DNA of 64,000 nt from UHGV virus genome UHGV-0279745; one strand, given 5' to 3'. The position numbers were made by a program, and so were the translations under genes. Of this stretch, positions 1 to 64,000 are shown piece after piece (positions within the stretch are counted from its first letter, which is position 1; the number at the start of each line of letters is the position of its first letter). The notes beneath the pieces are model-generated. The model was not told the origin of the DNA and did no database searches. It was given only the letters and a program-made list of their open reading frames with translations. Source of the DNA: a virus.

Positions 1-51
1 ATATTGAAGACTGTAAACGTGAGATTATAAGAGCGAATTGGGAGATTATCA

Positions 52-333
52 ATGAAGCGTGAAACAATTGTATTTTGTCAAAACGGTGATGTAAAACAGT
101 ACCGGGGTAAGAAGTTAATTCGTACGTTAGATTATCGCGAAGCAAAACGTTTCGTTGAAGAGTGTGCGTGGTTAATGCATTACGAAGGGAACTATCGTGC
201 CATCTTAGAAGCGCCGCGTTTAGAACGTGCAGTTGCGCAGATGGCAATAGGTAATCCTAAGAACTGTTACCTAGCACGCAAACCAAAATACCTACAGCGT
301 GTCTCGCTAGGCAGTTTTATTGCGGGATTTTAA
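52..333 (+). CDS. hypothetical protein (93 aa)
   Basis: ORF with GGGAGA RBS upstream of ATG; followed by conserved promoter-like element. Confidence 0.6.
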   Translation: MKRETIVFCQNGDVKQYRGKKLIRTLDYREAKRFVEECAWLMHYEGNYRAILEAPRLERAVAQMAIGNPKNCYLARKPKYLQRVSLGSFIAGF

Positions 334-334
334 T

Positions 335-385
335 AAAAATAATTTCAGATATATATTACTTAGGTGAGAGTACAAAAGCTCTCAC
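335..385 (+). promoter_or_regulatory. conserved promoter-like motif (aaaaataatttcagatatatattac) followed by 7-bp-stem hairpin gtgagag/ctctcac (364-385)
   Basis: Near-identical ~75-bp copy at 36581-36655; core motif also at 32201-32226; lies ~30 nt upstream of an RBS and ATG. Confidence 0.5.
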
Positions 386-415
386 TTAACGAAAACCATT
401 TTAGGAGAATATACC

Positions 416-910
416 ATGAACTTCACTAGACTTGATTACACTAACGAATTAGTCGACAAAGAAAAATACAAATTCACAGTTGACTTGGGTTATGGGCTGT
501 GGGACGTAGAAAAAGACGTCCTATACAAAGAATTCCGTGAGCAGTTCGGTGCTTTGTTCTGCGCAGGTTTCCGTAGAAACTCTATCGATGTCGGTTATAG
601 CGCAACACCGTATACCGACGAAGAAATGTTTAAGCTGATAACAGAGATTGTCGGAACACGTGTGGCTAAACGTTTTAATTATTCTAACGAACTTGTTTCG
701 AAAGACCATTACAAATTCACCGTTAGATTACACGTACCCCTCACCGAAGAAGATAAGAATACACTCTATAAAGCCCTACAAACCGAATTCGGTAAAACAC
801 TCAAAGTCGGGTTCCGTAGTCGTAGTATCGACATCGGTATTAGCGTAGACTTGTGCAGTGACGATGACCTTTACGAATTAGTTTCGGAAGTTATCAGAAA
901 ACATCTCTAA
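416..910 (+). CDS. hypothetical protein with internal tandem duplication (164 aa)
   Basis: RBS AGGAG before ATG; two ~80-aa repeats (YTNELVDKEKYKFTVDL...GFRRNSIDVGYS / YSNELVSKDHYKFTVRL...GFRSRSIDIGIS). Confidence 0.7.
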   Translation: MNFTRLDYTNELVDKEKYKFTVDLGYGLWDVEKDVLYKEFREQFGALFCAGFRRNSIDVGYSATPYTDEEMFKLITEIVGTRVAKRFNYSNELVSKDHYKFTVRLHVPLTEEDKNTLYKALQTEFGKTLKVGFRSRSIDIGISVDLCSDDDLYELVSEVIRKHL

Positions 911-965
911 GCATAAATCAACTCATTATCACTTCGACATGTAAAAACTAAAAAGGAAGATAAAA

Positions 966-1742
966 ATGAAAACTGTTGAGTTTAAAAATAGCAGTCTTTG
1001 GGCATACTCGCACATCATTACGAGTTTCCTGAAAAACGTTACTTCGCACCTCGCTTATCAGTTTTGTGGAAATGAGCTCACTATCGGTGGTTTTAACGAG
1101 GAAGAATTAAAACGTGCAAAAGAGTTCATTGACGATGTTCTTCATGGTGATGCGACGTGTTTAGTTGCGAGTTACGTTGCTAAAGACAAAGGAAGATTAA
1201 ACATCATGGCAATTTTCAGGGCGCTCTCCGAAAAAGTATACGAAGTTGAGAAGGTTAGTCATGGCGTTTATATTGTTTACTTTAAACGTTCGGCGGAGAA
1301 AAACGCTGATAAACTTCTGGAGTATTTCGACTGTAACCCAGGGGAAGGTATGGATGTTTATACGCTCGGTTATGATGGGGTACCTCACCGGAATAACCTT
1401 ATTCGTATTGACGAACCTTTTTCAGTCAATGATAGCTCCACGCCTATAGAGTTGGTTCTGGTACACAAAGATCGATTCGCGCATTACGATTCTGATACTA
1501 TTCAACGTGTCCTGAACAACGTTAATATACAGTTTTCACAAACCGAACACCTGGTACGTGCTTGTGTTAGGTCTAACGGCACAACATCATTTTTCCTCGA
1601 ACGTCAAATCGTTTGGCAGACTTATCTGGCTTTGATGGAAGAACTCGATAGGATCGAACCAGTTCAGGTTGGTACAAATTGCTTATATTGGATAAAAACA
1701 AAGGGGTTCATGAATGAAAACACTCAATTCAGATTTGCGTGA
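966..1742 (+). CDS. hypothetical protein (258 aa)
   Basis: ORF with AAGGAAG RBS. Confidence 0.7.
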   Translation: MKTVEFKNSSLWAYSHIITSFLKNVTSHLAYQFCGNELTIGGFNEEELKRAKEFIDDVLHGDATCLVASYVAKDKGRLNIMAIFRALSEKVYEVEKVSHGVYIVYFKRSAEKNADKLLEYFDCNPGEGMDVYTLGYDGVPHRNNLIRIDEPFSVNDSSTPIELVLVHKDRFAHYDSDTIQRVLNNVNIQFSQTEHLVRACVRSNGTTSFFLERQIVWQTYLALMEELDRIEPVQVGTNCLYWIKTKGFMNENTQFRFA

Positions 1743-2142
1743 TTATATCCGTAAGTATCCAGCCAGTATTCCTGTACTGGCTTCACTTACGCTTTCAGGT
1801 ACTGACGTTAACGTCTTAACTGTGGAACAATTTCACGAGATAATAAAAACCGCATATAACTCCATTACCGCAACGTCAGTACGTAAACGTTGCGATTACC
1901 CAGACGGTGATTTCGGTACAGAGATGTTTACCGATTACGCGGTTGCGTTTCTGTTAGGCCGACACTGTCTCGATAAACTTAACACTGCTGTAGAAGGGGA
2001 AACAGTGACGGAAATAGTCAATGCTTGGCAGCAACGTATTCTGAATGACCCTTACTGTCGCCAAGCGTTAAAACGTATGTCCACAACGGCGATTACAAAC
2101 GACCAGCGTGCTTTAGAGTTCTTTAAGCACAACTACAGCTAA
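1714..2142 (+). CDS. hypothetical protein (142 aa), paralogue of 3008-3439
   Basis: Overlaps upstream gene end; shared YIR..P...LA and NDP...L..MS.T motifs with the 3008 gene. Confidence 0.7.
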   Translation: MKTLNSDLRDYIRKYPASIPVLASLTLSGTDVNVLTVEQFHEIIKTAYNSITATSVRKRCDYPDGDFGTEMFTDYAVAFLLGRHCLDKLNTAVEGETVTEIVNAWQQRILNDPYCRQALKRMSTTAITNDQRALEFFKHNYS

Positions 2143-2163
2143 TTTACCAAAAGGAAAAATGAC

Positions 2164-2931
2164 ATGTTTAATATCGAAATTACCCCGCTCGTTAAAACTG
2201 AAATCCGTCCGGTTCCCGAAGCACAATTACTCGATCAACTTTATCGCATATTCCTGGATAAAGGTGTACATTTCCGTGTAGAACAAGTCAATGATGAAAG
2301 CATCGTGTTCTACTGGACTCACAGCAACGATTATCTTTGTGACACTATTGCGAAAGAAATCGGTGAGTTACTCAACCCAGCAGAAGGTACCACGAACGCC
2401 TGGGTAGAAACGACCGAGACTGAACAACCGAAAGCCGAGGCCGAAAAACAGCAGAAAGACGAACCGCACGTCCTCTGGTACGAAGGTAAGAAGATTAAGG
2501 AAATTAAAGAAGCGTTAGAGACCCTCTATCACGACGATTTAGGCATTTACTGGGATAACAGCAAGCTCGTCGTTCGATTGAAGAAAGACGATCGTAACCT
2601 CATGGAAGATATTCGTTCTATCGTTAAGCTGATCGATAACGACGCTGTTCGACTTATTTCGATTCATGGTATCGGAAAAGATACCGCTGATGAACTCATG
2701 CGTGTGGCTGTTCACGAACATAAGGAGAAAATTCATCAATCCGTTTACAAAGGTGAAACGCTCACCGTTTTGATCGACAACGATGTTGAGGTTTTCAAAT
2801 CATTAACGAACTTTATGCGAATAGTTTCAACGGATTCTTATATCGAAAAAGCACGTGCCATGGTTCTCGAAAAGATTTTTGATATTTACAACAAAGATTG
2901 CGATTGTCCTAATTGTCAAAAACGTCGATAA
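2164..2931 (+). CDS. hypothetical protein (255 aa), C-terminal CDCPNC Cys cluster
   Basis: ORF with AAGGAAAAA RBS; terminator hairpin downstream. Confidence 0.7.
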   Translation: MFNIEITPLVKTEIRPVPEAQLLDQLYRIFLDKGVHFRVEQVNDESIVFYWTHSNDYLCDTIAKEIGELLNPAEGTTNAWVETTETEQPKAEAEKQQKDEPHVLWYEGKKIKEIKEALETLYHDDLGIYWDNSKLVVRLKKDDRNLMEDIRSIVKLIDNDAVRLISIHGIGKDTADELMRVAVHEHKEKIHQSVYKGETLTVLIDNDVEVFKSLTNFMRIVSTDSYIEKARAMVLEKIFDIYNKDCDCPNCQKRR

Positions 2932-2956
2932 TTAACGACGTTCTAAATTCATCTAA

Positions 2957-2989
2957 GGGGTGGTAATCCGCCCCTCTATTATTGTATTT
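2957..2989 (+). terminator. rho-independent terminator-like hairpin with T-rich tail
   Basis: ggggtgg-taat-ccgcccc followed by tctattattgtattt. Confidence 0.5.
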
Positions 2990-3007
2990 ACCTAAAGGAG
3001 TATTAAA

Positions 3008-3439
3008 ATGTTTTTCGTACTAAAAGATGAAATCCGTAACTACATTCGTAACAACCCGATTGCTCTGGGCGTTTTAGCAGGTTTCTGTCGTCCAAATACT
3101 GATTTCGATTTAGTTAAGTTAGAAGAATATCAGGAAATTGTGAATACTAACTACTTGCACATCTGTAGCTGGGGTAAACGCCCTCGCGAAGAGTACCCTG
3201 TAGGTGAGTTAGGTGACACTATGCACCGTGACCAGAATCTGATGCACGAATTCGTTGAATACACACTGGAAAATCTTAACTATCCGCTTCTGGTCGACAC
3301 TGTACCAGAAATGGTTGACGAGTGGTTAAGTCGTGTTTACAATGATCCTACTGCCAGCACCCTGCTGAGCCAGATGTCGCAAACTTCTCGCGATATCGAC
3401 ACCCGCACGCTGATGTACTTAGCACACAACGTTCGTTAA
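3008..3439 (+). CDS. hypothetical protein (143 aa), paralogue of 1714-2142
   Basis: Conserved leader cctaaaggagtattaaaATG; paralogue motifs. Confidence 0.7.
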   Translation: MFFVLKDEIRNYIRNNPIALGVLAGFCRPNTDFDLVKLEEYQEIVNTNYLHICSWGKRPREEYPVGELGDTMHRDQNLMHEFVEYTLENLNYPLLVDTVPEMVDEWLSRVYNDPTASTLLSQMSQTSRDIDTRTLMYLAHNVR

Positions 3440-3446
3440 TCTCACT

Positions 3447-3500
3447 CCGCTATAGGCTTCGGTCTATAGCGGAATTAATTTTCTTTCCCTTTTCTTTTTT
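3447..3500 (+). terminator. rho-independent terminator
   Basis: ccgctatag-loop-ctatagcgg followed by long T-rich tract. Confidence 0.6.
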
Positions 3501-3605
3501 GTTATTTTGACACTACTTTACTTACCCTCTACTCGACTATTCCTATGCTGGCTGAGGGATGTAAAACGACCTCTTAAACCTTTTTACTTATTGTGAGTTA
3601 ACGCG

Positions 3606-4454
3606 ATGTCTCTTACGTCAAAACAGAAACTGCTAAAACTCATCAACACTGAAAACAATATTGTTCCGCCATTGACCTTCAGTGATGTTGATATCGGCGA
3701 ACCTACTGGTACTAGGGTTGATACCCAGGTGGTTCTGACTTCTAAACTCAAAGGCGATGAGTCTACTACTTTAACAGTGACTTACCATCGTCGTAATTTG
3801 CCCGAATACCTAACAGGTGAATTGGTATTCGGTAACGACGGTGTTGTAACCGCTACAGATTTGCTTAATGCAATCAACGCAAAATACGATTTAAATATCC
3901 TGCCGTCGGATATCGTTGATGCGAAAGTTGAAGGTGAAACCCATCAGCTTACCGCTAACGAGAAATCCTACGAATGGTGTGGCGAGGTGACACTTACGCT
4001 ACGCGATCCTATTGATCTGGCTAAACTGTTACCTGTTACTCAATTAGAAAACCTGGTAGAGTATCCGTCCACTAAGAAAGGTAACGCAGCGGTTTATTCT
4101 TATCCAATTGACTTCACCGCAGAAAAAGATTACCTCGATCCGATTACCATTAACGACACTGTCGACCTGGCTGAGTTAGCCACTAAACTGGTCAACGTCG
4201 TTGATGAGAAATGGGTAAGCGTACCTAAAAACGCTGCTAATAACCTCTACGGTGCTAAGGTTATCTACGATGGCCCTACCGCAGGTTACGAAGGTGCAAA
4301 TACGAAGTACACGCGTGTGCTGGTACTCGCACTCAGTGGACTGTGTGCTAACCTGACCGGTAATCTGTTAATCCACTTTAACGGTACCGATCGTCCGAAG
4401 TCGAAGATTGAATTAGCTAAAACTAATTCGGTCTTACCGGGATTCTTAGATTAA
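3606..4454 (+). CDS. hypothetical protein (282 aa), distant member of the NTK(V/I)T paralogue family
   Basis: ORF; N-terminal pattern similar to the 4468, 7608 and 8215 genes. Confidence 0.65.
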   Translation: MSLTSKQKLLKLINTENNIVPPLTFSDVDIGEPTGTRVDTQVVLTSKLKGDESTTLTVTYHRRNLPEYLTGELVFGNDGVVTATDLLNAINAKYDLNILPSDIVDAKVEGETHQLTANEKSYEWCGEVTLTLRDPIDLAKLLPVTQLENLVEYPSTKKGNAAVYSYPIDFTAEKDYLDPITINDTVDLAELATKLVNVVDEKWVSVPKNAANNLYGAKVIYDGPTAGYEGANTKYTRVLVLALSGLCANLTGNLLIHFNGTDRPKSKIELAKTNSVLPGFLD

Positions 4455-4467
4455 GAGGATTACAGTA

Positions 4468-4944
4468 ATGACCAGTCAAGAAACTATCTTCGACCTTATT
4501 AAAAAGGCTAACCCAGACGCTGAGCTTGACACCGCCAAAGTTACATTGGGTGAGCCCGTCGTAAGTACCGGTGCGTACAACACCGAAGTTACGGTTGCGT
4601 CAATTAAGAATCTCGGTTATGCTAATAAGCAAACGTTCCAGTATAACCGCATCGATGCAGGTTTGTATTTCCTCAACGTATTGCCGAAACTGTTAGTTGA
4701 ATCAGCCACCACGACTGCGGACCTGTTGCCTGTAATTAACGAACAATATGGCTTAACCCTTACTGAAGACGACGTATGGGTAGAGCAGGTTGGTGAGTTA
4801 CCGCTGGACGGCAGCGCAATCGAGCACGGCATTTTCTTCCGTCCTGAGTGCCTAACCTGGGTCGGTGGTTTTACAGTGCGCGTTGCGCGTAAACCGACTG
4901 TTGAAACACCGCCAGCTAATCCATCGCGCGCTAAGAAGAAATAA
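4468..4944 (+). CDS. hypothetical protein (158 aa), paralogue family member
   Basis: AAGAGGA RBS; terminator downstream. Confidence 0.7.
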   Translation: MTSQETIFDLIKKANPDAELDTAKVTLGEPVVSTGAYNTEVTVASIKNLGYANKQTFQYNRIDAGLYFLNVLPKLLVESATTTADLLPVINEQYGLTLTEDDVWVEQVGELPLDGSAIEHGIFFRPECLTWVGGFTVRVARKPTVETPPANPSRAKKK

Positions 4945-4948
4945 CGAC

Positions 4949-4982
4949 AGGGTGGGGTAATCCCACCCTCTTTTCTTTTTTT
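4949..4982 (+). terminator. rho-independent terminator
   Basis: agggtgggg-taat-cccaccct followed by T-run. Confidence 0.65.
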
Positions 4983-5005
4983 GTGTAAAAGAGGAGTTAA
5001 ACAAA

Positions 5006-5596
5006 ATGGCCGAACGTTGGACTAAAGAAGGTATTATTGCTTCGAAAACAGATTTAGAAGGAGGGTACGTAAACGACCCTGACGATAAAGGTGGGGAAAC
5101 CTGTCACGGTGTAACACTAACAACTGCACGCGAATACGGGTATAAAGGGAGAATGAAGGATCTGACCCGTGCGCAGGCGTTTGATATTTACGATCGCGGT
5201 TGGTGGAAGAAACTTAAACTCGATGAGATTTTAGCTATCTCACCCTTACTCGCAGACCGGATGTTTGATTTTGCTATTAACTCTGGCCGCGTTAACTGTG
5301 TGAAATCGTTACAACGTATTCTGAACGTTTTAAATAACGAAGGGAAACTTTACGCAGATATTGACACTGATGGCGGTATGGGACCTAAAACGCTAGGTGC
5401 CCTGAATGCTTATCTGAATTACCGTAAAGACGAGGGGTTAGGCATCTTAATCTTTGCCTTAATCTCACACCAGGTAACTTACTACACAGAAATCTCCGAA
5501 AAGCGTAAGAAGAATGAAAAATTCGCTTACGGTTGGTATGCGCGTGTGTTCAGGGAAATGCCGGATTATGTGGCGAAGGCGGGGTTAGTAAAATGA
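5006..5596 (+). CDS. GH108-like N-acetylmuramidase with peptidoglycan-binding-like C-terminal region
   Basis: EGGYVNDPDDKGGETCHGVT motif typical of glycoside hydrolase family 108; RBS AAGAGGAG. Confidence 0.65.
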   Translation: MAERWTKEGIIASKTDLEGGYVNDPDDKGGETCHGVTLTTAREYGYKGRMKDLTRAQAFDIYDRGWWKKLKLDEILAISPLLADRMFDFAINSGRVNCVKSLQRILNVLNNEGKLYADIDTDGGMGPKTLGALNAYLNYRKDEGLGILIFALISHQVTYYTEISEKRKKNEKFAYGWYARVFREMPDYVAKAGLVK

Positions 5597-5697
5597 ACTG
5601 GTTTGCTAAACTCTTAGCACTATTGTGGAAAGCGTTAACGTCTGGACGGAAACGTAAAGACGAAAAGCGTGGGTACGAATTTTTCTGGTTTCTATAA
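5593..5697 (+). CDS. small cationic amphipathic peptide (34 aa), unannotated in ORF track
   Basis: ATGA start/stop overlap with muramidase gene; MNWFAKLLALLWKALTSGRKRKDEKRGYEFFWFL. Confidence 0.3.
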   Translation: MNWFAKLLALLWKALTSGRKRKDEKRGYEFFWFL

Positions 5698-5712
5698 GGG
5701 AAGGTGTGGGTA

Positions 5713-6378
5713 ATGGAGAAGCTTCAATATAAACGTTTAGACAATAAGTGGTTTGTATTAACGGAGGATTACCATTATCCGTTTACGTTACGTGAAATTT
5801 ATCACGACCACGTACACTTAGACCGTGCGGTTTATTTAACGGGTGTATTGCCTGACACACAACTGTGGTTAACGGCACCGAAAGGGTTCGTTACCGATTT
5901 AGCGTCGATTCCTGAACACCTCCAGGGAATTTTCCATCCTGACGGGCCGTGGGCACCTGCGGCCTGCATTCACGACCTACTCTATCAAAAATGCAGTACG
6001 GAACGTAGCTATCCCATGACACCGGGTGGTAACGTTTCGCGTATTATCGACAAAGAGTTTTCTGACTTAACGTTCCTGCGTATTATGCAGTCGTTAGAAA
6101 TCTCGCCTTATATCTGCCAAACATTTTATAAGGCCGTCGTTGAATTCGGCTGGGATTCCTACGTAGATCCTAATGCAAAGCCATCCTACAACACTAACGC
6201 GTTTCGTACGTTAGATTATAATCGAAACTATTTATTCGTTCGCGAGTTTAAGGAACCTGCAATCCCTGACCACGAACGTATTGATATCACCACAGATCAG
6301 CCCGTTAATGTCAAATACCTGAACATCAAACGTGCTTTTCTGTCTGGGAGGGAAGATGTTTCATCCAAATCCGAGTAA
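5713..6378 (+). CDS. hypothetical protein (221 aa)
   Basis: ATG at 5713 with GGAAGGTG RBS; conserved-looking TDLASIP and AACIHDLLY motifs. Confidence 0.65.
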   Translation: MEKLQYKRLDNKWFVLTEDYHYPFTLREIYHDHVHLDRAVYLTGVLPDTQLWLTAPKGFVTDLASIPEHLQGIFHPDGPWAPAACIHDLLYQKCSTERSYPMTPGGNVSRIIDKEFSDLTFLRIMQSLEISPYICQTFYKAVVEFGWDSYVDPNAKPSYNTNAFRTLDYNRNYLFVREFKEPAIPDHERIDITTDQPVNVKYLNIKRAFLSGREDVSSKSE

Positions 6379-6871
6379 CTTTAAACTCAAAGAGTTAGTA
6401 CCACAGTCTTATATTGCCAAATACGGCGATTCTGCAATTCGGTTTATGAATCCGTTGTTAATGATTTCGCTACAACAGATTCGTAACCGTTTCGGTAGAA
6501 TGGTGATTAACTCGCCTGCTGCGCAACAGCGTGGCCTAAGAACCTTAGACTTTTTCATCAACCAAGAAAAGCCTAAAGGCGGTAACTATAAACAACGTGC
6601 TTTACAACTCTACTCTGATTCGGGGAGTCAGCACAAGTTCGGTAATGCGATTGATGCAACGTTGTTGGACAGTACCGTAAAGCAGGTTCACGACTACATC
6701 GCCGCTAACCCTGATGAGTTTCCGTTCATTCACTTTATTGAATGCGACATCAGTTGGTTACACATCGACGTTCGTAACCAACCTAACATTACTTTCTGGT
6801 CACCAAATCGAGGTACTGTGAAAGTGGTTAAGCAAAAACCAATCGACTGGAGCTCCTTAGTCGAGATTTAA
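6356..6871 (+). CDS. peptidase M15-like (VanY / L-alanyl-D-glutamate peptidase-type) cell-wall hydrolase
   Basis: SQHKFGNAIDA (SxHxxGxAxD) and WLHIDVR motifs; GGGAGGGAAG RBS before internal ATG. Confidence 0.6.
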   Translation: MFHPNPSNFKLKELVPQSYIAKYGDSAIRFMNPLLMISLQQIRNRFGRMVINSPAAQQRGLRTLDFFINQEKPKGGNYKQRALQLYSDSGSQHKFGNAIDATLLDSTVKQVHDYIAANPDEFPFIHFIECDISWLHIDVRNQPNITFWSPNRGTVKVVKQKPIDWSSLVEI

Positions 6872-6955
6872 CTATTTCTAAGGTGTTTATACCTTATTTT
6901 GTATAAAGACGCTTAGAATGCGTTCTACGCACGATTTGACGGTTAAAATGAATAT

Positions 6956-6994
6956 ACCCTACTCCTTATCGGGAGTAGGGTAGTTTTTATTATT
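6956..6994. terminator. bidirectional terminator between convergent genes
   Basis: accctactcc-ttatcg-ggagtagggt followed by tttttattatt. Confidence 0.6.
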
Positions 6995-7469
6995 CCGCAG
7001 GATGGAGCATTGTTCCGGTGTCAGGAGCTACACCTTCTTTACAGTGGAAGAAAGTAATGCCTTTACCATCACCCGTTTTATATTCTAAAGTAGAATACGC
7101 AAACGTTGGTGTTTTTGAAAGTAACCCATTTACACGGTAGTAACGTTGCCCCGTGATAGGATCGATATTTCCATTAACTTTACCTAATAAATCTTTATAA
7201 AGTTGGGGTGACTCAATCTTACCATTTGGCCAAGTGGCTACCCAGTTAGCGCCAGTATCGATCACAGTTACTGAACCTAACATTAGGTTAGTCGAACTAA
7301 CGACAGGTTTGTAATTTACAAAATCCTGCTCTACACCCATACAGGTGTAAATAACCATGTCGTGTGGCTCTACGGGTACAGTTGAGAATTGGCCGTTAGC
7401 GGTGGGTTGTAAAGCACATCCTGCTAATGAAAAAACACCAACCATAGCGATAAGAAAACGTTTTAGCAT
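6990..7469 (-). CDS. putative lipoprotein (159 aa)
   Basis: N-terminus MLKRFLIAMVGVFSLAGC with lipobox LAGC; start taken at internal ATG. Confidence 0.6.
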   Translation of the reverse strand: MLKRFLIAMVGVFSLAGCALQPTANGQFSTVPVEPHDMVIYTCMGVEQDFVNYKPVVSSTNLMLGSVTVIDTGANWVATWPNGKIESPQLYKDLLGKVNGNIDPITGQRYYRVNGLLSKTPTFAYSTLEYKTGDGKGITFFHCKEGVAPDTGTMLHPAE

Positions 7470-7530
7470 GTTTTCACCTTTTATAAAAAAGTTAAAAATA
7501 ATAATTTTACAGACGACCCTTACTGCCATC

Positions 7531-7560
7531 TGTCATAACTATTAAAACCACTTCTATAAT
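7531..7560 (+). promoter_or_regulatory. possible sigma70-like promoter (-10 TATAAT at 7555-7560)
   Basis: Perfect TATAAT hexamer ~47 nt upstream of the 7608 ATG; -35 is weak. Confidence 0.3.
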
Positions 7561-7607
7561 CCGAACAATACTATGCAATCCACCCTGCCACACACGAGGT
7601 AAAAACG

Positions 7608-8144
7608 ATGGCTAAAGCTTTCAATCTGCAGCTCATTGAAGCTGTTAAAGCTAAAAACCCAGACACTGCGTCTAAACTGACCGTAGAAGACGTTGATTTT
7701 GGCGCTGTTGCTGCGTTCAGCGGCAAATCTGGACGTAATACTAAAATTACGCTGACTGCAAAAGAAAAAAGTGCTAACTTTACCGGCAGCAAAGAATTCC
7801 ATTATATCCGTCTGGCATCCCAAGACCTGATCGGTGCTAAAGCTTACCAGCAGGAAGGTAGCCTCGAACTGGAAAACGCTGCCATTGTAGCCAAACTGAA
7901 CGAAGAGATGGTTACTAAAGGTTATGTAGATGACGCGTTTGCAGAAGGCGAACTCACCATCGAAAAATCTGATGGCGAAAGCGGTGCTAAAGTTTACACC
8001 GTTAAAGTAAACGATGCGCACATCAAATTCTTAGCCGGTACCATTGCCACCTTCACCTATACCAACCCGGTTCCTCCGAAGGTAGCTCTGAGCGGCCTGG
8101 AAGGTGAACTGGATAGCTTCACCGCTCCGGGTATCGGGGGCTAA
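7608..8144 (+). CDS. hypothetical abundant protein (178 aa), paralogue of 8215-8745
   Basis: Strong RBS; biased codon usage; own terminator; NTKITLTA and GELDSFT motifs shared with 8215 gene. Confidence 0.75.
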   Translation: MAKAFNLQLIEAVKAKNPDTASKLTVEDVDFGAVAAFSGKSGRNTKITLTAKEKSANFTGSKEFHYIRLASQDLIGAKAYQQEGSLELENAAIVAKLNEEMVTKGYVDDAFAEGELTIEKSDGESGAKVYTVKVNDAHIKFLAGTIATFTYTNPVPPKVALSGLEGELDSFTAPGIGG

Positions 8145-8153
8145 GTAAGTTAA

Positions 8154-8188
8154 ATCGGGGAGGGGGTAACCTCCCCGATATTTCTTTA
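8154..8188 (+). terminator. rho-independent terminator
   Basis: atcggggagg-loop-cctccccgat followed by T-rich tail. Confidence 0.6.
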
Positions 8189-8214
8189 ACTCGTACTATT
8201 AAGGATTTAAGATA

Positions 8215-8745
8215 ATGGCAGCTACTAACCAGATGATGTTGGTCGCGCTTTATAATGCTGCTAACACTGAGCTACCACATCAGATTACTGATAAAGAAGT
8301 GTCCTTTGGTCTCCCTACTGCGCTGGAAGGCGAAGGTAAGAATACCAAAGTTACCATGACTGCACTGCCGGGTTCTGAGAATTTCAAAGGCGCAATCGAA
8401 CTGAAATACGATCGTCTGGAGCCGGGTGTTGTAGGTCGTATTGAGCTAACTGACGATCTGTCTCGCTGGGTTCAAGAAAATGAACTGCGCGCTTGGTTAC
8501 AATATTACATCAACAAAGTAAAACCTGACGACGCTATCGCACCAGCTGACGTTGTGTACAACACCGAAGACCAGAAAGACGAACATGAAAACGTCACTCT
8601 GCGTACCGTGACGTGCACCGTTACTGAAAGAAACCTCCGTTATAAACCAGGTGTAATGGCAACTTTCGTAATTACGCCGAAAGTTGTTGATAATCGTATT
8701 GACCTGGCCACCACCAACGGCGAGCTGGACGGTTTTACGTCCTAA
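8215..8745 (+). CDS. hypothetical abundant protein (176 aa), paralogue of 7608-8144
   Basis: AAGGA RBS; NTKVTMTA and GELDGFT motifs. Confidence 0.75.
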   Translation: MAATNQMMLVALYNAANTELPHQITDKEVSFGLPTALEGEGKNTKVTMTALPGSENFKGAIELKYDRLEPGVVGRIELTDDLSRWVQENELRAWLQYYINKVKPDDAIAPADVVYNTEDQKDEHENVTLRTVTCTVTERNLRYKPGVMATFVITPKVVDNRIDLATTNGELDGFTS

Positions 8746-8759
8746 GAAAAAATAAAAAT

Positions 8760-8800
8760 ACCTACCTCCTATTACGGGAGGTAGGTATACTATTTTTTTT
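8760..8800. terminator. bidirectional terminator (A-rich upstream, T-run downstream)
   Basis: acctacctcc-loop-ggaggtaggt flanked by aaaaataaaaat and tattttttttc; separates convergent genes. Confidence 0.7.
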
Positions 8801-8809
8801 CGCTGTCGA

Positions 8810-9481
8810 TTACAGCCCTTGCTCTAACGCAAACGCTTTTATCGAATCGTAATCACGTGCTTCAGCCCAAGCCCTGACTTCTCTTTTCTGCTCAGACATT
8901 GCGTGGTGTAGTTTTTGATCGCGCTCAACGATTGCTGCCAGCAACGTCTTGCACTGTTCTAACGTAAACGGTTCGATACGGGTGTTGTTAGCCGTTAACC
9001 AATACGCTGGCGCAGTTTCTGACTGGATATAACGACTCAGTGCTACCTGTGACTTCTCATCTGCCTGGAAAGTGAAATCACCTACCTGAATCTCAGCATA
9101 GCGTGCATCCTGATAACGGAATTCCAAAGCGCTTAGAATTTTCTGAACATCGGTAAAGATGTACCGCACCGTGGAACGTAAACCTGTACGAATTTCTTCC
9201 AGGTCAATCCCCAACGTGTCGTTAACAAAGTCTTTCGCTTTCTGTAGCGTAAACCGTGCTTCGATTTCAGACATGTCGTAGTTACGCATTTGTTCCAATG
9301 CTTCGCGATCAGACATCCCATCAATCAACTTATAGTGCAGTAACGCACAAAACCCTGTACGGCCGTGATCTTCGCTACCGATTTTCTCCATGTAGTTACC
9401 ATGACGATCAATCGGTAAATCGTGCGCAAAATAACGGCGACGGATTTCTTCTTTCGTTAAGCCTTCACCAGTAGCAGACAT
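8810..9481 (-). CDS. hypothetical protein (223 aa), last gene of rSAM/Cys-peptide operon
   Basis: AAGGAGA RBS; 25-nt overlap with upstream gene. Confidence 0.7.
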   Translation of the reverse strand: MSATGEGLTKEEIRRRYFAHDLPIDRHGNYMEKIGSEDHGRTGFCALLHYKLIDGMSDREALEQMRNYDMSEIEARFTLQKAKDFVNDTLGIDLEEIRTGLRSTVRYIFTDVQKILSALEFRYQDARYAEIQVGDFTFQADEKSQVALSRYIQSETAPAYWLTANNTRIEPFTLEQCKTLLAAIVERDQKLHHAMSEQKREVRAWAEARDYDSIKAFALEQGL

Positions 9482-10029
9482 TCATCGTCTCCTTTAATCA
9501 ACCCTAATTCGATTAACAGTTCAAAATCGATATGACGGAATCTTGTGTCGAAGTCCGATTCCCAATCGATACGGATACCCTGGCATTCTTCTGGCGTTAG
9601 CTCAGGAAAAATCACGCTATTAAATTTCTCCCGCTCATCGTAAAACCCATCAATCGGTGAGTTCGGGTTACGTGTTGCGAAGATAGTAATGCCGGGGAAG
9701 GACAATGCCAACACAGTGATAGATTCTGCGCTGGGTTCGCTTAAAGAGCGGCGTAGAAACGCAATTTTGTGACGTGGGAAATCCAATACCCGTTCTTCAA
9801 ACCCTGGGTTACGTTTTTCAATTTCCGCGACCGACAGGTCAGTAAGTTCGGTGCAGTACATTGGGATGATTACAGTCACACCGTGACGAATCAGCAAGCG
9901 TTTTACGTCATCGGTGAAATCTTCACCGTTAATCACCACATAACAACCAAATAGCTTACTGTTTTCCAGAAACTTATCCAGAAGTCGAATTCTACGCTTC
10001 GTAATATTGTTGATCAGAATTGGTTTCAT
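9457..10029 (-). CDS. hypothetical protein (190 aa) in rSAM/Cys-peptide operon
   Basis: ORF overlapping both neighbours (translational coupling). Confidence 0.65.
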   Translation of the reverse strand: MKPILINNITKRRIRLLDKFLENSKLFGCYVVINGEDFTDDVKRLLIRHGVTVIIPMYCTELTDLSVAEIEKRNPGFEERVLDFPRHKIAFLRRSLSEPSAESITVLALSFPGITIFATRNPNSPIDGFYDEREKFNSVIFPELTPEECQGIRIDWESDFDTRFRHIDFELLIELGLIKGDDECLLLVKA

Positions 10030-11314
10030 CTTTGGCTTCTCTTAATAATTTTTCCTTTTGGGCACGTTCACGAACACAGCGTGGGCAATAACACATGCTC
10101 GTGTCGTGGAACGCTTTTGCTGACGTCGTACCCATCTTCTGTTTCCAGTATTCCGCCACCATCAGTTTCGCTGTCGTCCAGCCACACTGACGTCGTTCAG
10201 CGTGATACGCTTTACGGTCTTCTAACGTTCCTTCCCCGTTCTCGTAAGAAGCCGCCGCGCAGCTACCACAAGCGTGTTTCATCGGACAACCTAAACAGGT
10301 CTCTGGGTAGTTGGTATATTGCGTTTGAATCTCTTCTAACAATTTACCGTTGTCCAGACTGACGAATTCCCGACCTACCAACTCAAACACCGCAGAACGC
10401 GACGTTACCGTTGACATAAAGCGGTTACAGCCAAAGATCTTACGGTCAAATCCTAAGCACGTCATGTGCGTTAACGTCCCACAGAACGGACGTAAGCGTT
10501 CTGGGTTCAGCCGTACGGTGTCATTATACAGTAACTGGTCACGCCAGTTCGGTTCCCAAATCGTATCGAAATCCAACCCTTCTGGAATGATGTGCGATAA
10601 GATATTACGTGGGTTGGTGTGTAATCCTTTCTCAACCCAGTAATCTATCACATCCATCATCTGTAAAGCGATTGACGTCGCCATGCTACGTGGCATAACG
10701 TCTTCGAAAGTTACGTTTCCAGAAATTGTCCCACCGCCAGTAATGTCAATTAATGACTTCATCCCCGCAGCATAGAACGGCAGCGTTTCTAACGTAAAGG
10801 TTGCTTTTACGCCGAGCTCTGCAATGCCAACCTCTTTTAAGTAGTTATAGCCACGTACTGCGGCTTCGTAAGAACCCTGGCGTGTTGTTGTGAATATACG
10901 ATAACGGTCATGGGATTCAGGTAAGCCGTCAATCGAAACCCCAACCGAAAGTTTGTCTTTCCAACGTTCTACAATCTCACGGTTCAACGGACGATCTAAC
11001 AGCGTTCCGTTCGTGGAGATACTAAACATAAACGGTCGGTTGTGTTCTTTACACAACTGCTCAGCGGTTTCAAACGCAGCCAGCAGCAGTTTAGGTTGCA
11101 TGAACGGTTCACCACCGATAATGTCAATAATAACTTCAACATTCGGTTCGTTTTTATCACGTTCAAAACAGGCGTGTAAGAAATCAACAATATCTGCCGC
11201 TTTGTTGTTACGCGGGTACTTACGTTCGTAACAATACTCGCAGTCCAGGTTACACGAAAGGTTGGTTACGATCTGATACGTTAACTGCTTAGGGAATTCA
11301 TTTACTTGACTCAT
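9992..11314 (-). CDS. radical SAM enzyme with C-terminal SPASM/twitch-like Cys cluster (440 aa)
   Basis: CNLDCEYC (CxxxCxxC) near N-terminus, GGEP motif, C-terminal CLGCPMKHACGSC plus further Cys pairs; GAGGGG RBS. Confidence 0.8.
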   Translation of the reverse strand: MSQVNEFPKQLTYQIVTNLSCNLDCEYCYERKYPRNNKAADIVDFLHACFERDKNEPNVEVIIDIIGGEPFMQPKLLLAAFETAEQLCKEHNRPFMFSISTNGTLLDRPLNREIVERWKDKLSVGVSIDGLPESHDRYRIFTTTRQGSYEAAVRGYNYLKEVGIAELGVKATFTLETLPFYAAGMKSLIDITGGGTISGNVTFEDVMPRSMATSIALQMMDVIDYWVEKGLHTNPRNILSHIIPEGLDFDTIWEPNWRDQLLYNDTVRLNPERLRPFCGTLTHMTCLGFDRKIFGCNRFMSTVTSRSAVFELVGREFVSLDNGKLLEEIQTQYTNYPETCLGCPMKHACGSCAAASYENGEGTLEDRKAYHAERRQCGWTTAKLMVAEYWKQKMGTTSAKAFHDTSMCYCPRCVRERAQKEKLLREAKDETNSDQQYYEA

Positions 11315-12221
11315 TTGCCGCCCCTCTATTACGCCCTGCCATCACCACACGACGAATATATTCGTACGCCTCTACACCGATAGAGAAGGCCAGTTGGTTA
11401 CATCCCGATTCCAGAACGTTAGGTGCATTCTGGAGTTGGTGCTCACCACCGTCTGCATTAATCCAAAGACTTTCGCTGCAAACGTTACACCCTTCTTCAA
11501 ACACTTTACTTACTGTAAAGCCGCATTCACGACTATTTACTACATTCAGTCGTTCAATGTTATCCTGAACCTGATAGTAGCCGTAAATAAAGTTCATGAC
11601 GTGGTCGGGCGATAAAGGTTTTGGCATTTTCGCATCTAAGAGTAACGTCATTGCACGGAAACCGTAATGGTAAATCGCGCTGTGCAGCTGAATAATATCT
11701 TCGTGCCAGCGTTTGTCCCCTAAACGGTCCCGTGTCAGGACACCCCAAGTCTGGACATTATCCAGCTCGTAGATCGTTTCCAGTGCTTCGTAACAGCCTT
11801 CGTCAATAAAGCGCATAAACGGGCGCTCAGACGACTTAAACCCATCGATGCTAACGTAGACATTGTCAAACTGTTTTAGCAACGGGAGATGCGATTTACG
11901 CATCTTTAAGCCATTGGTATACAACTGGTGTTTGAGTTCTGGACGAATCACTTTTAATTCGTCAACAAACGCCTCAATTTTACGGGTTGCCAGTAATGGC
12001 TCACCACCCGTCCACTGAATTTCGGTAATGGTTGGATTAGCTTCCAACGCTTCCAAAATTCGTTCACGTTGAAACTCTCGCGGAGAATCTTCACGATTCA
12101 TGTAATAGGCTCCACCGCAGAAGCTACAATCCAGGTTGCACTTGGACGTAGCGACTACGGACAATACGGTGGGTTTATCGTATAAACGATTCGATAACCT
12201 TGGTTCTGCATTGGTTGTCAT
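11298..12221 (-). CDS. radical SAM enzyme (307 aa)
   Basis: CNLDCSFC (CxxxCxxC), GGEPLL motif, additional C-terminal Cys residues; overlaps downstream gene. Confidence 0.8.
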   Translation of the reverse strand: MTTNAEPRLSNRLYDKPTVLSVVATSKCNLDCSFCGGAYYMNREDSPREFQRERILEALEANPTITEIQWTGGEPLLATRKIEAFVDELKVIRPELKHQLYTNGLKMRKSHLPLLKQFDNVYVSIDGFKSSERPFMRFIDEGCYEALETIYELDNVQTWGVLTRDRLGDKRWHEDIIQLHSAIYHYGFRAMTLLLDAKMPKPLSPDHVMNFIYGYYQVQDNIERLNVVNSRECGFTVSKVFEEGCNVCSESLWINADGGEHQLQNAPNVLESGCNQLAFSIGVEAYEYIRRVVMAGRNRGAANESSK

Positions 12222-12242
12222 TGCAGGTGACTCCGGTCGTTT

Positions 12243-13130
12243 TTAAATATAATCAATGGCGAACAAAGGATCGTCGTCTACGTTAGCACCAGGGGTTAAC
12301 AAGAATGGAGAGTTATACGCTTCCAAAATACGGTTAAGGTCTTTATAACGGACATTTAAACGTTCTAAATCCGCTAACGTTACGTTACGGTCCAACACCG
12401 CCGACACTGCTGCTTTCTCTTCGTCAGTTAACGTGACTTTCGTCATTAAGAAACTAACGAGTTTTGCCAGATCCGCTTCTGTTGACGGATGCTCGCCAAT
12501 ACGCGTTTGAATCAAATGCTGCATCCAAGGCTTACGGATGCGTTTTGTGATTTCGTGTTCATCCGTCAGGGCAACCCACACGGAACGTTCACGATCCCAC
12601 ACGAACTTATAGCTATACGCCATTAAATCCGCTAAGCAATTAATCCCTAACGCTTCGTACCCTTCAATTTCGATATACGATTCCGTATCGAAATAGTTCT
12701 TCGTTTCTGGTGTTACCAGGGTAAAGAAATACGGGAACGAACCTAAGTAATCCGGCGACCACCAACGACGGGCAACCGGTTTTGCGCCCATTTCTTCAAA
12801 TGGGGTAAAGAACAATTCCATATCTACGGAGTTATTCAAAATCCCGTCACTAAAGAAATATTTACCCGCAACCAGTTTACCACGCAACTCGGAGTCACCG
12901 GTAAAGACCACTACACTTTCTGCCGTCAGATCACGAATCTTAAACGTATTTTCTACACGATAGTTTTTACGATCGGTGAAGAAACGTCCGCGCACTTTAG
13001 GCCATTCGCCCGGCAACTGAGTCAACAGACGAACTTCATCTGCTAAGTGTGCACGTACGGAATCAGGGGAAGAAATGTGAAGTGGATGATTGAAAATTGT
13101 TTTGTACGCTAAATGTAAATCATTCTTCAT
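12243..13130 (-). CDS. hypothetical protein (295 aa) in rSAM/Cys-peptide operon
   Basis: ATG at 13130 preceded by GGAG RBS. Confidence 0.65.
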   Translation of the reverse strand: MKNDLHLAYKTIFNHPLHISSPDSVRAHLADEVRLLTQLPGEWPKVRGRFFTDRKNYRVENTFKIRDLTAESVVVFTGDSELRGKLVAGKYFFSDGILNNSVDMELFFTPFEEMGAKPVARRWWSPDYLGSFPYFFTLVTPETKNYFDTESYIEIEGYEALGINCLADLMAYSYKFVWDRERSVWVALTDEHEITKRIRKPWMQHLIQTRIGEHPSTEADLAKLVSFLMTKVTLTDEEKAAVSAVLDRNVTLADLERLNVRYKDLNRILEAYNSPFLLTPGANVDDDPLFAIDYI

Positions 13131-13279
13131 TGATTGCTCCAATTATTTCACGGTCAAACGGACATTCAGGGTATAGAAACCACCGCACCGTTGCCTACCG
13201 ATAACTTGAAACTCAGTAGTAAACCCGTACAATTAACTCAGTTATTGCGTAATAGACATACTACCACTGGAGGGCTTAG

Positions 13280-13486
13280 TTACCTTCCCCCCGCACCTTT
13301 ACTACAGCTACCACTGCACGACCAGCTACATCCGCCGTTACAGTTATAATGGCTTAAAGGTAAACCGGCAAGGTTATTGGTTGAAGACACAGTGCCCTGG
13401 TTTGCAATATAGTTGTTTGCGTTAGCGGTCGTAATATACCCTTCCGCTGTTACTAACCGATCACGAAGGTTCTTAAGGCTAATCAC
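13280..13486 (-). CDS. Cys-rich precursor-like peptide P3 (short, ~68 aa)
   Basis: GTG start after GGGAGG RBS that overlaps P2 stop; leader ISLKNLRDRL, junction HYNCNGGCSWSCSGSCS. Confidence 0.5.
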   Translation of the reverse strand: MISLKNLRDRLVTAEGYITTANANNYIANQGTVSSTNNLAGLPLSHYNCNGGCSWSCSGSCSKGAGGR

Positions 13487-13488
13487 AA

Positions 13489-13740
13489 TTACCTCCCAGA
13501 ACACCCACCAGAACAACTACCTGAGCAGCCTGCAGAACAGTTTCCTACACACGAGTTAGAACAACTCCCCGTACAGCTTCCTGAACAGCCACCAGAACAG
13601 GTATTCGAACATCCACTACAGCCTGCACTACAACCTGATACACAGTTTGCAGAACAGGAAGAACCACAGCCGCCTGATGCGTTCCCTGTACAACCACCAG
13701 AACAGCTCGAACAGGTCCAGCTACAGCTCCCACCACAGTC
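13489..13740 (-). repeat. low-complexity Cys-codon repeat region (P2 core)
   Basis: Reiterated CSGx / CxGx codon units visible in sequence. Confidence 0.6.
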
Positions 13741-13887
13741 ATAGTGGTTGCGAGCTTGCCCACCGAATAAGTCTGCGTTGTTCGTCGCTTTCCCACGAAT
13801 ATAGTTTTGTACTGCACCCGTATTCTTCAATGCAGTGTTGTCAATGTTATTTAGCCGCGCTTGTAGCGCAGGTAATCCAATTGCCAT
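13489..13887 (-). CDS. Cys/Ser/Gly-rich precursor-like peptide P2 (132 aa)
   Basis: AAGAGGTG RBS overlapping P1 stop; ~50-aa leader then ~80-aa core with Cys at about every fourth residue (about 20 Cys). Confidence 0.7.
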   Translation of the reverse strand: MAIGLPALQARLNNIDNTALKNTGAVQNYIRGKATNNADLFGGQARNHYDCGGSCSWTCSSCSGGCTGNASGGCGSSCSANCVSGCSAGCSGCSNTCSGGCSGSCTGSCSNSCVGNCSAGCSGSCSGGCSGR

Positions 13888-13897
13888 TTTTCACCTC

Positions 13898-14150
13898 TTA
13901 GGTTGGGCCAGAACAGCCACCAGAGCAAGCACCAGAACAACCCGTAGAACAACGGCCCGAGCAAGCACCCCCACAGGTCCCACTGCAACCTGAGCAGCCA
14001 CCGGAACACGTTGAACTACATCCAGTACACTGGTTACCGCACGCAGAGGAGCAGCTACCTACACACACTGACGTACAGGTGCCCGAACAACTCGTACAGC
14101 CATGCGTACAACCGTTTGAGCACGTCCAGCTGCAACTCCCCCCGCAGTCT
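13898..14150 (-). repeat. low-complexity Cys-codon repeat region (P1 core)
   Basis: Reiterated CSGx units. Confidence 0.6.
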
Positions 14151-14296
14151 AACCGACTTGGCGTCCAACCCGAAAAAGTGTCGGCGGCATTATGTGCTTT
14201 CGACGCAACTTGCGGATCAACACGTGGGCCAGTTGCCATTTGGTTCTCTACGTTGGTGATTCGGTCACGTACATTTTTAACACTGATCGCCATCAC
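13898..14296 (-). CDS. Cys/Ser/Gly-rich precursor-like peptide P1 (132 aa)
   Basis: AAGGA RBS; leader MAISVKNVRDRI, junction RLDCGGSCSWTCS, CxxxC-repeat core. Confidence 0.7.
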   Translation of the reverse strand: MMAISVKNVRDRITNVENQMATGPRVDPQVASKAHNAADTFSGWTPSRLDCGGSCSWTCSNGCTHGCTSCSGTCTSVCVGSCSSACGNQCTGCSSTCSGGCSGCSGTCGGACSGRCSTGCSGACSGGCSGPT

Positions 14297-14360
14297 GTAT
14301 CCTTAAAATAAAAAAGAATGGAGGACTACGCCCATAAGCATAGTTCCTCCTGTAATAAAG

Positions 14361-15560
14361 TTATTTCGTACCCGCTTCTGCCTGAACGTCATCACGGGAC
14401 GTCAAGTTAGCGTTAACGTGTACTGAAGCCTGAACCACACCACCGTATTTCTTGTGGAGATAGCCTGTGTGTGGGTTATCTGCCGCAATATGGTTTTGCA
14501 GGTTCTGATTCGCCTGACTGATCGCGTTCGTGTTATTCGCGACCTGTTGTTTAAGCGCATCCAAGTTTTGTTGCAGATTATCAATTTTCTGATCGGACTC
14601 ATTACCCCGCTGTTCTAACGCAGCAATGCGCTGAATCGCTTGATTGAGTTTGGTGCTCAGATCGTTGATATTTTTCTGTAACTGTAACACTAGCGAATTT
14701 AGGTTCGCCAATGCCAATGCCATTTTCTGGTAGTTTTGTGCAACGATGTTAAGTTGGTCGTTCCACGCTTCCAAAGATTTGACAACAGCATCAATACGTT
14801 TTCCTAACGCTTCATCCGCTTTCTTCAACGCATTAATATCAGTAATGGTTGCATCGATGGCAGACTGTACGTCACGGATAAGTGCACGGATCTCCGTTTC
14901 TGTTAACCCGTTAACCTGGTGAATATCCAGATGGTGGACGTTACCCGTGGCGTTAATGTGCGCGTTCAGCGCGTCCAGGAAATCGTTTTTCAGGCTTTCG
15001 AGAATCGCTTTGATGTTCTCAAGCTGTACAGCATCGCCCGCCGTTATCGCATCTTTAATGCCAGCGAGCACTGTAATGATATATTCGAAGCCGTAAATAT
15101 CGCCGACGTCTTTATACGTCGGTGCCGACGGAAATGTATCAGGAACATTTCGCAAGTCTTTAAAGCCAACAGTTCGATTATCGAGATTCAACTCAGCAAT
15201 CGCCTGTTCTATCGCAGTCACGTTTGCCGACTGCGGACCCCCGACTACTTGCGCCGATACCGTGATATCGGTCGGAATCGCGGTGTTCGTTACAACAACC
15301 GCCATTACCACTTCCCGGTTCTTCGTCAATTTCTCGTAAGCCGGGTGTGCAAAAATCAACTCATAGTCCGTTCCGCGCTCATACGTCGCATCGGGGCGGT
15401 TAGCAACCCGCAAGCGGAACGTATCAGCATAAAACGGACCGTCAGGAAAAGCAAACGCACGGTTAACTTTACCTGTGCCTAACGTAACCTGACGCTCCAC
15501 GGCGTTAGAGGTTAGGGTTCCCGTTAAATCTAAAGGGTATTGGTATACAATGGAGGCCAT
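14361..15560 (-). CDS. tail fibre protein (399 aa) with C-terminal coiled coil
   Basis: ATG with AAGGAGA RBS; N-terminal PDGPFY...GTDYEL domain shared with the three large fibres; heptad-rich C-terminus. Confidence 0.75.
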   Translation of the reverse strand: MASIVYQYPLDLTGTLTSNAVERQVTLGTGKVNRAFAFPDGPFYADTFRLRVANRPDATYERGTDYELIFAHPAYEKLTKNREVVMAVVVTNTAIPTDITVSAQVVGGPQSANVTAIEQAIAELNLDNRTVGFKDLRNVPDTFPSAPTYKDVGDIYGFEYIITVLAGIKDAITAGDAVQLENIKAILESLKNDFLDALNAHINATGNVHHLDIHQVNGLTETEIRALIRDVQSAIDATITDINALKKADEALGKRIDAVVKSLEAWNDQLNIVAQNYQKMALALANLNSLVLQLQKNINDLSTKLNQAIQRIAALEQRGNESDQKIDNLQQNLDALKQQVANNTNAISQANQNLQNHIAADNPHTGYLHKKYGGVVQASVHVNANLTSRDDVQAEAGTK

Positions 15561-15600
15561 GGCCACTCTCCTTAATCCGAGACGTCCTTGTCTCGTGGCG

Positions 15601-18600
15601 TTAAGATGTAAACATAAGATTGAACTGGAGCTTATCGATATCGCGGGTTTGTGCTGGGTTAACCGCATCGTACGTGGTTGCCACGTAGACCGTTAATGTC
15701 CCGTCAGCAAACGAAGTTTTCACCGGTGGCGTAGTCCCTGTCTGTCCATCAGTTACAATGACGACAGGTTGAGCCGGGAGTTGATGGAACTGACCCTTAA
15801 CCGCTTTATACACCAAACCAGATTGCGCTGATAACTCCGTGTCGGTATAGACGATAAACGGCGTGTCGATATCTGTCTGTTTAATGACAGTGTTCGTCTC
15901 AACGTCAATCAGCTGAACAGCACCGAACTTCGTACGGTAGCTATCGTATTCATTTTTTGGAATGACAAACGTAGCATGTACACGGACTTCTTCGGCGGGC
16001 TTAAATCCGGCGTGTTCTTTTTCCAGATAGCTGTTAGCAGTTAACGTTACTGTCTGTTCAGTCATCGTACCACCAGACTGGTTTAACCCGTAACGAACTT
16101 GGGTTATACCTGTCGGAGCCGCAAGCCTGATTTTTAGTCTACGGTTAGCGGTGCCGGGATTACCAGGCACTCTAACACGCAGGCTCAAAGCCAGATATGC
16201 ATTCGTACCGGTAGTCGGTTTCGTATACGCACCCAACCACTTCATATTCGCGGTTGCCGCTTGACTGTTCTCAGAAGCAGTAGCCGCTACAACGTTTGCA
16301 GCGACCGCTTTCTGCCAGAACTGGTCAGCGCAGTTCTCATACGCTACTCTACCGATACTTTTATAACCTGCATAGGTTTCCTGTATCGGCAGATTGGGGC
16401 GTGTTGTGATCCCGCTCAACGCATTCCATCTCTGACCATCGACATACCCCGCACCATTGCTCGCGGATGCCGTGGGGGCTTTCAGCGGTTGGTTAACCAA
16501 GGTTTGGAGTGGACCCGTTTTTCGATCGTACGCCGCTGCAACGTCGTGCTGATCTCTAACAGCAGCGTGTTCTTCTAATTCACGAACCCTGCCTAACCGT
16601 TTCACTTTATCGATGTTAATAGCAACTATGCGCTTTTTATCGGTTGTAACTGTACCAACAAATAATCGCGAAGTCGTATCCGGCAGCTTTTCCAGCCCGA
16701 TCCGATATTGAGCTTTCGAACCTACAAGAGCAGCATGAACATAGAACGTCTGGTTAGCATGGTTTTCTGGGAATTCGTTGCTTAAATCCACCGACCACGT
16801 CGGTAATGTATAGCTATTACTACCGAAATCTAACCTGACCTCTTCCGTCAAGTATAGAATCCAACCTTCCGCAGTCTCCACGCCTGCAATAATAACCGCC
16901 TGCCCCGCTGTTGAGAATGTGGTATCATTAACGAACTCTTCGACTGTATATGCGTTACCTGAACAGAAAACGCGGTCAGCTTTAGAGAAAATTCGTGCCA
17001 TCTTGTCCCAATTACCCGCACCCATGTAACAACCAGATTCTGGGTTGTGGGCAGGAGCCATCTGACGCAACTGTGACTTACCGGGAACGCGAGTCCAACC
17101 CGACCCAGGGTTAAAGGTATACTTCGCAGCGTAACCCAAAGCATTTAGGTCCCCGATATTCCGTATTGTCAGCGTATAAGGCAACCATAGACCGAAGTTT
17201 ACACCGTCGGCAGAAGCAAAAATTGGCTGGCCTACACGTCGCGTTTTATTGCCCGCTTCTTCCCTCAGAGACTGATAACTTAAGCCGTAATCAAGGTCTA
17301 AGAACCAATCAACGAGTTTGAAAGTAGCCGAGTTAAAACGTAGATAACCGTTTTCTTTGGTCGGACTTACCATGAAGTAATAGATGTCGAGAACTCGACG
17401 TCCGTTACTCAGGGTTTTCATACATGAGACTTGTAATAAGTCGAACTCACAAACAGTGTTAATGCCTAGCAACCAGAGCGCAAACAACGCGTTGCCGCTT
17501 TGGTGTGCTGCACTGATGCGTTCGTTCGCGTAACCGTTTGCTTGACCAGATGGTGCACCGTCGACAATCATCCTAATCATCTTCTGGCGATCCGCTTCCT
17601 CTAACGTCAGCCGTTCTGATGACAGGGCAAAGTTACCGTAGATGTTTCGATATGGGAAGGTTTCCGCTTTCGTCAAATACCAACCGTTTAATTGCCCGTG
17701 ACGCTCCTCAGGAGTCATGCAAGCAGCCATACAGCTTAACTGTTCGTAAAGGGTTGCATCAACTTCTCGACGGTTGTTGTTCGGACCATAACCACTATAT
17801 CCGGGAACGTCATAAGGTTTACTTGGGTCAACTTCTACTTCGATCGTATAGCGGTTGCGCGGATTGGATAGCCAAACCTTATTCGAACCACCAATACCGA
17901 CAGGATGAGAAAGACCGATTGTATAGATAGAACCGCGACCTTTATCCCATGTAAATGTTGCTTCGCCTGAGGTATTGTTTGGGTTATCATAACGCAGATA
18001 ATCAAAAAACTCTTTGCCTTGCGTACTTTTAATAGTAACGTTCGGCATCTGGTCCGCATCGTTAATCTGCCAGCAGGAAAGCATCATTCCCGAGACATTA
18101 GGTTTAGCATACGTCGCAAAACAACGATTGTTTGCTTGGCCGCCACCCCACTTACGACTGGTTTCTACAGTTGAGCCATCCGCGAACGTCAGTGTGGTAG
18201 TATCAACCTTAATGGGGAAACGTTCGGCACCCTCTAACGTAACTCTGCCCGTTAACGTATCGATTGTGAAACTTGTTGACCATTGACGGAAATTAATCGT
18301 CGAACCGTCGGCAGCCGCAAACCACACGGTGGGTACATGGTTCACACGAATCACGCTGTCGCGCACCGCACAAGCATGGCTACATTCTGGACCGTGAACA
18401 AAACTGTGACCGATTGTCCATTTAGCCCGTGCCTCTGGCGGGTAATACGTAAAGAACTGACCAGTCTGCGACTCTTCGGTCTTCTGACCAATTCGTAAAC
18501 AGAGGTTATCTCCGAATTGCCCCATTTCTCCGGTTAGGGTTACACGTTCAAATTCTAACTCAGTATTGTTAGTCAAATCGGCTTTACGTAAACGCCATGC

Positions 18601-20784
18601 CGCCACGGCATAAGCAGAGTTATTTACCGTGGAACGAAGAAGATAAACGTGGTCGTCAACTAACACAACATCGTCGGCTTCTGGCCAAGGATTCCAGGTT
18701 TGTTCCACAGTACCGCTGGGGTTGCCATTACGGTACTTAGGCATTGTAACACGACACACCACCGTGTGTTTACTGTGGTCCATCGAACCATTGAACAACA
18801 CCAAATAACGGTTATTGTCAGAACCCAGACAAATAATCGCTTCCTGACCACCGATCAATATCGCTTTTAAGGTCACCCCAGGGTATTTACTCATCCCAAC
18901 AGGATGGTATTTCACCGAAGTTTGCTGAGGGTTCACAAACACATTCGACGTATTGATATCAGCATAGCCGTAGTAAATAGCCTCTGTACCAGGTACACCA
19001 TTAGAAGCATTACGTAACGAATAAACTTTACCTTGTTGGAATCCTACAACGCCTTTCTGATAGGACTGGTTCTTTGTAAAACCTGAATAATTACCGAGCG
19101 CCGGAATGGGTAAGAAGTTTTTGTTACCGAACTTCGCCCCACCGACAGTCCACGCAGGTAAGATGGTATTCAGTTTATCAGAAACTTTCTTGATCTCTTT
19201 TGCGAACAACCACCCTTGACGCGAAGTGGCAGCTTTATCGTTCGTGGTATCAATCGCATCCCACAACTGTAAGATACCATCCACAGTCGCACTGCCAATC
19301 GGGACATTATCCAAATCGGCGGTAGTGTGCGTGTGCTCCTTCACACTTTTATTTTTCAGCACATTCGCTAACGCTTTTGTTACCGGTTTAGCGATCGGCA
19401 TGGTGTTATCCATCTTATCGATACCGAAATCGGTTTTCGTTAAGGTTAACACCATTTTATCGCCCGTCTTAACAAACCCTTTACCGTTAACCGTATAGTC
19501 ATCGTCAACGTACAGGTCCAAGCGGTCTTTTAATTCGGTCACCGCCTTTTGGGAAATAGCAGTGCCTAGTGCTACGGATGTTGCGATATTCGTAATCGAA
19601 AACACCCCATAAACCGACTCGGTTGCTGTGGGAATATTCGCGTTCAACGTTAGCGGATTAGACTGCTTCGCCGTACCGTACGGTTTTACGCTGTCTGATG
19701 GTTTGAAATAGGCATTCGCTTCAAGTAACGTTACAGACGTCAGGTACATGTTCACCATTTCTGGTGTAACCAAATACACAGAGTTGTAAACCGGCGCTAA
19801 TACATCCTGCTCTGACCCAGAGTGTACCCAAAGCGTATTCAGTCCCGCACTAAATTCAACCGCTAAACCCGATTCGTTGTTGTCCTGGTCCGCTTTAATC
19901 ACTAACGGTTGCGGTGAGGTAATTAACCACTTATCACCACGGATACTGATAATGTGCCCGCCTGCGGTTTTAAACGTCAGTTCGTTACCGTTCGTGCTCC
20001 CCCATCGACCGTAAACAGTGCCGAGGGCTTCACCCATTAACTGATCAACGTCTGACTGCTCAATACCCGCCGAACCCATCAGCGTAGCCAACTCGTCAAT
20101 CGTCAGTCCAAACGCTTTTGTCGCGTCAACAGCACGTCCCAAAACCGGAAGGGCACCAACGTCAGTGGTCGTATACTGGTGTGCGTTAGGATTAAGGTGG
20201 TGTTGGTATAACTCCTCGTCGAAAACCTTTTTACCGTTCTCGTAAATCAGGTTAGTGACTTCGGTAAACGCTGCATCTAACTCTGTTGAACGTTGAACGA
20301 TTTTCTTACGGATGTCGTTTAACGCTTTAACAACCTCATCCCTCAGAATAGCTTCTTCTAAGTTAGCAGGAGGATCGATGGGTTGAATAACTGGCGCATA
20401 CGCCATTAACTCTGACCAGTCCACGTTACGTGGGTCTTTCAGGTCAGTACGAACTAAGAACTTTCCGATTTCAGATTGCGGTACACGATACTGGCGTGCT
20501 ACCCCTAAAATCTCATATTCGATTTCTGTTGCGGTCAGCAACATGAACCCGCCGTAGATCTGATCTTGCTCAGCTTCTGCGAGTTCTTTAAAGTAATAGC
20601 CTAAATAGTAGTCCAACCCCTCAATCAGAGTACGACGTCCGTTAGGCGCGGTATCGTCGGCTACTGTGAGTTTTAATCCGATACGATAAAAAGGTCCTTC
20701 AGGCGGAATGACCACATTAAATCGGTTAGGGTACGTCGCTGTGCTTAACGTACCGTTAAACTGCGCCGCGTCTTCTCTCGGCAT
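15601..20784 (-). CDS. long tail fibre protein (1727 aa)
   Basis: Shared N-terminal fibre domain (PEGPFY...GLDYYL); very large late gene; AGGAG RBS. Confidence 0.85.
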   Translation of the reverse strand: MPREDAAQFNGTLSTATYPNRFNVVIPPEGPFYRIGLKLTVADDTAPNGRRTLIEGLDYYLGYYFKELAEAEQDQIYGGFMLLTATEIEYEILGVARQYRVPQSEIGKFLVRTDLKDPRNVDWSELMAYAPVIQPIDPPANLEEAILRDEVVKALNDIRKKIVQRSTELDAAFTEVTNLIYENGKKVFDEELYQHHLNPNAHQYTTTDVGALPVLGRAVDATKAFGLTIDELATLMGSAGIEQSDVDQLMGEALGTVYGRWGSTNGNELTFKTAGGHIISIRGDKWLITSPQPLVIKADQDNNESGLAVEFSAGLNTLWVHSGSEQDVLAPVYNSVYLVTPEMVNMYLTSVTLLEANAYFKPSDSVKPYGTAKQSNPLTLNANIPTATESVYGVFSITNIATSVALGTAISQKAVTELKDRLDLYVDDDYTVNGKGFVKTGDKMVLTLTKTDFGIDKMDNTMPIAKPVTKALANVLKNKSVKEHTHTTADLDNVPIGSATVDGILQLWDAIDTTNDKAATSRQGWLFAKEIKKVSDKLNTILPAWTVGGAKFGNKNFLPIPALGNYSGFTKNQSYQKGVVGFQQGKVYSLRNASNGVPGTEAIYYGYADINTSNVFVNPQQTSVKYHPVGMSKYPGVTLKAILIGGQEAIICLGSDNNRYLVLFNGSMDHSKHTVVCRVTMPKYRNGNPSGTVEQTWNPWPEADDVVLVDDHVYLLRSTVNNSAYAVAAWRLRKADLTNNTELEFERVTLTGEMGQFGDNLCLRIGQKTEESQTGQFFTYYPPEARAKWTIGHSFVHGPECSHACAVRDSVIRVNHVPTVWFAAADGSTINFRQWSTSFTIDTLTGRVTLEGAERFPIKVDTTTLTFADGSTVETSRKWGGGQANNRCFATYAKPNVSGMMLSCWQINDADQMPNVTIKSTQGKEFFDYLRYDNPNNTSGEATFTWDKGRGSIYTIGLSHPVGIGGSNKVWLSNPRNRYTIEVEVDPSKPYDVPGYSGYGPNNNRREVDATLYEQLSCMAACMTPEERHGQLNGWYLTKAETFPYRNIYGNFALSSERLTLEEADRQKMIRMIVDGAPSGQANGYANERISAAHQSGNALFALWLLGINTVCEFDLLQVSCMKTLSNGRRVLDIYYFMVSPTKENGYLRFNSATFKLVDWFLDLDYGLSYQSLREEAGNKTRRVGQPIFASADGVNFGLWLPYTLTIRNIGDLNALGYAAKYTFNPGSGWTRVPGKSQLRQMAPAHNPESGCYMGAGNWDKMARIFSKADRVFCSGNAYTVEEFVNDTTFSTAGQAVIIAGVETAEGWILYLTEEVRLDFGSNSYTLPTWSVDLSNEFPENHANQTFYVHAALVGSKAQYRIGLEKLPDTTSRLFVGTVTTDKKRIVAINIDKVKRLGRVRELEEHAAVRDQHDVAAAYDRKTGPLQTLVNQPLKAPTASASNGAGYVDGQRWNALSGITTRPNLPIQETYAGYKSIGRVAYENCADQFWQKAVAANVVAATASENSQAATANMKWLGAYTKPTTGTNAYLALSLRVRVPGNPGTANRRLKIRLAAPTGITQVRYGLNQSGGTMTEQTVTLTANSYLEKEHAGFKPAEEVRVHATFVIPKNEYDSYRTKFGAVQLIDVETNTVIKQTDIDTPFIVYTDTELSAQSGLVYKAVKGQFHQLPAQPVVIVTDGQTGTTPPVKTSFADGTLTVYVATTYDAVNPAQTRDIDKLQFNLMFTS

Positions 20785-20794
20785 CGTAAAGACT

Positions 20795-20840
20795 CCTACT
20801 TTTAAATAAAATGGATACCCCTCCCCGTTACAGGGAGGGG
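20795..20840 (-). terminator. terminator between tail-fibre genes (minus-strand orientation)
   Basis: cccctccc-loop-gggagggg hairpin with U-rich tract on the minus-strand downstream side. Confidence 0.5.
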
Positions 20841-20878
20841 TTACCTACGGACACACAACTGCCCGCAGGCAGCCTGTC

Positions 20879-23800
20879 CTAAGTACGATCCCCTAACTGC
20901 TTCCCGTTAAGTTCTCGTTTCAGTACAGCCAAAATCCACTTCCACGCTTTACTCGTGATGTGGTACGGATTGCGTTTCTCCATTAAGAACTGACTTTCGC
21001 CGCTACGGAGTTCGAAGCTCTGCGCATTGAGTTGGTCTTGGCGAACACCTTTCTCGTCAGTGACATCTAACGAACAGGTAAAGTTAAGCTCGTAGCCTTC
21101 AGGATTATTACCCGGTGGTTCTAAGACAATATAAATGTCCTGCCCTACACGTAGGTCCTTTGGCGTAAGGGTAACTGCTTTACCTGTGTCCGCGCTGGTC
21201 GAAAGCGCAAACGGCACGCTATCGATAGCTGATACATACGCGTCCTTCCCAGCATCACCGATAATCACCTTACCCGGCCAGTTACACTTCACCGTTCCTG
21301 TCACTTTTGCAACACGGTACTGCTGTTTATCAGCACCTTGTGCAAAGCGTAAAATGAGTTTATGCCGATACCGGTTTGCGGCAGCTTTGGATGTACTCCA
21401 CTCATTGTTCCAGGATGCATGAAGTTCACCTTTCTTGGCCATCAAAGCACCACGAGACAGCTTACGTGGGAAGAATTGTGCCGGAAGTTGCCCTTCGTGG
21501 GAAATCGCTACACTCCCTTGTCCGGTTGGAAGTGCTATTGTTTCCGTAGGGCAATAATTTAACTCGTACACGTGTGTTGTAGGATCGATCAATTTCTGAT
21601 AGTAATCGCCGTCCTTACTGTCCGCTAACCAACCAACGGAAGAGTCCGTATACGATTCAAACAGTGAACGTAAATAGTGATACTTATCGATATCGATGTT
21701 ACCCGTTTTTGGATCGATCAGGGCATGGTTAATAGTGAGGAAACACTTCTCACTCAAACCATTAAACGCCAGCCCCACTCCGTCGCCGGTAAAATAGTCT
21801 ACCAGGTCAAATGGAAGCGTCATTTCTATTTGTCGCAAGTTGATAGTCGTTGAACCAAACTGCGAAAAAGATAGCGCTAAACGAAGTACACGAGTATTAA
21901 CATTATAACGATAACGAATCATCCCACGCGGCGCATGGTTCGCGGAGATCTTATCACCGTTTGGACCCCACCCAATTAAATCGAGTATTTCGGCGTTTGC
22001 TACTTCACCATTAAACAAAACGTCTTTAGTCGTGATTTCAACTGACGTTTCCCTTCCGGCATCCATCAACATCGAACCGTTATTCAACTCGAAGCTCTTG
22101 TGCCAAACTTCAGAAGTCGAACCAGCACCTACACCCACCTTACAAGTTTTACTAGTAAGGTTAATACGCACATAACGGCGTCCCACTGTACCACCCTGCG
22201 AGCTTGCGCACAAAATAAGATCAGGTGCCGCAGACAGTGCCTTGGTCCCTCCAATGTCATCAACATCGAAAACGAATGAGCCTTCGAACGTTGGTGCGTT
22301 ATTTTCCTTCGGGTTAAATGGCGTGAACCAACAATAAGGCGTCGCGCCCTCGGTTGAGAAAATCAACTCTAAGTCAGATTTAACATTTAATCCGTGGGAA
22401 TAAGAAAAGAGACCGCGACTTAAGGTACAAAGCGTTCCACCGCTTCCGCTACCTAAGGTTTTTCGATATATTAAAGCGCGGGGTTCAGCAATAGCACGGT
22501 TTAATAACGGCAACCGTGGGTTATCCGTTAACGTCCAGTCGACAGAACTGAGTCCGTGTGCTTTACGAGCGTCGATGTGCTCACTAACCTCGGTACTTTT
22601 CCCGAAATCAAACGTAGTTTCAAAACTCACGGTTTTATTCGAGTAAGATTCACCGGCAACAATATCAACGTAGCCGATATAACCGCGCTCAGGGTCAACT
22701 GCAATACTCTGAATTGGCTCAGTACGCGAATACAGAGAGCCTGTGAGCATGTTAACGTACAGATAATGACGAATGCCTACGTGTGTTGTAACGAACTCTT
22801 GGAGAAGCTCTACGTGCGTTTCAGGGCCACTGAAATAAACGGGGTAGTCACCGTCGTAAATTTCGAATTGCACCGCTGCGGATTTAGCCGTGTCGCTACA
22901 CTCAGCTTTAACCGCCACGGTGTAGTTTTCAACGTCTGCTGATGTTTCATACACTGCAACGAGCGGAGACTGGCCTGTGGCTGCCTGGATACCGTTAATG
23001 TAAACTGTAACCGGGCCACCCCCTGCGGCATAAACCCAAAGCTTCGGCTGGCGTGCTCTTACCCGCGTTTTGGCCAACACAGTAACAACTGACTGGTCAC
23101 CCATCTGTGAGGCAGTTTTACCTACCGGAACAGATTGGAAACCCATTAGTGGTGGTTCTTCAATACCTGTCCAGTTAATGCCCTTACCAGCACTCACTTT
23201 CCCCGTAGGCCAAGTCGTCTCAATTTGGTTGTTCGGTGAGAACCAGTTAAACATCGGCGTAGTTTGCAGGTCAATCGAACCTGTAACGGCGCTATCAGCT
23301 TTCGCACCGTTCAGCAAATAGAAATACTTCAAATCTTGAACGGAGATTGCCGTACCCTGACTATTAAAACGCCAGTCTGCACCTTTTACCGCAGCAAAAT
23401 CCGTTACCGACCCTTCTTTCGCGTTTGCAATCGCCGCAGCAACCACATCTAAACGCGCCGAAAGTTCTTTTAAGATGTTCGGTACCACTGCACGGTTTTC
23501 AACCAAACCGTTCTGGTTAGTTGCGTAACGACCGATACCGTAAACGGATTGCGAGGCTTTATAAATGCCTAGTTCCGACCAATCGTGATGGTGACCCGCA
23601 TCCGCTAAGCCGCTAAGCGCCGCATTTAACTCGGTAGACAACGGCTTGTCAACGTCTGCGGTGTTATCCGCTTGCCCTAACCCCAGATCAGCTTTCGTGA
23701 TTGTCCTGGAGCCGTCGTTCATCGGCTTACCGTTAATCATGGTCGTTTTAGCCACATACCCCGATAGGTCAGTCGAGTATGGTGCTAACGACGCCGGTGT

Positions 23801-25081
23801 TGCAGCAACCCCAGTCGTTTCTGTACCTTTACCTGTTTTAAGTTTAGCGACGCCTTTTTCGGCGGTTGTCGCTTTTGTTGGGTCGATAGTCCCGACAATG
23901 GGATCGGCGCGAGAACCTTTACCGGTAAAGCTAATCCCATTACGACCTTCAATGTACACCTTCGAATCGTCAGGGTCGCCACCGCCACCAGAACCCGCAT
24001 CTGGATCTTGTTGGTATTCCATCAACGCCGTGGTAGTCAGTAACGGGTTACCGTTCAGGGTGAGTTTGTTCATCCCTAAAGCATCGCCTGTTGACTCGAT
24101 GCGTAATGTGTTTTTACCGGCACGCCAATTAATGTAACGTCCTGCACCTGTGCCTTCCAGATGTCCTACCGCTAATACCACAGAACCGTTGGATTTTAAC
24201 GTAAAACCATCGTTAGCAAAAATGATTTCGGACTCACCGTTTTTCGAACGGAACTGTGCGCGGTTTCCTGACAGCGTACAGTTAAACACGCCCCGTACTT
24301 CCGAAGAAATCCAGTGAGAGATATACGTGTCGATAACTGACTGGGGTAAACGAAACGCTTTCAGCTCATCCGTCAGTGCTTTCAACTTTAACCCGTAGGC
24401 CATAAAGGTGTCGGGCGTTTTCAAGTTAACAGGATGCGCGTTAATCTGCGCGGATGTGGTTTCGTGCGGGTTCTTCGCTGCGATATGTGCTGGGTAGTTA
24501 AATGCTTCGATTTCTTTACCCAACGCAGTCACTAACGCTTTAACTTCAGCTAATTTGTCTTTAATTAGCTGGTTAGCGTCGTCGGTTTTCAATTCAATAT
24601 CGTGAACTGCCGACGCTAAATATTTTTTGTTCAGCAAATCCGCCCAGGACGTTGCTGCTGGCGTCGCTGGATATAACGATGGTCTACCGTCTAATAACAA
24701 CCAGTCAGCACTGACTGGGTTATTCAAATATTTCACCAGTTCATCGAGAATATCAACAAACGGGTCGTAGAACGTACCGCCGAGCATTTGTCCTTCAAAG
24801 GTTACGATACCCTTGATGGATGGGTTGATAAGGTGTACCCCACAATACACGTTGGCTGCTACCGAGTCATCCAGTTCCGTCAGCTGATATTGCAGTTCGT
24901 AGTCCACCCCACGACTCAGTGGGGTGGTTGAACCTGGTTGTCTGACGACCAAATCTTCAAAGAACGGGCGGTGGTCTAAAATCACCACCCGATCGTTGTT
25001 ATTTTCTGACCCGATGATACGCTCCTCTAAGAAGTGATTCTCGGCTTTCGTCCCCCGAGGATCGTAAGGATACGCTTTCAT
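20879..25081 (-). CDS. long tail fibre protein (~1400 aa)
   Basis: ATG at 25081 with AAGGAG RBS; N-terminal DHRPFF...GVDYEL domain. Confidence 0.85.
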   Translation of the reverse strand: MKAYPYDPRGTKAENHFLEERIIGSENNNDRVVILDHRPFFEDLVVRQPGSTTPLSRGVDYELQYQLTELDDSVAANVYCGVHLINPSIKGIVTFEGQMLGGTFYDPFVDILDELVKYLNNPVSADWLLLDGRPSLYPATPAATSWADLLNKKYLASAVHDIELKTDDANQLIKDKLAEVKALVTALGKEIEAFNYPAHIAAKNPHETTSAQINAHPVNLKTPDTFMAYGLKLKALTDELKAFRLPQSVIDTYISHWISSEVRGVFNCTLSGNRAQFRSKNGESEIIFANDGFTLKSNGSVVLAVGHLEGTGAGRYINWRAGKNTLRIESTGDALGMNKLTLNGNPLLTTTALMEYQQDPDAGSGGGGDPDDSKVYIEGRNGISFTGKGSRADPIVGTIDPTKATTAEKGVAKLKTGKGTETTGVAATPASLAPYSTDLSGYVAKTTMINGKPMNDGSRTITKADLGLGQADNTADVDKPLSTELNAALSGLADAGHHHDWSELGIYKASQSVYGIGRYATNQNGLVENRAVVPNILKELSARLDVVAAAIANAKEGSVTDFAAVKGADWRFNSQGTAISVQDLKYFYLLNGAKADSAVTGSIDLQTTPMFNWFSPNNQIETTWPTGKVSAGKGINWTGIEEPPLMGFQSVPVGKTASQMGDQSVVTVLAKTRVRARQPKLWVYAAGGGPVTVYINGIQAATGQSPLVAVYETSADVENYTVAVKAECSDTAKSAAVQFEIYDGDYPVYFSGPETHVELLQEFVTTHVGIRHYLYVNMLTGSLYSRTEPIQSIAVDPERGYIGYVDIVAGESYSNKTVSFETTFDFGKSTEVSEHIDARKAHGLSSVDWTLTDNPRLPLLNRAIAEPRALIYRKTLGSGSGGTLCTLSRGLFSYSHGLNVKSDLELIFSTEGATPYCWFTPFNPKENNAPTFEGSFVFDVDDIGGTKALSAAPDLILCASSQGGTVGRRYVRINLTSKTCKVGVGAGSTSEVWHKSFELNNGSMLMDAGRETSVEITTKDVLFNGEVANAEILDLIGWGPNGDKISANHAPRGMIRYRYNVNTRVLRLALSFSQFGSTTINLRQIEMTLPFDLVDYFTGDGVGLAFNGLSEKCFLTINHALIDPKTGNIDIDKYHYLRSLFESYTDSSVGWLADSKDGDYYQKLIDPTTHVYELNYCPTETIALPTGQGSVAISHEGQLPAQFFPRKLSRGALMAKKGELHASWNNEWSTSKAAANRYRHKLILRFAQGADKQQYRVAKVTGTVKCNWPGKVIIGDAGKDAYVSAIDSVPFALSTSADTGKAVTLTPKDLRVGQDIYIVLEPPGNNPEGYELNFTCSLDVTDEKGVRQDQLNAQSFELRSGESQFLMEKRNPYHITSKAWKWILAVLKRELNGKQLGDRT

Positions 25082-25094
25082 CAAAAAATTCTCC

Positions 25095-28000
25095 TTAATC
25101 GCGAATGATTACCGCCTGCACTTTATTGTTGGTGTCGATAAACGACATTACGCGCTCCTTGTTAAGATAAGGAGGTATCGGTAACGCAGCGTAATCCGCC
25201 AGGTTGTTATTAAATTCAGTTGCCACTAACGCATTAAGCGTTTCGGGGTCTGAACTGACACCGGTCAATTCCATAACGCGCACACGATTTAATGAGGAAT
25301 AGTTGCTAATATAGTCTAACAACGTACCATAGACTTTATTCGCGGTTGCGCTGTCTGCCGTAGAACGGATGTTGGCACGAACCTCATCCTCATAAAGTCC
25401 CCCTAAACCGTAGTAAATAGGGGTATACGGATCGTTAACGATAGGTGCGATATTGAACCCTGTTAGACGGTCAGTTAGAGGGATTTTCTGCGTAGCTCCC
25501 CCTGCTGCCGTGCAACTTACGTATTTATCAGTCGCAGATAAAAACACCACGATGGTATACGTAGTGCCCGCTAAGGTCAATGTTGCGTTAAACGTTATTG
25601 CGTTATTTGCAGCACGGGTGTGGGTAAACGTTACGTCAGGTTGTAACGTATTCCACGGTGCAGGCGTAACACGCTTCGTTGGTGTGAAACCTAACACTAC
25701 CGATTTCCCGCTACCGAAGTTCAAACCGAACCCTGCGTAACAATATTCACCGTTGCTGTCAGTTAAACGATAACCACGAGTGATAAGTAACGACAACCGC
25801 ATAAACTCGCCGTCGGTGTTTTTCCAACAACCTAAAACAGTTTCTAGCACCGTGCCGGTTTTTGCGTTGCTTTCTGTTTCCCAACTGACTCGCATTCCTG
25901 CGTTCTTAAAAGCTGGGAACATGTTGTGGATAAACCCGTGTAGGTTATCGCTTACCCCTTTCGCGTCAAAAATCCACTTGGATGCGAGCTGGTCGTATTT
26001 CACCCCGTCTAAAGCTTTATACTGCCCACCGGCAACATAACGCCAATCTGCTTCACCGCGTACTACTGCCTGGAGTCCAGAAGCCCAGCAAGGCGCGCCT
26101 ACCGTTAAGTTAGCTAACCCAAGCGCTGCACGTGACGCGGAGCGCTGAATGTGTGCGTTGTCATCGGCTTTATGATCTTTCAGTTCACGGAAATCACCCA
26201 ACCGTGTGACATTACGCATTTCCGTAACGAACACCTCAGAAATGTCGTTAACACCAATCAACCCTACACGCGTCATGGTATCCGTTTCAGCCTGACTGTA
26301 GCTGTCGTGGACAATATACTTCGCTTTGTTGTCAACGATGTCAACAAAAATCCCTGCGTAGATTTCTGTATTCAATTTCGGAAAACGTTCACTGACGTTA
26401 ATCGTCATCAACGGAACGTCGTACGTTTCACCACCGATAAAATACGTTGAAGCTGGAAGCGTGACCAGAATTTTGTCTTTGACCGTAAGGTCTATTAAGT
26501 CGTTACCAGACTCACCAAAACGTATAATGTCAAGACGTGCCTCCGAGTCAACGCCGCCGACAGCGCGCTCCAATTTTTCAATCTGGGAAGTCTGCGCCAT
26601 TACCACACTCCCATCGAGTGCTAAAGTCGCATCATCCACATCCAGACCAAATTTAATCAGACCACGTTGCGCTGTGGTTGCGTTCCCAGTACCAAAAGCG
26701 GTAAACGGGTGTTGGTGAACTTTAGGCGAGTATTTATCTAACTCCGCACGTTGTGCTGTAGAAATCGGTAAATCAACATCAGGCGTATTCGCAACATTAC
26801 CTAAACCAAAGGTAATCTTATCGATAGTGACCGAGCTGGTAAGTTGCATGTCGTTAATGTACGATTTAACTGCAACTAACTTACCGGTGAACTCAGCATC
26901 GAGTTTTTTAATCAGTGCTGGCGTTGCTGCAAGGTTTTCAGCGGTACCGAACTCATCGGTCAACTGCCAAGCTGCCAGAGCTGTTGTATCAGTCGCGGTA
27001 GGGAGAATAAAGGTCGCTACGAACGGCGAGGCTTTTATCCCGCTACCGGTGATCGTAACCGTTGTTGTCGAGTTTGCGTAGAATAAACCTGTACCACCTG
27101 CGGTATTGCCTGGTAGATACGGGGCCACGGTGGTGGGGTCTAAAAGTTTTTTACCACGCCACAACAATCCTCGGTCATCAGGGTATAGCACAAGCTGGTT
27201 AGTACCTGCTTGGAACGTTACGGGGTTGTTACCCACGTTAACATCAGTTGAACCTTGGCCAATAAACTTGATGGATTTCGGATCAACGACAAACTGAGCG
27301 CCTAAACGTGTCTCGTCAACAACATCCGGTGCTTTCTTAATGGTAACCGTGTTACCTTTGTTTTGCGAACTAATGGTAACGGCGTCGGCAACATTATTGA
27401 TCAGCGATTTAAAGTGGTGCTGATTCTCTAATGCTTCTAACGCGGCGTCCATGTTATTGAAGTTAATCCGACCGCTATACGTTTTACTGTTTACGGTAAT
27501 AACGACGTCAAACACATTCCCTGTACGCTTCAGTTGAAAACGTAGCGCAAAATCCCCATCCGGTATTGCCGGATTAGGAGCTTGCGAAATATACCGAACT
27601 GCCGGTACCGGACTACCGTAACCGTGCAACGCCAGTTCGATAGTAAGAGTACCGGACCAGACTTCACCGCTAATCTCTACGTACTTACCGGAGTTACTAC
27701 CAGGATTTTCGTAGAAACGTAAACCAACCCTACCGACCGCTTCATTACCAGACGCTGTTTTACGTCCAGTAACAATAAAGTCAATATCTTGCAGGTTGGC
27801 AGGCACCGCATTAAAGTTAGCACTGAAACCGCTTTTCGCTCCTGTATAACGAAGCGCACCGTGATATCTGTGACCACTACTAACATAGCTTTCGCTAAAA
27901 TAAGGACTCACGTATTTCGACATCGAGACCGGATCAACTTCCGTCGTGAACGAAGTAAAACCCGGAAGTGTGGTAATCGTGCCGTTAACGTTCTTGCTCG

Positions 28001-29417
28001 CCGATTCACGAAGCAGTTTTTTCTGTGCGGTTAACGTTGCTTGTGTTGGGTACTTAGCATTAACGTAATCCGTTAACTGCTGTTTCGTTTTCCCGTAAGC
28101 TAACGCGGCATCCGACGCAATACCATTCAGTTCTAACGCACGGATCGGACCCCACGTATCGGTGTGCGGGTTGTCCTTACGTGTAACGTGTTCGTGTGCA
28201 GGCGCGTTACGATACAGCTGCTCAACTAACTGATGGTATTTAACTATTAACTGGTAAACATCGTTATCGACGTCAGGTTCTGGTGCGCCGGGTAAAGAAC
28301 GAATTTGAATATAATCGTTTTCGGCCGCATACCAGTTTAGATTAATGTTCGTTTTAAACTTCAACCATTTAGCAACATCCGTTTTCGAATACCCTGCCGA
28401 GAACTCATCAGGCGGCGTATCGACATTGAATGTGTAATCCATGGTCTGTTTATTTGTTTTTACTACGATGACGTAAACACCGTTTCCGGGTTGACGGGTT
28501 ACACTAAAATCGATATCGTTTTTTAACTCATCGTCAGTTAAACCGTTGATTAACGTATAATCGTAGTTTGTTGAACCGCTACCAATAGCGACCGTTAAGA
28601 CCAGTGAGATTTTGCGCTGTTTTAGCTGCAACCGTAGAATGCTTGCCCCGCCGTTAGCATAACAGAGCATCCAATCGATCTGTTCGTTTGGATTCAATTT
28701 CGTCATGTCTGGCAGAATAGCAGGAATTCTGTGTTTCACTGACAGGGCGTAGTCGTTAAAGGTTGCAGTTTTATAACTCAAGCTATAACGATGACGGGTA
28801 GTGTTGTAGGTGAAGCCACCTTTATTGTCGTATACGGCATACTGCTCGGAAGTGATAACCTTGCTATTAGCACGGTATTCTAAATCCAGGGTATTACGCG
28901 CGATGGGGTTAAGCCGACTCACGACTTCCCCTAACGAATCGCCTAATCCAGCAATAGCCTGCATTAATTCCAGTTCACCTTTCCAATTCTCCCAATCGAA
29001 CTGGATATCGACCGGCGGAAAGTAAACGTCCCCGATGACGGTGTCCCACTGACACGCAGACGGGTATTTATCTTTATTGAGTTCGCGTTCTGCGGTAATC
29101 TGTTGTTGGGTAGCCTGACCACAACCAACGGCGTGGTAATCTACCGTGAAATTCGATTTGTATTTGTCGTTAACAATCCAAATCATCCCGTGAATGAGAT
29201 AGGCTGTGCGCAACATACCGGTCTCGTACGGGTGTGTAATAACGTAATCGTCGCCTAAGGTCAGTGTTTTGCCGCCGCTCTTGACCACCAGGGATGTGGT
29301 GAAAAAAGGGGCGTGGGCAGGTACCAACATTCGGTATTTCGTACCAATGACGGCGACCGCTTCACCGGTTATTTTATTCCCCGGTTTTTTGAAGTGTGGG
29401 TCTAGGACGACAGCCAT
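25095..29417 (-). CDS. long tail fibre protein (1440 aa)
   Basis: AGGAG RBS; N-terminal AHAPFF...GDDYVI domain. Confidence 0.85.
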   Translation of the reverse strand: MAVVLDPHFKKPGNKITGEAVAVIGTKYRMLVPAHAPFFTTSLVVKSGGKTLTLGDDYVITHPYETGMLRTAYLIHGMIWIVNDKYKSNFTVDYHAVGCGQATQQQITAERELNKDKYPSACQWDTVIGDVYFPPVDIQFDWENWKGELELMQAIAGLGDSLGEVVSRLNPIARNTLDLEYRANSKVITSEQYAVYDNKGGFTYNTTRHRYSLSYKTATFNDYALSVKHRIPAILPDMTKLNPNEQIDWMLCYANGGASILRLQLKQRKISLVLTVAIGSGSTNYDYTLINGLTDDELKNDIDFSVTRQPGNGVYVIVVKTNKQTMDYTFNVDTPPDEFSAGYSKTDVAKWLKFKTNINLNWYAAENDYIQIRSLPGAPEPDVDNDVYQLIVKYHQLVEQLYRNAPAHEHVTRKDNPHTDTWGPIRALELNGIASDAALAYGKTKQQLTDYVNAKYPTQATLTAQKKLLRESASKNVNGTITTLPGFTSFTTEVDPVSMSKYVSPYFSESYVSSGHRYHGALRYTGAKSGFSANFNAVPANLQDIDFIVTGRKTASGNEAVGRVGLRFYENPGSNSGKYVEISGEVWSGTLTIELALHGYGSPVPAVRYISQAPNPAIPDGDFALRFQLKRTGNVFDVVITVNSKTYSGRINFNNMDAALEALENQHHFKSLINNVADAVTISSQNKGNTVTIKKAPDVVDETRLGAQFVVDPKSIKFIGQGSTDVNVGNNPVTFQAGTNQLVLYPDDRGLLWRGKKLLDPTTVAPYLPGNTAGGTGLFYANSTTTVTITGSGIKASPFVATFILPTATDTTALAAWQLTDEFGTAENLAATPALIKKLDAEFTGKLVAVKSYINDMQLTSSVTIDKITFGLGNVANTPDVDLPISTAQRAELDKYSPKVHQHPFTAFGTGNATTAQRGLIKFGLDVDDATLALDGSVVMAQTSQIEKLERAVGGVDSEARLDIIRFGESGNDLIDLTVKDKILVTLPASTYFIGGETYDVPLMTINVSERFPKLNTEIYAGIFVDIVDNKAKYIVHDSYSQAETDTMTRVGLIGVNDISEVFVTEMRNVTRLGDFRELKDHKADDNAHIQRSASRAALGLANLTVGAPCWASGLQAVVRGEADWRYVAGGQYKALDGVKYDQLASKWIFDAKGVSDNLHGFIHNMFPAFKNAGMRVSWETESNAKTGTVLETVLGCWKNTDGEFMRLSLLITRGYRLTDSNGEYCYAGFGLNFGSGKSVVLGFTPTKRVTPAPWNTLQPDVTFTHTRAANNAITFNATLTLAGTTYTIVVFLSATDKYVSCTAAGGATQKIPLTDRLTGFNIAPIVNDPYTPIYYGLGGLYEDEVRANIRSTADSATANKVYGTLLDYISNYSSLNRVRVMELTGVSSDPETLNALVATEFNNNLADYAALPIPPYLNKERVMSFIDTNNKVQAVIIRD

Positions 29418-29485
29418 TCTCTACTCCTATAGTCCGTGGGCGTCGAAGTTCATACTATGACTTGAATCTATAGAGGAAAAGAGCT

Positions 29486-30748
29486 GTGACTACTGCTTAT
29501 CAAGTGCGGCCCGACAGCGCTTTTGGCTTCTCTCGAGAGTCCCGTACCTGGGGAGCCATCGATGTCACGCAACCCTTAAATACGTTGTGTTCAGACTACC
29601 ACACCTTTGAGATCGGTTTAAGTGCACTTGGTAAAGACTATACGTTAGTCAGCCAATACCATCTTGCCGAACTACAAAACCGAACAGACACTTTACAAGA
29701 TTGGTTAAATGAAAAAGCCGGAAACGTCATCCCTACTCTAAAAGCCGGATTGCCGAAACTCGAATTCGGTTGGGCACATTACCAATCGATTAATGCCGAC
29801 GTACCCGTTGAAACATATCTGTGTCCGTCTGGGTACCACCACAGTCAAGATTTCAGCTTAGATGATGCTGATGACGTTGTCATCGTTTGTGAGGACAAGT
29901 GGAAGGACAAATACCGTAATAGTGTACTGTACAACATTAACGGTCAATGGGTACCGCACCAGACAGATACCGTAGGTGTCCGATTACCCGGGGCCGGTAA
30001 AATCGTACGGAGAGCCTGTACGCCAGATATCGGCTGTATGGTTTTTGGTCAGTTAGGGAATGTTAAAACTTACCCCATTGCCAACCTTACCCTAAACAAG
30101 CTCGACACTACACGTGACTATTACTCCACGTTAATGATTTCGCTACCTGAGTCTATTACGGGAAAAACGGTGGGTTTCGTCATCGGTGGACTGTTACGTT
30201 GGTTACCTCCTGGCGGTTATTTCTCCGACCGTGCGATCATGATTTCTTTACCGAATTTTGATCTTGCGCGGACCGTTCTGGAAACCCGTCGCTATTACGA
30301 CTGGGACGCCATCGGTGTAGGGGATTTATCAACGCCTACTAATGTCCAACGCATTCGCAACCCCGAAACATTAAAGGCGCTTTTACTCCACGAGTCTTCG
30401 TTTATCTTTACGGTAGATAATCCGTATTTAGAAGAAGAGGTTGTGGGTGTATCGCATAACGCAGTTTGGGGACGTTGTTATCTCAAGGACCCTAGCGATC
30501 CTGATTCTGAAAAACCATTAGGGTACTTAAATAATCGCTTCGGAAAGACGGTGGGCTATTGGCCTACATGGGAGGAGGGTGAGTGGGTATTTAACACCAC
30601 CGAATTCGACAGTCAAAACTACGTCTTTCGTGAAGCCCGGTGGTATAATCAGAAGAAGATTAACGACGCGCAAGCAATCGTCGGTCCATTCGGTCCCTGG
30701 GAAAAAGTGTATTTAGAAATGCATCGCTTTAGAGCACGAAAAAAATAA
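29486..30748 (+). CDS. hypothetical protein (420 aa), divergent from tail-fibre block
   Basis: GTG start with AGAGGAAAAGAG RBS; terminator downstream. Confidence 0.7.
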   Translation: MTTAYQVRPDSAFGFSRESRTWGAIDVTQPLNTLCSDYHTFEIGLSALGKDYTLVSQYHLAELQNRTDTLQDWLNEKAGNVIPTLKAGLPKLEFGWAHYQSINADVPVETYLCPSGYHHSQDFSLDDADDVVIVCEDKWKDKYRNSVLYNINGQWVPHQTDTVGVRLPGAGKIVRRACTPDIGCMVFGQLGNVKTYPIANLTLNKLDTTRDYYSTLMISLPESITGKTVGFVIGGLLRWLPPGGYFSDRAIMISLPNFDLARTVLETRRYYDWDAIGVGDLSTPTNVQRIRNPETLKALLLHESSFIFTVDNPYLEEEVVGVSHNAVWGRCYLKDPSDPDSEKPLGYLNNRFGKTVGYWPTWEEGEWVFNTTEFDSQNYVFREARWYNQKKINDAQAIVGPFGPWEKVYLEMHRFRARKK

Positions 30749-30754
30749 AGTAAC

Positions 30755-30796
30755 CTCCTACCCTCTAAGAGGGTAGGAGTAGCACGTTTTTTTTTC
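30755..30796. terminator. bidirectional terminator
   Basis: ctcctaccctc-taa-gagggtaggag flanked by A-run and T-run; between convergent genes. Confidence 0.7.
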
Positions 30797-30798
30797 GC

Positions 30799-31008
30799 TT
30801 AGTCTTTTTTGTAGACAATTGCGTTACCGTGCAGTTTGTTGTTGCCGGAAATACCGATAACTTTGAATGCGTCGCCGCCAATTTTTTCAGCTTCAGCAGC
30901 CAGCTTACCCGTTACATGATCAACGGTGTCGCCGAAAGCGCTAACGTTACCGATTTTCTTAAACTCTTCTGGAATATGCTCAGCAGAAGAGAACTCTTTA
31001 ATAGACAT
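30799..31008 (-). CDS. small hypothetical protein (69 aa)
   Basis: ATG with GGAGAG RBS; isolated by hairpins on both sides. Confidence 0.6.
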   Translation of the reverse strand: MSIKEFSSAEHIPEEFKKIGNVSAFGDTVDHVTGKLAAEAEKIGGDAFKVIGISGNNKLHGNAIVYKKD

Positions 31009-31214
31009 AACAGCTCTCCATTTCAAAAGGAAGGTGGTCTAAGACCGACGTGTGTTACAACCGAAGCATAAGATAGCTCCTCCCCGTAGGGAGGAGTAGA
31101 GTGCGCGAAAAAAGTGGCCTGCTTAACTAAACGATGGGTTTAAGAAAAGTGTTGATAAAAAGCTTTACCAACGTCAGGTCACAATATATAAACACAACGT
31201 AAGAAAAAGGGGAA

Positions 31215-32180
31215 TTATTGCGGAGGTGATGTCGGACCATGTTTACCTTGGTGAATGTGAACGCTAAAGGTAATACCGGAAATAATGGCATCTTTAACCG
31301 TAAAGACACCCACACCTTCACCCGTACCACCGTATTTGAAGTTCTTAGCGATTTCCAAATTACCGGTGAACATCGCTTCCTTCCCTTCTTGTTTAAAGTT
31401 CGGCGTTTTGAACGTTGTCGAACTGCCCGCTTCTGTTAACCAGGTTTGTGTTTTAAACGTAACGGAATTCGCTGCTTCCGTATTGCGGACTTCGCATTTT
31501 TCATTAATCGTTTTCGTTTCCAGGTTAATAGAACGCTTTGAATAAATGAACGCATCTTCTTTGTTGATGTTCACTTTTGAAAGCATCGCATTCTCAAACC
31601 CGAGATCATCTTCAACCGAGTTAATGTAATACTTATTCCCTTTGTGGTCAACACACTGCCACGTGCCATTTGCATTATCAAACTGAAATAACCACGCCGC
31701 TTTCTCACCGTTCACCATACTTGTTCTTAGCGTGATATGTTTGTCAATCGTCGAGATATTCAACACATACGCATTGGACAGGTCATCCGCCATCTGGTTT
31801 TCAGAATCAGCAGACCACGCGTAAACCGCATCCTCTAATCGCTTAACGTTAGCAAAGTTCAGATCAATCCAAAAATAAATATCGGTTTTCCCCAAACGTA
31901 ACAAGATAACGTAATCTTCTCGTTTAACGTCAGGGGAATTAATTCGGTTGGAGTTAAACTTCCACCACTTTGCTGTTATCGTGTTACCCGTCTTAATGGT
32001 TAGGTTATCTGTTGCACCAGATGTTTCATGTGTCTTTTCAGTTGCTGAAGAAACAGATTGCACCACAGTAGGGTTAGCAAAGTTGGTTTCAATTGGTATC
32101 ACTTTTACCCGATCTGTACCACGGGGTTTGTCTTCCGCGACGATACCAATTGAGAAAAAATCAACACTGGATTTCTCCAT
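31215..32180 (-). CDS. hypothetical protein (321 aa), possibly virion-associated
   Basis: AAGGAA RBS; beta-rich composition with C-terminal HIHQGKHG motif. Confidence 0.7.
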   Translation of the reverse strand: MEKSSVDFFSIGIVAEDKPRGTDRVKVIPIETNFANPTVVQSVSSATEKTHETSGATDNLTIKTGNTITAKWWKFNSNRINSPDVKREDYVILLRLGKTDIYFWIDLNFANVKRLEDAVYAWSADSENQMADDLSNAYVLNISTIDKHITLRTSMVNGEKAAWLFQFDNANGTWQCVDHKGNKYYINSVEDDLGFENAMLSKVNINKEDAFIYSKRSINLETKTINEKCEVRNTEAANSVTFKTQTWLTEAGSSTTFKTPNFKQEGKEAMFTGNLEIAKNFKYGGTGEGVGVFTVKDAIISGITFSVHIHQGKHGPTSPPQ

Positions 32181-32200
32181 CGGGACGTTCCTTAGATCGG

Positions 32201-32260
32201 AATTGATTTCAGATATATATTACTTAAGTGAATAGGGGCTGAACTGGCACTTCAGCCCCT
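32201..32260 (+). promoter_or_regulatory. third copy of the promoter-like core motif (atttcagatatatattactta) followed by 10-bp-stem hairpin (32234-32260)
   Basis: Shares core with the elements at 335 and 36581; hairpin aggggctgaa/ttcagcccct. Confidence 0.45.
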
Positions 32261-32313
32261 ACGGACACGTTTCATTCGAAACGGATTGATTAAACCATTT
32301 GGGGAGACAGATC

Positions 32314-32457
32314 ATGTCTACTAAAAAGAAAGAAAGTCTCAATGAGCTGCTCAAACGGCTTAAAGACTACACTCCATTTAGTACCTGTTATCGGAAGGTA
32401 CTAAAATTTTACAGTCTGCCCCTTTATTCTGCTACTCGGGATACCGGTAGGGGGTAG
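32314..32457 (+). CDS. small basic ORF (47 aa), not in ORF track
   Basis: GGGGAGA RBS 6 nt upstream of ATG; downstream of promoter-like element. Confidence 0.3.
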   Translation: MSTKKKESLNELLKRLKDYTPFSTCYRKVLKFYSLPLYSATRDTGRG

Positions 32458-32601
32458 GGGGCATTATGTATACGGATATAAATAGCGGAGGTATACGTAG
32501 TATACCGACATACTCTTCCCAGAGGAACGTAGTGACTTCCTTATACCTCTTTTACAATCCATAATAATAGACTCCCCTTTATTGAGATTAGCGAGTAAAT
32601 C

Positions 32602-33336
32602 ATGAGAGAATTATTAGACGATATCTTTACTAACACCAATTTAGAACTTTCTTCTACGGTGGTTAATGAACTAATAGGGCAATCCCAACCTGCTAAGTTA
32701 GTCTCTGCTGAAACAATTAAACCCGAAGATTATCCAGACAGTGACGTTATCGACAGCATGGTTGACGAATACACGATAAGCAGTCACGCCAACCGGTTCT
32801 TCTTTGTTCTTAATACCGAAACCAGCGTCATTTTATTCTATAAATTGATCAGTGACGCCGAACTTGAAGTCGTAGCGGAACATGTTCGCCTCATTGCCAG
32901 CACGCCTACCGTTTCCGATGTTACGTTTATTGGAGGAAGCAGTATGCTGACGCTATACTCTTACTTCCCACTGTTTAGACATGGGGTAGGGTTAATCAAG
33001 CATGTAGAAAACCTTCCCACTGATGTAGAATTAACGTTGCTCGGCCGGGACATCAGTCTTTATCCCTTAAAAGATAACGGTAAGTTATACGGTTTACGTA
33101 TCTATGTTTCTTGGTTAGAGGGATACCGCGTTATTGAACTGATTGCATCAGGCTTAACAAAACAAATCCCAGAGGCGGAAACGATTTCTAAAGCCACTCA
33201 CCTAGTTGAGATTAATCCAGACGATCCGTTTTTACAGTATCACACAGAAAATTCCCTTCGTGGTGTCGCTGCCGTAAAAGGGTGGAGTTGTGCTGAGATT
33301 ACGAAGGGCTATCTGCTGCTAATTAAAACCGCGTAA
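32602..33336 (+). CDS. hypothetical protein (244 aa), member of the GW...QLLF C-terminal motif family
   Basis: C-terminus VKGWSCAEITKGYLLLI; N-terminal LDDIF shared with 35166 gene. Confidence 0.7.
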   Translation: MRELLDDIFTNTNLELSSTVVNELIGQSQPAKLVSAETIKPEDYPDSDVIDSMVDEYTISSHANRFFFVLNTETSVILFYKLISDAELEVVAEHVRLIASTPTVSDVTFIGGSSMLTLYSYFPLFRHGVGLIKHVENLPTDVELTLLGRDISLYPLKDNGKLYGLRIYVSWLEGYRVIELIASGLTKQIPEAETISKATHLVEINPDDPFLQYHTENSLRGVAAVKGWSCAEITKGYLLLIKTA

Positions 33337-33362
33337 GTAAAAACCTAAAAGGAGAATATATC

Positions 33363-33917
33363 ATGTATCTGACTAAACTGAAAAATGAAATTATCCAATC
33401 CCTTGAAAAAGGTGTAGGTGAACATTTCTTTAACTGTCCCTATACCGTACTGACCAATACCATTATTCAGCCAGGTGCGATGATAGTAGGGGTGAGTGTA
33501 CAAGCTGTGGAGGAAACCCCGCTGCGTCGCAACATCACGCGTAAAACGCATATCCCATTTAGAACGGGCTTTACAGATTACCTTCAGAGCTTACTGAAAG
33601 ATAGCGTTTGGAAAACAGGCAGCTTCTTCCACGATGGGAAGACTTCCACGCTGGTTTATAAAGAGAACACCAAGTATCTGGTTGATTTTCTCTTAGCGCG
33701 TCAATACGATTTCTTTCCATCCCCTTCTGGCACCACCCCTGATAATCCAGGTAAGTTATTAAACCAAGACGAAGCCGAAGCACTCTTTACAAGACTTCGG
33801 AATGAGCACTGCGATGTTGATGACTGGGAAACGTTGATCGCTGTCGCCAAAGTACATGGTTGGTATACTGTACGTAAAATCGGTCAGCAGTTGTTGTTCT
33901 TAGCTTACCCTGCTTAA
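33363..33917 (+). CDS. hypothetical protein (184 aa), GW...QLLF family
   Basis: AAGGAGA RBS; C-terminus HGWYTVRKIGQQLLFLAYPA. Confidence 0.7.
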   Translation: MYLTKLKNEIIQSLEKGVGEHFFNCPYTVLTNTIIQPGAMIVGVSVQAVEETPLRRNITRKTHIPFRTGFTDYLQSLLKDSVWKTGSFFHDGKTSTLVYKENTKYLVDFLLARQYDFFPSPSGTTPDNPGKLLNQDEAEALFTRLRNEHCDVDDWETLIAVAKVHGWYTVRKIGQQLLFLAYPA

Positions 33918-33946
33918 GTAACGAAAAACCCTAAAGGAGAGTAAAA

Positions 33947-35098
33947 ATGCGAAATATTATTTCTAAGCCAGGACATGCCAAGATCCTAAAAGAACTGATG
34001 GACAGATGCTATAATCGGACTTGGTCACTACCAAGCTTAACCATCGAGTCTTCATTACAACGTGAGTTGTTTGGTTATAACTTGGGCTGTTGTGTACTTA
34101 GTGAATACAACCAGGTTATCGCGCCTGTCGATGTCTGTACTTCCGATGAAGAAATTGAAGGTTACCAGTTCACAGCTTACACAAATTGTGGACTAAATTA
34201 CCGTAAACTCGTTGTTAGGGAAATGAGTAGCAACCGGAAGATTATGTTTAAGGTCTTCCCAAGTGGTAAAGTCAGTAATTTATGTTTTCAGCTTGAGAAA
34301 GTGCCCTTTCACGGTGCAGCCATTTTAACTAAACCAGAACTCCTGTTATTAAGCGGGTTAATTGGCTTTGAAGTAAAAACCATCAAAGTTGAGCAGGAAC
34401 TTACACGAAACGATTTCGGCTCAACTTGGTACGAAAGTTTCTTCCGCTACGAAATGTTAAGTGATAAAGCTATCAAACTCACTTACCGTTCTACCGACGA
34501 CATCGTTTACCACATTTTAATTAGCGGCGAACCCCACCAGATTATTGAAGTCGGAGGAGAAAAATCCGTGCGTACCTTAAAAGATGAATTAACTGATTTT
34601 GTTAACAAAATTGATAACGTGGGTATCAGTGAATTATTGTTCCCGATTCAACATCCAGAGCTGCTTGACGAGAAATCTGAAAACGTGGTTATGGGTGTGC
34701 ATTTACTTCCTGACCATCTTGCTATCTACCGTACACTTTCTAAGAATCAACTTAAAGTGTGGTGCCTGTTAAAAGACCTTTTAACAGAGGCGGGGTGGTC
34801 GTGTAGTGTAGATGTTAACTGTGAAGGAGTTGCGTTCTTCATCACAATAGGCAATCGTAGTTTTTCTGTCGATTTACCTACTCGCAGCTATTACAATTTC
34901 TTCCCGACCGCAGAAGGACGTACTGAAAAAGAACCCGCATTACTGCTCAGTGCTGAGGAGTCCAATGCGTTAATGGCGAAACTAAAGGCGAAAGACGAGA
35001 AGCTGGATGCTTTACATCTACCTATAATCGGGAAAGACTACGGTTGGGCTGACGTGCAAAAATACGGCAGTCAGCTGTTGTTTGTTGCTGACCTTTAA
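33947..35098 (+). CDS. hypothetical protein (383 aa), GW...QLLF family
   Basis: AAGGAGAG RBS; C-terminus YGWADVQKYGSQLLFVADL. Confidence 0.7.
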   Translation: MRNIISKPGHAKILKELMDRCYNRTWSLPSLTIESSLQRELFGYNLGCCVLSEYNQVIAPVDVCTSDEEIEGYQFTAYTNCGLNYRKLVVREMSSNRKIMFKVFPSGKVSNLCFQLEKVPFHGAAILTKPELLLLSGLIGFEVKTIKVEQELTRNDFGSTWYESFFRYEMLSDKAIKLTYRSTDDIVYHILISGEPHQIIEVGGEKSVRTLKDELTDFVNKIDNVGISELLFPIQHPELLDEKSENVVMGVHLLPDHLAIYRTLSKNQLKVWCLLKDLLTEAGWSCSVDVNCEGVAFFITIGNRSFSVDLPTRSYYNFFPTAEGRTEKEPALLLSAEESNALMAKLKAKDEKLDALHLPIIGKDYGWADVQKYGSQLLFVADL

Positions 35099-35165
35099 TA
35101 AGTGAAACTACACTTTCTCTAACTGCCGCGCTTTAGTCGCGGCTTTTGTTAAGAAGGAAATAGAA

Positions 35166-35939
35166 ATGAAAGTCCATTTAGACGACATCTTTAAAACCGA
35201 ACCGTATATGATCGAAGGTTCGCTAACATCACTACTATTTGCCGATAGATTAGATCGTACGCTGCAATTACAATCGGTCGAATCTGCACCCGTTGATGAT
35301 GTAGAGCGTTACGAGCGCATCAATCATACGCGGGGTGAGTATCGTCGCTATAAGCCAAATTCACTAAGCATCAAGCTCTGGCAAGTGAGCACAGGTAAAG
35401 TATTAACTTATCGCGCTGTCGGTAGTTATTACATTCAACAAGCCAAAGAATGGCTAGAGAAAGTTAAAGAACTGAACTTCGATCTACTGAGCAAAAAACT
35501 GCGCGATCATAACGCCAGTTTGCCGATACGTAATTATTTCTCCACGATTGAAAATAGTCGATGCTTCGTTTCACGTGAAACCACGATATTACCTGGGGCT
35601 GATGTTCAGACGACACTAAAAGATGTGGTTGTGAAGAAAATCTTTCATGAATCTGAACACGTTGGATTTCGTATCTATTTAACGCACAAGAGACCATTTA
35701 CCGTGATTCACGTTGTTACCGCACCCGAAGGCTCAGCGGTTATTCGAGAACTTCCTGATGCTCGAGACCGTTGCCCTAATGAGCCGCTTTATTTAATGTC
35801 AGGAACAAAATCAACCGCGTTGATGTCCCGTTACAGCATGTTAGATGTTGTTGACGCTGCTATGAAACTGGGTTGGAAAGAAGTGCAGCAACATGGTAAA
35901 CAATTGCTGTTTATTGCCGATGTAAAACTTAATCAATAG
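35166..35939 (+). CDS. hypothetical protein (257 aa), GW...QLLF family
   Basis: AAGGAAA RBS; C-terminus LGWKEVQQHGKQLLFIADV. Confidence 0.7.
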   Translation: MKVHLDDIFKTEPYMIEGSLTSLLFADRLDRTLQLQSVESAPVDDVERYERINHTRGEYRRYKPNSLSIKLWQVSTGKVLTYRAVGSYYIQQAKEWLEKVKELNFDLLSKKLRDHNASLPIRNYFSTIENSRCFVSRETTILPGADVQTTLKDVVVKKIFHESEHVGFRIYLTHKRPFTVIHVVTAPEGSAVIRELPDARDRCPNEPLYLMSGTKSTALMSRYSMLDVVDAAMKLGWKEVQQHGKQLLFIADVKLNQ

Positions 35940-35951
35940 TGAGGTGGTACC

Positions 35952-36530
35952 GTGTACCGATTAATAGAAATGCGAAAAGACGTTTGGTTGGAAAACCTCG
36001 TCGATGGGGAGCTTGAGGGAATAGAGCTTTCCTTACCAGAAAGAGCGGACACGGTATTGGTCTTTCTGATAAAACAGGCAGCGAAGGAACCGGTAGGAAT
36101 CTTCAGCGTGGACTATAAAGACCCACGAGGGATTCATTTACGGAACATTTGCAGTGGTTTGGAAAGCTTACCGGCTAATCCGTTCTTAAACTACGCAAAA
36201 CGTAAACTCCAGCCAGGGCAACATCTCTGGGTAGTTCTAGCGCCTGATACACGCATTATACGTGACGACCTGACTGCGTTTGTCCAAGCAACGAAAGTCA
36301 GTTTGTACAATCCTAATGCGGATCGTACCGATATGCCGTTTACAATCACCTTAGAAGACGATGGAACGCAAGAGGGTATTGAGGCAATTACGGAATTAGT
36401 AAACTCTTATCCGGTAGCGTCTATTGAGTTAGAAAACCCAAACCGATTACCGTTGGGTGATTTACTCGAATGGATTGAGCTGAATACCGAGTTCCTCATT
36501 AACTCCCGGCAGTACCGGTTCGATGTATAA
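35952..36530 (+). CDS. hypothetical protein (192 aa)
   Basis: GTG start with GAGGTGG RBS; terminator downstream. Confidence 0.6.
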   Translation: MYRLIEMRKDVWLENLVDGELEGIELSLPERADTVLVFLIKQAAKEPVGIFSVDYKDPRGIHLRNICSGLESLPANPFLNYAKRKLQPGQHLWVVLAPDTRIIRDDLTAFVQATKVSLYNPNADRTDMPFTITLEDDGTQEGIEAITELVNSYPVASIELENPNRLPLGDLLEWIELNTEFLINSRQYRFDV

Positions 36531-36534
36531 CATC

Positions 36535-36567
36535 GGTGGGGGTAAACCCCCCACCTTTTATTTTTTT
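36535..36567 (+). terminator. rho-independent terminator
   Basis: ggtggggg-taaa-cccccacc followed by T-run. Confidence 0.7.
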
Positions 36568-36580
36568 GTTCGTTAATATT

Positions 36581-36631
36581 AAAAATAATTTCAGATATAT
36601 ATTACCTAGGTGAGAGTACAAAAGCTCTCAC
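36581..36631 (+). promoter_or_regulatory. second copy of promoter-like motif plus gtgagag/ctctcac hairpin
   Basis: About 95 percent identical to 335-410 over ~75 bp. Confidence 0.5.
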
Positions 36632-36660
36632 TTAATAAAACCATTTTAGGAGTATTAAAG

Positions 36661-37032
36661 ATGAAAAACGAATTATTTAAAGACCCGTTTGTTGTATTAA
36701 TGATCGTTACTCGCGCTGCCACTAACCCAGAAAACCTGAAACGTTTACTTACTAACGAAGCATACCTTATCGAACAGCGTGACGCGCAGTTAGCCAAACC
36801 GCACGCTGAAGGCCAGGCGAAAGACCTTATCTCTATTTTCCGTAACGAAGAATGGCGTAAAAACAACGAGCTGTCCGACAACTTGACGGTTGCAATTGCA
36901 AAACTCTTGACACTGTTCAATCTCGACAAAGACATTAACCAAAGCCTTTCTACAGAAGAACGTCTGGAAATGATAAGAGGTATCGGAGATAGTTATACAC
37001 AGATTAAAGCATTCCCCAACACAGTTATTTAA
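36661..37032 (+). CDS. hypothetical protein (123 aa)
   Basis: ATG after conserved leader ttttaggagtattaaag. Confidence 0.7.
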   Translation: MKNELFKDPFVVLMIVTRAATNPENLKRLLTNEAYLIEQRDAQLAKPHAEGQAKDLISIFRNEEWRKNNELSDNLTVAIAKLLTLFNLDKDINQSLSTEERLEMIRGIGDSYTQIKAFPNTVI

Positions 37033-37078
37033 TTTCATAATTTGTGGGAATTTCCCCATAACCCGAAGGAGCATTTCA

Positions 37079-37540
37079 ATGAAAACCTTTATCACATTCT
37101 TAATAACCATTTTAACTTTCGGCCTCAATAGCGCACACGCCGCTATCAACAGCTGGGAACAAATACAAAACCCTGGGCAGGCAGTTTACGAAATCGAGGA
37201 CACCGCCGGAAACGGACTGTCTATCAACTGTGACACAGAAACTGCGAATCGCAAATTTTACGGTCGCATGGTTTGGTATTACGGTGAACCCGTAGGTGCA
37301 ACTAACGCGGAAGATAACACGATGGATATTGTCGTAAACGGCAAAACCTATAACATCCCTACCGTGGACGGTAGTGACAAAGCAGAACACGCTTGGGTTG
37401 CTTTCGTTAAAGCTATCGGTAATGCCAAAACTTTCAGTGTGAGTATCAATGGTAACGATGCCGCTAACTTTACCGTAGAAGGCGAACGTCTGTCTGAAAC
37501 TTTCTTCCAAAACTGTGGACACACCCGTCCTAACAAATAA
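37079..37540 (+). CDS. small secreted protein (153 aa) with Sec signal peptide
   Basis: MKTFITFLITILTFGLNSAHA then AINS; GAAGGAG RBS. Confidence 0.7.
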   Translation: MKTFITFLITILTFGLNSAHAAINSWEQIQNPGQAVYEIEDTAGNGLSINCDTETANRKFYGRMVWYYGEPVGATNAEDNTMDIVVNGKTYNIPTVDGSDKAEHAWVAFVKAIGNAKTFSVSINGNDAANFTVEGERLSETFFQNCGHTRPNK

Positions 37541-37562
37541 CTATTAGTCTTTTTTAGAGTGC

Positions 37563-37955
37563 GTGAAAATGAATATCAGAACTATACTTTATACCATCAT
37601 TATTTTCTGTGCGGTCGGAATTACTGGCACTTATGCTTTCGGTGATTCAGATGTCCGTTATTACGAACCGGCTCCTGACTCACCGATTATCAACCCGGAT
37701 GAGACGCCTACGTTAATGCGCAGTTTCGGTAAACTACAAGTTTATCGTTTAGTGCGTGGTGAAACGTGTACGGGATTACTCATTGCTGACACCCGTGCAC
37801 AAGTCTACCAACGTCTGACGGATATCGCCTGCGAACAACCAAAAGTCATGTCAGTTAGTATCCATCCGCTATCAGTTGGTAACTATACCGCTGTGGACTT
37901 CTTTCACAACGCCGAATTAATCGGACGTGTTACCTTAAATCGCCCTGCTGAATAA
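37563..37955 (+). CDS. small secreted protein (~130 aa) with signal peptide; start uncertain (GTG 37563 or ATG 37569)
   Basis: N-terminal hydrophobic segment TILYTIIIFCAVGITGTYA. Confidence 0.65.
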   Translation: MKMNIRTILYTIIIFCAVGITGTYAFGDSDVRYYEPAPDSPIINPDETPTLMRSFGKLQVYRLVRGETCTGLLIADTRAQVYQRLTDIACEQPKVMSVSIHPLSVGNYTAVDFFHNAELIGRVTLNRPAE

Positions 37956-37973
37956 TCTAAAGGAGTAGTTATA

Positions 37974-38459
37974 ATGAAACGTTTACACACATTGATGTTC
38001 TTTCTGGTTTTCTTGTTTATCGGTGTCACGCCAACTGTAGATGCGGCCTCCGTAGACGAATTGCTTACCTGCGATGGAAACGCTTGGGAAGGTCAGCCAA
38101 ATGCGTGCCCAAACATCAACGACTTGTACGATACCGATAAGTCGTTTAAAGCCGTTGTTGATAAAACATTAGACCCTGTGGGACTGGATGGTATGTTCGG
38201 CTCTAAAGGTTACATGGATGGCCCTGGTGGTAACATGTATCCGGTAAACATCAACAACAAAATCTGGATTGAAAGTGGCGGTTGTAAAGCTAACGCTTGT
38301 GGTTGGGAATACATCGTAACGCTATACAACCCACACACCAAGAAACTCGTCGGCTATTACTACAACATCGACCCCGGTTATCTGATTTGGTTCGGTGATA
38401 TCGGTGTTGCCGAATTCGCTTACCTGGTTAAGAAATACGTAGAACAATCTAAATACTAA
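37974..38459 (+). CDS. small secreted protein (161 aa), 4 Cys
   Basis: MKRLHTLMFFLVFLFIGVTPTVDA signal peptide; AAAGGAG RBS. Confidence 0.7.
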   Translation: MKRLHTLMFFLVFLFIGVTPTVDAASVDELLTCDGNAWEGQPNACPNINDLYDTDKSFKAVVDKTLDPVGLDGMFGSKGYMDGPGGNMYPVNINNKIWIESGGCKANACGWEYIVTLYNPHTKKLVGYYYNIDPGYLIWFGDIGVAEFAYLVKKYVEQSKY

Positions 38460-38470
38460 GGACTTTTATC

Positions 38471-38881
38471 ATGAAAACTATCATCAATACTCTTCTCATT
38501 GCAATGGCTGTTCTGTTCTCTGTCAACGCTACAGCAAAAACAATACAGTTGCCAGACAATATTAAGTACGTCAATAGTACCGATGATTTCTATTGTACGG
38601 AAATTGACGGGTTGTACTGCCAGGCGAAAAGCCTGTTTAAATACAAAGGTAGCAGATACGTATTCATCGTTGAGCAAGGTGGTGCCTGGTGCTACGACAG
38701 CCCAATGTCCGTACTCAACCTCGAAACGTGGAAGGCTCAGCGTCTCGAATACAACGACAAACGTCTGTGCTCTGGTAATAACAAACCATTCTTCGAAGTC
38801 GTAGATGGTGTGCCAATGGTAGGGATATTAGACACTTCGGAAAAACCTATCGTTGTAGCTATGGATAAACTTAAAATTTAA
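38471..38881 (+). CDS. small secreted protein (136 aa), 4 Cys
   Basis: MKTIINTLLIAMAVLFSVNATA signal peptide. Confidence 0.7.
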   Translation: MKTIINTLLIAMAVLFSVNATAKTIQLPDNIKYVNSTDDFYCTEIDGLYCQAKSLFKYKGSRYVFIVEQGGAWCYDSPMSVLNLETWKAQRLEYNDKRLCSGNNKPFFEVVDGVPMVGILDTSEKPIVVAMDKLKI

Positions 38882-38891
38882 GGAGTAACTC

Positions 38892-39281
38892 ATGCGTCTC
38901 GTCTGCGTTTTAGCATTCTTCTTCTCCCTGAGTGTAGCAGCATCTACTCAAGTTAACGATTTACTGCTAACCCCAAACAACAATACCGATTACCAGTACA
39001 ATCCTCCGGGGTTTGAAGTTTGTGAAGTCGGTGAAACAATCTGCCAAGAAGTCGGCGCAGACGGGCGCTATATTCTGGTAAAAGCTGATGGTGGCACAAT
39101 GTGTCCCGCAGGTTATTACTTTCTGCTCGATTCCGTCGCAAGAGAGGTTCTTCCTATCACCACGAAAACGTGCGACCCTACCGTTGTCTTAACTCTCGCT
39201 AAAAGCAAATCTCGCGACCGTTATCTGATCGTTATCGAAGAACGGGGCAAGATGGCTGGTGCTATCGAATTAGATCATTGA
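38892..39281 (+). CDS. small secreted protein (129 aa), 4 Cys
   Basis: MRLVCVLAFFFSLSVAAS signal peptide; AAGGAG RBS; terminator downstream. Confidence 0.7.
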   Translation: MRLVCVLAFFFSLSVAASTQVNDLLLTPNNNTDYQYNPPGFEVCEVGETICQEVGADGRYILVKADGGTMCPAGYYFLLDSVAREVLPITTKTCDPTVVLTLAKSKSRDRYLIVIEERGKMAGAIELDH

Positions 39282-39292
39282 GTGTAGTCTTG

Positions 39293-39318
39293 GCCCCGAT
39301 ACGTTCGGGGTCCTTTTT
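39293..39318 (+). terminator. rho-independent terminator
   Basis: ccccga-loop-tcgggg followed by ctttttac. Confidence 0.55.
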
Positions 39319-39347
39319 ACGACATGTTTACCTAAAGGAGTATTAAA

Positions 39348-39824
39348 ATGCAATTATCTAACGTTTACCAAGCTGCGCAATTTCATCATGACCTGTCGGC
39401 TAAACCTGAACAAATTCGCCACAACTTAACGGTGGCCTGGAAACTGCTGCGTATCGCCGAAGCCTCGCGCCTTAACGATCAGTCGACGATTATCGAAACG
39501 GTGCGCACACTACATCCAGTCGACCTGGAAACAATCTGGACCTTTGATTTAACCCGAATTTATCACCGTCGTTTTAATGCGGCAGTTGATGCGATCCGTC
39601 CTTACTTTCACCACCTGCGGACAACACGCGAAAATGACACTGCACTTGAATGGGTATTGGTACAAAGCGTATGGAGCGACTACATTTATCTCCTTTCTTT
39701 AGAGACGGGTGAATGTATCGTTGCTAACGAAGTTTTTTCAAGTAACGCAGAAATGTATCGTTCCTTCGCGACGATTAAAGGTGAAACACAACCTATTTTA
39801 TCACTCACGCACTTAGGGCTGTAA
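39348..39824 (+). CDS. hypothetical protein (158 aa)
   Basis: Conserved leader tttacctaaaggagtattaaaATG, identical to the one at 3008. Confidence 0.7.
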   Translation: MQLSNVYQAAQFHHDLSAKPEQIRHNLTVAWKLLRIAEASRLNDQSTIIETVRTLHPVDLETIWTFDLTRIYHRRFNAAVDAIRPYFHHLRTTRENDTALEWVLVQSVWSDYIYLLSLETGECIVANEVFSSNAEMYRSFATIKGETQPILSLTHLGL

Positions 39825-39832
39825 TTAGCCCG

Positions 39833-39860
39833 GCCCCGTTTACTCGGGGCTTCTTTTTTT
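39833..39860 (+). terminator. rho-independent terminator
   Basis: gccccg-tttact-cggggc followed by T-run. Confidence 0.65.
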
Positions 39861-39880
39861 GATCTAAAAGGAAAGACCAG

Positions 39881-40489
39881 ATGAACGAAATTACATTAGT
39901 TCGTTTTCTTGAAGCGATGCAAAATGCAGAGCGCTTTTCGCATACGCCTTTATTCATTGACTTAATGGAAGAAGAAGTAGAGGGATTCCTGGCATACCCT
40001 CGCTTACGGGAATATTTTAAACGTAAAACACCGACTGCTTACGAAAAGTTGGTTTACGCGCTTGAGAACAGTACAACATTGTTAACGTCACCTTTTAAGG
40101 CGTTGGAGGCTTTAGACCCGGCTGGTACCACAAGTATCCCACAACGTGTCGTGTTCTACTATATCGACCACGATCGAATCAAAGCCGATGTTGTTAACTG
40201 GATCTCTGAAAACGCAGTTCCTGAAACACGCACTTTTAATCTCTGTCCTGTAGAAGAAGGGTGGAAGGTCGGTAGCCACTATTCTTACCCGTACCAATCC
40301 ATTAAATCGCCGTTTTTATACCCGGTTTATCTGGATGACGTTACACCTGGAAATTGTATCCCGGTAACAAATCTGATCTGTACATTGACGATGGAAGTCT
40401 TAGCCACAAAGGCGGGACAGGTTTGGGTAGAAAACACGAAGAACGTCGATTATTGGACTTCAATGGGTTATCACCTGTACACCAAATAA
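39881..40489 (+). CDS. hypothetical protein (202 aa)
   Basis: AAAGGAAAG RBS. Confidence 0.7.
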   Translation: MNEITLVRFLEAMQNAERFSHTPLFIDLMEEEVEGFLAYPRLREYFKRKTPTAYEKLVYALENSTTLLTSPFKALEALDPAGTTSIPQRVVFYYIDHDRIKADVVNWISENAVPETRTFNLCPVEEGWKVGSHYSYPYQSIKSPFLYPVYLDDVTPGNCIPVTNLICTLTMEVLATKAGQVWVENTKNVDYWTSMGYHLYTK

Positions 40490-40493
40490 CGTT

Positions 40494-40535
40494 TGGGAGA
40501 ACCTTCGGGTTCTCCCTTTCTTTATTTTTTTTTCT
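40494..40535 (+). terminator. rho-independent terminator
   Basis: gggagaacc-ttcg-ggttctccc followed by long T-run. Confidence 0.7.
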
Positions 40536-40569
40536 TTTTACACCACACTCCGTCTTTATGGAGGTGGGT

Positions 40570-43074
40570 ATGCTAAAAGTTGAACGGATTATACTCAAAG
40601 GTTTTACGGGGATGGGATTACATGAAATTGAAACCTTCGATTTCACTATCCAGTCTCCGACAACAATTATCCTGGGTGGGAACGGCTGCGGGAAAACCAG
40701 TCTACTGTCTGTGTTCCTACCCTTAGCACCGGCTAAAACCGAATTCAGGGACGGCGGTTCTTACACAAACTACTGTTTAGTTGGCGATCAACGCTATCGT
40801 TTCAAAGTTGCCCGTAAAGGCAACTCTTTGGTTTGCGATATTGAGAACCTGACCACGGGGGCAAAGATCGTCGAGCAAGGTAATGCGAAAGTCTACAACT
40901 CCCGTGTTGAAGAAATCACAGGTATTACAAAAGAGATTAAAGAATTATTAAATGGTGAGGTGTTGTTAACCGATGCGGGAACCGAATTACGCCGCAAATG
41001 GTTTTACCGTTTAAGTACCTCTGATCTCACTTACGCGTTAGGGTTTTATCAACGTTTACGTAAAAACCTTACTGCCTTAAATGGGGGTATTGAAATCACC
41101 AGCCGTAAGATCGCCGAATTACGGACGCGTGTTATTGAGAACGAGGAAGAACGGCAGCAGTTAGCGACGAGATTAAAAGGTTTGGAATCGGATTTACGTG
41201 AACTGAACCGAGAAATCGAACAGTTACCAGGATTAAATCGTGCCGTCACCATCGAAACAATCCAAGCGTTATTAAACAGCTTGGGTCCAACCATCGACGC
41301 AATATTACAACATCGTGGTGGATTGCCTACTGATGAACAGATACTGGCCGCGCGACAAAACGAAGCGACGGCCCGCGAAGCCGTCGTGTCTACTGAAACA
41401 GAGGTATCGATGTTGAATAAAGACTTGTCGCTACTGATGGATGAGTCGACACGACAAGACTACCTGATGCGGAATCACGAAGGTCTCAAGAATACACTGG
41501 CACGTTTACGTGAGTTACTTACCAAATGGGACACCGAGCATCTCTTTCCGGGTTTATTTAACGACAACATCAATTTAGACCAACTTCGTGCGGCTACCGA
41601 CGCGCGTGTTTGGGGGCAACGGTTAGGAACAACACTGGACGCAATTCATTCAACCGAAAAACTTAATGTTTTGGAAGAACGGCTTCTGGTGATGGATCAA
41701 AAAACCGCAGGGTTGCGGGATAGACTCCAGCGAGTGGAGAACGTTTTACAGAATTTAAATCACGAACGTAATCACTACTTAGAAACAGCGGAAGTGGATT
41801 GCCCGCAGTGTCGGTTTAAGTTCCGTCCTGGCGTTACGCGTTCTTTACCTGAACTTGAGTCTTCGATTCGCGGACAACAACAGCAGCGCACGGAACTGCA
41901 AACGCAGTTAGAGACTCTATTACGCGATCGTGTTGAGTTAGAATCCGATGTAACTTATATGCGGCAGGTTCGTGAGATTGTACTGACGTATTCAAAGGAC
42001 CCGGTATTGAGCATGTTCTTTAAGCGTTTGCAAGAACGTAACGTTTTCACAGAATCACGTGAACAGTTCGGGAGTCTATGCGCAGCGTTTGACAGTGAGT
42101 TGTACTCTGCTATTGAGTACCATGAAACCCGTCAACGGTTAGTGAAGGCGGAAAAAGAATGGCAGGATGCCGTGGCGGCCGTTGGTAACGTCGATGGTGC
42201 TTTACAACAGAAAATTGCTTTCCAACAGTCACGATTAGGTAAAGCCACAGAGATGCTCTCAATGCGTCGTAGAGAGTACGAACTGGCTAACACGACACTT
42301 ACCTATCTGGTGAATGTTAAACGTGCTGTAGATGATTTCAGTGCGTTATTCGAACGGTTAGAGAGTGATGTTAAGGTTACGTTGACAAATACGGTCGTCG
42401 AGGAACTCTTACGTGCACGAGAAGGGAAGCTGGATGCTTTTACAACCGCACGCGAACGTTATCGTCAGATGGAAAATGAATTGAATCAGCTCAACAGTTT
42501 GGAACGCGAACTTGCTGACTTACAAGCCCAGCAATTCAATAACAAACTGATGATTCAAGCCTTCTCTCCAGAAAAGGGTGTACTTAGAAAGTATTTTTAC
42601 AACGCTATCGTTAGAATCACAGAGTTAATGACGCGTTATATCGAACAGGTCTGGACGTACCCCATGCGCGTTATGCCTTGTGACCTCACTGACGGCGATT
42701 TGGATTATACTTTTCCTGTCCAGCTAAAAACGCATCCTGAGCCTGTTCCTGACGTGCGTAAAGGGTCTAAGGCGCAGCGTGCGATATTTAATCTGATGTT
42801 CAGGCTGACTGCGTACAAAGCGCTGAAGTTGCATCAGTTTCCGTTGCTTTTGGATGAGCCTTCGGAAGGCATGGATGAGGAGCACCGTAACAACCTGGTC
42901 GGTTTTATTAAAACGTTAGCAAACTCGGGAGAATTTTCCCAACTGTTGGTAGTCTCCCACGAAGCCGAGGTTCATTCTAAACTTAATGAAGCATCGTACT
43001 GTGTCATCGAACCGGAAGGGGTGACATTGCCTGCGGTGTATAACGAAGGAGTAAAAATTGTTTATGCAAACTGA
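40570..43074 (+). CDS. SbcC/Rad50-like recombination ATPase (835 aa)
   Basis: Walker A GGNGCGKTS, long coiled-coil middle with CPQC zinc-hook-like motif, Walker B LLLDEPSEGMD, VSHEAE H-loop region; GGAGGTG RBS before ATG 40570. Confidence 0.8.
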   Translation: MLKVERIILKGFTGMGLHEIETFDFTIQSPTTIILGGNGCGKTSLLSVFLPLAPAKTEFRDGGSYTNYCLVGDQRYRFKVARKGNSLVCDIENLTTGAKIVEQGNAKVYNSRVEEITGITKEIKELLNGEVLLTDAGTELRRKWFYRLSTSDLTYALGFYQRLRKNLTALNGGIEITSRKIAELRTRVIENEEERQQLATRLKGLESDLRELNREIEQLPGLNRAVTIETIQALLNSLGPTIDAILQHRGGLPTDEQILAARQNEATAREAVVSTETEVSMLNKDLSLLMDESTRQDYLMRNHEGLKNTLARLRELLTKWDTEHLFPGLFNDNINLDQLRAATDARVWGQRLGTTLDAIHSTEKLNVLEERLLVMDQKTAGLRDRLQRVENVLQNLNHERNHYLETAEVDCPQCRFKFRPGVTRSLPELESSIRGQQQQRTELQTQLETLLRDRVELESDVTYMRQVREIVLTYSKDPVLSMFFKRLQERNVFTESREQFGSLCAAFDSELYSAIEYHETRQRLVKAEKEWQDAVAAVGNVDGALQQKIAFQQSRLGKATEMLSMRRREYELANTTLTYLVNVKRAVDDFSALFERLESDVKVTLTNTVVEELLRAREGKLDAFTTARERYRQMENELNQLNSLERELADLQAQQFNNKLMIQAFSPEKGVLRKYFYNAIVRITELMTRYIEQVWTYPMRVMPCDLTDGDLDYTFPVQLKTHPEPVPDVRKGSKAQRAIFNLMFRLTAYKALKLHQFPLLLDEPSEGMDEEHRNNLVGFIKTLANSGEFSQLLVVSHEAEVHSKLNEASYCVIEPEGVTLPAVYNEGVKIVYAN

Positions 43075-43243
43075 TTGGTTCCGTCGTATTGTGGATGCGG
43101 TAGGGTTTGGCTTCATGTCCATTTTAGCGGTTCTTTATGTCATGTTTTGTGTGGTGATGATTTTATGGGTAGTTTCATCTTATCTGATTAAACTATCGTG
43201 GGGTTCAATTTGGCGTCAACGCGAATGCGAATGGCGGAATTAG
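43064..43243 (+). CDS. small membrane protein (59 aa)
   Basis: Hydrophobic core FGFMSILAVLYVMFCVVMILWVV; overlaps SbcC-like gene end. Confidence 0.45.
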   Translation: MQTDWFRRIVDAVGFGFMSILAVLYVMFCVVMILWVVSSYLIKLSWGSIWRQRECEWRN

Positions 43244-43253
43244 GAGAGGGAAT

Positions 43254-43352
43254 ATGGTTGTAGGGGTTCTGTTAACACTTGGCTCGTTGTGGTTAATTGG
43301 TAAAGGTTTAAACTGGCTGATTAAACGTCACCGTTGGGCGTTCGAAGATTAA
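43254..43352 (+). CDS. small membrane peptide (32 aa), not in ORF track
   Basis: TAGGAGAGGG RBS 3 nt before ATG; MVVGVLLTLGSLWLIGKGLNWLIKRHRWAFED. Confidence 0.4.
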   Translation: MVVGVLLTLGSLWLIGKGLNWLIKRHRWAFED

Positions 43353-43409
43353 CCACCCAAATAATCCAGAAGATACCCTCCGGTGTGAGGGTATTGACAG
43401 GAGCAGAAA

Positions 43410-43538
43410 ATGACCACGATAAACGCTACGAATGTAGCGATATCCGCACTATACGACGCGGAACTTTCATGGGGTGGATTAATAATCACCACAGCCATAT
43501 TAGCCGCTGCGGCTTTCGTCATCGCGCGTTGGTTTTAA
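43410..43538 (+). CDS. small membrane peptide (42 aa), not in ORF track
   Basis: AGGAGCAGAAA RBS; hydrophobic C-terminal half GLIITTAILAAAAFVIARWF. Confidence 0.4.
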   Translation: MTTINATNVAISALYDAELSWGGLIITTAILAAAAFVIARWF

Positions 43539-43569
43539 TTTTACTTTTTTGCGTCTCTAAGGTTTGCAA

Positions 43570-44013
43570 ATGGAAATTTATTTGTTGAACGCATCTTCTA
43601 AAGTCGGTGAGCGACAAGCTGCCGATTTACTCAAACTACACTACCGTTACTTAGACCACCAGGCCACGTTACTGAAAATCAAAATGTCGGTGCCGAAGTT
43701 AAATGCGCGACAGCTGATCGAAGGTAACTGCATAGTTCTGGTGTATCAGGATGATGTCGCGGTAGGATACTGTAGTTATCGGAATCGTAACGGCTCACTT
43801 AAGATACGTTCGGTATACGTGCTCCCAGACCATCGTCAACGGGGTGTAATGAAAGAGATTTTCAAAGCAATTGCAGCTGATGAAGTTTTCGGCGAGATTG
43901 TTACTGGCATGTATGCGAAATGTAAAGAAGCAAAAGAGTATTTCATCCGACGCGGCTATCAGGCGGTTTACTCACGCGATCGTGAGTGGGTCGATTTTAG
44001 CAAAACATTCTAA
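43570..44013 (+). CDS. GNAT-family N-acetyltransferase (147 aa)
   Basis: Acetyl-CoA-binding motif A-like VYVLPDHRQRGVMKEIF; size typical of single-domain GNAT. Confidence 0.65.
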   Translation: MEIYLLNASSKVGERQAADLLKLHYRYLDHQATLLKIKMSVPKLNARQLIEGNCIVLVYQDDVAVGYCSYRNRNGSLKIRSVYVLPDHRQRGVMKEIFKAIAADEVFGEIVTGMYAKCKEAKEYFIRRGYQAVYSRDREWVDFSKTF

Positions 44014-44079
44014 AAACAATAAAGCTCTCTTGGCGTACCTCACTATGAGTGTGAGAAATTTACGTCAGGAGAGCTAATT

Positions 44080-44325
44080 ATGTTAAAATCGTACGGAGTG
44101 GGTGGTTTGGATACGAGTATTTGTTGGAAAGAATACGAACGTGCGAAAGCGTTCTTACAGCATCCCAATGTGGGGACAATAGGTAAGGTCTGTTTCGGCA
44201 AACCTTCACTGACGGCTTGTATCCAAGGGGCTTTAGGGACGTTGCCACCCGAAACACATTTCGAGCCTGAGGAGAATATGAATGTTCACAGAGAACCCAT
44301 CAATTTACGGCATACCGTTGAATGA
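44080..44325 (+). CDS. hypothetical protein (81 aa)
   Basis: GGAGAG RBS before ATG. Confidence 0.5.
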   Translation: MLKSYGVGGLDTSICWKEYERAKAFLQHPNVGTIGKVCFGKPSLTACIQGALGTLPPETHFEPEENMNVHREPINLRHTVE

Positions 44326-44650
44326 AATTGATATTCTGCAAATTTGTTATCAGTGCGGCGACTTCGGTAAGACACAAGTAACGCCGTTAGTTAAGCTTTT
44401 AGGTTACTTGCCTGAAATCGAGTTACCTTTTGTTAAACCTAGCTTAGTTCGTCGCGCATCGTGTCGCGAAGCTTATTTGCTCTGGAAACACAATATTTCA
44501 GTAGAGAAGGTCTGGGACCGTATGAACGATCATCAGTTCCGTGAGCAGGTCGTGCACACGCTTAACTTGGCACTGACTATGCAACGCCTGGGCTTACAAC
44601 ACGAGGGTTTAGAAGCGGCGGTCAAGCAATGGATTACGAAAAATCGATAA
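44282..44650 (+). CDS. hypothetical protein (122 aa)
   Basis: GAGGAG RBS; overlaps previous ORF. Confidence 0.55.
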   Translation: MFTENPSIYGIPLNEIDILQICYQCGDFGKTQVTPLVKLLGYLPEIELPFVKPSLVRRASCREAYLLWKHNISVEKVWDRMNDHQFREQVVHTLNLALTMQRLGLQHEGLEAAVKQWITKNR

Positions 44651-44737
44651 TGGGTAAAACATATATCGCTATACTTGTCGAGCTATCAATCGGCGGTACA
44701 CGTTTTAATACTACACATCAACTCCGGGCGTTTCGTT

Positions 44738-45235
44738 ATGTTAACGGTACGTAAAGAATCTGAAATTGGTAACGATCTTTTTAATGCGCCCGAAGACTAT
44801 AAAGTCGTTACCATTAATTGCGTAGGAGCGATGGGTCGCGGTATTGCACTCGCGTGTCGTGAACGCTACCCCAACCTTTACCAGGATTATCGTAAGCGGT
44901 GTCGTGAAAACGAAATTAAGATTGGAAACGTTTACGTTTACTCTGACGAAAAGTGTATCTTGCTCCCCACGAAAACCCATTGGCGCTTAAAGTCCCAGGT
45001 TTCTTATGTTACTGCGGGCATTACCGCACTAGCGGATTGTGCTGAGGATCTGGATACCAGCGTTGCTATCCCTCCACTGGGAATGGCAAACGGGTGGTTA
45101 GATTCCTGGGAAAGACAAGAAATCTTTTTGTGGCTTTACAAAAAACTTGAATCAAGGAGACAACACTACACGTTATACTTACCTGATAAGTTGTACCAAG
45201 AAGCAGAGTCATTAATTCCAAACTCTTTTAAATAG
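44738..45235 (+). CDS. macro-domain-like protein (~165 aa); start uncertain
   Basis: VVTINCVGAMGRGIALA resembles the macro-domain VNAAN...GGGVA motif; AIPPLGMANGWL resembles the second macro motif. Confidence 0.55.
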   Translation: MLTVRKESEIGNDLFNAPEDYKVVTINCVGAMGRGIALACRERYPNLYQDYRKRCRENEIKIGNVYVYSDEKCILLPTKTHWRLKSQVSYVTAGITALADCAEDLDTSVAIPPLGMANGWLDSWERQEIFLWLYKKLESRRQHYTLYLPDKLYQEAESLIPNSFK

Positions 45236-45335
45236 ATATTATCATTAGGGCACACAACAAAGGAGTATTAGCTGTCCGCGCCGTCATTTCGTCTTACGGA
45301 ATACGGAAATGTATAAATCCAACTGGAGAAACAAA

Positions 45336-46034
45336 ATGTTTCGTATCTTCTTTCTTTTACTGGTAACACTTTTCGCGTTTAACGCACAGGCGTCAACGTC
45401 AACGCCACATTCTAAGCATCAGCGTGAGTTTGCACAAATCCAACATCGGTTCGAAAAAGTCAGCCCGTTAATTGTGGAAATCTCACGAAAGCAGGGCGTT
45501 GATCCCAAGCTGATGATTACGCTGATTTATCGTGAATCGCGTTTTGATCCCAAGGCTTACAACAAAAGCTCACGAGCACATAGCCTGGTACAAATGCTTC
45601 CAAGTACCAAACGTAATCTGCTAAAGCTTTATGGAAAAGAATTAGGTCTTAGTCAGAACGCCGATTTGTATAATCCGCGCAACGCTGTTTTGCTGGCTAC
45701 CGCGTATGTTAAACATCTTGAGAAGGGGTTAACCAAACGACTCAAACGCAAGCCCACCATGGCTGAAATTGCGTTAGCTTACCACTGGGGTGAAAGTGGC
45801 GCTCACACGCGAATCAAAAGCAAATCTCGAGCAGCACAACGAGAAATGGCAGGCTTTATGAAAGACGCCGCGTTCTATAGCGCGAAAATCGATGTGCCTG
45901 TTGTTGTGGGCTCGGCCCCACGTCAGCTTGCGTTTGCGAAGAAAACACCACGTCAGATTCAACTGGCGGAAGTTAGTAGAATTTGGGATACGATAAACAC
46001 GAGTTTTCCAATCAATAGAGGAGTTACCCTTTGA
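45336..46034 (+). CDS. secreted lytic transglycosylase (SLT-domain) protein
   Basis: Signal peptide MFRIFFLLLVTLFAFNAQA; YRESRFDP, SLVQMLPST and AYHWGESG motifs typical of SLT domain; GGAGAA RBS. Confidence 0.65.
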   Translation: MFRIFFLLLVTLFAFNAQASTSTPHSKHQREFAQIQHRFEKVSPLIVEISRKQGVDPKLMITLIYRESRFDPKAYNKSSRAHSLVQMLPSTKRNLLKLYGKELGLSQNADLYNPRNAVLLATAYVKHLEKGLTKRLKRKPTMAEIALAYHWGESGAHTRIKSKSRAAQREMAGFMKDAAFYSAKIDVPVVVGSAPRQLAFAKKTPRQIQLAEVSRIWDTINTSFPINRGVTL

Positions 46035-46540
46035 GCATCGTAGTAACCGATTGGTATAAAGGCATTACAAAAGCCGCACAATTGACCGCGAAAGACGTTT
46101 ACAGTATCGTCCGAAGCAGTATCGAAGACGAGATTAAGTCGGATGAAGAATTCGCTGAGAAACACGAATTTTACGATGCTTTACCCACAGCATTCGGCGA
46201 CGACGAAGAAGAAGGTTTAGAGTTTGACTGGAACGTCAACCTTGCCTTACTGTGGATTTGTGGTTTACGGCCAACGGTAAAAGAAACCGAAGAAGGAAAA
46301 GTCTTGCTTTGGAATTTTACCGGGCAGTATAACCGTAATTTAGTCTTTAAACAGGCGTATATGGACGCTACTGTAGAACTTCAAAATCTACTGCTTGGCG
46401 AAAACACATACTGCCAACGCAGTTTCTTAACGATTCTGGAAAAACTTGTGTCGACACACAAAGTCTGGCGTAAAGAAGACGCCCCGGAACATATGTTCAT
46501 TTTAGAGTACGCTGTCATTCCAAATCAGCCGTTCTTCTAA
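46031..46540 (+). CDS. hypothetical acidic protein (169 aa), TTG start
   Basis: AGAGGAG RBS 8 nt upstream of TTG; no in-frame ATG near 5' end. Confidence 0.5.
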   Translation: MSIVVTDWYKGITKAAQLTAKDVYSIVRSSIEDEIKSDEEFAEKHEFYDALPTAFGDDEEEGLEFDWNVNLALLWICGLRPTVKETEEGKVLLWNFTGQYNRNLVFKQAYMDATVELQNLLLGENTYCQRSFLTILEKLVSTHKVWRKEDAPEHMFILEYAVIPNQPFF

Positions 46541-46546
46541 TCCCTA

Positions 46547-46584
46547 CCCCTTACCCTATACGGTGTAAGGGGTACTTTTATTTT
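46547..46584 (+). terminator. rho-independent terminator
   Basis: ccccttac-loop-gtaagggg followed by tacttttatttt. Confidence 0.6.
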
Positions 46585-46606
46585 CATTCCCTAAAGGAGC
46601 AGAGTT

Positions 46607-47086
46607 ATGATAAAATTCATTTGGCGTTATCCAACGCGTTTTTGGTTTGTGGTACTTGAACTGTGTATGGTTCTTGTAGCGGTTACTTTTGTCGAAGCGC
46701 CCGCCTCGCAGTTGGCCATTTTCTGCCTTTTCGTGACTGTCCCTGTATGGGTGATTGCGAAGGCTATTAAGTTCGTCATGGTGTGTTGGGCGAATTATAC
46801 CTGTCCGTATAAGCCTAAACAAATCATGAAATGGCTGATGTATATTGAAGAACGTTTACCGGCGCAACATAAATTACTGGGCTGGTCGTCAATGTTGGAT
46901 ATTGCACTAGAAACCAATGCAAAGTTCCCCGGTGCGAAAAACCCTTATTTGTTGATGGCGGTAATTGTTGCACAACAAAAACTGGTGGGTGACCGTTGGT
47001 TGCCAGAAGAAGCGAAAGCGTATATCCGTAAACATCCAAAAGCTTTTTACTCGGTAGGACAATGGCGTAACTTGCCATTATTTTAA
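46607..47086 (+). CDS. membrane protein (159 aa)
   Basis: AAAGGAGCAGAG RBS; multiple hydrophobic segments. Confidence 0.65.
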   Translation: MIKFIWRYPTRFWFVVLELCMVLVAVTFVEAPASQLAIFCLFVTVPVWVIAKAIKFVMVCWANYTCPYKPKQIMKWLMYIEERLPAQHKLLGWSSMLDIALETNAKFPGAKNPYLLMAVIVAQQKLVGDRWLPEEAKAYIRKHPKAFYSVGQWRNLPLF

Positions 47087-47140
47087 CTTTTTTACATAAC
47101 CCTTAGTTGATTTGAACAAACCTAAAAGAGGACTATTAAA

Positions 47141-48076
47141 ATGACTTTTCCATCTGAAGTAATTCACGAACTGGCTAACACGCTACGTCGTTACCATAGC
47201 AGCAAGACGATGCAAACCAATGTGGGTGCGACCGCCGACTTTTTACGTGGTTATTTCCTGGGCAGAAATCCAACGTCGATTACACAGGAAACGGTTTTCT
47301 CTATCGAACGTACCTCCTTAATCCTTCCAATTGATAATTTCACTGCGTTTCAAGAAAGGAATACGTTCAACTTCTCTATGGGAATGCTGTATTCGACCAT
47401 CGCCATTAATCCCATCATGAGAGATGACCCATCTTTCGTGCCTTACCAACATACAACGGATCACGGTAATTGGTTCGTTGTGGTAGAACAAGGTGCGAAT
47501 CAGTATGATGTTGTTGCAGCTCGTGACGAAGCTTTCTTTGATTTAGGGCAGATTTATCGCCGTCAAGAAATTGCGTTTGACCTACGTCAAGGTAATATCG
47601 GATTAAGTGGGTCTGCTGTCTATTTCATCCTGAGTAGTTGGTCACATGTAGGTTTTGTGCTGATGAAAAAAGGACCGTTGTTCAACTCACCGTTGGTAAA
47701 ATACCATAACCCTGAGGAAGGAGATCATGACGAAGAAGAAACGGTACCTAGCACAGAAGTCGCCGTTTGTGAAAACTACGATGATCTGAAATCTGTACTC
47801 GTTAAGCGTGATGTTTTCGAATCGTTAAACCTGGATTTCCCCGGTGACGAAAATGAAATATCCGTAGCTGACCTGGTAGAAGCGTTGTGTCAGAAAGACC
47901 AAGCTAACGAAATTAGCGACGAAGAAGCAGAACTCTTCCAAGTTCAACAACTCGTCAGCAAGGTTATCGGTGGACAGGGAATCGTTGACACTCTTATGGC
48001 TCTACCGCCGAAGAAACGAACTCAGAAGTATATTCGTGAGCTGGTTCTTGAAAACCTGGGTCAAACCAAAAAGTAA
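47141..48076 (+). CDS. hypothetical protein (311 aa) with acidic C-terminal half
   Basis: Conserved leader gaggactattaaaATG; terminator downstream. Confidence 0.7.
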   Translation: MTFPSEVIHELANTLRRYHSSKTMQTNVGATADFLRGYFLGRNPTSITQETVFSIERTSLILPIDNFTAFQERNTFNFSMGMLYSTIAINPIMRDDPSFVPYQHTTDHGNWFVVVEQGANQYDVVAARDEAFFDLGQIYRRQEIAFDLRQGNIGLSGSAVYFILSSWSHVGFVLMKKGPLFNSPLVKYHNPEEGDHDEEETVPSTEVAVCENYDDLKSVLVKRDVFESLNLDFPGDENEISVADLVEALCQKDQANEISDEEAELFQVQQLVSKVIGGQGIVDTLMALPPKKRTQKYIRELVLENLGQTKK

Positions 48077-48084
48077 TTTAAATC

Positions 48085-48120
48085 CCCTACTCCTCCGGGA
48101 GTAGGGTTAATTCTTTTTCC
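48085..48120 (+). terminator. rho-independent terminator
   Basis: ccctactcc-tccg-ggagtaggg followed by ttaattctttttcc. Confidence 0.65.
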
Positions 48121-48137
48121 ACCTTAGGAGTATTAAA

Positions 48138-48689
48138 ATGTTTCCATCGTCTGAATATTTAACTCATCTGGCTTACGGTATTCGCCGTGGTTCTGTTTTC
48201 CGCACACGTTTAAAGGATATAAATTTCCTGGCTAATTTCTTATTTGATCGTTTGTGGGATGGCGATAGTGTTTACAAAAAGATCACCGTAACACAACTTT
48301 ATTCCCTTATAGCAGCATCTGAAATTGTGCCTACGGATATTCGTCGATTTAAACGACAGCATAACGGGGATGTTACAATCAGCTTTCTTGATCGTTCTCC
48401 TATTACCGTTGAAATCGACGATCGTATTGACGCTAATAGTGAAATGTCTGGTTGGAAGATTCTGTTTGATTGTGGCAATCGTTATGCGGTACTTGGTTCC
48501 TCTGATGAGCGCGACTTCCCATTCGACAAACCCTACTACTACCTCAGTGAAGACGATTTCCCGGATAAAGAATCCAACATCTTTTTAAACGGAGACACAG
48601 TTTACTTCATTTTTCGTACCTGGAACGATGTTGCTGCTATGATTGCTCAAGGCGTCATCGATTACCGTAAACTAGAAGTTGACATTTAA
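48138..48689 (+). CDS. hypothetical protein (183 aa)
   Basis: Conserved leader ccttaggagtattaaaATG. Confidence 0.7.
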   Translation: MFPSSEYLTHLAYGIRRGSVFRTRLKDINFLANFLFDRLWDGDSVYKKITVTQLYSLIAASEIVPTDIRRFKRQHNGDVTISFLDRSPITVEIDDRIDANSEMSGWKILFDCGNRYAVLGSSDERDFPFDKPYYYLSEDDFPDKESNIFLNGDTVYFIFRTWNDVAAMIAQGVIDYRKLEVDI

Positions 48690-48698
48690 AATAAAAGC

Positions 48699-48733
48699 TA
48701 CCCTACTCCCGAAGGAGTAGGGTAATCTTTTTT
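48699..48733. terminator. bidirectional terminator between convergent genes
   Basis: taccctactcc-cgaa-ggagtagggta followed by T-run. Confidence 0.7.
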
Positions 48734-49355
48734 AGTTAACTAACCCGTTAGCTTTAAGAATCTCTAACATTTGGTTGTTTAACTCTTTTAATTTTTTGTT
48801 CTCTTCTGTCAACGCAGCAACTTTCTCACCTAATGGAATAGATTCACGAATTTTATTTTTTCGTGCCGCTTCCATCTGCAAGTGTTGTTCCTCCGTTACC
48901 TTTCCTTCATACTCGAGCGTTGTAATTTCAACTTTCGGCTCAATCCCTAGTGTATGCGTGAGAATATCTGAAACGTCTTTTGTTATAGACGACACTTTCA
49001 CGTAATCCGGTACCAGTGCCAAATCTACCACTAACACATTTCGTTGATACGTGATCCCGGATAAACCTGGGTATGATTCCAGGTAGGTGTCAGGTATGTA
49101 TACAACTTGACCGTCCCGAGATTTAAATGTCAGAATCGATGCACTAACATTCGCATCTGCTAAATATTCTTCACGTCCTAGCCCTACTGGCTGGTAATAC
49201 GAGTTATAAACGTCAATATTCTGACGTACTAAATCTGGGAAGGTACGTGACGCTTCTACCGTATAAATGACCGTCTCGGCTAAAGTAAACGGTGTTTTTA
49301 CTTTAAACAGTCCCGTGGTGTTGACTGGTACCTGGAGTGGTAAACGCGTAGCCAT
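48732..49355 (-). CDS. hypothetical protein (207 aa) with C-terminal coiled coil
   Basis: GAGGAG RBS overlapping stop of upstream gene. Confidence 0.7.
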   Translation of the reverse strand: MATRLPLQVPVNTTGLFKVKTPFTLAETVIYTVEASRTFPDLVRQNIDVYNSYYQPVGLGREEYLADANVSASILTFKSRDGQVVYIPDTYLESYPGLSGITYQRNVLVVDLALVPDYVKVSSITKDVSDILTHTLGIEPKVEITTLEYEGKVTEEQHLQMEAARKNKIRESIPLGEKVAALTEENKKLKELNNQMLEILKANGLVN

Positions 49356-49358
49356 TCA

Positions 49359-50732
49359 TTACTCCTCGTCTAACTCGGTGTACCATTTCGCTTTCCGAGA
49401 CAGGATACGATATTCTACGTTGTCGTATTCAAACACCCAGAAGTAGTTATCAGGGTCAGCCTCATCGACCAGTTTTACAACATCTAAGCTGGTTTGATAC
49501 GGGTGGTATTCTTCCGCAGCAATAAGTGCCTGGAAGAATAACGCCAACCATTCGGTCGTTGTTTTCGACATACGCGCAATATCAGGGTTAGTCGTCGCAA
49601 TTAACGCATAATCCGGGATAGTTTCGTGTAAGGTCGCTTTCCGTGTATCGTTTTCCGGTCCACTGATTACAACACAGTTTAATGATTTATAAACTGTTGG
49701 TAAGTCAGTTACGTCTGTTGTAGGTTTACTGATCGTTTTAGTATTTCTTTCTGCTACCGTCTGGTCTGCCCATTCTCCAAACCGACTGATAGCTTTGACC
49801 CAGAAATCATATGGAAGGATGGGGGAATAAAGCGCCGCCACATCTTCCTCATTGGGTATCCCACGAATTTTCCATCCAGGGACAATTGTAAATTTCGTGG
49901 TAGTGAAAATTTCGGGAAATACTTTTACCCCGATAGGGACAGTAAAGCTAGAATTAGCGAGAATATGTTCTCGCAACGCTTGCTTTATTTTCGTTGGGTT
50001 TTTTCCCGCACGTCCGTAGATAATAACCGACATTGGGACAACTAGGGTAGACTCGTAGTTTTCTTGATCGTGCCAAGTATAGTAGTTGGTTTGGATGGCG
50101 GTATAAGGAAACCCTGCCATTAACTCATTGATTTTCTTATGGTGTTCGGTAAGGTTAAACCCTTCCATCGCCTTTTCAACGACTGACTTGGTCGACAAAA
50201 ATGTGTCGATTGGTGAAATCGGCATCTGTACTTCGATTTCGAACCCTGTGTAATCTTGATCGAAGTCTTCATCCGAGAACCAAACAATGATCTGATTATC
50301 TACATCAGTGTCATCTTGTACTTGATCTGCCGTTACTTCATATTTCCAGCTCACCCAACGTGGGAACCAGTTACTGTTCGTCTGTATCATCGCACCAGAC
50401 TGAACACCAGAAATGGTTGATTGGAATTGGCCTAATAACAGGCGCTGGAATTCGAGTTCGTCATTTCTCAGATTCCCCAAGATGGCTTGCTGGTAAATCC
50501 ATTGAGAAACGGTTAGAATATGATCAGAAAATTCGGCTGGTACAACAACCGTCTGTTTTTCTCGTTTAGACGTAAAAGTCACCAATTGAACTTGCAAATT
50601 GGTTTTAGTAAACGTCTGTTTACTCTTCGCGTACGAGAGTGTCAAATCCGACAGCTCGCCCACCGGAGCGGTGACGCCGTCCTGATTGTCAAACAGTGCC
50701 GGTATCTGAATAAAACCTTGTAAGTCTAACAT
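49359..50732 (-). CDS. hypothetical protein (457 aa)
   Basis: Long ORF co-oriented with the 207-aa gene. Confidence 0.7.
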   Translation of the reverse strand: MLDLQGFIQIPALFDNQDGVTAPVGELSDLTLSYAKSKQTFTKTNLQVQLVTFTSKREKQTVVVPAEFSDHILTVSQWIYQQAILGNLRNDELEFQRLLLGQFQSTISGVQSGAMIQTNSNWFPRWVSWKYEVTADQVQDDTDVDNQIIVWFSDEDFDQDYTGFEIEVQMPISPIDTFLSTKSVVEKAMEGFNLTEHHKKINELMAGFPYTAIQTNYYTWHDQENYESTLVVPMSVIIYGRAGKNPTKIKQALREHILANSSFTVPIGVKVFPEIFTTTKFTIVPGWKIRGIPNEEDVAALYSPILPYDFWVKAISRFGEWADQTVAERNTKTISKPTTDVTDLPTVYKSLNCVVISGPENDTRKATLHETIPDYALIATTNPDIARMSKTTTEWLALFFQALIAAEEYHPYQTSLDVVKLVDEADPDNYFWVFEYDNVEYRILSRKAKWYTELDEE

Positions 50733-50757
50733 AATTAAAAATACTCCGAGGTGAGCA

Positions 50758-51261
50758 ATGGGTTCATTTTTTAAAGTGCTTCCGTTCTTCCTTCAGATGT
50801 TAATGGAAGCATTTAAACCAGGAGAAGGAGAAAACGTATCAAGAGCAAGCAAGATAATGACTTTAATCATCACGATCTTGTTGTCGTATTCTGGCTTCGT
50901 CTCCTACGCCTATGTACAACAGTTTCACGCGCTCGTTGCAGTGCAGTCTCATGACACTTATATGTCGCAGTCTTACCAAGAGATGAAACAAGATCGAGAT
51001 AAACTAAAAGAAGATAATGGGAAGTTATACGACAGGCTCTTCGTTTGCCTCGGCCAGAAACCGCCATATGAAAGCACGTTTAATTCATCGAAAGCGAGCG
51101 GTACGGCGAAGGATCTGTCTTCGACAAAACCAGAAACTCCTGTTAATCCAGCTTCAACACCAGAACAACGTAAAGAGGCTTCGGCGAGACCTGTTGGCAA
51201 TTTAAATGCGAACAGTTTTCGACAGGAGATCATAAAGACGCTAACGTCTTCTAAGGAGTGA
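50758..51261 (+). CDS. hypothetical membrane-anchored protein (167 aa)
   Basis: GAGGTGA RBS; N-terminal hydrophobic segments. Confidence 0.65.
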   Translation: MGSFFKVLPFFLQMLMEAFKPGEGENVSRASKIMTLIITILLSYSGFVSYAYVQQFHALVAVQSHDTYMSQSYQEMKQDRDKLKEDNGKLYDRLFVCLGQKPPYESTFNSSKASGTAKDLSSTKPETPVNPASTPEQRKEASARPVGNLNANSFRQEIIKTLTSSKE

Positions 51262-51264
51262 TTG

Positions 51265-51720
51265 ATGAAAATGCTGTTATTCATCATGATGGTGTTCGTG
51301 GGGTTGGTGAGTAATAGCTACGGCGACGAAGTTAAACGTCCAGCTTATAGGCCACTGGAACTTCCTCCTACACCACCAATAATGGTGAATTGGAAAATTG
51401 ACAATAATGCAATGCGTGAGTATGTTGCGGATGTCAACACCTATGCTTACTACGTTTATGTCTACACCCGAAATTTAAACCAACAAGCCGTTAAACGTGG
51501 CTGGAGCCCACCAATGCTGGCTCCACTTTGTGAGCGTTATGAGTTACCGAAGTTACATGTTGTACCTGAACGCTTATCTCTTGACGAAAGCTCTTTAACG
51601 CCCCAGGAGATTAGCCGTGACCTATCGCGTAAACTCAATAATTTGTTGTGGAATTACCGTTCCGACCGTCAGACACTACTCGATTCGTATAACCAATACT
51701 TGACATCGTGTTTGTACTGA
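51265..51720 (+). CDS. secreted protein (~151 aa) with signal peptide
   Basis: AAGGAG RBS before ATG; MKMLLFIMMVFVGLVSNSYG. Confidence 0.65.
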   Translation: MKMLLFIMMVFVGLVSNSYGDEVKRPAYRPLELPPTPPIMVNWKIDNNAMREYVADVNTYAYYVYVYTRNLNQQAVKRGWSPPMLAPLCERYELPKLHVVPERLSLDESSLTPQEISRDLSRKLNNLLWNYRSDRQTLLDSYNQYLTSCLY

Positions 51721-51724
51721 CACC

Positions 51725-51766
51725 CCCTCCTGTACCCATTCGTGGTACAGGAGGGTCTTTCTTTTT
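51725..51766 (+). terminator. rho-independent terminator
   Basis: ccctcctgtacc-loop-ggtacaggaggg followed by T-run. Confidence 0.7.
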
Positions 51767-51810
51767 AACGTTTGCAACTATTTTAATGTAGACTAACAGG
51801 AGAATTCAAC

Positions 51811-52545
51811 ATGACCTACCCAAAAATTGTCACCCCGTACACACCGACGCTGGTTATTGGTGCTGATGCTGAAACCAAATCATTACGCCCCGATGCTTAT
51901 CTGTTAAGTGCGGGTTTAGTGGCTTTTGACGTCCCTACATTGAAAATGGTCGGTTCCTCATACATCAGGATCGATCCTAACGATCCTAAAGCAAAAGCCA
52001 TTTTCCACGAAGACCCACAAACCGTTGGTTGGTGGGAAGGTAAAGGCGAACCCGAATACGCACCGTCTCGTGAAGCCTATGCGGAAGCATGGGGTGGGAC
52101 GACAGCATTGCCAGACGCGCTCTGGGCGATGCAAAAATGGCTCGGGGAGATCACCGCAAAACACGAGTTTGTGATTACCATGCGTGGTCCTGACTTCGAT
52201 GCGCCGATTTTCATGAACGCATTCGCACAATGTGATATTCCGCCAGGGAAGTTCCGTAAATTCAGTGCACTGGATAGCGATCGTACCGCAGAACGTTTAG
52301 CCTTTGCATTTGGGTTCGAGCCTGACCTAACCGTAGAGCAAATTTACTGGACACGCGGTAAGCCCGCTTTTGAGCACCACGCTATGTGGGATGCGGCAAA
52401 AGAAGCCTACACCACGGCACGTATTTACCACCTCGCTTTGGTCACTCGCCAATACGGGTTTGAACGCGCCAAAGCCTGTCACGAAGAACTGAAAACGGGC
52501 GAGTATGTTGCGCCGCAGATTCGTGATCAATTAACCAGGGATTAA
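51811..52545 (+). CDS. DEDDh-type 3'-5' exonuclease-like protein (244 aa)
   Basis: Exo I-like VIGADAET, Exo II-like RGPDFDAPIF, Exo III-like HHAMWDA motifs. Confidence 0.6.
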   Translation: MTYPKIVTPYTPTLVIGADAETKSLRPDAYLLSAGLVAFDVPTLKMVGSSYIRIDPNDPKAKAIFHEDPQTVGWWEGKGEPEYAPSREAYAEAWGGTTALPDALWAMQKWLGEITAKHEFVITMRGPDFDAPIFMNAFAQCDIPPGKFRKFSALDSDRTAERLAFAFGFEPDLTVEQIYWTRGKPAFEHHAMWDAAKEAYTTARIYHLALVTRQYGFERAKACHEELKTGEYVAPQIRDQLTRD

Positions 52546-52547
52546 GA

Positions 52548-54068
52548 ATGAAGAACGTTGATGTTGCAGTAATTTACACGGATGGTAGCCATTTGACCTC
52601 CCCGCTCGGTACAGGAGCGGGGATTCATGGATACTTATTTAATCGTGAAGCGATTGAGGATGGTCGGGTTTACCGTCATCCCTCTATTCCCGAGGGGATT
52701 ACGACGTCAGGATACCGCCAGATAAACAAGGATGAAAAACTTCCACCTTTACCAGAAACCGTGGAGTTTATTGACGGTGTTGTGCCTGTACCAAAAATGT
52801 CACACTCCGACGTTGCAGAACTCGTGGCTTTCCTGACCGTCTTCGAACACGCACCTTTCGTTGCCAAAAACTATGTTATCTATATCGATGCCTCTTACGT
52901 TGTCAACACGTATAACGATTGGATTGATGGTTGGGCTGCACGCGGTTGGCGTCGTGCAGACGGTACGCCTATTGCGAACTTGGAATTAATCCAACGGATG
53001 TGGGAGGTTAAACAGCGGTTAAAGAAAGAAGGGAAAGGTATTCGTGTCCTTAAAATTAAAGGGCACTCAGGACGCTATGGAAACGAGCGTGCCGACGAGT
53101 TAGCACGGAAAGGTTCAAGTATTTCGGCTCGAGGTGAGGGGTTAGACTATACACCGTATTGGTCAAAAGACGAGATGCCTGAGGAAGAACAGCAACCAGA
53201 AGTTGTTGGTGAAGGTGTCAATTTGTCTGCTTTTCCCGATATCTGTGTTACGAAGTTCTGTTACCCGATGGTGAACGAACCGCATCCCACTGTTACAGTT
53301 AACGGTAATAAACTTTATTACATGTTCGGTGGGAACCATGCAAAACAGAAGGACGATATCGTCTTCGTTGGTAAGTACATTCCAGATGCACAATTCTGCG
53401 TAATGTTTACCAAAGAACCATGGAACAACGTATACGAGTTGGTAAATACCCACTCTGCGAAAGCGTGGGAAGGGGTGCCCCGTTTACGTCAGTTTGATCC
53501 CATTGCCGTTGTTTTTAACTTATTCGTAAAACGTAAGAAGTTCGCAGAAGCCGCAGGTAACGGTATTCCTGTCGATCGGATGCATTTTAGCGAAGACAAA
53601 AACCTGTGGATGTTTGAAGATCTTTCGATTACACGAATTCTTCGTCCCGCGTTATTGTCTTATCGCTGCATTACGATTCGTGATGAGCTTGCAGGTTGGT
53701 TACGCGATGCCATGGAGGGGAAAAACTCAGTCGTAATGAACGACATTACTGACCTGCTTTACGATGAGAAAGGTAAGCCGAAGAAAGACTTTTATCGTAA
53801 CGTAGATAAAGGTTTTGACGTAACTATCCATATCCCTGGTAGTAAAAACAAGGTTAAAACCATCCTTACTCGAGGTATCGACATACCGACGCGTACGGAA
53901 ATCAACCGTATGAAAGAACCAGAAGGACGATTCTACGTGGCGGTACGGCGTCCAGAACGGCAGTATATCGAGTACGCGTTGGTTTATATTGGGGAAAAAT
54001 ATCATGGGTTGTGGTGTGGCTATTATTCAAACAAACGAATATTGACGGATAAGGAGCTTGAATGCTGA
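52548..54068 (+). CDS. RNase HI-like domain fused to a ~310-aa C-terminal extension (506 aa)
   Basis: N-terminal IYTDGS, AELVA, IDAS and GHSGRYGNERADELA motifs match the RNase H fold catalytic residues. Confidence 0.7.
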   Translation: MKNVDVAVIYTDGSHLTSPLGTGAGIHGYLFNREAIEDGRVYRHPSIPEGITTSGYRQINKDEKLPPLPETVEFIDGVVPVPKMSHSDVAELVAFLTVFEHAPFVAKNYVIYIDASYVVNTYNDWIDGWAARGWRRADGTPIANLELIQRMWEVKQRLKKEGKGIRVLKIKGHSGRYGNERADELARKGSSISARGEGLDYTPYWSKDEMPEEEQQPEVVGEGVNLSAFPDICVTKFCYPMVNEPHPTVTVNGNKLYYMFGGNHAKQKDDIVFVGKYIPDAQFCVMFTKEPWNNVYELVNTHSAKAWEGVPRLRQFDPIAVVFNLFVKRKKFAEAAGNGIPVDRMHFSEDKNLWMFEDLSITRILRPALLSYRCITIRDELAGWLRDAMEGKNSVVMNDITDLLYDEKGKPKKDFYRNVDKGFDVTIHIPGSKNKVKTILTRGIDIPTRTEINRMKEPEGRFYVAVRRPERQYIEYALVYIGEKYHGLWCGYYSNKRILTDKELEC

Positions 54069-54730
54069 TCGTTTATAGTGAGGTCTTGTCAAAAGCCCCC
54101 CGGTTTTTACAAACTCACTTTATGTATAACGCACGGCAGTATTGGGGCTTTAAAGCCCCTTACTCCGAAGATTGGGAAGTTGTGGAAAAGTTAGCATTTG
54201 TGTTTTCTCTTTCGTTGTTGTGGGAGATCATTGCACTATACAACGCGGGTTGTGATATCCCGGAGAACGGCTTTTTCCAACAACACCTATTCCAAAAATT
54301 CACAGCATCGGTAGAAAATCATGAAGTGCGCAAGGAGTGTATCGGCTACGCAGAGCATTCTGAAGAATTGAGAAAGATTTCCAAATTAGTTATCACGCGG
54401 ACATGGGCTGAATTCGAAACTTACCCCGAAAAAATAATTTGGTTTAATCGTGAACAGTTTATTAAAGAGGCAGTCAGTCAACATCCCGTTCGACTAATCG
54501 TGTTAAAGCCGTCAGATCTCGCCTTACGCCACATCTATTCGTCTCCAGAGGAAATCGTTTTTTCCTCTGGAACAACAGATTATGGTATTTTTAAACAAGG
54601 CGATTCTTGGATTCTTCCACACGATTTAGACGGGTATTTGCTCAGTAGCGATCAAATACATTCGGGTTATGACTCACAGGTGAAGGAGTTTACAGTCGAT
54701 CCTTTTTTCGCTAAAAATATTCTTAGATAG
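54062..54730 (+). CDS. hypothetical protein (222 aa)
   Basis: AAGGAGC RBS; overlaps upstream stop. Confidence 0.65.
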   Translation: MLIVYSEVLSKAPRFLQTHFMYNARQYWGFKAPYSEDWEVVEKLAFVFSLSLLWEIIALYNAGCDIPENGFFQQHLFQKFTASVENHEVRKECIGYAEHSEELRKISKLVITRTWAEFETYPEKIIWFNREQFIKEAVSQHPVRLIVLKPSDLALRHIYSSPEEIVFSSGTTDYGIFKQGDSWILPHDLDGYLLSSDQIHSGYDSQVKEFTVDPFFAKNILR

Positions 54731-54766
54731 ATATTATCCAGGTGTAACACCATTGGAGTTATTAAA

Positions 54767-55507
54767 ATGCTAAAAGTTTATGTCCCTCAATTACAACGTA
54801 TCAATCCCTCGTTGTTCGAGGGAATCTTTTATAAAATTTGGCCACAATACTTCAATGAACGTTTGAAAGACCCAAGGTGGTCGACCGTACAAGGAGAATT
54901 CTTTTATACCGCACAAACCGCCTGCACAGGTATTTTCACTCAGTTCATTGGAGAAATTATTAACGCCGTCAACACTAACCGAACTGTCGACCTACGTGAC
55001 GTTACAGTAGACCTCTCATCAATCTACGATAACTACGATTGTGATGATGCTGTGTTCGAACACTTTTCTGTTGAAGACGTTTGGGAAGCAGTGTACCAGT
55101 GGTTAGAGTATTACGTGAATTACCTACTCTCCCCAGAGATGTTAGAAACCTTCAACAAAGCACTCTTTCCTATTTATAACGACTTACTCAACGTTAAACA
55201 AACAAAGAACCTGGTTGGGTTCTGGTATTCGACCTACGACGCCGAATGTAAGTTGTGGGAAAAAGAAATGATTGCTTACGGGATAGAACGGGGAGACTAT
55301 GTTGAGATTCACTGTGGTTTCTGGCCATTCAGTCACTACGAGAACGCACGGCTTGGTATCTCACGATTGTGGTCGTTTTATCTCTGTGAAGCTACGGGCG
55401 TTATTTACCTTGAAGACAGCGGCGCACAAATCCCTAACGGTACTGTTGTAACATACTGCCAGATTCGTGAAGATCGGGGTCGGCCAATTTATCAGGAGTA
55501 CGTATAA
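54767..55507 (+). CDS. hypothetical protein (246 aa)
   Basis: Conserved leader ggagttattaaaATG. Confidence 0.65.
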   Translation: MLKVYVPQLQRINPSLFEGIFYKIWPQYFNERLKDPRWSTVQGEFFYTAQTACTGIFTQFIGEIINAVNTNRTVDLRDVTVDLSSIYDNYDCDDAVFEHFSVEDVWEAVYQWLEYYVNYLLSPEMLETFNKALFPIYNDLLNVKQTKNLVGFWYSTYDAECKLWEKEMIAYGIERGDYVEIHCGFWPFSHYENARLGISRLWSFYLCEATGVIYLEDSGAQIPNGTVVTYCQIREDRGRPIYQEYV

Positions 55508-56049
55508 TGAAAATACTTATCGATTTCTCACTCAGCGAGTCACGGGGCAAATTAAACAAACTGTTAAGTGAGATGCGTAGCCGCGTTGCGTTTGAACTGC
55601 ACGACGCGATAGCAGTACATGAGAACAAGATTTCTGAAGAACACAGTGGGGTCGAAATTACTATCCTGGATTCAGAAGCGATGGTGAATAATCTCATTGA
55701 ACAGTTAGAGCGAAAAATCCATTCGGCCATGACATACCCACATCTAGTGCGGGTAACTGATCCCGATACGGATATTCACCTGATTCTTGAGAAAGCCTTT
55801 CTACATGCCGCGCATTACTTACAGAATAATGCTCCAGATACCCTCGATGAAGTGTATGTCGCCATATTGCAGCGACAATCTTCAACGACGGATATAATAG
55901 ACACAACGTGTTGGAGCGATATTCTTACCAACGAAACAATGTCCCGTATCCGGGATATTTTCCTTGAGACACTCGGGTTAGTTGAGAAAATCTGCCATGC
56001 TGAGCTCATCTACCTGTCATCAAAATACGGTCAACCTAAAGGAGTATAA
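55507..56049 (+). CDS. hypothetical protein (180 aa)
   Basis: ATG overlapping upstream stop; AGGAG RBS. Confidence 0.65.
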   Translation: MKILIDFSLSESRGKLNKLLSEMRSRVAFELHDAIAVHENKISEEHSGVEITILDSEAMVNNLIEQLERKIHSAMTYPHLVRVTDPDTDIHLILEKAFLHAAHYLQNNAPDTLDEVYVAILQRQSSTTDIIDTTCWSDILTNETMSRIRDIFLETLGLVEKICHAELIYLSSKYGQPKGV

Positions 56050-56051
56050 TC

Positions 56052-56576
56052 GTGGATATTTTAATTCAGCTTCGCAAGAAAACAACCATTGCCACACCGA
56101 TAGCGCTAGAGGAGAAAATCTCTGGTGCGGTTGCACGCAAGCTCTGTGGTGCTCACGGCTTTAGCGACCATCAGGAGCGGGTCGTTACTGTCGCCACATT
56201 ACACAACTTACGACACACAGTACATTACTGTTTAGTTGACAACGTCACCATCACTCTTGATGATAACGTAAATGTCGACCAACTGCGGCGCGAAATTGTC
56301 CACAAGATCGAGGCTTACAATAGACGTTTCGAACGGGCATGTACGCGTTTAACTGATGACGAAGCACTACGAAAACGTTTGAAACTTGAAATTGAATATG
56401 CAGCGCAACGTTATGGGGTTGGCGGTACCGAACCGTGTCTGACCGAACAAGAAATCACGTTAGCAATCGAGGTTTATACCACTCTCTGCTGCGCCATCCT
56501 AAAAGAGACCAACCACGAAATTACAAAAGCGTTGTTAAACACCGCAGACAAAATCACCCCAATTTTAGGACAATAA
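56052..56576 (+). CDS. hypothetical protein (174 aa), GTG start
   Basis: AAAGGAG RBS before GTG. Confidence 0.6.
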   Translation: MDILIQLRKKTTIATPIALEEKISGAVARKLCGAHGFSDHQERVVTVATLHNLRHTVHYCLVDNVTITLDDNVNVDQLRREIVHKIEAYNRRFERACTRLTDDEALRKRLKLEIEYAAQRYGVGGTEPCLTEQEITLAIEVYTTLCCAILKETNHEITKALLNTADKITPILGQ

Positions 56577-56577
56577 A

Positions 56578-57066
56578 ATGAACTTAAATCATAACTTCGA
56601 TATTCGTGACACCGATTTCGTACATGAATTTCTCAATAACGAAACGCGTGTACGAAAAGAAATTGAAGAAAAGTTGACTCCGTTGGTTGTAGACACTCCC
56701 TGGATGGCGGACTACGCCGCGTCCTACTTTTCTTCTCAGAGCTTATTTGGATACATATTTATCATACTTGACTTCTTCGATCCATCAAGCAAGCGCATAA
56801 CAGAAACATACGTTCGGCAACGCCTACGCCACGGTCGCAACGAGTTCTTAAAGAAAGTTTCTGATGCGTACCACATGGGTCGATTCCCTACTCCGCTAGT
56901 CCCTTATACAGAACCGGAATGGGATAAATTTTATACCCGGATTTGGGTTGAAGACTCTCTCTTGAACGAAATCGTAGAAATCATCAAGCGTAACGAAAAC
57001 CAACTTGCTCTGCAACTATGGGAGTGGCTAAAAGCTAATTATCCTGATTACGTCAAAATCGACTAA
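56578..57066 (+). CDS. hypothetical protein (162 aa)
   Basis: ORF tightly packed after previous gene. Confidence 0.65.
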   Translation: MNLNHNFDIRDTDFVHEFLNNETRVRKEIEEKLTPLVVDTPWMADYAASYFSSQSLFGYIFIILDFFDPSSKRITETYVRQRLRHGRNEFLKKVSDAYHMGRFPTPLVPYTEPEWDKFYTRIWVEDSLLNEIVEIIKRNENQLALQLWEWLKANYPDYVKID

Positions 57067-57072
57067 TAGACA

Positions 57073-57103
57073 CCCTAGCTTCGGCTAGGGTTACTTTATT
57101 TTT
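57073..57103 (+). terminator. rho-independent terminator
   Basis: ccctagc-ttcg-gctaggg followed by ttactttattttt. Confidence 0.65.
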
Positions 57104-57125
57104 AACCATTTTAGGAGAATAAACC

Positions 57126-58052
57126 ATGTATTTGTACAAAAGTAAAAAAGTAAAAGGTATTAAAGACTGCCTTAGACAAATGGGGTCTCAGCATCTTGAA
57201 AATGTAATGGAAGAAAACCGAATAAAGGAAAATCCTGTCTCGAAATGGATAAAAAAGAATCGTAACCATTTAACCAATGCCTTTATACCTTACGACGCTG
57301 AGTTAGGTCTCAAAGATCCCCGTTCCCTTCACGCACAAACATTAGCAATTGGATGGCTATACGGTGGTGCTTCCTTAATATCCAACCAAGCACTTAGAGA
57401 ACTTGTTTTCGAGACTGAGATGCCCAGTAAATTCCCTGAAGAATGGTTGGACTTTATACCTACCTGGACTGTGGCAATCGACGTAGGTAAAGAGGATGAG
57501 ACTTTCTTTCTCGGCTATCGAAAAAACGGGAATAGAAGGTTTATCATAATTGCTACAAATACTGATTACGGGTTAACAGAAGGCGTTACCACAATTGCCA
57601 CTTGTTCGTTAGAGCTTCGTAGTGCAGGAAACGGGCTTGTGGAAATCGACTATGCCGACGGTGTGGAGAACGAACAAGAAAAGATGCTATGGTTATCTCT
57701 GGCCAAAGCCGCTACTTCGATGATATTTCTGTGCACGCTAATCCCGCCCAATTACAGGGAGTCTTTTAATGATATTAAGTTCAAGGAAATCAAAAAGAAC
57801 GGTAGTATTAGTTACGACGTTAAACCTCGTGAACGCGATGTTAAGATAGATATCACGCCAGGACAAGTGAATTATCTAAAAGGGTTTAACACTGACTTGA
57901 AAACCATGCAGGGTATCAAACATGCTAAGGCTGCCCACATCCGTCGCGCTCACTGGCGCAGATATTGGGTCGGCCCTAGAAATGGTGAAAGAAAAAGAAA
58001 ACTTTGTTGGATTCCACCTACATTTGTCCGTGGCTACGTACCCCACAATTAA
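57126..58052 (+). CDS. hypothetical protein (308 aa), paralogue of 58077-58976
   Basis: Leader ttttaggagaataaaccATG; C-terminal AHIRRAHWRRYW motif. Confidence 0.7.
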   Translation: MYLYKSKKVKGIKDCLRQMGSQHLENVMEENRIKENPVSKWIKKNRNHLTNAFIPYDAELGLKDPRSLHAQTLAIGWLYGGASLISNQALRELVFETEMPSKFPEEWLDFIPTWTVAIDVGKEDETFFLGYRKNGNRRFIIIATNTDYGLTEGVTTIATCSLELRSAGNGLVEIDYADGVENEQEKMLWLSLAKAATSMIFLCTLIPPNYRESFNDIKFKEIKKNGSISYDVKPRERDVKIDITPGQVNYLKGFNTDLKTMQGIKHAKAAHIRRAHWRRYWVGPRNGERKRKLCWIPPTFVRGYVPHN

Positions 58053-58076
58053 GCTAAAGTGTTTAGGAGTATTAAA

Positions 58077-58976
58077 ATGACAACGAATAATAGACTTTAC
58101 GGGAAAGCGCTAAGACGCATGAGCGAACAAATAGAAAAGGCACACCAAACAATTCACGGATTAGATCAGTGTCGTTTTATTCGGTTCATTAACGAGCATA
58201 AACGTCAAATACCCGTAACGTTTATACCAGTTAAAGATCCGACCTATCGTGAGTATGGCGTTACAGAACAGATTCCCAGACTGATTAAGCAGTCTCTGGG
58301 ACTAGGATGGCAATACGCTGCTGTTGAAATCATCTCGGATGAAGAACTGATGGCGCTCTTAGCAAAAACTGAGAGACTAAAAAATATCCCGTACTTCTGG
58401 ATAGAAACCATCCCTTCATTTACTTTCTCGGTTACTGTAAATCTCGACGAAAGTCCAATCACGTTATTTATCGGAAGACGTCTTTACGAAGGTGAAGAAG
58501 TTCTCTTTGTGATGTCATGCGAAGAACATGGCGAGTCGGTATACATGGAGTTTGAGATTTACACGATCGACAAAAGTAATGATGATTTCGTGGAGTTAAA
58601 GCCGCTCCTTACTTCGGTTAAGGAGAATCAACGACTACTCGACGCGGTCTACATCGGGCTATATCTTTCATCACGAATTAAGCGAACCGAACGTGAGAAG
58701 AAAGAATTTCGCGGAAGGTCCATTCGTTATGTTCCTGATACAGAAATTCGCCCACGTAGTGAAGCAGTCGTTTTAGATGTAAGTCCGGTACAATGGGAAG
58801 ATATAGAGCAGCAACGCAAGGAAGGACACGAGGTTTGTTTGGCGATTTATTGCGCCGCACATATCCGTCGTGCGCATTGGAAGCGTGTATGGTGTGGTAA
58901 AATGTCAGAAATGCGCTGGCGCGAATGGCGATGGATAGCGCCGAGTTACATTTCTGGATTTTATCGTGGGAAATAA
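58077..58976 (+). CDS. hypothetical protein (~299 aa), paralogue of 57126-58052
   Basis: Leader taggagtattaaaATG; C-terminal AHIRRAHWKRVW motif. Confidence 0.7.
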   Translation: MTTNNRLYGKALRRMSEQIEKAHQTIHGLDQCRFIRFINEHKRQIPVTFIPVKDPTYREYGVTEQIPRLIKQSLGLGWQYAAVEIISDEELMALLAKTERLKNIPYFWIETIPSFTFSVTVNLDESPITLFIGRRLYEGEEVLFVMSCEEHGESVYMEFEIYTIDKSNDDFVELKPLLTSVKENQRLLDAVYIGLYLSSRIKRTEREKKEFRGRSIRYVPDTEIRPRSEAVVLDVSPVQWEDIEQQRKEGHEVCLAIYCAAHIRRAHWKRVWCGKMSEMRWREWRWIAPSYISGFYRGK

Positions 58977-58983
58977 ATAGTTT

Positions 58984-59031
58984 ACCCCTAGACCGTGTGG
59001 TCTAGGGGTAACTTTACTTTTTTATTTTTTG
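58984..59031. terminator. bidirectional terminator
   Basis: acccctagacc-gtgt-ggtctaggggt followed by long T-rich tract; convergent genes. Confidence 0.7.
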
Positions 59032-59777
59032 TTTGCCTTAAGCGCTTTTAAGCGTTCGGCAGTAACGTTCAGGCATTCGATTAACTCGTTAACCTGTTTC
59101 ATGAACAGACCAAACAGCTCCACCCAATCGGATGCAAAATCTAACATCATCGTCAGTTCTTTTGCTACATTCGGATGAATGTTTTGTTCAGACAAGATTT
59201 CCGACGTAGTGCGAATGGACTCGATTGACTTGTCGATGTTCGTCCGTAAACGTTTCGTAATTTCAACGTTCAGGGCTTTAGCACGATTAAACGCAACGTC
59301 AATCTCAGACGCGCTGTGGTACGTCTTCTCAATTGGTCGCTGGTCAATAACGTTATTAGTGTACGATTTCGCTAATAAGTTAACCAGGTCTTTCGGGTTA
59401 ACATTACGTAACGGCAAATTAACGTTTTTGTAACGGAAACCAATCGGTAATGACAGTACCCCCACATCATGTGTAAGGGCCGAAAGTTGTTTATCGACCG
59501 GCAGCAGAATACCCGTATAGATGTTTTGTAGTGAACTCCATACGGATTCTAAGCGGTTCAAATGATCCATCACGTAGGTATTAAAACCAGGTGGGACGAT
59601 AACCAACATTCCCGCAAAGTGTAGGAATTTTTCTTGTTGCATCCACTTGGAAACGTCCGACATCTCGTCATAAGTGGTTAATGCAATCTCTTGTTGAGGG
59701 CCGCTAAACCCTTTCGGTAAGATTGCAGACGCTTTAGCGGCGAAGCTAGATAACGCTGCAAGTGGATTTACATTCAT
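59022..59777 (-). CDS. hypothetical protein (251 aa)
   Basis: GAGGT RBS; single minus-strand gene in plus-strand block. Confidence 0.65.
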   Translation of the reverse strand: MNVNPLAALSSFAAKASAILPKGFSGPQQEIALTTYDEMSDVSKWMQQEKFLHFAGMLVIVPPGFNTYVMDHLNRLESVWSSLQNIYTGILLPVDKQLSALTHDVGVLSLPIGFRYKNVNLPLRNVNPKDLVNLLAKSYTNNVIDQRPIEKTYHSASEIDVAFNRAKALNVEITKRLRTNIDKSIESIRTTSEILSEQNIHPNVAKELTMMLDFASDWVELFGLFMKQVNELIECLNVTAERLKALKANKK

Positions 59778-59875
59778 TCTAAAACCTCGGATTATAAGTC
59801 AGGGTTACATAGTAAAGTCTTTTTACAGTTCACCCAAACCTTATGACCGAGACTCTTCCATAAAGGTAAAGCTCG

Positions 59876-60175
59876 ATGAAAATCAAATTACTGACTCGAA
59901 ACACCACACCGCGTTTAGAACCGGAAATTTATCTGACGCCTGTTAAAAAAGGTCAGAACGGTAAACCTATTCAAGTTGGAAAAGTCTTGAGCGTAACGTC
60001 GTGCCCGAGCGGTAAACGTGTTATGGAACTGGAAATTGACGAGCGTAATAAACGCCGTTTCGAGTCTATTGAAAACCCTTATCCTGAAAATGCGGAAGAA
60101 GTTACTGAGTGGGTAGAGACCTACTTTGAATTCTGGCACAACCGCCGTCTTCTTCTTCCGACCAAGAATCGTTAA
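59876..60175 (+). CDS. hypothetical protein (99 aa)
   Basis: AAAGGTAAAG RBS. Confidence 0.6.
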   Translation: MKIKLLTRNTTPRLEPEIYLTPVKKGQNGKPIQVGKVLSVTSCPSGKRVMELEIDERNKRRFESIENPYPENAEEVTEWVETYFEFWHNRRLLLPTKNR

Positions 60176-60190
60176 TTATCGGAGCGCTAA

Positions 60191-61687
60191 ATGGCAGGCC
60201 CAACTAAGCAAGTTATCGGTGAAGTAATTCGTCCACGTTTTAACGTTTACACCATCATGGATCATGCCTTAGGTAACTACGAAAAAGGTGAAGATGGTTT
60301 GTACTACCTTAACGGTGGTTTTGCCCACATCATGGGTTTCGCAGGTCGCGGTAACACTTTTAAATCCACCTTGTTAGATTTCTGTATCTTCCAAATCCTG
60401 CAACGTTATAAAGCAGAGTGGGGTTCTAAGTACGATACAGAAGTGTCCGCTGCCCTCGATCGTTTAGAAACTGGGTACATCTCTGCCATGAACGCCAACG
60501 GTATCGACGACGGAACATCTGTACTGGAGCTTATCCACGAAGGTCGTTATAACCTGGTCGGTTCTGACGTAATGCCTGGGGAACAGTATTACAGTGATTA
60601 TATTCGTGATGAAGTTGAAAAACGCTTCAAACAGTATATGTCTGGTAAGACCCGTGTAACACCGTTCCCCGATCCGGTTCGTCGTAAGTTAAAAGAAATC
60701 CTGGACCCCTGGCTTTATTCTATCGACTCCCTGTCAGAGTGGCATTCCAGTTCGCTGGAAGACAAACACGCAAAAACGGATATCGGGGATTCTGATCAGA
60801 ACATCCTGAACGCCCACGACGCACTGCAAAAATCGAATATGATGAGCCGCTGGCCGTCTGCGTTTGCACGCGGCGGTTTTTACATGGGCTTCGTGGCACA
60901 GATGGCCGATGACTCTGGGAAAGCGATGGCGGGTGGCCGACAGGCTCAAAAAGCAAATGCGAAAATTCTCGACGACGCCAACGACGATTTAAAATTCGCA
61001 GGTATTCCTCGACGTCAGCTTAGCTTTTTAACAAACTCTTTTATCGTCGCGACGAAATCAGGTGAGCTGAAGAAAGACCAGAGCTATAACGCACAGACCG
61101 GTGTTAACGAAGAACTTTATCCGACGTCACGTTCTAAAGCGATGAATGCGTCGGTAAACGACTTGAAGATTATCACCTTTACCCAGTATCGTGCGAAGGG
61201 TGGTCACACCGGTGTGAAATTCCAGATGATCTTCTCTCAGGAAATGGGTCTGTTGTATCACCTGAGCCTGTGGCATTATTTAAGTGACACGCTGAAGAAG
61301 TCAGACTTTGGTTTCACATCAAGCGGTAGTGGAGGTTCCATCAAAGAACTTGACATTCTACCTGGTGTGAAATTCCAACGCACGACAATCCGTGATATGA
61401 TTTCTGATAACGCACGCTTACGTCGCGCTTTAGAAATCACTGCGGCAATTGCGTATATGCAAAACAACTACCATCGTCTTGAAATGAAGTATCATCTCAG
61501 CATGGGTGAGATTTACAAACTGATTGACGAGAAGTGGGACTGGAATGAAATTCTGGATAACACGGTAGAATACTGGATGTTTAAAGACCAGGAAACCAAA
61601 GGCGGTAAACGTACACTGACTGCACGTACCATTCTGGGTATGGCTGTTGATGGGCTAGAACCGAAGTTCCTGACGAAAAAGAAATAA
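60191..61687 (+). CDS. RecA/UvsX-like recombinase-type ATPase (498 aa), tentative
   Basis: P-loop-like GFAGRGNTFKST; Walker B-like LYSIDSL; recombination-gene neighbourhood. Confidence 0.5.
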   Translation: MAGPTKQVIGEVIRPRFNVYTIMDHALGNYEKGEDGLYYLNGGFAHIMGFAGRGNTFKSTLLDFCIFQILQRYKAEWGSKYDTEVSAALDRLETGYISAMNANGIDDGTSVLELIHEGRYNLVGSDVMPGEQYYSDYIRDEVEKRFKQYMSGKTRVTPFPDPVRRKLKEILDPWLYSIDSLSEWHSSSLEDKHAKTDIGDSDQNILNAHDALQKSNMMSRWPSAFARGGFYMGFVAQMADDSGKAMAGGRQAQKANAKILDDANDDLKFAGIPRRQLSFLTNSFIVATKSGELKKDQSYNAQTGVNEELYPTSRSKAMNASVNDLKIITFTQYRAKGGHTGVKFQMIFSQEMGLLYHLSLWHYLSDTLKKSDFGFTSSGSGGSIKELDILPGVKFQRTTIRDMISDNARLRRALEITAAIAYMQNNYHRLEMKYHLSMGEIYKLIDEKWDWNEILDNTVEYWMFKDQETKGGKRTLTARTILGMAVDGLEPKFLTKKK

Positions 61688-61731
61688 ATAGGCTCGGGTA
61701 GGGTAAACCCTACCCGACCTAAGGAGTCATC

Positions 61732-62031
61732 ATGCGTTATCAAACGGAGATTGTGGAACGCTTAAGTGAAGGATTGGCAAGTGTTAATTTAGAAACAGCG
61801 GCCGAATTTCGTGAAGCCTTCACTCACCCGTTTCCCGATCTGGAATCCTTTTGTTTAAAGGTCGCTGAGTATTACTCGAATCTATTAGTACGTTACGGGT
61901 ATGCGCCAGTACGTTCCGAACTTCCTGAAAACACGGAAGCTATCAGCTACTGGATTGACCTGCTTGAAGCAGAAACGTTATCCAATTTACGTAAGGCGGT
62001 AGACAATGAAACTCGAACCAGCGCGGCGTAA
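61732..62031 (+). CDS. hypothetical protein (99 aa)
   Basis: AAGGAG RBS. Confidence 0.55.
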   Translation: MRYQTEIVERLSEGLASVNLETAAEFREAFTHPFPDLESFCLKVAEYYSNLLVRYGYAPVRSELPENTEAISYWIDLLEAETLSNLRKAVDNETRTSAA

Positions 62032-62674
62032 AAAGGCGGAAGCCTACGCCTTACAAATCTTAAAGTTGGTAGACCCTTCTGGCATTAATGCTGAAGCCGC
62101 GAAGAAAGCCTTCGCACGAATGACCGACGAACAGTTTAACCGACTTCGTAACGGTTTACCTATTTACAACCCGGTGGGAAGTAAAGTCGAAATTGACCAC
62201 CTGCGCAATATCGAGGTGTGCAAAATTCTCGGGGTAAACCTGGAGCAACGACTCTGGTTAACAGAACCAAAAACGGGTGTTTATCACCGTACTCGTTACC
62301 CTCACTTAGTCTTACGCTTGCCTGTCCGTCGTCAGACACAGATGCAAGAAAAGAAAATGGCGGTTGCGAAAAACGACAAAGTTCGCGATAAACTCTCCGG
62401 TCAAGTCGTCGGACCTTCCAAAGCATCCGGGGTGTCCTTCCCAGAGGCATACATCATGTATTCCGATGGTCACGACTGGACACTGAAAGAGTTCTTGTGG
62501 GCGCGTGGTGGTAACGACGCACTACAACGTGCTTTCTATCAATCTCTGCGCCAAACCGGTAAAGGGCGTATTGATTTGCCTGGAGCGGAGCGAACGAGTT
62601 CTAAAGCAACGCGTACGTGGTCAGCGTACCTAAAAGCGATGCATATCGGTAACAACATAGGCCATCCGTCATGA
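62006..62674 (+). CDS. hypothetical protein (222 aa)
   Basis: ORF overlapping neighbours. Confidence 0.6.
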   Translation: MKLEPARRKKAEAYALQILKLVDPSGINAEAAKKAFARMTDEQFNRLRNGLPIYNPVGSKVEIDHLRNIEVCKILGVNLEQRLWLTEPKTGVYHRTRYPHLVLRLPVRRQTQMQEKKMAVAKNDKVRDKLSGQVVGPSKASGVSFPEAYIMYSDGHDWTLKEFLWARGGNDALQRAFYQSLRQTGKGRIDLPGAERTSSKATRTWSAYLKAMHIGNNIGHPS

Positions 62675-63393
62675 GATTATCTCGGCGTTTCTTAATCGAT
62701 ATTGATACGTTATTTGATACGCGTTTAGGTTGGGTAAAAGCCGTTAAGCCTGAAAGCTTAGCATTGCTAGACTACGATGTTTATCGTCGTCGCTATACAG
62801 AAGCTTGGGCTGGCGTACTTGGATTTGAAAAATGGGATGAAGAGTGGCGGAAGCGGGATAAGCGCGCGTTGATTAATGCGCAACCTACTGAATTATTGGC
62901 AACAATGAAAAACGAATTCGAGTGTATGTTGCTTGAAATCGAAATGCATTCGCCAATTGAAAAACCCACTCTGACCATCAATACGTGGCCGTATACGGAT
63001 TTAACGGGCGAAGAACTTCAAGCCTTTTTGAATCTGTTTCGGATGTACTACAATAACGTACAAGTTGAATTGGTGTCTTGGTCGTTAGAAGATCTCACAC
63101 CGGGGAGATTGTCGTTGGCGTGGGATTGCTGGATAATGTACGATTGGTTCGAGTGGATTAAGCTTAACGCTACGCACTTGAAAAAACCGATTCCGAGCTT
63201 TACCATCACACACCCTGCCATGCTCACACCAGAACTGACCGGGGAATTGGTTGAACAAATCAAACAAGACGGCGTTAATCCGTTTAAGGAACATATCCGG
63301 TTTATGGCAGAGTGGGTCGGTGTCGACCCACGAGATGCCGCTTTATTTAGTCTTGCTCGCCCTGCTCAGGACGTGCAAACGCCGCCGTCATAA
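62671..63393 (+). CDS. hypothetical protein (240 aa)
   Basis: ATGA overlap with upstream gene. Confidence 0.6.
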   Translation: MRLSRRFLIDIDTLFDTRLGWVKAVKPESLALLDYDVYRRRYTEAWAGVLGFEKWDEEWRKRDKRALINAQPTELLATMKNEFECMLLEIEMHSPIEKPTLTINTWPYTDLTGEELQAFLNLFRMYYNNVQVELVSWSLEDLTPGRLSLAWDCWIMYDWFEWIKLNATHLKKPIPSFTITHPAMLTPELTGELVEQIKQDGVNPFKEHIRFMAEWVGVDPRDAALFSLARPAQDVQTPPS

Positions 63394-63811
63394 TGGACTT
63401 AACATCGATTTGTTCGCCTACTGGTGCCAGCTCCCCTTCTGTTACTTCAACATCAGGAATAACAGGAACGGGGGGCTGGTAGCCCTGGGTTTCTTCGATT
63501 TCCTCATCGTGACGACGTATTTTGATATTACCGCGTTGCATGAGGATGCTATTAAGTGCATTCGCCAAATCTTGGTTAGCTTCGCTGTTTTTCTGTGCAG
63601 CAGCAACACGACGTTTGGAAATGATTTGTTTATCGACGTCGTTAAGCAAAGACCCCAGCCGGTCTACCGTTTTCAAGTCTTTGTGTGCTTGAGGATCGTC
63701 CAAGATGAGATTCACAATCCGTACACGGGCTTGTTGCGTTTGGCGGAGAAGCGATTCTTCGTCGTCCACATCTCCATCAAACGCCTGATATTTCACTTCT
63801 TCGTCAGCCAT
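63347..63811 (-). CDS. hypothetical acidic protein (154 aa)
   Basis: GAGGTAG RBS; chosen over the low-complexity opposite-strand ORF 63251-63889. Confidence 0.55.
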   Translation of the reverse strand: MADEEVKYQAFDGDVDDEESLLRQTQQARVRIVNLILDDPQAHKDLKTVDRLGSLLNDVDKQIISKRRVAAAQKNSEANQDLANALNSILMQRGNIKIRRHDEEIEETQGYQPPVPVIPDVEVTEGELAPVGEQIDVKSIMTAAFARPEQGEQD

Positions 63812-63882
63812 TCTTACTACCTCAATTTCAAAAAGAAGTCAGACAGATATTATCTACGTGAGACATTCTTTAGGAGTGAATT

Positions 63883-64000
63883 ATGTTAACAGGAATAATA
63901 ACTCGTTTTAAACAACGGTTAGAGAATAATCGTTTAAAAGCCCTCAGAGAGTCTCTGAAGCAGGAGTTCCATAAGAACACCCACAACCCCTATGTCAGAG
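63883..64000 (+). CDS. hypothetical protein, 5' fragment (continues beyond window)
   Basis: TAGGAGTGAATT RBS before ATG at 63883. Confidence 0.45.
   Translation, partial: MLTGIITRFKQRLENNRLKALRESLKQEFHKNTHNPYVR

Follow-up and report, generated by a model that had tools for sequence, protein, structure and literature searches.

Next to its tail-fibre genes, an SPN3US-like jumbo phage carries three small cysteine-repeat proteins and two radical-SAM enzymes, and the same set of genes sits beside, or fused to, tail fibres in many unrelated phages. It is therefore probable that this module cross-links fibre tips rather than making a secreted peptide. The window analysed is a stretch of 64,000 nucleotides from the virus genome UHGV-0279745, and the cluster found in it is conserved in all SPN3US-like jumbo phages. 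No description of such a module was found in the literature searched.

The features of the locus are as follows.
14361..29417, minus strand: four upstream baseplate/fibre genes, ORFs of 435 aa (probably 399 aa from the internal ATG), 1727, 1401 and 1440 aa, orthologues of SPN3US gp167-170.
14305..14350, minus strand: a hairpin followed by a U-run (terminator- or attenuator-like) between the last fibre gene and P1.
13898..14293, minus strand: P1, 131 aa, with about 50 N-terminal residues (predicted helices plus the junction motif NAAD..G....L.C..SCSWTCS) and a 78-residue core with 21 Cys (mostly C-x3-C, consensus C-S-G-x) ending CSGGCSGPT.
13489..13887, minus strand: P2, a 132-aa paralogue with 20 Cys and the junction KATNNADLFGGQARNHYDCGGSCSWTCSS.
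13280..13486, minus strand: P3, a 68-aa paralogue with only 4 Cys (CNGGCSWSCSGSCSKGAGGR), a minimal substrate.
12243..13130, minus strand: a 295-aa accessory protein (phrog_8030), a core member of the module.
11298..12221, minus strand: a 307-aa radical-SAM enzyme with C28-x3-C32-x2-C35, GGEPLL and a C-terminal three-Cys (twitch-like) motif at C245/C248/C274.
9992..11314, minus strand: a 440-aa radical-SAM/SPASM enzyme with C21-x3-C25-x2-C28 and eight conserved C-terminal Cys (278, 286, 296, 340, 343, 349, 352, 377), without an N-terminal RRE extension.
9457..10029, minus strand: a 190-aa protein (phrog_7988), found only in SPN3US-like jumbo phages and so not part of the core module.
8810..9481, minus strand: a 223-aa DUF4376 protein (PF14301 at 42.8 bits; phrog_8169, with a weak match to a PHROG "tail protein" family), found only in SPN3US-like jumbo phages.
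8758..8788: a bidirectional intrinsic terminator that closes the operon.

The preliminary description had reported a tightly coupled eight-gene operon downstream of four tail-fibre genes, and this observation was confirmed: all eight ORFs exist on the minus strand. The radical-SAM motifs reported there are present, namely CNLDCSFC and GGEPLL in the 307-aa enzyme, and CNLDCEYC and GGEP, together with C340-x2-C343-x5-C349-x2-C352, in the 440-aa enzyme. The starts were corrected from the sequence. P1 begins with ATG at 14293 (SD AAGGA), P2 with ATG at 13887 (SD AGAGGTG), P3 with GTG at 13486 (SD GGGAGG) and the 295-aa protein with ATG at 13130; the mechanically predicted 78-aa ORF of P3, beginning with TTG, is too long. 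The gene overlaps are 17 nt (440/307), 38 nt (190/440) and 25 nt (223/190). However, the hairpin between the last fibre gene and P1 is strong (-21.4 kcal/mol, z = -4.9, with 0 of 200 shuffles folding as well), and the unit is therefore not simply appended to the fibre genes without punctuation.

The Cys frames are real coding frames, and the Cys of the three ORFs are mostly in C-x3-C spacing. In the comparison with SPN3US, the differences by codon position are 37/24/68 for P1, 27/31/76 for P2 and 10/4/40 for P3, and every Cys is conserved (21/21, 20/20 and 4/4). All three ORFs match phrog_6085 (P1 at E 1.6e-40, P3 at E 2.5e-24), which also matches the Cys-tailed proteins of distant loci. P2 scores 20.4 bits against TIGR04114, the "radical SAM target" Cys repeat of NCBIfam, with a cut-off of 20, while P1 scores 14.4 bits, below this cut-off. 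AF2 gave no usable model of P1 (pLDDT 40), whereas the model of the 295-aa accessory protein is confident but shows no known fold.

Assignment of both enzymes to non-peptide radical-SAM families had been set out in advance as grounds for rejecting the maturase reading, and profile searches did not give this outcome. Both enzymes are radical-SAM proteins, and the 440-aa enzyme belongs with SPASM peptide/protein maturases, not with QueE, NrdG, MoaA or PFL-activase types. Its family profile aligns with the thioether-forming maturase CteB (5WGG) at E 9e-38, profile positions 13-352 to CteB residues 104-432, over the core and SPASM domains, with anSME in second place. The best NCBIfam hits are PapB (116.8 bits, cut-off 340) and TIGR04115, the CXXX-repeat-target maturase (114.7 bits, cut-off 350), so that the enzyme lies far below both curated cut-offs, and the Pfam SPASM model was not reported at E<=0.1. 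Eight SPASM Cys are invariant or nearly so across 25 homologues. The 307-aa enzyme was assigned by PF04055 (53 bits) and by the invariant positions of an alignment; its profile matched SkfB, CteB, MoaA and YydG in the PDB over the core region only, and it is paired with the SPASM enzyme in every type-B locus.

In viral contigs, 75 of 82 related loci carry a same-strand CxxxC-repeat ORF within 3.5 kb or less, but among loci from bacterial genomes, in a scan that mostly retrieved unrelated SPASM enzymes, only 5 of 80 do. Relatives of the 440-aa enzyme follow tail-fibre genes in P2-like, lambda-like and T7-fibre-type prophages, and in two of these the Cys repeat is the C-terminus of a Pfam-verified tail fibre. 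In a Campylobacter P2-like prophage the order is baseplate J, P2_I, a fibre (PF12571 at 138.8 bits) ending in the Cys repeat, the accessory protein, two radical-SAM enzymes and the sheath. In a Deferribacter lambda-like prophage the module lies after GpJ. Locus L088 encodes a gpH-like fibre with a Cys tail, and locus L087 a T7-type fibre followed by an uncalled 76-aa Cys peptide. In type-A gut phages the module lies next to baseplate wedge and tail-fibre PHROGs. The accessory protein and the small radical-SAM enzyme are homologous across these loci. An exception is a related jumbo-phage locus, L019, where a 3-Cys candidate substrate lies next to a helicase-like gene rather than a fibre.

The segment of P1-P3 that looks like a leader is homologous to the shaft-tip junction inside full-length fibres; P2 aligns to residues 171-216 of 302 of the fibre of locus L003 (E 3e-10) and to residues 443-473 of 568 of the fibre of locus L017 (E 9e-10). 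In SPN3US, the mass spectrometry data show that gp167-170 are tail-associated virion proteins, present in virions and absent from tailless particles (Table S4), and gp168 is described as a baseplate/fiber protein. In contrast, SPN3US gp161-165, which include the enzymes and the accessory protein, are absent from the virion proteome, as expected for maturation factors.

The best explanation, which is held with moderate confidence, is a phage-encoded enzymatic maturation module for cysteine-repeat tail-fibre tip proteins. In this view, P1-P3 are small, split-off fibre-tip subunits, each with a short N-terminal helical or attachment segment, a conserved shaft-tip junction and a C-terminal CxxxC-repeat domain with no predicted fold on its own. 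The 295-aa protein would present them to the enzymes, taking the role that an RRE or a fibre chaperone would normally have. The 440-aa enzyme, using two auxiliary clusters, would repeatedly form Cys-derived cross-links along the repeat, most likely thioethers (about -2 Da each) to carbons of the intervening Ser, Thr or Gly residues, within or between chains, and the 307-aa twitch-like enzyme would add a second modification or a substrate-specific set of links. The product would be a covalently stapled, redox- and protease-insensitive distal tip on the gp167-170-type fibres. The analysis itself demonstrates the genes and motifs, the relationships of the enzyme families, the conservation of the module, its tail-fibre context and the fusion to fibres in other phages, while the pairing of enzymes and substrates, the chemistry, the role of the accessory protein and incorporation into the virion are inferences. 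There is no direct evidence that P1-P3 are expressed, modified or present in virions; they were not in the SPN3US search database. The chemistry was not identified, although PapB-type Cys-Asp links are excluded, as the P1 and P2 cores contain no Asp or Glu.

The interpretation given in the preliminary description, a RiPP-like system yielding either a cross-linked virion or fibre component or a secreted modified peptide released at lysis, was thus only partly supported. The comparative evidence favours the first option, and the secreted-peptide option is not supported as stated. The suggestion that such a cluster within a phage structural operon was novel is not supported as stated either, since the cluster is conserved in all SPN3US-like jumbo phages and its core recurs in many other phage tail modules.

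A true RiPP, in which the modified cores of leader-plus-core precursors are cleaved and released at lysis as a diffusible bioactive peptide (a bacteriocin, a signal, or an agent against competitors or defences), seems unlikely. Small precursor-like ORFs with conserved N-terminal halves and variable repetitive cores do lie next to SPASM maturases, and at least one bacterial locus with a related enzyme, L096, has three 59-70-aa Cys peptides that look like classical precursors. However, no protease, transporter, immunity gene or RRE is present in the operon, the leader is homologous to the interior of fibres, the same repeat is the C-terminus of 271-568-aa fibres elsewhere, and the module occupies the fibre-chaperone position in a P2-like prophage.

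It is about as doubtful that the Cys repeat is a metal- or Fe-S-binding (metallothionein-like) fibre domain, with the radical-SAM proteins and the accessory protein loading or remodelling metal centres, or performing a different modification, rather than making thioethers. The Cys density is extreme and the filler residues are small, and phage tails are known to bind metals or clusters, such as the Fe-S cluster in lambda gpL-type tail-tip proteins and the iron ions in the T4 gp37 tip, although this was not tested here. But the large enzyme is specifically related to the cross-link-forming maturases CteB, PapB, QhpD and SCIFF, no metallochaperone-like domain was detected, and minimal substrates have only 3-4 Cys. 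Equally improbable is a transient C-terminal registration clamp that nucleates trimerisation of the fibres, analogous to intramolecular or trans chaperones, and is not retained in the mature virion. The repeat always sits at the extreme C-terminus, the module occupies the slot of the fibre-assembly chaperone, and fibre folding starts at the C-terminus. However, no protease or autocleavage domain was found, the separate P1-P3 proteins would have to act in trans, and the investment in up to about 246 repeat residues and two Fe-S enzymes seems large for a discarded part. A coincidental adjacency, with the enzymes acting on a nucleotide, cofactor or host target (an auxiliary metabolic or host-takeover function) and the Cys ORFs being unrelated structural proteins, is very unlikely, because, although the 307-aa enzyme has weak core-only similarity to MoaA, QueE, NrdG and viperin, the enzyme and the Cys-repeat ORF co-occur in those 75 of 82 loci across very different phages with conserved order, and the best full-length matches are peptide maturases.

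Among known systems, the TIGR04115/TIGR04114 pair was defined bioinformatically, and no characterised product was found. As in the window, a SPASM-type radical-SAM enzyme lies next to a protein with tandem C-x-x-x repeats; the 440-aa enzyme aligns to TIGR04115 over positions 3-345 of 359, and bona fide TIGR04115 members from viral contigs (446-475 bits) also lie in baseplate and tail-fibre modules. By its score, however, the window enzyme belongs to a sister family, and the window type has a second small radical-SAM enzyme and a 250-300-aa accessory protein, while the TIGR04115-type loci have one radical-SAM enzyme and a 97-107-aa protein.

CteB (SCIFF/ranthipeptide maturase, PDB 5WGG/5WHY), the best solved-structure match, and PapB (freyrasin maturase) share the radical-SAM-plus-SPASM architecture, and PapB makes one thioether per CXXXD/E unit in a repeat substrate, -2 Da each (PMC10739248). 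The N-terminal RRE region of CteB is absent from the window enzyme, the Asp or Glu acceptors are lacking in the P1 and P2 cores, and the substrates are, or are homologous to, parts of tail fibres rather than small secreted peptides. QhpD/QhpC, a SPASM radical-SAM enzyme that cross-links the small gamma subunit of quinohemoprotein amine dehydrogenase, is the precedent for a maturase installing Cys thioethers in a subunit of a protein complex rather than in a natural product. TIGR03906 is among the hits (61 bits for the window enzyme, 89-115 bits for relatives), but the sequences are far below the family cut-off, and the substrate, acceptor residues and biological context all differ. The His-Xaa-Ser system has a matching four-part architecture of a repeat peptide (HxsA), a large SPASM-type radical-SAM enzyme (HxsB), a smaller partner radical-SAM enzyme (HxsC) and a protein of unknown function (HxsD). 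The 440-aa enzyme hits HxsB at 75 bits and the 307-aa enzyme hits HxsC at 38.9 bits, both far below the cut-offs (370 and 268), and in the window the repeats are Cys-based, not His-x-Ser, and the context is a phage tail. Finally, the module shares with the phage tail-fibre assembly chaperones (P2 gpG/Tfa type; Pam3 fibre chaperone) the genomic position directly after the fibre gene and products that are non-structural in SPN3US.

The cluster occupies the minus strand from 14293 to 8810 and carries eight ORFs, for which the likely starts were fixed by reading the sequence; the eight-gene arrangement claimed in the preliminary description is thus present. The features of the cluster and its borders are the following.

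About 14350-14305, minus strand: a strong hairpin followed by a U-run, between the last fibre gene and P1 (-21.4 kcal/mol, z = -4.9)
14293, minus strand: ATG start of P1, after AAGGA; 131 aa
13887, minus strand: ATG start of P2, after AGAGGTG; 132 aa
13486, minus strand: GTG start of P3, after GGGAGG; 68 aa, in place of the mechanical 78-aa TTG ORF
13130, minus strand: ATG start of the unknown (accessory) protein; 295 aa
Downstream, minus strand, ending at 8810: a 307-aa radical-SAM protein, a 440-aa radical-SAM protein and ORFs of 190 and 223 aa
8758-8788: a bidirectional terminator of 12-13 bp

The last four junctions of the cluster overlap by 17-38 nt. The hairpin upstream of P1 is a terminator- or attenuator-like element that was missed by the simple terminator scan, and the unit is therefore punctuated at its 5′ end. 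No internal terminator was found in the 137-nt spacer between P3 and the accessory gene, where the predicted fold is no better than that of shuffled sequences (z = -0.25). The neighbouring 435-aa ORF (14361-15668, minus strand) probably starts at the internal ATG giving MASIVYQYPLD (about 399 aa), as in SPN3US gp167, which removes its apparent overlap with the end of the 1727-aa gene. On the other side, two tandem paralogous DUF7941 proteins of 178 and 176 aa (7608-8144 and 8215-8745, plus strand) converge on the shared terminator. By synteny they correspond to SPN3US gp160, an abundant 18.5-kDa virion protein still present in tailless particles, and Erwinia phage pEa_SNUABM_29 has three similarly sized ORFs at this position.

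P1, P2 and P3 contain 21, 20 and 4 Cys, respectively. The Cys start at residue 49-51 and are spaced almost always by three residues and occasionally by two, with the consensus unit C-S-G-x and no acidic residues in the cores. Since the GC-rich repeats give ORFs in several frames, the frame was tested against SPN3US. Differences by codon position amounted to 37/24/68 for P1, 27/31/76 for P2 and 10/4/40 for P3, and all 45 Cys are conserved. The Cys ORFs are real genes, and all three proteins match a single PHROG, phrog_6085. The comparison with the NCBIfam Cys-rich repeat described as a radical SAM target (TIGR04114, cut-off 20 bits) was divided, with P2 passing at 20.4 bits and P1 and P3 failing at 14.4 and 12.4 bits, which leaves the membership of the three proteins as a set undecided. 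An AF2 model of P1 based on a shallow alignment had a pLDDT of 40 and showed no structure in the Cys region, and was uninformative.

Public annotation largely misses these genes, as seen in the reference records of loci L001 (NC_027402, 12167-13196), L085 (JN641803) and L002 (MW812339, 10030-11052). In SPN3US, P1 and P3 are unannotated, and gp166/gp100 is a wrong-frame call over P2. The annotated CDS of the small radical-SAM protein (rSAM2, gp164) is 264 aa long, whereas the ORF extends further upstream and aligns with the window enzyme from its N-terminus, including the CNLDCSFC motif. In pEa_SNUABM_29, opposite-strand ORFs are called over P1 and P2. A protein search with P1 returned only 10 hits among 5.8 billion clusters, which reflects un-called ORFs rather than rarity, while the search with the 440-aa enzyme returned at least 194.

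The region is about 72% identical in DNA to SPN3US and its relatives. The 440-aa enzyme is 58-83% identical across about 60 jumbo phages of Salmonella, Escherichia, Erwinia, Cronobacter and Proteus, and the N-terminus of P1 is conserved down to about 46%. The four upstream same-strand genes correspond to SPN3US gp167-170, which in the published virion proteome are abundant in virions and absent from tailless particles; gp168 is described as a baseplate/fiber protein (PMC5105663). The products of gp161-165, the orthologues of the 223-aa, 190-aa, two radical-SAM and 295-aa proteins, were not detected in virions, which fits non-structural maturation factors. That proteome does not address P1-P3, which were not in its search database. 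Table S1 of the same paper lists no phiKZ homologue for the gp163-164 rows shown, whereas gp167 has one (ORF134).

Both enzymes belong to the radical SAM superfamily, scoring 53 bits (307 aa) and 57 bits (440 aa) against the Pfam cut-off of 29.5 (PF04055), and the Cys of the CxxxCxxC motif are invariant in the alignments of both families. Profile searches had been named beforehand as a test of whether these are peptide maturases. The best NCBIfam hits of the 440-aa enzyme are PapB (NF047865; 116.8 bits, cut-off 340) and TIGR04115, the radical SAM peptide maturase of the CXXX-repeat target family (114.7 bits, cut-off 350, aligned over 3-345 of 359), followed by a long list of peptide maturases, including geopeptide, HxsB, QhpD, SCIFF and anSME. 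The enzyme is related to these families, but is not a member of any by the curated thresholds. An alignment of 25 homologues (27-85% identity) keeps C21, C25 and C28 and eight C-terminal Cys (278, 286, 296, 340, 343, 349, 352 and 377), as expected of SPASM-domain enzymes, where a C-terminal motif of 7-8 Cys (C..C..GxxxxC, then Cx2Cx5Cx3C, then C) binds two auxiliary [4Fe-4S] clusters. The spacing here is Cx2Cx5Cx2C, Pfam's SPASM model was not reported at E<=0.1, and cluster binding was not assayed, but a profile of the alignment matches CteB (5WGG) at E 9e-38 over the radical-SAM core and the SPASM domain (CteB residues 104-432), followed by anSME at E 7e-17. The enzyme is classed with the SPASM-domain radical-SAM enzymes, and lacks the N-terminal region that precedes residue 104 in CteB. 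The family of the 307-aa enzyme keeps C28, C32 and C35 and only three C-terminal Cys (245, 274, and 248 or its neighbour), and its profile matches SkfB, CteB, MoaA and YydG in the core region only.

Homologues of the 440-aa enzyme with 31-40% identity over about 90% of its length occur outside jumbo phages, always beside tail genes. In a P2-like prophage of Campylobacter pinnipediorum, the order is baseplate J, P2_I, a 384-aa fibre, a 250-aa protein, a 400-aa radical-SAM protein, a 284-aa radical-SAM protein, DUF1353 and sheath, and the fibre carries PF12571 at 138.8 bits and ends with GCNGCSGSCSGSCSSGCTACSGCSGSCSGKSDGCGCRHS. The DUF1353 gene that directly follows the two radical-SAM genes in this prophage (L004, 10068-10433) has a counterpart in the window (5704-6378, plus strand; 54.6 bits), about 2.5 kb from the cluster on the other strand, which may be a recurrent neighbour or a coincidence. 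In a lambda-like prophage of Deferribacter abyssi, GpJ is followed by a 302-aa protein whose last ~100 residues are CxxxC repeats, and then by a 250-aa protein and two radical-SAM proteins. In a further locus, L088, a 271-aa gpH-like fibre (PF12571 at 24.2 bits, cut-off 23) ends in the repeat and is followed by a 257-aa protein and two radical-SAM proteins. In locus L087, from a bacterial assembly (GCA_964490815), a T7-type fibre (PF03906) is followed by a 76-aa CxxxC peptide (6021-6251), a 291-aa protein, a small radical-SAM protein (7123-8004) and the SPASM enzyme. Both the peptide and the small radical-SAM gene are uncalled there, and a 180-aa opposite-strand gene is called over the latter instead. 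The 250-291-aa proteins are homologous to the 295-aa protein of the window (E 3e-10 pairwise, and by jackhmmer), and the small radical-SAM proteins are homologous to the 307-aa enzyme over their full length. The core module therefore consists of four parts, a Cys-repeat fibre end or peptide, an accessory protein, a small radical-SAM protein and a SPASM radical-SAM protein, whereas the 190-aa and DUF4376 (223-aa) proteins occur only in the SPN3US-like clade.

A scan of IMG/VR with the family alignment gave 79 loci. Together with the prophage loci, 75 of 82 carry a same-strand ORF with 26-246 residues of CxxxC repeat within 3.5 kb or less of the enzyme, and most exceptions were filter or flank artefacts. 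Adjacency to a CXXX-repeat protein, the genomic feature expected of TIGR04115 enzymes, is found both in the window, where P1-P3 lie in the same operon, and in these related loci. Many of the enzymes, at 24-26% identity to that of the window, are bona fide TIGR04115 members (446-475 bits), here called type A. They have one radical-SAM protein and a 97-107-aa protein, lie next to Baseplate_J/Tail_P2_I, baseplate-wedge and tail-fibre families, and their Cys proteins hit the same phrog_6085. A scan of genome contigs mostly retrieved unrelated SPASM enzymes through radical-SAM core patterns and served only as a negative control; only 5 of 80 of those loci have such an ORF. The association is therefore specific to this enzyme lineage. 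Other viral loci with related radical-SAM proteins (L081, 4493-5712; L074, 4953-5378; L083, 5738-6448) carry different Cys-repeat flavours next to the enzyme, such as CNARCSCNCNYACTCNCDYACTC and CQCNCDNCDCDCDRCSCNCDRC, which suggests further substrate classes. One locus cautions against an exclusive tail association. L019, from a 279-kb jumbo-phage contig, has the accessory protein and both radical-SAM proteins, but the only candidate substrate is a 97-aa ORF (6883-7176) ending with RGCESCAMGCHGPQ (3 Cys), and the upstream gene is helicase-like, not a fibre.

The segment before the repeat in P2, KATNNADLFGGQARNHYDCGGSCSWTCSS, aligns with residues 171-216 of the 302-aa Deferribacter protein (E 3e-10) and with residues 443-473 of a 568-aa Cys-tailed protein from another jumbo-phage contig (E 9e-10). 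So the apparent leader corresponds to a shaft-tip junction inside longer fibres, and P1-P3 look like split-off fibre tips. P1-P3 themselves have no fibre Pfam domain, and with no virion data on them their standing as tail-fibre proteins is left undecided, although homologous Cys-repeat domains are fused to PF12571 fibres.

Gene content, motifs, family relationships, conserved linkage and tail context are shown, while the mechanism proposed from them is inferred. The action of the SPASM enzyme on the adjacent Cys repeats is inferred from the linkage, from the homology to CteB and PapB, and from NCBIfam's own definition of TIGR04115 as the maturase of CXXX-repeat targets. The links would be Cys-derived thioethers, by analogy with PapB, where each link costs 2 Da (PMC10739248), and with CteB, QhpD and sactisynthases; whether the sulfur is joined to an alpha-carbon, as in sactipeptides, or to another carbon, as in ranthipeptides, was not measured. 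Cys-Asp links of the PapB type, a family whose substrates are expected to carry CX3D/E acceptor motifs, were rejected for this window, since there is no Asp or Glu in the P1 or P2 cores, and the acceptors would have to be Ser, Thr, Gly, Ala or Asn, or Cys itself, within a chain or between chains of a trimer. In this view, the accessory protein presents the substrate, the small enzyme adds a second or substrate-specific modification, and the product sits at the distal end of the fibres. A 93%-identical relative of the window phage (L016, 4576-5487) carries an extra 303-aa small radical-SAM paralogue between P1 and P2, giving three radical-SAM genes in that cluster, which hints at substrate-specific pairing.

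None of the rival explanations is excluded experimentally. The Cys repeat might be a metal-binding domain or a transient assembly clamp. A diffusible RiPP is disfavoured by the comparative data, and the RiPP-like reading of the preliminary description was only partly supported. A RiPP cluster would be expected to have a leader recognised by an RRE or by the enzyme and removed by a cluster protease, with export of the product. No protease, transporter or RRE was detected in the operon by Pfam, NCBIfam or PHROGs, or by a fold search of the accessory protein, although the absence of detectable homology is not proof of absence, and the leader is homologous to the interior of fibres. A more classical bacterial RiPP arrangement seems to be present in a Ruminococcaceae contig (L096, 12110-12882), where a related full-length SPASM enzyme is accompanied, about 3 kb downstream, by three tandem 59-70-aa peptides with CxxxC/CxxxD-type cores (for example, CSGTCSGDCEGACGGTCAGTCSGDC...SK). 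Coincidental adjacency is likewise disfavoured by the comparative data.

A broader, tentative reading is that many phages finish their receptor-binding fibres with an enzymatically stapled cysteine-repeat tip, the staples being installed by phage-encoded radical-SAM/SPASM enzymes. These phages would include jumbo phages of Salmonella, Escherichia and Erwinia, prophages of the P2, lambda and T7-fibre types, and a large set of contigs from metagenomes. On this reading, the long-orphan CXXX-repeat RiPP families (TIGR04114/04115 and the present two-enzyme sister family) are virion-protein maturation systems, which would be a new class of post-translational modification of viral structural proteins, and in the jumbo phages P1, P2 and P3 may form a heterotrimeric tip. 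If correct, a bioinformatically defined but uncharacterised radical-SAM/substrate family would gain a concrete biological role, and so would the putative radical SAM genes of SPN3US-like phages. Radical-SAM cross-linking would join the short list of covalent modifications of virion proteins and would affect fibre stability, host range and the engineering of receptor-binding proteins, since fibres of this type would need their maturases to be functional when swapped. An annotation blind spot would also be exposed: the substrate ORFs are unannotated, mis-framed or called on the wrong strand in reference genomes, so that proteomics has not been able to see them. The system would offer an iterative cross-linking enzyme pair with natural substrates ranging from 3 to more than 60 Cys, and the predicted modification is directly testable in a genetically tractable phage, SPN3US.

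The enzyme-substrate pairing belongs to a kind that NCBIfam already models (TIGR04114/04115/04117), and the radical SAM genes of SPN3US-like phages have long been annotated as such. Full-text literature searches, limited to open-access papers and preprints, found no description of this cluster or of radical-SAM-modified tail fibres, and no recognition of the Cys-repeat ORFs in these phages, of the variant with two enzymes and an accessory protein, or of the link between this system and phage tail fibres. In comparison with the His-Xaa-Ser system, the 440-aa and 307-aa enzymes score 75.3 and 38.9 bits against HxsB and HxsC, far from the cut-offs of 370 and 267.9 bits, and the repeats are based on Cys rather than on His-Xaa-Ser.

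Follow-up and report, generated by a model that had tools for sequence, protein, structure and literature searches.

The window, the whole stretch of DNA analysed (64,000 nucleotides), belongs to a jumbo phage from the SPN3US group of giant Salmonella-type phages. Two radical SAM enzymes, here called rSAM1 and rSAM2, lie within its late tail-fibre block, beside three Cys-rich proteins with (C-S/T-G-x)n repeats (P1-P3) and a 299-aa partner protein. The block is transcribed from the minus strand and its genes are tightly packed, in the order large fibre proteins, 435-aa virion protein, P1-P3, partner, small radical SAM enzyme and SPASM-like radical SAM enzyme. The features are listed in the direction of transcription.

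15601..20784, minus strand: 1727-aa fibre/baseplate protein, homologue of SPN3US gp168 (phrog_7449, full length)
14361..15668, minus strand: 435-aa coiled-coil virion protein, homologue of SPN3US gp167 (phrog_2163, 7e-104; SPN3US numbering)
13898..14296, minus strand: P1, 132-aa Cys-repeat protein (open reading frame; phrog_6085, 1.6e-40; Cys spacing)
13489..13887, minus strand: P2, 132-aa Cys-repeat protein (open reading frame; phrog_6085, 4.7e-38; Cys spacing)
13280..13516, minus strand: P3, short Cys-repeat protein with 4 Cys, CNGGCSWSCSGSC (open reading frame; phrog_6085, 2.5e-24; Cys spacing)
12243..13142, minus strand: partner protein, 299 aa (phrog_8030, 1.4e-141, function unknown there)
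11298..12221, minus strand: rSAM2, 307 aa, with a short twitch-like C-terminal domain (Pfam Radical_SAM)
9992..11314, minus strand: rSAM1, 440 aa, with a SPASM-like C-terminal domain (Pfam Radical_SAM, NCBIfam, PDB, AF2, Foldseek)
9457..10029, minus strand: 190-aa protein (phrog_7988), with a 38-nt overlap with the end of rSAM1
8810..9481, minus strand: 223-aa DUF4376 protein, last gene of the block (Pfam DUF4376, 8e-11)

The rSAM1 and rSAM2 genes overlap by 17 nt. P3 probably starts in fact at the GTG at 13486, which makes it 68 aa long, like its SPN3US counterpart. Besides phrog_7449, the 1727-aa protein has weak tail-fibre PHROG matches. A tail-fibre module was defined as a locus among tail-fibre/baseplate genes whose substrate is homologous to tail-fibre termini; the window block is contiguous with the homologues of SPN3US gp167, a protein that mass spectrometry places in virions but outside the head (PMC5694885, Suppl. 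Table 1), and of gp168, an essential 188 kDa protein that is missing from a tailless mutant (PMC5694885), and thus belongs to such a module. The last two genes are restricted to the jumbo clade: the 190-aa protein stands outside the conserved core, and the DUF4376 protein (distribution by jackhmmer) has a weak match to a 'tail protein' PHROG.

Two distinct radical SAM enzymes

Membership of the radical SAM superfamily was judged by a CxxxCxxC motif, a GGE motif, a Pfam score above gathering and a partial TIM-barrel, and both enzymes show all of these. rSAM1 carries the cluster motif CNLDCEYC at residues 21-28 and GGEP at 67-70, and scores 57 bits against Pfam Radical_SAM (PF04055; gathering 29.5, E = 3.4e-15); rSAM2 carries CNLDCSFC at residues 28-35 and GGEP at 72-75, and scores 53 bits (gathering 29.5, E = 6e-14). 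The AF2 models of both match radical SAM crystal structures. The sequence-only reading of the locus, which had placed two such enzymes in tandem, is thereby borne out.

SPASM domains are defined by seven to eight C-terminal Cys (Cx9-15Gx4C ... CX2CX5CX3C ... C) that hold two auxiliary [4Fe-4S] clusters. In rSAM1, CLGCPMKHACGSC is found at residues 340-352, its Cys being spaced CX2CX5CX2C as against the canonical CX2CX5CX3C. Six Cys (C296, C340, C343, C349, C352 and C377) are invariant in 43 homologues and two more (C278 and C286) are conserved in at least 90% of them, while an additional CxCxxC at 408-413 is specific to the jumbo-phage clade. The AF2 model of rSAM1 (pLDDT 89.9) aligns over about 400 columns with the SPASM enzymes CteB, ChlB and anSME; Foldseek ranked CteB first (3.7e-16), followed by ChlB and anSME, and CteB is also a sequence match in the PDB (5.8e-14). 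Among NCBIfam models, PapB (1.2e-33) and TIGR04115 (6.5e-33) match residues 10-371, both below their cut-offs. Since the Pfam SPASM model PF13186 gave no match to rSAM1 even at E<=1 and the Cys spacing is non-canonical, 'SPASM-like' is the right wording. The SPASM-like domain claimed earlier for the 440-aa protein is thus upheld by the conserved Cys and the modelled fold, and rSAM1 is predicted to bind auxiliary clusters.

A twitch domain is a short C-terminal beta-hairpin and helix that holds one auxiliary cluster via three to four Cys. The C-terminal domain of rSAM2 is truncated and twitch-like, with a beta-hairpin and helices; C248 and C274 are invariant, C245 is present in most sequences, and C233 is not conserved. 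HxsC is among the best family matches of the window rSAM2 (4.5e-10). The two enzymes are distinct, as had been proposed: eight conserved auxiliary Cys in rSAM1 stand against three in rSAM2. A recent duplication was rejected, as identity is 25% and limited to the core, and hhalign aligns residues 5-213 only. In one related phage locus (L034) a small and a SPASM radical SAM enzyme are fused into one protein of 686 aa, the only protein to reach 18.2 bits against Pfam SPASM, which is still below gathering. No RRE domain was found in either enzyme with Pfam and NCBIfam, and the radical SAM motif begins at most 30 residues from the N-terminus.

Cys-repeat proteins and their relatives in tail fibres

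P1 and P2 each open with a segment of about 50 aa, beyond which the Cys recur every 4 or 3 residues in P1 (21 in all; junction ...LDCGGSCSWTC...) and every 4, sometimes 3, residues in P2 (20 in all, with one gap of 8), where the unit is C-[ST]-G-[GST]. In all three proteins, P1-P3, the (C-S/T-G-x)n repeat is preceded by a junction of the fibre type, NAxxhGGxxxxxY-C...CSW[ST]C. The positions between the Cys are S/T, G and G/S/T, and D/E is essentially absent in the jumbo clade. P2 scores 20.4 bits against the Cys-rich repeat model TIGR04114 (cut-off 20). A pattern of at least seven Cys spaced by 1-4 residues occurs in only 2 of the 504 window ORFs, both in the cassette.

Relatives of rSAM1 elsewhere are likewise phage-borne, and they always lie in tail-fibre gene blocks, including P2-like and lambda-like tail modules. 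A Cys-repeat ORF (same strand, at least seven Cys spaced by 1-4 residues) adjoins the rSAM1 relative in 77 of 80 viral loci and in three prophage loci. In a Campylobacter P2-like prophage, a PF12571 tail fibre ends in GCNGCSGSCSGSC... and is followed by a 250-aa partner and two radical SAM enzymes; in a Deferribacter prophage of the lambda-J type, a 302-aa fibre ends in CSDCSWTCSSSC..., again followed by a partner and two radical SAM enzymes. The Cys-repeat carriers of the phage loci L025, L027, L034 and L035 have many 'tail fiber protein' PHROG matches, and their C-termini, with that of L024, match phrog_6085, the family of P1-P3. The NAxxhGGxxxxxY junction also stands upstream of the repeat in tail fibres of other phages. 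The earlier proposal that two enzymes act on one peptide family therefore needs amendment: the enzymes are of the peptide- or protein-modifying kind and, by comparative genomics, tightly linked to the adjacent Cys-rich family, but this family probably corresponds to a tail-fibre module rather than to a free RiPP-type peptide, because the same repeat and junction end tail fibres in other phages.

The small enzyme is present in 18/18 jumbo loci, in 10 of the 12 mid-group loci and in the prophages L002 and L003; its absence from the mid-group loci L025 and L027 indicates that it is not strictly required. It accompanies the C-S-W-T/S-C junction at all 23 loci with this motif, which occurs in none of 52 loci without the small enzyme, an association confounded by phylogeny; as one clade dominates the 23 loci, it was not counted as evidence for a division of labour. 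The partner was recovered by jackhmmer in 18/18 jumbo loci, 11/12 mid-group loci, L002 and L003, and in none of 50 TIGR04115 loci. It resembles the 250-aa proteins beside the enzymes in L002 (3e-10) and L003 (4e-10), and its C-terminal helical region is conserved, with the motif G..(R)xADYxRLIxFLLSKVxLTxxE. The partner gave no match in Pfam, its 12-sequence profile none in the PDB (best E 0.29), and all its database homologues are annotated 'hypothetical'.

In SPN3US the counterparts of the enzymes are gp163 and gp164 and that of the partner is gp165. Mass spectrometry of virions left these three proteins undetected while the adjoining gp167-173 were detected, which fits assembly enzymes and not structural parts. 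One of the three putative substrate genes, gp166, has been annotated in a wrong frame, and the annotation omits the other two; being thus outside the search database, the counterparts of P1-P3 have never been seen in SPN3US virion proteomes. On the minus strand of NC_027402 the corrected frames run from 143828 to 144220 (130 aa), 143413 to 143817 (134 aa) and 143191 to 143397 (68 aa).

Comparison with known maturation systems

Among the closest systems is the NCBIfam pair TIGR04115 ('radical SAM peptide maturase, CXXX-repeat target family') and TIGR04114 (its Cys-rich repeat target), defined in silico; nothing published was found on the chemistry of this system. Like TIGR04115, rSAM1 is a SPASM-type radical SAM enzyme without RRE whose gene lies beside that of a long C-x-x-x repeat protein, P1-P3 being encoded within 3 kb on the same strand. 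It aligns with the TIGR04115 model end to end (rSAM1 10-371, model 3-345 of 359), but its score of 114.7 bits falls short of the cut-off of 350 and its identity to true members is 24-28%, so that the rSAM1 group is a sister clade. True members do occur on viral contigs beside Cys-repeat ORFs (L047, 455 bits; L068, 430; L039, 416). TIGR04115 systems handle CXXX repeats with a single enzyme, whereas the rSAM1 clade has two further components, a small radical SAM enzyme and a partner of 250-300 aa, both absent in 50/50 TIGR04115-type loci examined. The repeat of the rSAM1 clade is also more uniform (C-S/T-G-x) and often opens with the C-S-W-T/S-C junction.

PapB (freyrasin) and CteB (SCIFF/thermocellin) are ranthipeptide thioether synthases, and rSAM1 stays below the cut-offs of their families (PapB family NF047865: 116.8 bits, cut-off 340). 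PapB joins Cys to Asp/Glu in CX3D motifs (PMC9413430); P1-P3 lack the CX3D/E substrate motif, such acceptors being nearly absent from their repeats. PapB and CteB each act alone and yield small secreted peptides, whereas here two enzymes accompany a candidate target that is a tail-fibre domain with at least 20 Cys. QhpD, also a SPASM enzyme, makes thioether cross-links in a protein subunit that is kept within a larger assembly and is not a natural product. Its family model matches rSAM1 at 6e-17 and relatives at up to 2e-30, far below cut-off, and it differs in its substrate QhpC with Cys-Asp/Glu links, in being a single enzyme and in its bacterial periplasmic enzyme context. The HxsABCD 'His-Xaa-Ser repeat' system, known in silico, has paired radical SAM maturases (HxsB, HxsC) and a like design: a short-period repeat substrate, a SPASM enzyme, a smaller non-SPASM enzyme and a fourth protein. 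rSAM1 matches HxsB at 3.9e-21 and the top match of the small enzyme of L002 is HxsC (4.3e-13), all well below cut-off. As its repeat is H-x-S and not C-x-x-x and it has no known phage or fibre association, the likeness is one of design, not of membership.

Proposed maturation of the fibre module

We think it rather probable that rSAM1 and rSAM2 are a dedicated maturation pair for the Cys-repeat tail-fibre module, installing thioether-type cross-links, though thioether formation is no more than the commonest outcome for this enzyme class. The SPASM-like enzyme would bind the Cys-repeat in the infected cell and cleave SAM reductively to a 5'-deoxyadenosyl radical, a hydrogen atom would be taken from a neighbouring residue, and a C-S bond would be closed to the Cys thiol held at the auxiliary cluster, as in the mechanism of CteB, PapB and QhpD. 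Repetition along the array would convert the Gly/Ser/Cys-rich segment into a covalently laddered rod or tip, resistant to proteases and shear. The three conserved C-terminal Cys of rSAM2 would suffice to hold an auxiliary cluster that leaves one site open, and rSAM2 may act in the same pathway at another position (e.g. the Trp-containing junction) or by a second chemistry. The partner probably presents or chaperones the substrate, since neither enzyme has an RRE. Whether tail fibres or tips, with P1-P3 as putative virion parts, carry a radical-derived cross-link ladder in (C-S/T-G-x)n made by two radical SAM enzymes and a new partner, the first radical-SAM-dependent modification of a virion structural protein, is close to an even question, with the balance slightly against.

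Radical SAM genes of phages routinely go unexplained or are put down as 'auxiliary metabolic' (e.g. PMC3322345, PMC6143709). An ordinary phage role for the present pair, be it that of QueE in the 7-deazaguanine modification of DNA, that of the activase NrdG, or nucleotide chemistry like that of MoaA or viperin, is highly improbable. Weak matches of rSAM2, confined to the core, to QueE (35.5 bits), NrdG (34), MoaA (43.8) and viperin (39), with PHROG hits to QueE-like (1.6e-6) and NrdG-like (1.7e-4) families, speak for it, but all four roles were rejected because of the family scores, the ranking of the structure matches and the lack of partner genes. The NrdG score is to be read against a cut-off of 131 and no NrdD partner was found; the QueE score likewise lies below its cut-off, and of the partners that go with a QueE role (QueC/QueD/FolE, in phages also DpdA/TGT) no Que or FolE gene was found. 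No Que, FolE, NrdD or Gly_radical protein was found among the window's 57 further ORFs of 100 aa or more, which match only 14 Pfam and 17 NCBIfam families, and the complete SPN3US annotation names no Que, FolE or NrdD gene and no RNR. The sequence-only reading had argued against the usual roles from the lack of such partners, and family scores and structure ranking agree with it.

The chemistry may nevertheless be of another kind. The Cys repeats could be structural through disulfides or through metal bound in a trimeric fibre as a ladder of Zn/Fe thiolates, the pair serving not C-S cross-linking but epimerisation, Cys/Ser oxidation (anSME-like) or metal-cluster delivery; we regard both this role of the repeats and these tasks of the enzymes as unlikely. 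Metal ions are known along the axes of T4 fibres, anSME is among the best structural matches with the epimerase EpeE lower in the lists, and the Asp/Glu acceptors of the PapB type are absent from the repeat; against this, the top sequence and structure matches (CteB, PapB, SkfB and the QhpD family) form thioethers, and the anSME motif C/S-x-P/A-x-R is absent from the repeats of P1-P3. Quite unlikely is a phage-encoded RiPP, in which P1-P3 would not be virion parts but leader-and-core precursors of a free sacti- or ranthipeptide-like product (toxin, signal or metal binder) that lysis would release. The jumbo-clade substrates are indeed small, free-standing proteins with some 50 leader-like residues at the N-terminus ahead of a Cys-rich core, as in RiPP precursors, both enzymes are of the RiPP-maturase class, and P1-P3 were never detected in virions. 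However, this non-detection is explained for SPN3US by the mis-annotation, the 'leader' bears the fibre-type junction, and tail-fibre proteins of other phages carry this repeat and junction within their own chain. Of a canonical RiPP cluster (leader/core precursor, PqqD-like RRE, leader peptidase and/or exporter), the enzymes lack the RRE and the block, searched with Pfam and PHROG, has no leader peptidase, exporter or immunity gene, its other genes being fibre or virion genes or of unknown function.

Our literature search found no link between these enzymes and tail fibres and, so far, no description of such a modification of any virus particle; overviews of RiPP radical SAM enzymes do not mention phages or CXXX repeats. 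Maturation of tail-fibre proteins by the pair would give one large group of phage radical SAM genes a concrete, testable task. If confirmed, it would be a new class of post-translational modification of virions, a new class of SPASM substrate (at least 20 Cys in a structural protein rather than a small peptide), and a natural two-enzyme system for exploring why certain CXXX-repeat systems depend on a partner and on two radical SAM enzymes instead of one. The cross-link ladder would be a conserved trait spanning jumbo myoviruses as well as P2-like and lambda-like prophages, production of infectious particles could depend on the Fe-S and redox state of the host, and covalently laddered fibre tips could bear on host range and on the engineering of robust phage receptor-binding proteins. 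SPN3US has an established amber-mutant genetic system, which makes the hypothesis directly testable.

The two radical SAM enzymes of the cassette

The window comes from a jumbo phage in the SPN3US (Seoulvirus) group. Its cassette is about 72% identical to that of SPN3US at the nucleotide level and is likewise conserved among Erwinia jumbo phages; over rSAM1, the larger radical SAM enzyme, a 225-kb IMG/VR contig (L006) is identical (100%) to the window. The genes are tightly packed, all on the minus strand:

15601-20784, minus: fibre/baseplate protein, 1727 aa (SPN3US gp168)
14361-15668, minus: coiled-coil virion protein, 435 aa (SPN3US gp167)
13898-14296, minus: P1, Cys-rich (region of SPN3US gp166)
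13489-13887, minus: P2, Cys-rich (same region)
13280-13516, minus: P3, Cys-rich (same region)
12243-13142, minus: partner protein, 299 aa, function unknown (SPN3US gp165)
11298-12221, minus: rSAM2, the smaller radical SAM enzyme, 307 aa (SPN3US gp164)
9992-11314, minus: rSAM1, 440 aa (SPN3US gp163)
9457-10029, minus: 190-aa protein (SPN3US gp162)
8810-9481, minus: DUF4376 protein (SPN3US gp161)

The ORFs of rSAM1 and rSAM2 overlap by 17 nt. Both products exceed the Pfam gathering score for Radical_SAM and carry CxxxCxxC, in the context CNLDC-x-(Y/F)-C, together with GGEP. The sequence-only reading took them for two different enzymes, and they are, because their 25% identity is restricted to the radical SAM core and in a profile-profile comparison the alignment is limited to residues 5-213. 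Its second proposal, a SPASM-like auxiliary domain in rSAM1, holds as well. Across 43 aligned homologues of rSAM1, six of its Cys residues (C296, C340, C343, C349, C352 and C377) never vary and two more, C278 and C286, reach at least 90% conservation, and the AlphaFold2 model (pLDDT 89.9) is matched over about 400 columns by the SPASM enzymes CteB (E 3.7e-16; also the top PDB sequence match), ChlB and anSME. The Pfam SPASM model does not match rSAM1, and its core motif, CX2CX5CX2C, is one residue shorter than the canonical one, hence we call the C-terminal domain SPASM-like. An extra CxCxxC (residues 408-413) is conserved in the jumbo-phage clade only, where many of the enzymes terminate in ...QFYEA (window 9992-10120, residues ~396-440); the prophage versions have neither, and this end of the protein may hold a third metal site or serve for docking.

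Roles in nucleotide pathways are effectively excluded for both enzymes. The NCBIfam scores for QueE (35.5 bits, cut-off 260) and NrdG (34 bits, cut-off 131) are due to the common radical SAM core alone, and the QueE-like and NrdG-like PHROG matches are marginal. The 57 remaining window ORFs of at least 100 aa, scanned one by one against Pfam and NCBIfam, matched 14 and 17 families, respectively, with no QueC, QueD, GTP cyclohydrolase I, TGT/DpdA, NrdD or NrdG among them, and none of these is named in the complete SPN3US RefSeq annotation. The argument drawn earlier from missing Que, FolE and NrdD partners against the usual phage roles was thus sustained in the window and in that annotation.

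Cys-rich proteins and related loci

P1, P2 and P3 contain 21, 20 and 4 Cys residues, respectively, with the repeat unit C-[S/T]-G-[G/S/T] and, in P1 and P2, a Cys spacing of 4, sometimes 3 (one gap of 8 in P2). In all three, the N-terminal segment (about 50 aa) ends in ...NA(D)xhxGxxxxxY/L-x-C-x-x-x-C-S-W-(T/S)-C. All three belong to phrog_6085, and P2 barely reaches the cut-off of TIGR04114, the NCBIfam 'Cys-rich repeat' target model. A series of 7 or more Cys at intervals of 1-4 residues occurs in 2 of the 504 window ORFs, both inside the cassette. In SPN3US, gp166 (ACQ60_gp100) is a wrong-frame call across a 134-aa Cys-repeat ORF, which is itself unannotated, as are the other two Cys-rich ORFs (130 and 68 aa; L001 12167-13196, corresponding to 143191-144220 of NC_027402); therefore their products could not turn up in published proteome searches. 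Virion proteomics of SPN3US found gp167-gp173 and none of gp161-gp166, and the fibre/baseplate candidates gp168-170 are missing from a tailless mutant (PMC5694885). The two enzymes thus behave like assembly factors, not structural components.

An IMG/VR scan returned 469 rSAM1 relatives, of which 80 loci were fetched; in 77 of these a flanking ORF on the same strand shows that Cys pattern (7 or more, at intervals of 1-4 residues). The jumbo-phage group (59-100% identity) combines both enzymes and the partner with two or three small Cys proteins. In the middle group (31-37%) tail fibres carry the repeat as a fusion, and of 12 loci 11 have the partner and 10 the small enzyme. The distant group (24-28%) has one SPASM enzyme and no partner. 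Bona fide members of TIGR04115, the CXXX-repeat target maturase family, sit in the distant group (416-455 bits, cut-off 350); for window rSAM1 and the middle-group enzymes the scores are 115-160 bits. The Cys-repeat carriers of L025, L027, L034 and L035 match numerous 'tail fiber protein' PHROGs, and in these loci and L024 their C-termini match phrog_6085. A 686-aa ORF of the middle group (L034 7131-9188) joins, as a Rosetta-stone fusion, the two enzyme types that the window encodes separately, a small radical SAM part (~12-156) and a SPASM radical SAM part (288-665). Two Radical_SAM stretches and one weak SPASM match confirm it.

The 'bacterial' rSAM1 homologues proved to lie in the tail modules of prophages. 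In a Campylobacter P2-like prophage, baseplate J and I precede a PF12571 tail fibre with the C-terminus GCNGCSGSCSGSCSSGCTACSGCSGSC..., followed by a 250-aa protein, the SPASM enzyme, the small enzyme, a DUF1353 protein (L003 8068-8433) and the sheath. A prophage of Deferribacter has a lambda-J-type tail protein ahead of a 302-aa fibre ending ...ADQLGGQAGSYYRCSDCSWTCSSSCTGSC..., followed by a 250-aa protein, the small enzyme and the SPASM enzyme. Both 250-aa proteins are homologues of the window partner, and both small enzymes of rSAM2.

Several loci depart from these arrangements. In L007 (4563-5483) and L022 (4564-5484), close relatives with rSAM1 93% identical to that of the window, an additional small enzyme gene is inserted among the Cys-rich genes, so that the block has three such genes in all, counting rSAM1 and rSAM2. 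L032 and L033 encode partner, SPASM and small enzymes with no flanking ORF passing the Cys-repeat filter; their substrate may lie elsewhere or be too short. In L078 (1036-6697) six successive ORFs with repeats of up to 255 residues lie upstream of a 722-aa protein with a SPASM radical SAM domain. The TIGR04115-type gene of L066, L067, L070, L076 and L081 (~7950-9230) is in three pieces; its in-frame stops have identical positions in several independent contigs of viruses, which points to stop-codon reassignment rather than pseudogenes.

Proposed maturation of a tail-fibre module

We propose that rSAM1 and rSAM2 together would mature a Cys-repeat tail-fibre module, on the basis of (i) the class of the enzymes and the conservation of auxiliary Cys residues; (ii) the constant linkage to Cys-repeat proteins, in fibres or among fibre genes; (iii) the conserved third component and the one fusion of both enzymes; and (iv) the absence of nucleotide-pathway partners. 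The main alternative is that P1-P3 yield a free RiPP product in the jumbo phages, where the substrates are indeed small separate proteins; this reading is weakened in that elsewhere the repeat is fused into real tail fibres, the 'leader' contains the fibre-type junction, and no peptidase or exporter was found in the block and no RRE in either enzyme. As for the chemistry of a maturing pair, PapB joins Cys to Asp or Glu within CX3D motifs (PMC9413430), whereas Asp and Glu are essentially absent from the window repeats; therefore the acceptor must differ, and might conceivably be Ser, Thr or Gly. In rSAM2 three Cys residues are conserved, and these could hold an auxiliary cluster that leaves one site open to a substrate thiol. 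On the computational evidence, a different chemistry of the pair, be it epimerisation, oxidation or a metal-related role, is possible but less likely.

Single-enzyme CXXX-repeat systems exist, therefore the second enzyme and the partner are a clade-specific addition. The small enzyme is present in 23/23 loci with the C-S-W-T/S-C junction, and the junction in 0/52 loci lacking that enzyme; because one clade dominates the sample, this association is not counted toward a division of labour between junction and repeat.

The pairing of enzyme and repeat is already known at annotation level, as the NCBIfam 'CXXX-repeat target' maturase family. We found no published literature on the chemistry of these maturases, and no paper on them in a tail-fibre context or on the two-enzyme-plus-partner variant; phage papers merely list 'radical SAM' genes. 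In PHROGs, both enzymes fall in phrog_1802 under the generic label 'radical SAM domain-containing protein', and phrog_6085 and phrog_8030 (the partner) are labelled unknown function. Maturation of tail fibres would predict a new type of virion protein modification, directly testable in SPN3US.

Other genes of the window

Near the fibre block, a DUF1353 protein (5704-6378, plus strand; Pfam 8e-15) has an SPN3US counterpart annotated 'tail assembly chaperone'. Four paralogous DUF7941 proteins (3606-4454 and three other ORFs; best E 2.9e-53) are probably the counterparts of 'paralog family B' in the SPN3US virion. One protein of the window has a match (3.8e-36) to the macro-domain antitoxin DarG, a DNA ADP-ribosyl glycohydrolase; its ORF is probably 44675-45235 (plus strand), by synteny directly upstream of an SLT transglycosylase (45309-46034), and it may serve as a counter-defence against DarT-type systems.

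Follow-up and report, generated by a model that had tools for sequence, protein, structure and literature searches.

The internal proteins IPI, IPII and IPIII of phage T4 are encoded at a hypervariable locus, and they combine differing bodies, some of which counter host defence, with one short shared module: an N-terminal capsid-targeting peptide of about ten residues that is cleaved off, the proteins being packaged in the head. The gene array described here differs from this system, as its module is a folded, mostly C-terminal domain of 65-70 aa and the likely ortholog in phage SPN3US is not found in virions. This ortholog, gp175, and its counterparts Asesino gp195, Phobos gp176, CR5 gp165 and Derbicus gp170 share with the array the C-terminal domain, the position and, in most cases, a promoter-like motif upstream; however, there is a single gene at the matching locus of these five phages, directly 3' of a divergently transcribed baseplate gene and 5' of a gp176-like gene, as compared to three or four genes in the lineage studied here. 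Between gp175 and its positional counterparts, no similarity of the N-terminal bodies is detectable, and a function of gp175 is not mentioned in the literature. A third point of reference is provided by the early operons of jumbo phages, which are preceded by conserved AT-rich promoter motifs (PMC7598289; PMC8244752). The array resembles the early accessory operons of phiKZ-like and AR9-like phages in that a strongly conserved AT-rich motif stands before co-oriented groups of small, functionally uncharacterised genes. For phiKZ, however, 28-32 motif copies are reported, whereas the phage group studied here has about ten per genome.

A lineage-specific array of gp175-family genes

The window, i.e. 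the whole stretch of 64,000 nucleotides of the virus genome UHGV-0279745 that was analysed, comes from a nucleus-forming jumbo phage of the SPN3US/Asesino type (Chimalliviridae). Four of its genes, here called A to D (Table 1), are located between a baseplate gene (phrog_3216) and a gp176-like gene (phrog_20879), and the coordinates and lengths given for them in a preliminary description hold. Gene D immediately precedes the gp176 homolog, as gp175 does in SPN3US, and it is likely the ortholog of gp175; the gp176 homolog itself probably forms one transcription unit with D. Related elements differ in copy number: Four genes are present in L006, L012, L013 and E. coli p98232, and three in the Enterobacter ludwigii relative, in which gene A is missing. 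In the complete 221.9-kb relative, the broad domain profile detected no further family copy outside the array. A megablast search with the DNA of the locus returned two relatives only, both deposited as "plasmids" of about 222 kb. Against phage genomes, there was no match with blastn in distant mode, and no meaningful match in tblastn searches with A and with the N-terminal body of C. Moreover, a DNA repeat search revealed no nucleotide-level duplication among A-D, and the paralogy must therefore be old. At this locus, one accessory gene of SPN3US-like nucleus-forming jumbo phages, a member of the SPN3US gp175 family, is present as a lineage-specific array of ancient paralogs, three or four in number.

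Table 1. Features of the array and its surroundings (positions in the window).
Feature	Position	Strand	Basis or remark
AT-rich promoter-like motif TTTCAGATATATATTACTTAAGTGA at the head of the array, candidate early promoter (virion RNA polymerase)	32207..32231	+	conserved
Leader ORF, 47 aa, GGAG ribosome-binding site, first ORF 3' of the motif	32314..32457	+	conserved
Gene A, 244 aa, acidic, fast-evolving	32602..33336	+	76 orthologs
A, residues ~187-244, probable degenerate domain copy with shortened first helix	33160..33333	+	AlphaFold model, hhalign
Gene B, 184 aa	33363..33917	+	ORF, BLASTP/HMM
B, shared C-terminal domain	33696..33914	+	outside HMM E 2e-6; broad profile E 5e-21
Gene C, 383 aa	33947..35098	+	ORF, BLASTP, identity profile
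C, shared C-terminal domain, modelled sequence	34883..35095	+	AlphaFold pLDDT 95; outside HMM E 1e-12
Terminator-like hairpin between C and D	35125..35143	+	consensus scan only
Gene D, 257 aa, most conserved member	35166..35939	+	dN/dS 0.06-0.14
D, shared C-terminal domain	35718..35924	+	outside HMM E 9e-15; PHROG 26772 E 1.7e-9
192-aa gene, phrog_20879, SPN3US gp176 counterpart, without the domain	35952..36530	+	starts 12 bp after D
Terminator-like hairpin closing the unit	36535..36555	+	consensus scan only

The array evolves differently from its neighbourhood. Between relatives, the structural genes on its flanks keep 90-98% identity, whereas identity drops to 43-73% for A, B and C; the two sets of genes therefore do not co-vary. 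Similarly, A, B and C have dN/dS values of 0.13-0.38 as compared to 0.02-0.08 for the flanking structural genes. Sharp breaks in identity occur within A, within B and, in C, within the 3' half; whereas the 5' half of C is kept among the relatives, the 3' half, from about 34526 onwards, is a recombinant, divergent allele. In the relative L006, B is broken into ORFs of 55 aa and 102 aa. A, B and C are thus fast-evolving recombination mosaics.

The shared domain and its probable degenerate copy in gene A

The four proteins had been proposed to share a C-terminal tail of about 20 residues. As judged by sequence comparison, the shared C-terminal end of B, C and D marks a genuine family beyond chance, but the conserved unit is much longer than anticipated: It comprises about 65-70 aa with the motif PDxxDR[ST]xN[DE]PxYLMS...GWxxVxxxGxQLLF, and the similarity between B and C extends over 108 aa (BLASTP, E 5e-14; C and D: 65 aa, E 2e-10). 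An HMM built from five other phages recovered B, C and D, and nothing else, among the 594 six-frame ORFs of the window (Table 1), and single copies are present in the five relatives. Moreover, C and D, but not B, match the PHROGs 26772, 33648, 24489 and 18480, all of "unknown function". The idea that a family of paralogs has expanded here and keeps one C-terminal module on bodies that vary was right in outline. Two giant repeat proteins on the HMMER list, P0026 and P0061, were dropped as spurious because each matched the helical central part of the profile many times, but weakly and partially.

Outside the window, 59 credible clusters with the domain were found in 1.84 billion representative proteins. 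In about 25 of them the domain stands nearly alone, in proteins of 72-152 aa that contain little else, and in three clusters it is N-terminal. The genes for the stand-alone proteins are located on contigs of 225-270 kb amid small accessory genes; in other jumbo phages, their neighbours are Tad2-like, glutaredoxin and HNH genes rather than tail genes. Searches of Pfam, NCBIfam and the anti-phage defence proteins of PADLOC with A-D, the stand-alone members and 30 domain sequences detected no family above threshold. In the AlphaFold model of the C domain (pLDDT 95, pTM 0.81), the elements follow the order beta-alpha-alpha-beta-beta, and the domain is accordingly predicted to be an independently folding globular unit. 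A sequence-profile search of the PDB gave no match below E 0.05, and the Foldseek matches among viral models were uncharacterised jumbo-phage proteins only. The domain is specific to jumbo phages, compact and confidently folding, and it has neither a Pfam entry nor a solved relative.

Gene A had been counted as a full member of the family. From sequence alone, its matches to the domain HMMs are at chance level (E 0.24-2.7), whereas B, C and D have formal statistical support, and in profile-profile comparison (hhalign) the similarity of A to the domain is confined to the last 25 residues (E 1.3e-4, probability 53%). Yet the C-terminal end of the AlphaFold model of A has strand-helix-helix-strand-strand order (E199-203, H209-213, H216-225, E230-234, E237-241), which is the order of the domain with a short first helix, and the residues P190, G227, W228 and L239 fall into invariant columns of an alignment of nine proteins. 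Moreover, A and D can be aligned collinearly, though weakly (hhalign, E 4e-4, probability 34%), and the N-terminal LDDIF motif that had been noticed in two of the proteins is literally there in both of them. Model and alignments suggest that A is probably a diverged paralog of D.

Possible roles of the domain

Taken as a whole, the reading that we favour, and to which we give even chances, is that A-D are non-virion, early accessory paralogs with a common binding domain on diversifying bodies. Each protein would consist of a variable, fast-evolving and recombining N-terminal body and the conserved domain of about 65-70 aa, a putative binding module that may tether each body to one partner, more likely a protein than a nucleic acid. 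Selection imposed by the host might drive the bodies apart, as would be expected for proteins of host takeover or counter-defence. A point against this reading is that the domain exists without a body in the stand-alone proteins; instead of serving as an adaptor, it may carry the activity itself. It is tempting to speculate that the domain is a docking handle that brings diversifying early effector bodies to one hub in infected cells, but we regard this as unlikely; possible hubs are the nuclear shell, its import machinery and a complex of the host defence. If this were true, the stand-alone domain proteins of other jumbo phages would occupy or compete for the hub, and the chimalliviruses would possess a modular early-effector system of their own. 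In nucleus-forming jumbo phages, most genes have no assigned function. The domain, which is now defined, occurs by itself and in combination with many unrelated bodies, and 3' of a candidate early promoter it has expanded locally, in a hot spot of recombination. It is therefore a tractable handle: The isolated domain would be a ready bait for a common partner, and functions in host-specific takeover or counter-defence may be sought in the variable bodies.

Several other explanations have to be considered. The domain might be of the nucleic-acid-binding winged-helix type, and the proteins DNA- or RNA-binding regulators whose bodies sense or recruit. Winged-helix domains are indeed its top structural matches, though weak ones, and they share with it two helices followed by a beta-hairpin; however, their canonical order is H1-S1-H2-H3-S2-W1-S3, whereas the model has S-H-H-S-S without a helix before the first strand, and a clear structural match to solved winged-helix domains was not found. 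With a median pI of 6.3 (range 4.2-9.4), the domain is moreover not consistently basic, and we consider this explanation doubtful. It is quite improbable that a short C-terminal peptide targets diverse effectors to a common destination, be it for packaging into the virion, for secretion or for entry into the phage nucleus. A conserved end on the unrelated bodies of consecutive genes would agree with such a peptide, and Chimalliviridae are able to sort proteins between phage nucleus and cytoplasm (PMC10643120). Yet the conserved unit is a folded domain that also occurs alone and at N-termini, so that of the docking or targeting peptide suggested by the preliminary description, the docking role stays the most plausible reading while the short peptide has to be given up. 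Moreover, signal peptides are encoded by the genes at 37079-39281 but not by A-D, and SPN3US gp175 is missing from the mass-spectrometry data on virions (Table S4), in which its neighbours gp167-171 and gp173 are detected (PMC5105663); the absence of gp175 makes a signal for virion packaging unlikely. By analogy with this negative evidence from the proteome of one relative, A-D are probably not virion components.

Absence from virions would also be typical of assembly chaperones, and the family gene is always found beside the baseplate gene (phrog_3216) and large tail proteins, an adjacency from which the array proteins might be taken for non-virion tail or baseplate assembly factors. This is very unlikely, however: The array is read from the opposite strand, behind a promoter-like motif of its own that also heads blocks of small accessory genes, the stand-alone copies elsewhere keep other company than tail genes, and the array does not co-vary with its structural flanks. 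Finally, the idea that there is no real family and that the similarity reflects chance or low complexity could draw on the chance-level scores of gene A, but it deserves almost no credence: For B, C and D it is refuted by their recovery with a profile built without them, and it is at odds with the 59 clusters and the confident fold prediction.

A promoter-like motif and the timing of expression

The array is headed by the AT-rich motif TTTCAGATATATATTACTTAAGTGA, of which the window contains three exact copies as compared to 0 expected, all of them intergenic and on the plus strand. The complete 221.9-kb relative has ten copies, which again are all located between genes and have the orientation of the gene that follows. 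In Phobos, CR5, Derbicus and Asesino, the motif is located about 100 bp 5' of the family gene, and in the lineage of the window it precedes A by 354-392 bp. The array thus has the arrangement of an early unit of jumbo phages, with an AT-rich motif that is upstream, intergenic and co-oriented. A scan for sigma-70 promoters revealed no enrichment (11 found vs 8.6 expected), a text search of the literature for the octamer TATATTAC returned nothing relevant, and a transcriptome of an SPN3US-like phage was not found in the literature. By analogy with the promoters of phiKZ and AR9, A-D are probably made early, from a conserved AT-rich promoter on which the injected virion RNA polymerase would act. 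The motif also predicts the positions of about ten transcription units in the SPN3US-like phage group, a map that can be tested.

In the relative, one copy of the motif heads an operon with a GH108 lysozyme-like gene, which looks untypical of an early gene and counts against early timing. The leader ORF between the motif and gene A is kept as an ORF of 25-26 aa (MSTEKKSGLDEV...) in L006, L012, L013, L015 and L016, and the leader sequence recurs 3' of the copy of the motif at 36589.

The common C-terminal domain

The coordinates and lengths of the four adjacent genes A to D, which are separated by gaps of 26, 29 and 67 bp, agree with the preliminary description (see table). That description had also assigned to all four products a conserved GW...QLLF tail of about 20 residues. 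For B, C and D, the common C-terminus was confirmed: BLASTP aligns B with C over 108 residues (E 5e-14) and C with D over 65 residues (E 2e-10). Moreover, an HMM for which only C-terminal sequences of five other phages were used, in order to avoid circularity, matched D (9e-15), C (1e-12) and B (2e-6), and no other of the 594 six-frame ORFs of the window. Since the similarity is recovered both by BLASTP and by a model built from other phages, it is real for these three genes, and a chance resemblance is disfavoured. The domain HMMs failed to detect A (E 0.24-2.7). The proposed extent has to be corrected: the alignments cover 65-70 residues with the consensus [IL]PDxxDR[ST]xN[DE]PxYLMSxK...AKxxGWxxVQxxGxQLLF. 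An AlphaFold2 model of the last 71 residues of C, based on a 30-sequence alignment (pLDDT 95, pTM 0.81), consists of an ordered N-terminal arm followed by a strand, two helices and a beta-hairpin. A short targeting peptide, as the shorter tail might suggest, is thus disfavoured as well. The C-terminal feature of B, C and D is a real, uncharacterised domain family that has expanded locally.

Features of the window
Feature	Position	Strand	Remark
Gene A	32602-33336	+	244 aa
Gene B	33363-33917	+	184 aa
Gene C	33947-35098	+	383 aa
Gene D	35166-35939	+	257 aa
Promoter-like motif	343-367	+	exact
Promoter-like motif	from 32207	+	upstream of A
Promoter-like motif	36589-36613	+	exact
Leader micro-ORF	32314-32457	+	GGAG ribosome-binding site; 47 aa
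Small ORF	30799-31026	-	75 aa
phrog_27024 ORF	36610-37032	+	140 aa
Five consecutive small ORFs	37079-39281	+	153, 130, 161, 136, 129 aa

A is probably a diverged member of the family, and not a proven one. A profile of 15 A orthologs aligned with the domain profile over the last 25 residues only (E 1.3e-4, probability 53%). The model of A (58 sequences; pLDDT 88.6, pTM 0.83) ends with E199-203, H209-213, H216-225, E230-234 and E237-241, which is the element order of the domain model with a shortened first helix. The LDDIF motif reported earlier for two of the proteins is indeed present in A and D, and the profiles of these two align collinearly, if weakly, over 155 columns (E 4e-4, probability 34%). 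A loose N-terminal pattern, a helix followed by [LM]x[IL]E[SG]S[LV]xxxL[FI][GA], extends this observation to C (A 1-30, C 13-45, D 1-27); it is not significant alone (hhalign E 0.14). Upstream of the full domain, B (residues ~79-99) and C (~271-289) match the helix-GW-strand part of the profile once more, though incompletely; this accounts for part of the 108-residue similarity and hints that the sub-motif was duplicated internally.

Relatives and evolution of the locus

The adjacent 420-aa protein is 80% identical to gp191 of Erwinia phage Asesino and 76% to gp171 of SPN3US, whose genera belong to the Chimalliviridae, the nucleus-forming jumbo phages; no isolated phage was found closer to the window than this group. 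The near relatives are contigs of 217-227 kb from E. coli, Shigella and Salmonella data (for the latter two, isolate assemblies) and two circular 'plasmids', of E. coli 98232 (221,873 bp) and Enterobacter ludwigii (222,441 bp). These records suggest that the phage is carried along with the isolates. Both 'plasmids' (L015/L017-L021, NZ_CP173450.1, and L016, NZ_CP134650.1, respectively) come from complete genomes and are labelled non-mobilizable.

A single gene with the domain at its C-terminus is present in SPN3US, Asesino, Phobos, CR5 and Derbicus, where it directly follows the baseplate gene (phrog_3216), which is transcribed divergently. At this position there are four genes in the related sequences L012 and L013 and in E. 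coli p98232, three, without A, in the E. ludwigii element, and four in L006, with B broken into ORFs of 55 and 102 aa. The split B (L006 7770-8309) lacks about 30 residues between the two ORFs, and several contigs encode the 102-aa product; the gene is either decaying or has been shortened to the domain alone. Across the complete 221.9-kb relative, a six-frame profile search found no copy of the domain outside B, C and D. D is likely the ortholog of SPN3US gp175, because it is the best conserved gene of the array and the best match to the outside profile and, like gp175, adjoins a gp176-like gene. No nucleotide-level repeat was found among A-D, and the paralogy is therefore old.

In comparisons of four related phages, dN/dS is 0.02-0.08 for the flanking structural genes, whose amino-acid identities are 90-99%. 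It is 0.06-0.14 for D and 0.13-0.38 for A, B and C, the last three with identities of 43-95% (43-73% when the more distant relatives are compared). No value reaches 1, thus the genes are functional. Sliding-window identity revealed sharp mosaic boundaries within A, across B and at ~34526 in C, the 5' half of which stays 91-99% identical. The array is a hot spot of recombination and diversification.

Expression and possible roles

The window contains three copies of the 25-nt motif TTTCAGATATATATTACYTARGTGA (0 expected), each of them intergenic and in front of a block of plus-strand genes. In the complete relative there are ten, which also lie between genes and read in the same direction as the gene behind them; all ten share one orientation. 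In Phobos, CR5 and Derbicus, and as a variant in Asesino, the motif precedes the family gene by about 100 bp. In the window lineage it is 354-392 bp upstream of A, with a conserved micro-ORF between them (25-26 aa, MSTEKKSGLDEV..., in five relatives). In reviews, the early promoters of jumbo phages are conserved AT-rich motifs of just this kind, which precede early operons and are recognised by the virion RNA polymerase (PMC7598289, PMC8244752), and by analogy the array may be expressed early.

A tail-assembly role might be considered given the neighbouring baseplate gene, and is disfavoured. Proteins gp167-171 and gp173 are in the published proteome of SPN3US particles, from which gp175 is missing (PMC5105663, Table S4). 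Homologs of gp175 are given for phiEaH2 and CR5, and none for phiKZ (Table S1 of the same paper). We interpret the products of A-D as non-virion, probably early accessory proteins. The main rival for the domain itself, a winged-helix-type nucleic-acid binder, is weakly supported. Basic charge is not a consistent property of the domain (median pI 6.3). Searches of the PDB (by sequence), Pfam, NCBIfam and PADLOC returned no relatives of the domain or the genes, and Foldseek matches among viral models were uncharacterised jumbo-phage proteins only, several of them apparently paralogs of one phage (consecutive UniProt accessions, only some named).

On this reading, each array protein carries an autonomous small domain on a different, fast-diversifying body. 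We favour the idea that the domain would serve as a common binding (adaptor) module, and that the bodies may diversify under host-driven pressure. When 1.84 billion representative proteins were searched exhaustively with HMMER (E <= 0.001), 61 clusters matched; two of them, giant repeat proteins, were discarded as spurious. About 25 of the remaining 59 comprise proteins of 72-152 aa with little beyond the domain, and in three clusters the domain is N-terminal. Stand-alone copies, on contigs of 225-270 kb, have small accessory genes as neighbours, Tad2-like, glutaredoxin and HNH genes among them.

Neighbouring genes

The motif copies at 343 and 36589 are each followed by a hairpin and a common leader (AAACCATTT..GGAG) before small plus-strand genes. 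The phrog_27024 ORF, which probably starts near 36661, lies between the latter copy and a YfjT-like gene; it is missing from L006, L012 and L013, where identity drops to 23-42%, and is an inserted accessory gene. Each of the five small ORFs that follow begins with a signal-peptide-like hydrophobic N-terminus, and the L006 ortholog of the first matches Pfam YfjT (PF27224). Between the genes for the 420-aa virion protein and the baseplate protein, the 75-aa ORF has no obvious signal peptide; its 69-aa orthologs contain a YdgH/BhsA-like domain (DUF1471, PF07338), a host-like small stress/biofilm protein domain found here in a jumbo phage.

Follow-up and report, generated by a model that had tools for sequence, protein, structure and literature searches.

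A repeated promoter-hairpin module in an SPN3US-like jumbo phage: a probable virion RNA polymerase early promoter with a 5' stem-loop

Why do two stretches of about 75 bp, lying some 36 kb apart in one viral genome, carry almost the same sequence? We studied this question for positions 36581-36660 of the window, i.e., the whole 64,000-nt stretch of the virus genome UHGV-0279745 that was analysed. A preliminary description had seen there the second copy of a promoter-hairpin-RBS module from 335-410 and had attributed the likeness either to selection on the element itself or to recent duplication. We refer to the copies as A (335-407) and B (36581-36652).

Extent of the repeat and the phage that carries it

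The pairwise alignment of both copies shows 70/73 identical columns (95.9%), with T360/C36606, C390/T36635 and one 1-nt gap as differences. When extended to 410/36655, the identity is about 94.7%. That is, the roughly 95% identity over some 75 bp described before is reproduced and lies far above chance: the 25-mer and 27-mer halves of the repeat each occur exactly twice in the window, while none is expected from 100 dinucleotide shuffles. Also the second part of that description, a shared hairpin and RBS leader, holds, since the hairpin GTGAGAG-tacaaaag-CTCTCAC (364-385 in A, 36610-36631 in B), the segment CCATTTTAGGAG and the leader AAAACCATTTTAGGAG are unchanged between the copies. The similarity stops one base past AGGAG, with the start codons following at ATG 416 (A, 164-aa ORF) and ATG 36661 (B, 123-aa ORF). 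Paralogy of the downstream genes was rejected as source of the likeness, given that the two proteins are unrelated and the similarity ends at AGGAG.

What does not hold is the number of copies. In the window we count six occurrences of the promoter core TYAGAYAKATATTAYY, always on the plus strand, compared to an expectation of 0.89; besides A and B, it is found at 32209, 45228, 54723 and 63839. Among these core sites, the hairpin loop and the leader are common to copies A and B only. The respective features are collected in Table 1.

Table 1. Coordinates of the two copies, the related promoter elements and the neighbouring features in the window.
Feature	Position	Strand	Remarks
Copy A predicted vRNAP early promoter	332-365	+	PWM 65.2; core 343-359; overlaps stop codon of ORF 52-333
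Copy A hairpin	363-386	+	predicted +1 G366
Copy A leader	387-415	+	Shine-Dalgarno 403-407, ATG 416
First gene of copy-A operon, 164 aa	416-910	+	two tandem ~80-aa repeats; no family match
Third class-I promoter copy	32195-32261	+	core 32207-32223; different, stronger hairpin 32233-32261
Intrinsic terminator GGTGGGGGtaaaCCCCCCACC + T-run	36535-36566 (36535-36555 + T-run)	+	terminator scan; ends operon of gene 35952-36530
Copy B predicted vRNAP early promoter	36578-36611	+	PWM 67.6; A-rich upstream part, core TTTCAGATATATATTAC 36589-36605, 6-nt spacer CTAGGT
Copy B hairpin GGTGAGAGT-acaaaa-GCTCTCACT	36609-36632	+	transcribed part 36612-36629: 6-bp stem, 6-nt loop
Predicted +1 (G), copy B	36612	+	6-nt rule of phiKZ, phiR1-37 and AR9; helices begin here across 52 promoters
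Lineage-specific insertion, 448 bp	36618-37065	+	copy-A-type loop, 3' arm and leader; 123-aa gene; short 3' spacer
Copy B leader	36633-36660	+	TAATAAAACCATTTT, Shine-Dalgarno AGGAG 36648-36652, spacer TATTAAAG
123-aa gene, phrog_27024 (function unknown)	36661-37032	+	lineage-specific duplicate; SPN3US RefSeq gp017 homolog
Class II (GATAGATATTAT) promoter copy	54709-54743	+	precedes gene 54767-55507
vRNAP subunit gene (C-terminal beta fragment)	62006-62674	+	83% aa identity to SPN3US gp218, tblastn
Class II promoter copy	63825-63859	+	precedes ORF with ATG 63882

Judged by its sequence, the window is part of an uncultured SPN3US-like jumbo phage. A 1440-aa ORF shows about 52-54% identity to a virion protein of Salmonella phage SPN3US and relatives, and a tblastn comparison of 68 window ORFs with the full SPN3US genome reveals collinearity with SPN3US at about 114-192 kb, with amino acid identities of 23-83%. 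The syntenic genes comprise radical-SAM genes, giant virion proteins, a baseplate protein, an SMC-like protein, a transglycosylase and RNase H. Also listed in Table 1 is the counterpart of SPN3US gp218, which is the C-terminal beta fragment of that phage's virion RNA polymerase (vRNAP; PMC5105663); here, a SPN3US RefSeq tag N translates into the original gene number 266 minus N. The window's gene product is predicted to be part of the enzyme that would read the promoters discussed below. Among the cultured phages of the collection searched, there is no close match at the DNA level. Uncultured relatives with 83-98% nucleotide identity are found in IMG/VR, namely 3300029126_000001, 3300045988_113438, 3300045988_078609, 3300045988_095954 and 3300014543_000002 (below abbreviated to the distinguishing part).

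Some repetitive sequence of other kinds was seen along the way. The 164-aa product of 416-910 shows the repeat pattern NELV.K..YKFTV...GFR.RSID.G.S, belongs to no PHROG family, has no SPN3US homolog and was found only in the four closest uncultured relatives. Imperfect CCAGAACAGCCA-type repeats occur at 13496-14023 within the minus-strand ORFs 13489-14296 and would be Pro/Glu/Gln-rich if translated.

The promoter element and its class

A position-weight scan of the window reports five strong sites, for which the terminal TATTAC/T ends at 359, 32223, 36605, 54737 and 63853. The conserved part, AAAAATAATTTCAGATATATATTAC-YTAGGT-GA, is found five times in the window and twelve times in SPN3US, and all of these sites (5/5 and 12/12, the latter all on the plus strand) are intergenic and precede genes on the same strand. 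SPN3US site 15626 heads the operon with an nvRNAP beta gene, and site 165699 is the positional ortholog of copy B. Conservation reaches much further: in SPN3US, the SPFM phages and jumbo phages of Escherichia, Proteus and Erwinia, each genome has several intergenic stretches that match the core and its surroundings, some 40 nt in all (AAAATAATTTCAGATATATATTACYTAGGTGA), with 90-97% identity, while the proteins of these phages are only about 50% identical to those of the window.

Within the window, the promoter layout is ...GATATATATTAC, followed by the 6-nt spacer YTAGGT and GA, i.e., TATATTAC/T-6N-G(+1)A. This can be compared with the AR9 consensus AAATATATATTAT-(6N)-G(+1); transcription in phiKZ and phiR1-37 also starts 6 nt past the element (PMC5312081). 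In the first 50 kb of phiKZ we find TATATTAC-6N-GA at eight sites, one of them upstream of the nuclear-shell gene. More generally, a conserved AT-rich motif lies upstream of the early operons in every RNAP-encoding jumbo phage and, where transcript mapping was done, it was confirmed as the vRNAP early promoter (PMC7598289; PMC8244752; PMC11512511). Since this layout is also that of the vRNAP early promoters mapped in phiKZ and AR9, the window element should be a phage early promoter and not a sigma-70 promoter. We thus consider it likely that the module is an early promoter of the phiKZ/SPN3US vRNAP type with an attached 5' hairpin, and that the particular likeness of A and B stems from recent copying. 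The anatomy of the preliminary description, promoter followed by hairpin and RBS, is retained by this reading, with the promoter being of the vRNAP type rather than generic or of the host.

With the early promoters of phiKZ, 201phi2-1, phiR1-37 and AR9, the element shares the conserved AT-rich sequence ending in TATATTAC/T and the start at a G 7 nt further on, followed by A. Further common traits are the A/T-rich upstream part and a number of at least a dozen copies per genome, which lie between genes in one orientation and in front of operons whose early genes are mostly hypothetical. The respective genomes likewise encode a virion multisubunit RNAP. Differences are found in the flanks, which are clade-specific here (TTTCAGA upstream, YTAGGT-GAGA downstream), in the stem-loop located at the predicted +1 of most SPN3US-clade copies, and in the predicted 5' UTR, which is longer in the SPN3US clade (about 50 nt).

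That the element is instead used by the host's sigma-70, or is a dispersed repeat without function whose copies are similar through recent duplication alone, appears highly improbable to us. It is AT-rich and includes a TATATT hexamer, such that copy A matches a sigma-70 promoter at 9/12 positions (TTAATA-16-TATATT). However, copy B shows no plus-strand match, and the matches of both regions are no commoner than in shuffled sequences, for which reason the sigma-70 reading was rejected. Furthermore, the invariant CAG, TAC and GTGA lie outside sigma-70 logic, phages of the phiKZ type develop independently of the host RNAP according to the literature, and the element is 90-97% conserved across genera with only about 50% protein identity, always in one orientation and upstream of genes.

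Following from the assignment to the vRNAP class, the +1 is predicted at G366 in copy A and at G36612 in copy B. The polymerase reading the promoter, the timing and the exact +1 are assigned by analogy to the phages named above, and no transcriptome of any SPN3US-like phage was found in our literature search. In both copies A and B, the complementary bases include the 3 nt that precede the predicted +1 (GGT/ACT), such that the real start could be 2-3 nt earlier.

Besides, we observed a second sub-class of the promoter, ending in ..GATAGATATTAT, in which a T to G change of the AT-run co-occurs with a change of the final C to T. Its sites are 54723-54738, 63839-63854 and 45228-45243 in the window and 4439, 15626, 72498, 72696, 92552 and 109905 in SPN3US. 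It is also frequent in Erwinia-phage contigs in the form of ACGGATAGATATTAT or TTGGATAGATATTAT. The +1 hairpin is weaker or absent at these class II sites, which might represent a different strength or timing class.

The hairpin at the predicted transcription start

The full hairpin of copy B folds with -12.6 kcal/mol. When folding is restricted to the sequence from +1 on, -8.3 kcal/mol remain (z = -4.7) and the Shine-Dalgarno sequence is mostly unpaired. Among the orthologs of copy A in four relatives, the stem is kept and the loop varies. The hairpin of site 32223 begins 4 nt past the predicted +1 and shows a compensatory G:C to A:T change in the relative L034.

A scan of IMG/VR with the 16-mer core provided about 60 instances in jumbo contigs. 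Nearly all of them are followed by a hairpin, with stem and loop varying by site; example stems are GAGAGT/GCTCTC, GATAGA/TCTATC, GAGATTA/TAATCT(C), GAGCATTGA/TCAATGCT and ATGATAC/GTATCAT. To quantify stability, the first 32 nt of 51 non-redundant promoters were related to 3'-shuffled versions of themselves, which results in a mean z of -1.4, compared to -0.3 for control windows from the same loci (Mann-Whitney p = 3e-6). Such z-scores with fixed 5' arm are more informative than comparing MFE values with those of coding-region controls, which discriminate only weakly. In the profile of mean pairing probability, positions 2-11 stand out as 5' arm and 17-23 as 3' arm, with the loop at 13-15.

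For pair statistics, an ungapped MAFFT alignment of the hairpins turned out to mix registers and is thus unfit for pair counts, so we used a covariance-model-fitted alignment together with a promoter-anchored analysis. In the former, which is fitted to the structure and hence biased towards it, 89.8% of the cells of 57 sites are paired, compared to 35-58% when the pairing partners are slid. None of 500 shuffles reaches the covariation of this structure-fitted alignment, in which G-U pairs are frequent.

The promoter-anchored analysis asks where the helix begins when folding from the predicted +1. It does so exactly at +1 in 26/52 promoters and within 3 nt in 34/52. Upstream of +1, the helix run has a mean of 0.68 compared to 1.24 with permuted flanks, i.e., there is no extension above chance. 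A helix that ends at +1 and not beyond is the pattern expected of selection on RNA rather than on duplex DNA. The feature is not universal, since a clear +1 hairpin is missing in about a third of the clade's promoters; across sites, the stem comprises 5-12 bp and the loop 3-11 nt, and the distance to the start codon varies as well.

Outside the clade, none of the eight annotated AR9 early promoter sites examined has a hairpin at +1, and for phiKZ we find it at 2/8 sites, so that the idea of a hairpin common to vRNAP promoters in general was rejected. As AR9 does without and phiKZ mostly without it, vRNAP initiation does not require such a structure, and the +1 hairpin is an extra of this clade on top of the conserved design of vRNAP promoters. 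We found no description of it in the literature searched, a search that extended to sources other than the original promoter-prediction papers. A known RNA family was rejected too: no Rfam family matches the window at gathering score, the best matches near copy B having E = 0.55 and 0.93.

Two single sites are recorded here for their structure. The phiKZ early promoter of the nuclear-shell (chimallin) gene, at 45567-45648, is among the few of that phage to have a strong hairpin at the predicted +1, with z about -3. At SPN3US 165684-165780, i.e., the ortholog of copy B, the +1 hairpin is followed by a terminator-like hairpin GGCTACCttcgGGTAGCC with T6 and only then by the first gene; this region could give rise to a short early RNA or act as attenuator.

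Might the hairpin act in initiation or promoter escape, at the level of DNA or nascent RNA? It could then be extruded from the non-template strand in the style of the N4 vRNAP, or serve as promoter-proximal pause site or attenuator. We regard such a role as very unlikely. Copies A, B and a few others do pair upstream of +1 into GGT, many Erwinia-phage copies have TTTT past the 3' arm, and a true terminator-like hairpin follows the SPN3US locus-B promoter. Family-wide, however, the helix ends at the predicted +1, the lengths of stem and loop and the distance to the start codon are all variable within the ranges given above, G-U (G-T) pairs are common, and AR9 as well as most phiKZ early promoters work without a hairpin. 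The window copies lack a U-tract (in copy B, the 3' arm is followed by CUUAA) and the terminator scan calls the upstream terminator only, such that an intrinsic terminator or attenuator was rejected for them. With the N4 hairpin promoters (PMC4496689), the module has in common a virion-carried polymerase, early genes and a small promoter-linked hairpin. In N4, however, the hairpin forms in the DNA upstream of +1, its geometry is fixed, and it is used by an unrelated single-subunit RNAP, whereas the present hairpin extends from the predicted +1 with variable geometry and belongs to a phage with a multisubunit vRNAP.

We favour instead that the hairpin is a 5'-terminal stem-loop of the mRNA, probably with a stabilising role. 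The 5' UTRs of the E. coli ompA type carry a stabilising 5' hairpin with 0-3 unpaired nucleotides at the extreme end, located upstream of an accessible Shine-Dalgarno sequence, and the stem sequence of such stabilisers is free to vary if pairing is kept. The module resembles them in its near-terminal hairpin (relative to the predicted +1), in the compensatory change and in the open Shine-Dalgarno sequence. It differs in being tied to a whole viral promoter class and not to one gene.

The hairpin could also be read by some factor rather than being a passive stabiliser. Given the same vRNAP promoter, hairpin and semi-conserved leader (TAAtCGAcCATT...AGGAG) would then form a recognition signal, which might serve the handling or export of early mRNAs from the vesicle, the binding of a phage or host protein, or a timed shut-off. 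This we deem unlikely, although the hairpin is clade-specific and not general to vRNAP promoters, and early transcription occurs within a membrane vesicle according to the literature. Within one genome, the leaders have more sequence in common than the Shine-Dalgarno element, for instance at SPN3US 65425, 94251, 113998 and 223289 and at 387-407, 36633-36652 and 57104 of the window. On the other hand, loops and stems differ without restriction in both sequence and length, more in keeping with a structural than with a sequence-specific role, and there is no candidate binding protein. Since the leader motif is also found without promoter, it may merely be a favoured translation-initiation region.

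Such a promoter-less occurrence of the copy-A-type leader AACCATTTTAGGAGAATAAACCATG is found within 57066-57128, right behind the terminator 57066-57100. It suggests that the leader is a preferred sequence for translation initiation, put to use again whether or not the promoter accompanies it.

Taken as a stabilised transcript, the module would work as follows. The multisubunit vRNAP, which the virion carries and which enters the cell together with the DNA, would recognise the AT-rich TTTCAGATATATATTAC and start 7 nt downstream of the element, using the G of GAGAG, i.e., G366 for copy A and G36612 for copy B. The mRNA would thus open directly with the 6-bp stem-loop, followed by an unstructured leader of about 30 nt with AGGAG placed 8 nt before the ATG. 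Most likely, the 5' stem-loop would shield very early mRNAs from 5'-end-dependent decay (RppH/RNase E) in the enterobacterial host and leave the ribosome-binding site free.

The locus-B insertion and exchange between promoter modules

Why, then, do A and B agree beyond the promoter? The promoter core is identical at many sites, while loop and spacer are free to vary. For instance, copy A has the loop tacaaaag both in the window and in 3300029126, but tacgaaag in 078609, ttcagtta in 113438 and ttcagcta in 095954. The near-identity of A and B beyond the promoter is thus explained by a recent copying event in this lineage.

The comparison of locus B among the relatives supports this. According to the blastn break points, 36618-37065 is missing in 113438, and reading the sequences of three further close relatives reveals the same uninterrupted promoter-to-gene arrangement. 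All five relatives have the terminator before the locus-B promoter. In the four relatives without the insertion, this native terminator and promoter are followed by a different hairpin, GAGAGTTAAgaTTAACTC; the locus-B hairpin of these relatives and of SPN3US is of the type GAGAGTTAAga(ga)TTAACTC. The four lack the 123-aa gene at locus B, such that the hairpin adjoins the ortholog of 37079-37540, which encodes a signal-peptide protein. In SPN3US, the locus-B promoter leads into a homolog of gene 37563. Being present in the window and 3300029126 only, 36618-37065 is a derived insertion.

Elsewhere in the same genomes, the inserted 123-aa gene has a paralog with 57-60% identity, the ortholog of SPN3US RefSeq gp017, which sits directly behind another promoter-hairpin module. 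This ancestral locus of the gene is expected some 57 kb downstream from copy B in the present phage, by analogy with 3300029126. The identity is unevenly distributed: copy B and the paralog agree to about 97% from the Shine-Dalgarno sequence to codon 15, compared to about 60% for the remainder of the gene. Copy B is thereby a mosaic of four parts, i.e., (1) terminator and promoter native to locus B, (2) hairpin and spacer of the copy-A type, (3) AGGAG-TATTAAAG-ATG with the first 15 or so codons, which are paralog-like (about 97%), and (4) the rest of the gene with about 60% identity to the paralog. The left junction falls within the roughly 50 nt common to all modules, the inner one at or past AGGAG. 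The likely course of events is that the duplicated 123-aa gene was placed right behind the locus-B promoter and that its 5' UTR, i.e., hairpin and spacer, was copied from the copy-A module, with a left crossover within the promoter/5' arm common to the modules and a right one at the AGGAG Shine-Dalgarno sequence.

With this, the two explanations offered initially as alternatives both hold, each for a different part of the repeat. Selection is reflected in the promoter core and in the existence of a +1 hairpin, which are conserved across genera with covarying stems. Recent duplication accounts for the identical loop and spacer, a copying limited to the lineage of the window and 3300029126. Recombination between the two loci, which had also been named as a possibility, is seen as exchange of a patch or cassette, namely the locus-B insertion with its left breakpoint in the shared promoter/5' arm. 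It is not seen as deletion or inversion between A and B, since checking the relatives for rearrangements at the repeats yields this one insertion and otherwise collinear genomes with an A-B spacing of 36.1-36.5 kb; a large A-B rearrangement was accordingly rejected. Another indel that was examined, 2734-2896 (vs L019 3140-3638), is not at a promoter.

The latter corresponds to a length difference of about 340 bp from the closest relative and lies inside a coding region with repeated domains (gene 2164-2931). A further indel of about 100 bp is found at 32272-32373 (vs L039 5283-5286), 48 nt downstream of the promoter at 32223. There, the window and 113438 have a Shine-Dalgarno sequence and ATG (32313) of an ORF of about 47 aa, which is deleted in 3300029126. 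Between the 32223 promoter and the large gene that follows (32602), the 5' UTR measures about 380 nt, which is an unusual length.

By analogy, the history of locus B resembles the modular shuffling mediated by PeSLs. In T4-type phages, these short terminator/early-promoter repeats lie among accessory genes and are points of homologous exchange, such that the repeat flanks the gene insertions and deletions that distinguish relatives (PMC2839356, PMC4122927). Copy B shows the same composite of terminator and promoter (copy A, overlapping the end of ORF 52-333, does not), and there is an indel with its left breakpoint in the repeat, here as one clear event of 448 bp. In contrast, the promoter of a PeSL is of the sigma-70 type and not of the phage-RNAP type found here, and its stem-loop is an upstream terminator while ours lies downstream, within the transcript. 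Given the different promoter type and stem-loop position, we consider the module an analogue of PeSLs and not a member.

A more far-reaching view would combine both aspects: +1 stem-loop and semi-conserved leader as a dedicated 5' tag on the vRNAP transcripts of the SPN3US-like nucleus-forming clade, and the module doubling as a landing pad for new early genes. The tag could, e.g., mark transcripts for vesicle exit, favour their translation or shield the 5'-triphosphate against host RNA-targeting defences. We note this as a speculative and rather improbable extension of our favoured reading, i.e., a vRNAP early promoter with a probably stabilising 5' hairpin.

While the promoter class itself is well known, the clade-wide +1 hairpin and the modules as recombination points for gene gain are modestly new. 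For this uncultured jumbo phage and its relatives, TTTCAGATATATATTAC-6N-G provides an annotation rule that marks early operons, and with it comes a precise predicted +1 for a clade without transcript maps. The module would also offer phage engineering a ready-made early-expression cassette. Concerning the biology of the family, the +1 hairpin gives a handle on the survival of very early jumbo-phage mRNAs inside their host, and the locus-B insertion points to promoter modules as places where early accessory genes are gained, like PeSLs in T4-type phages.
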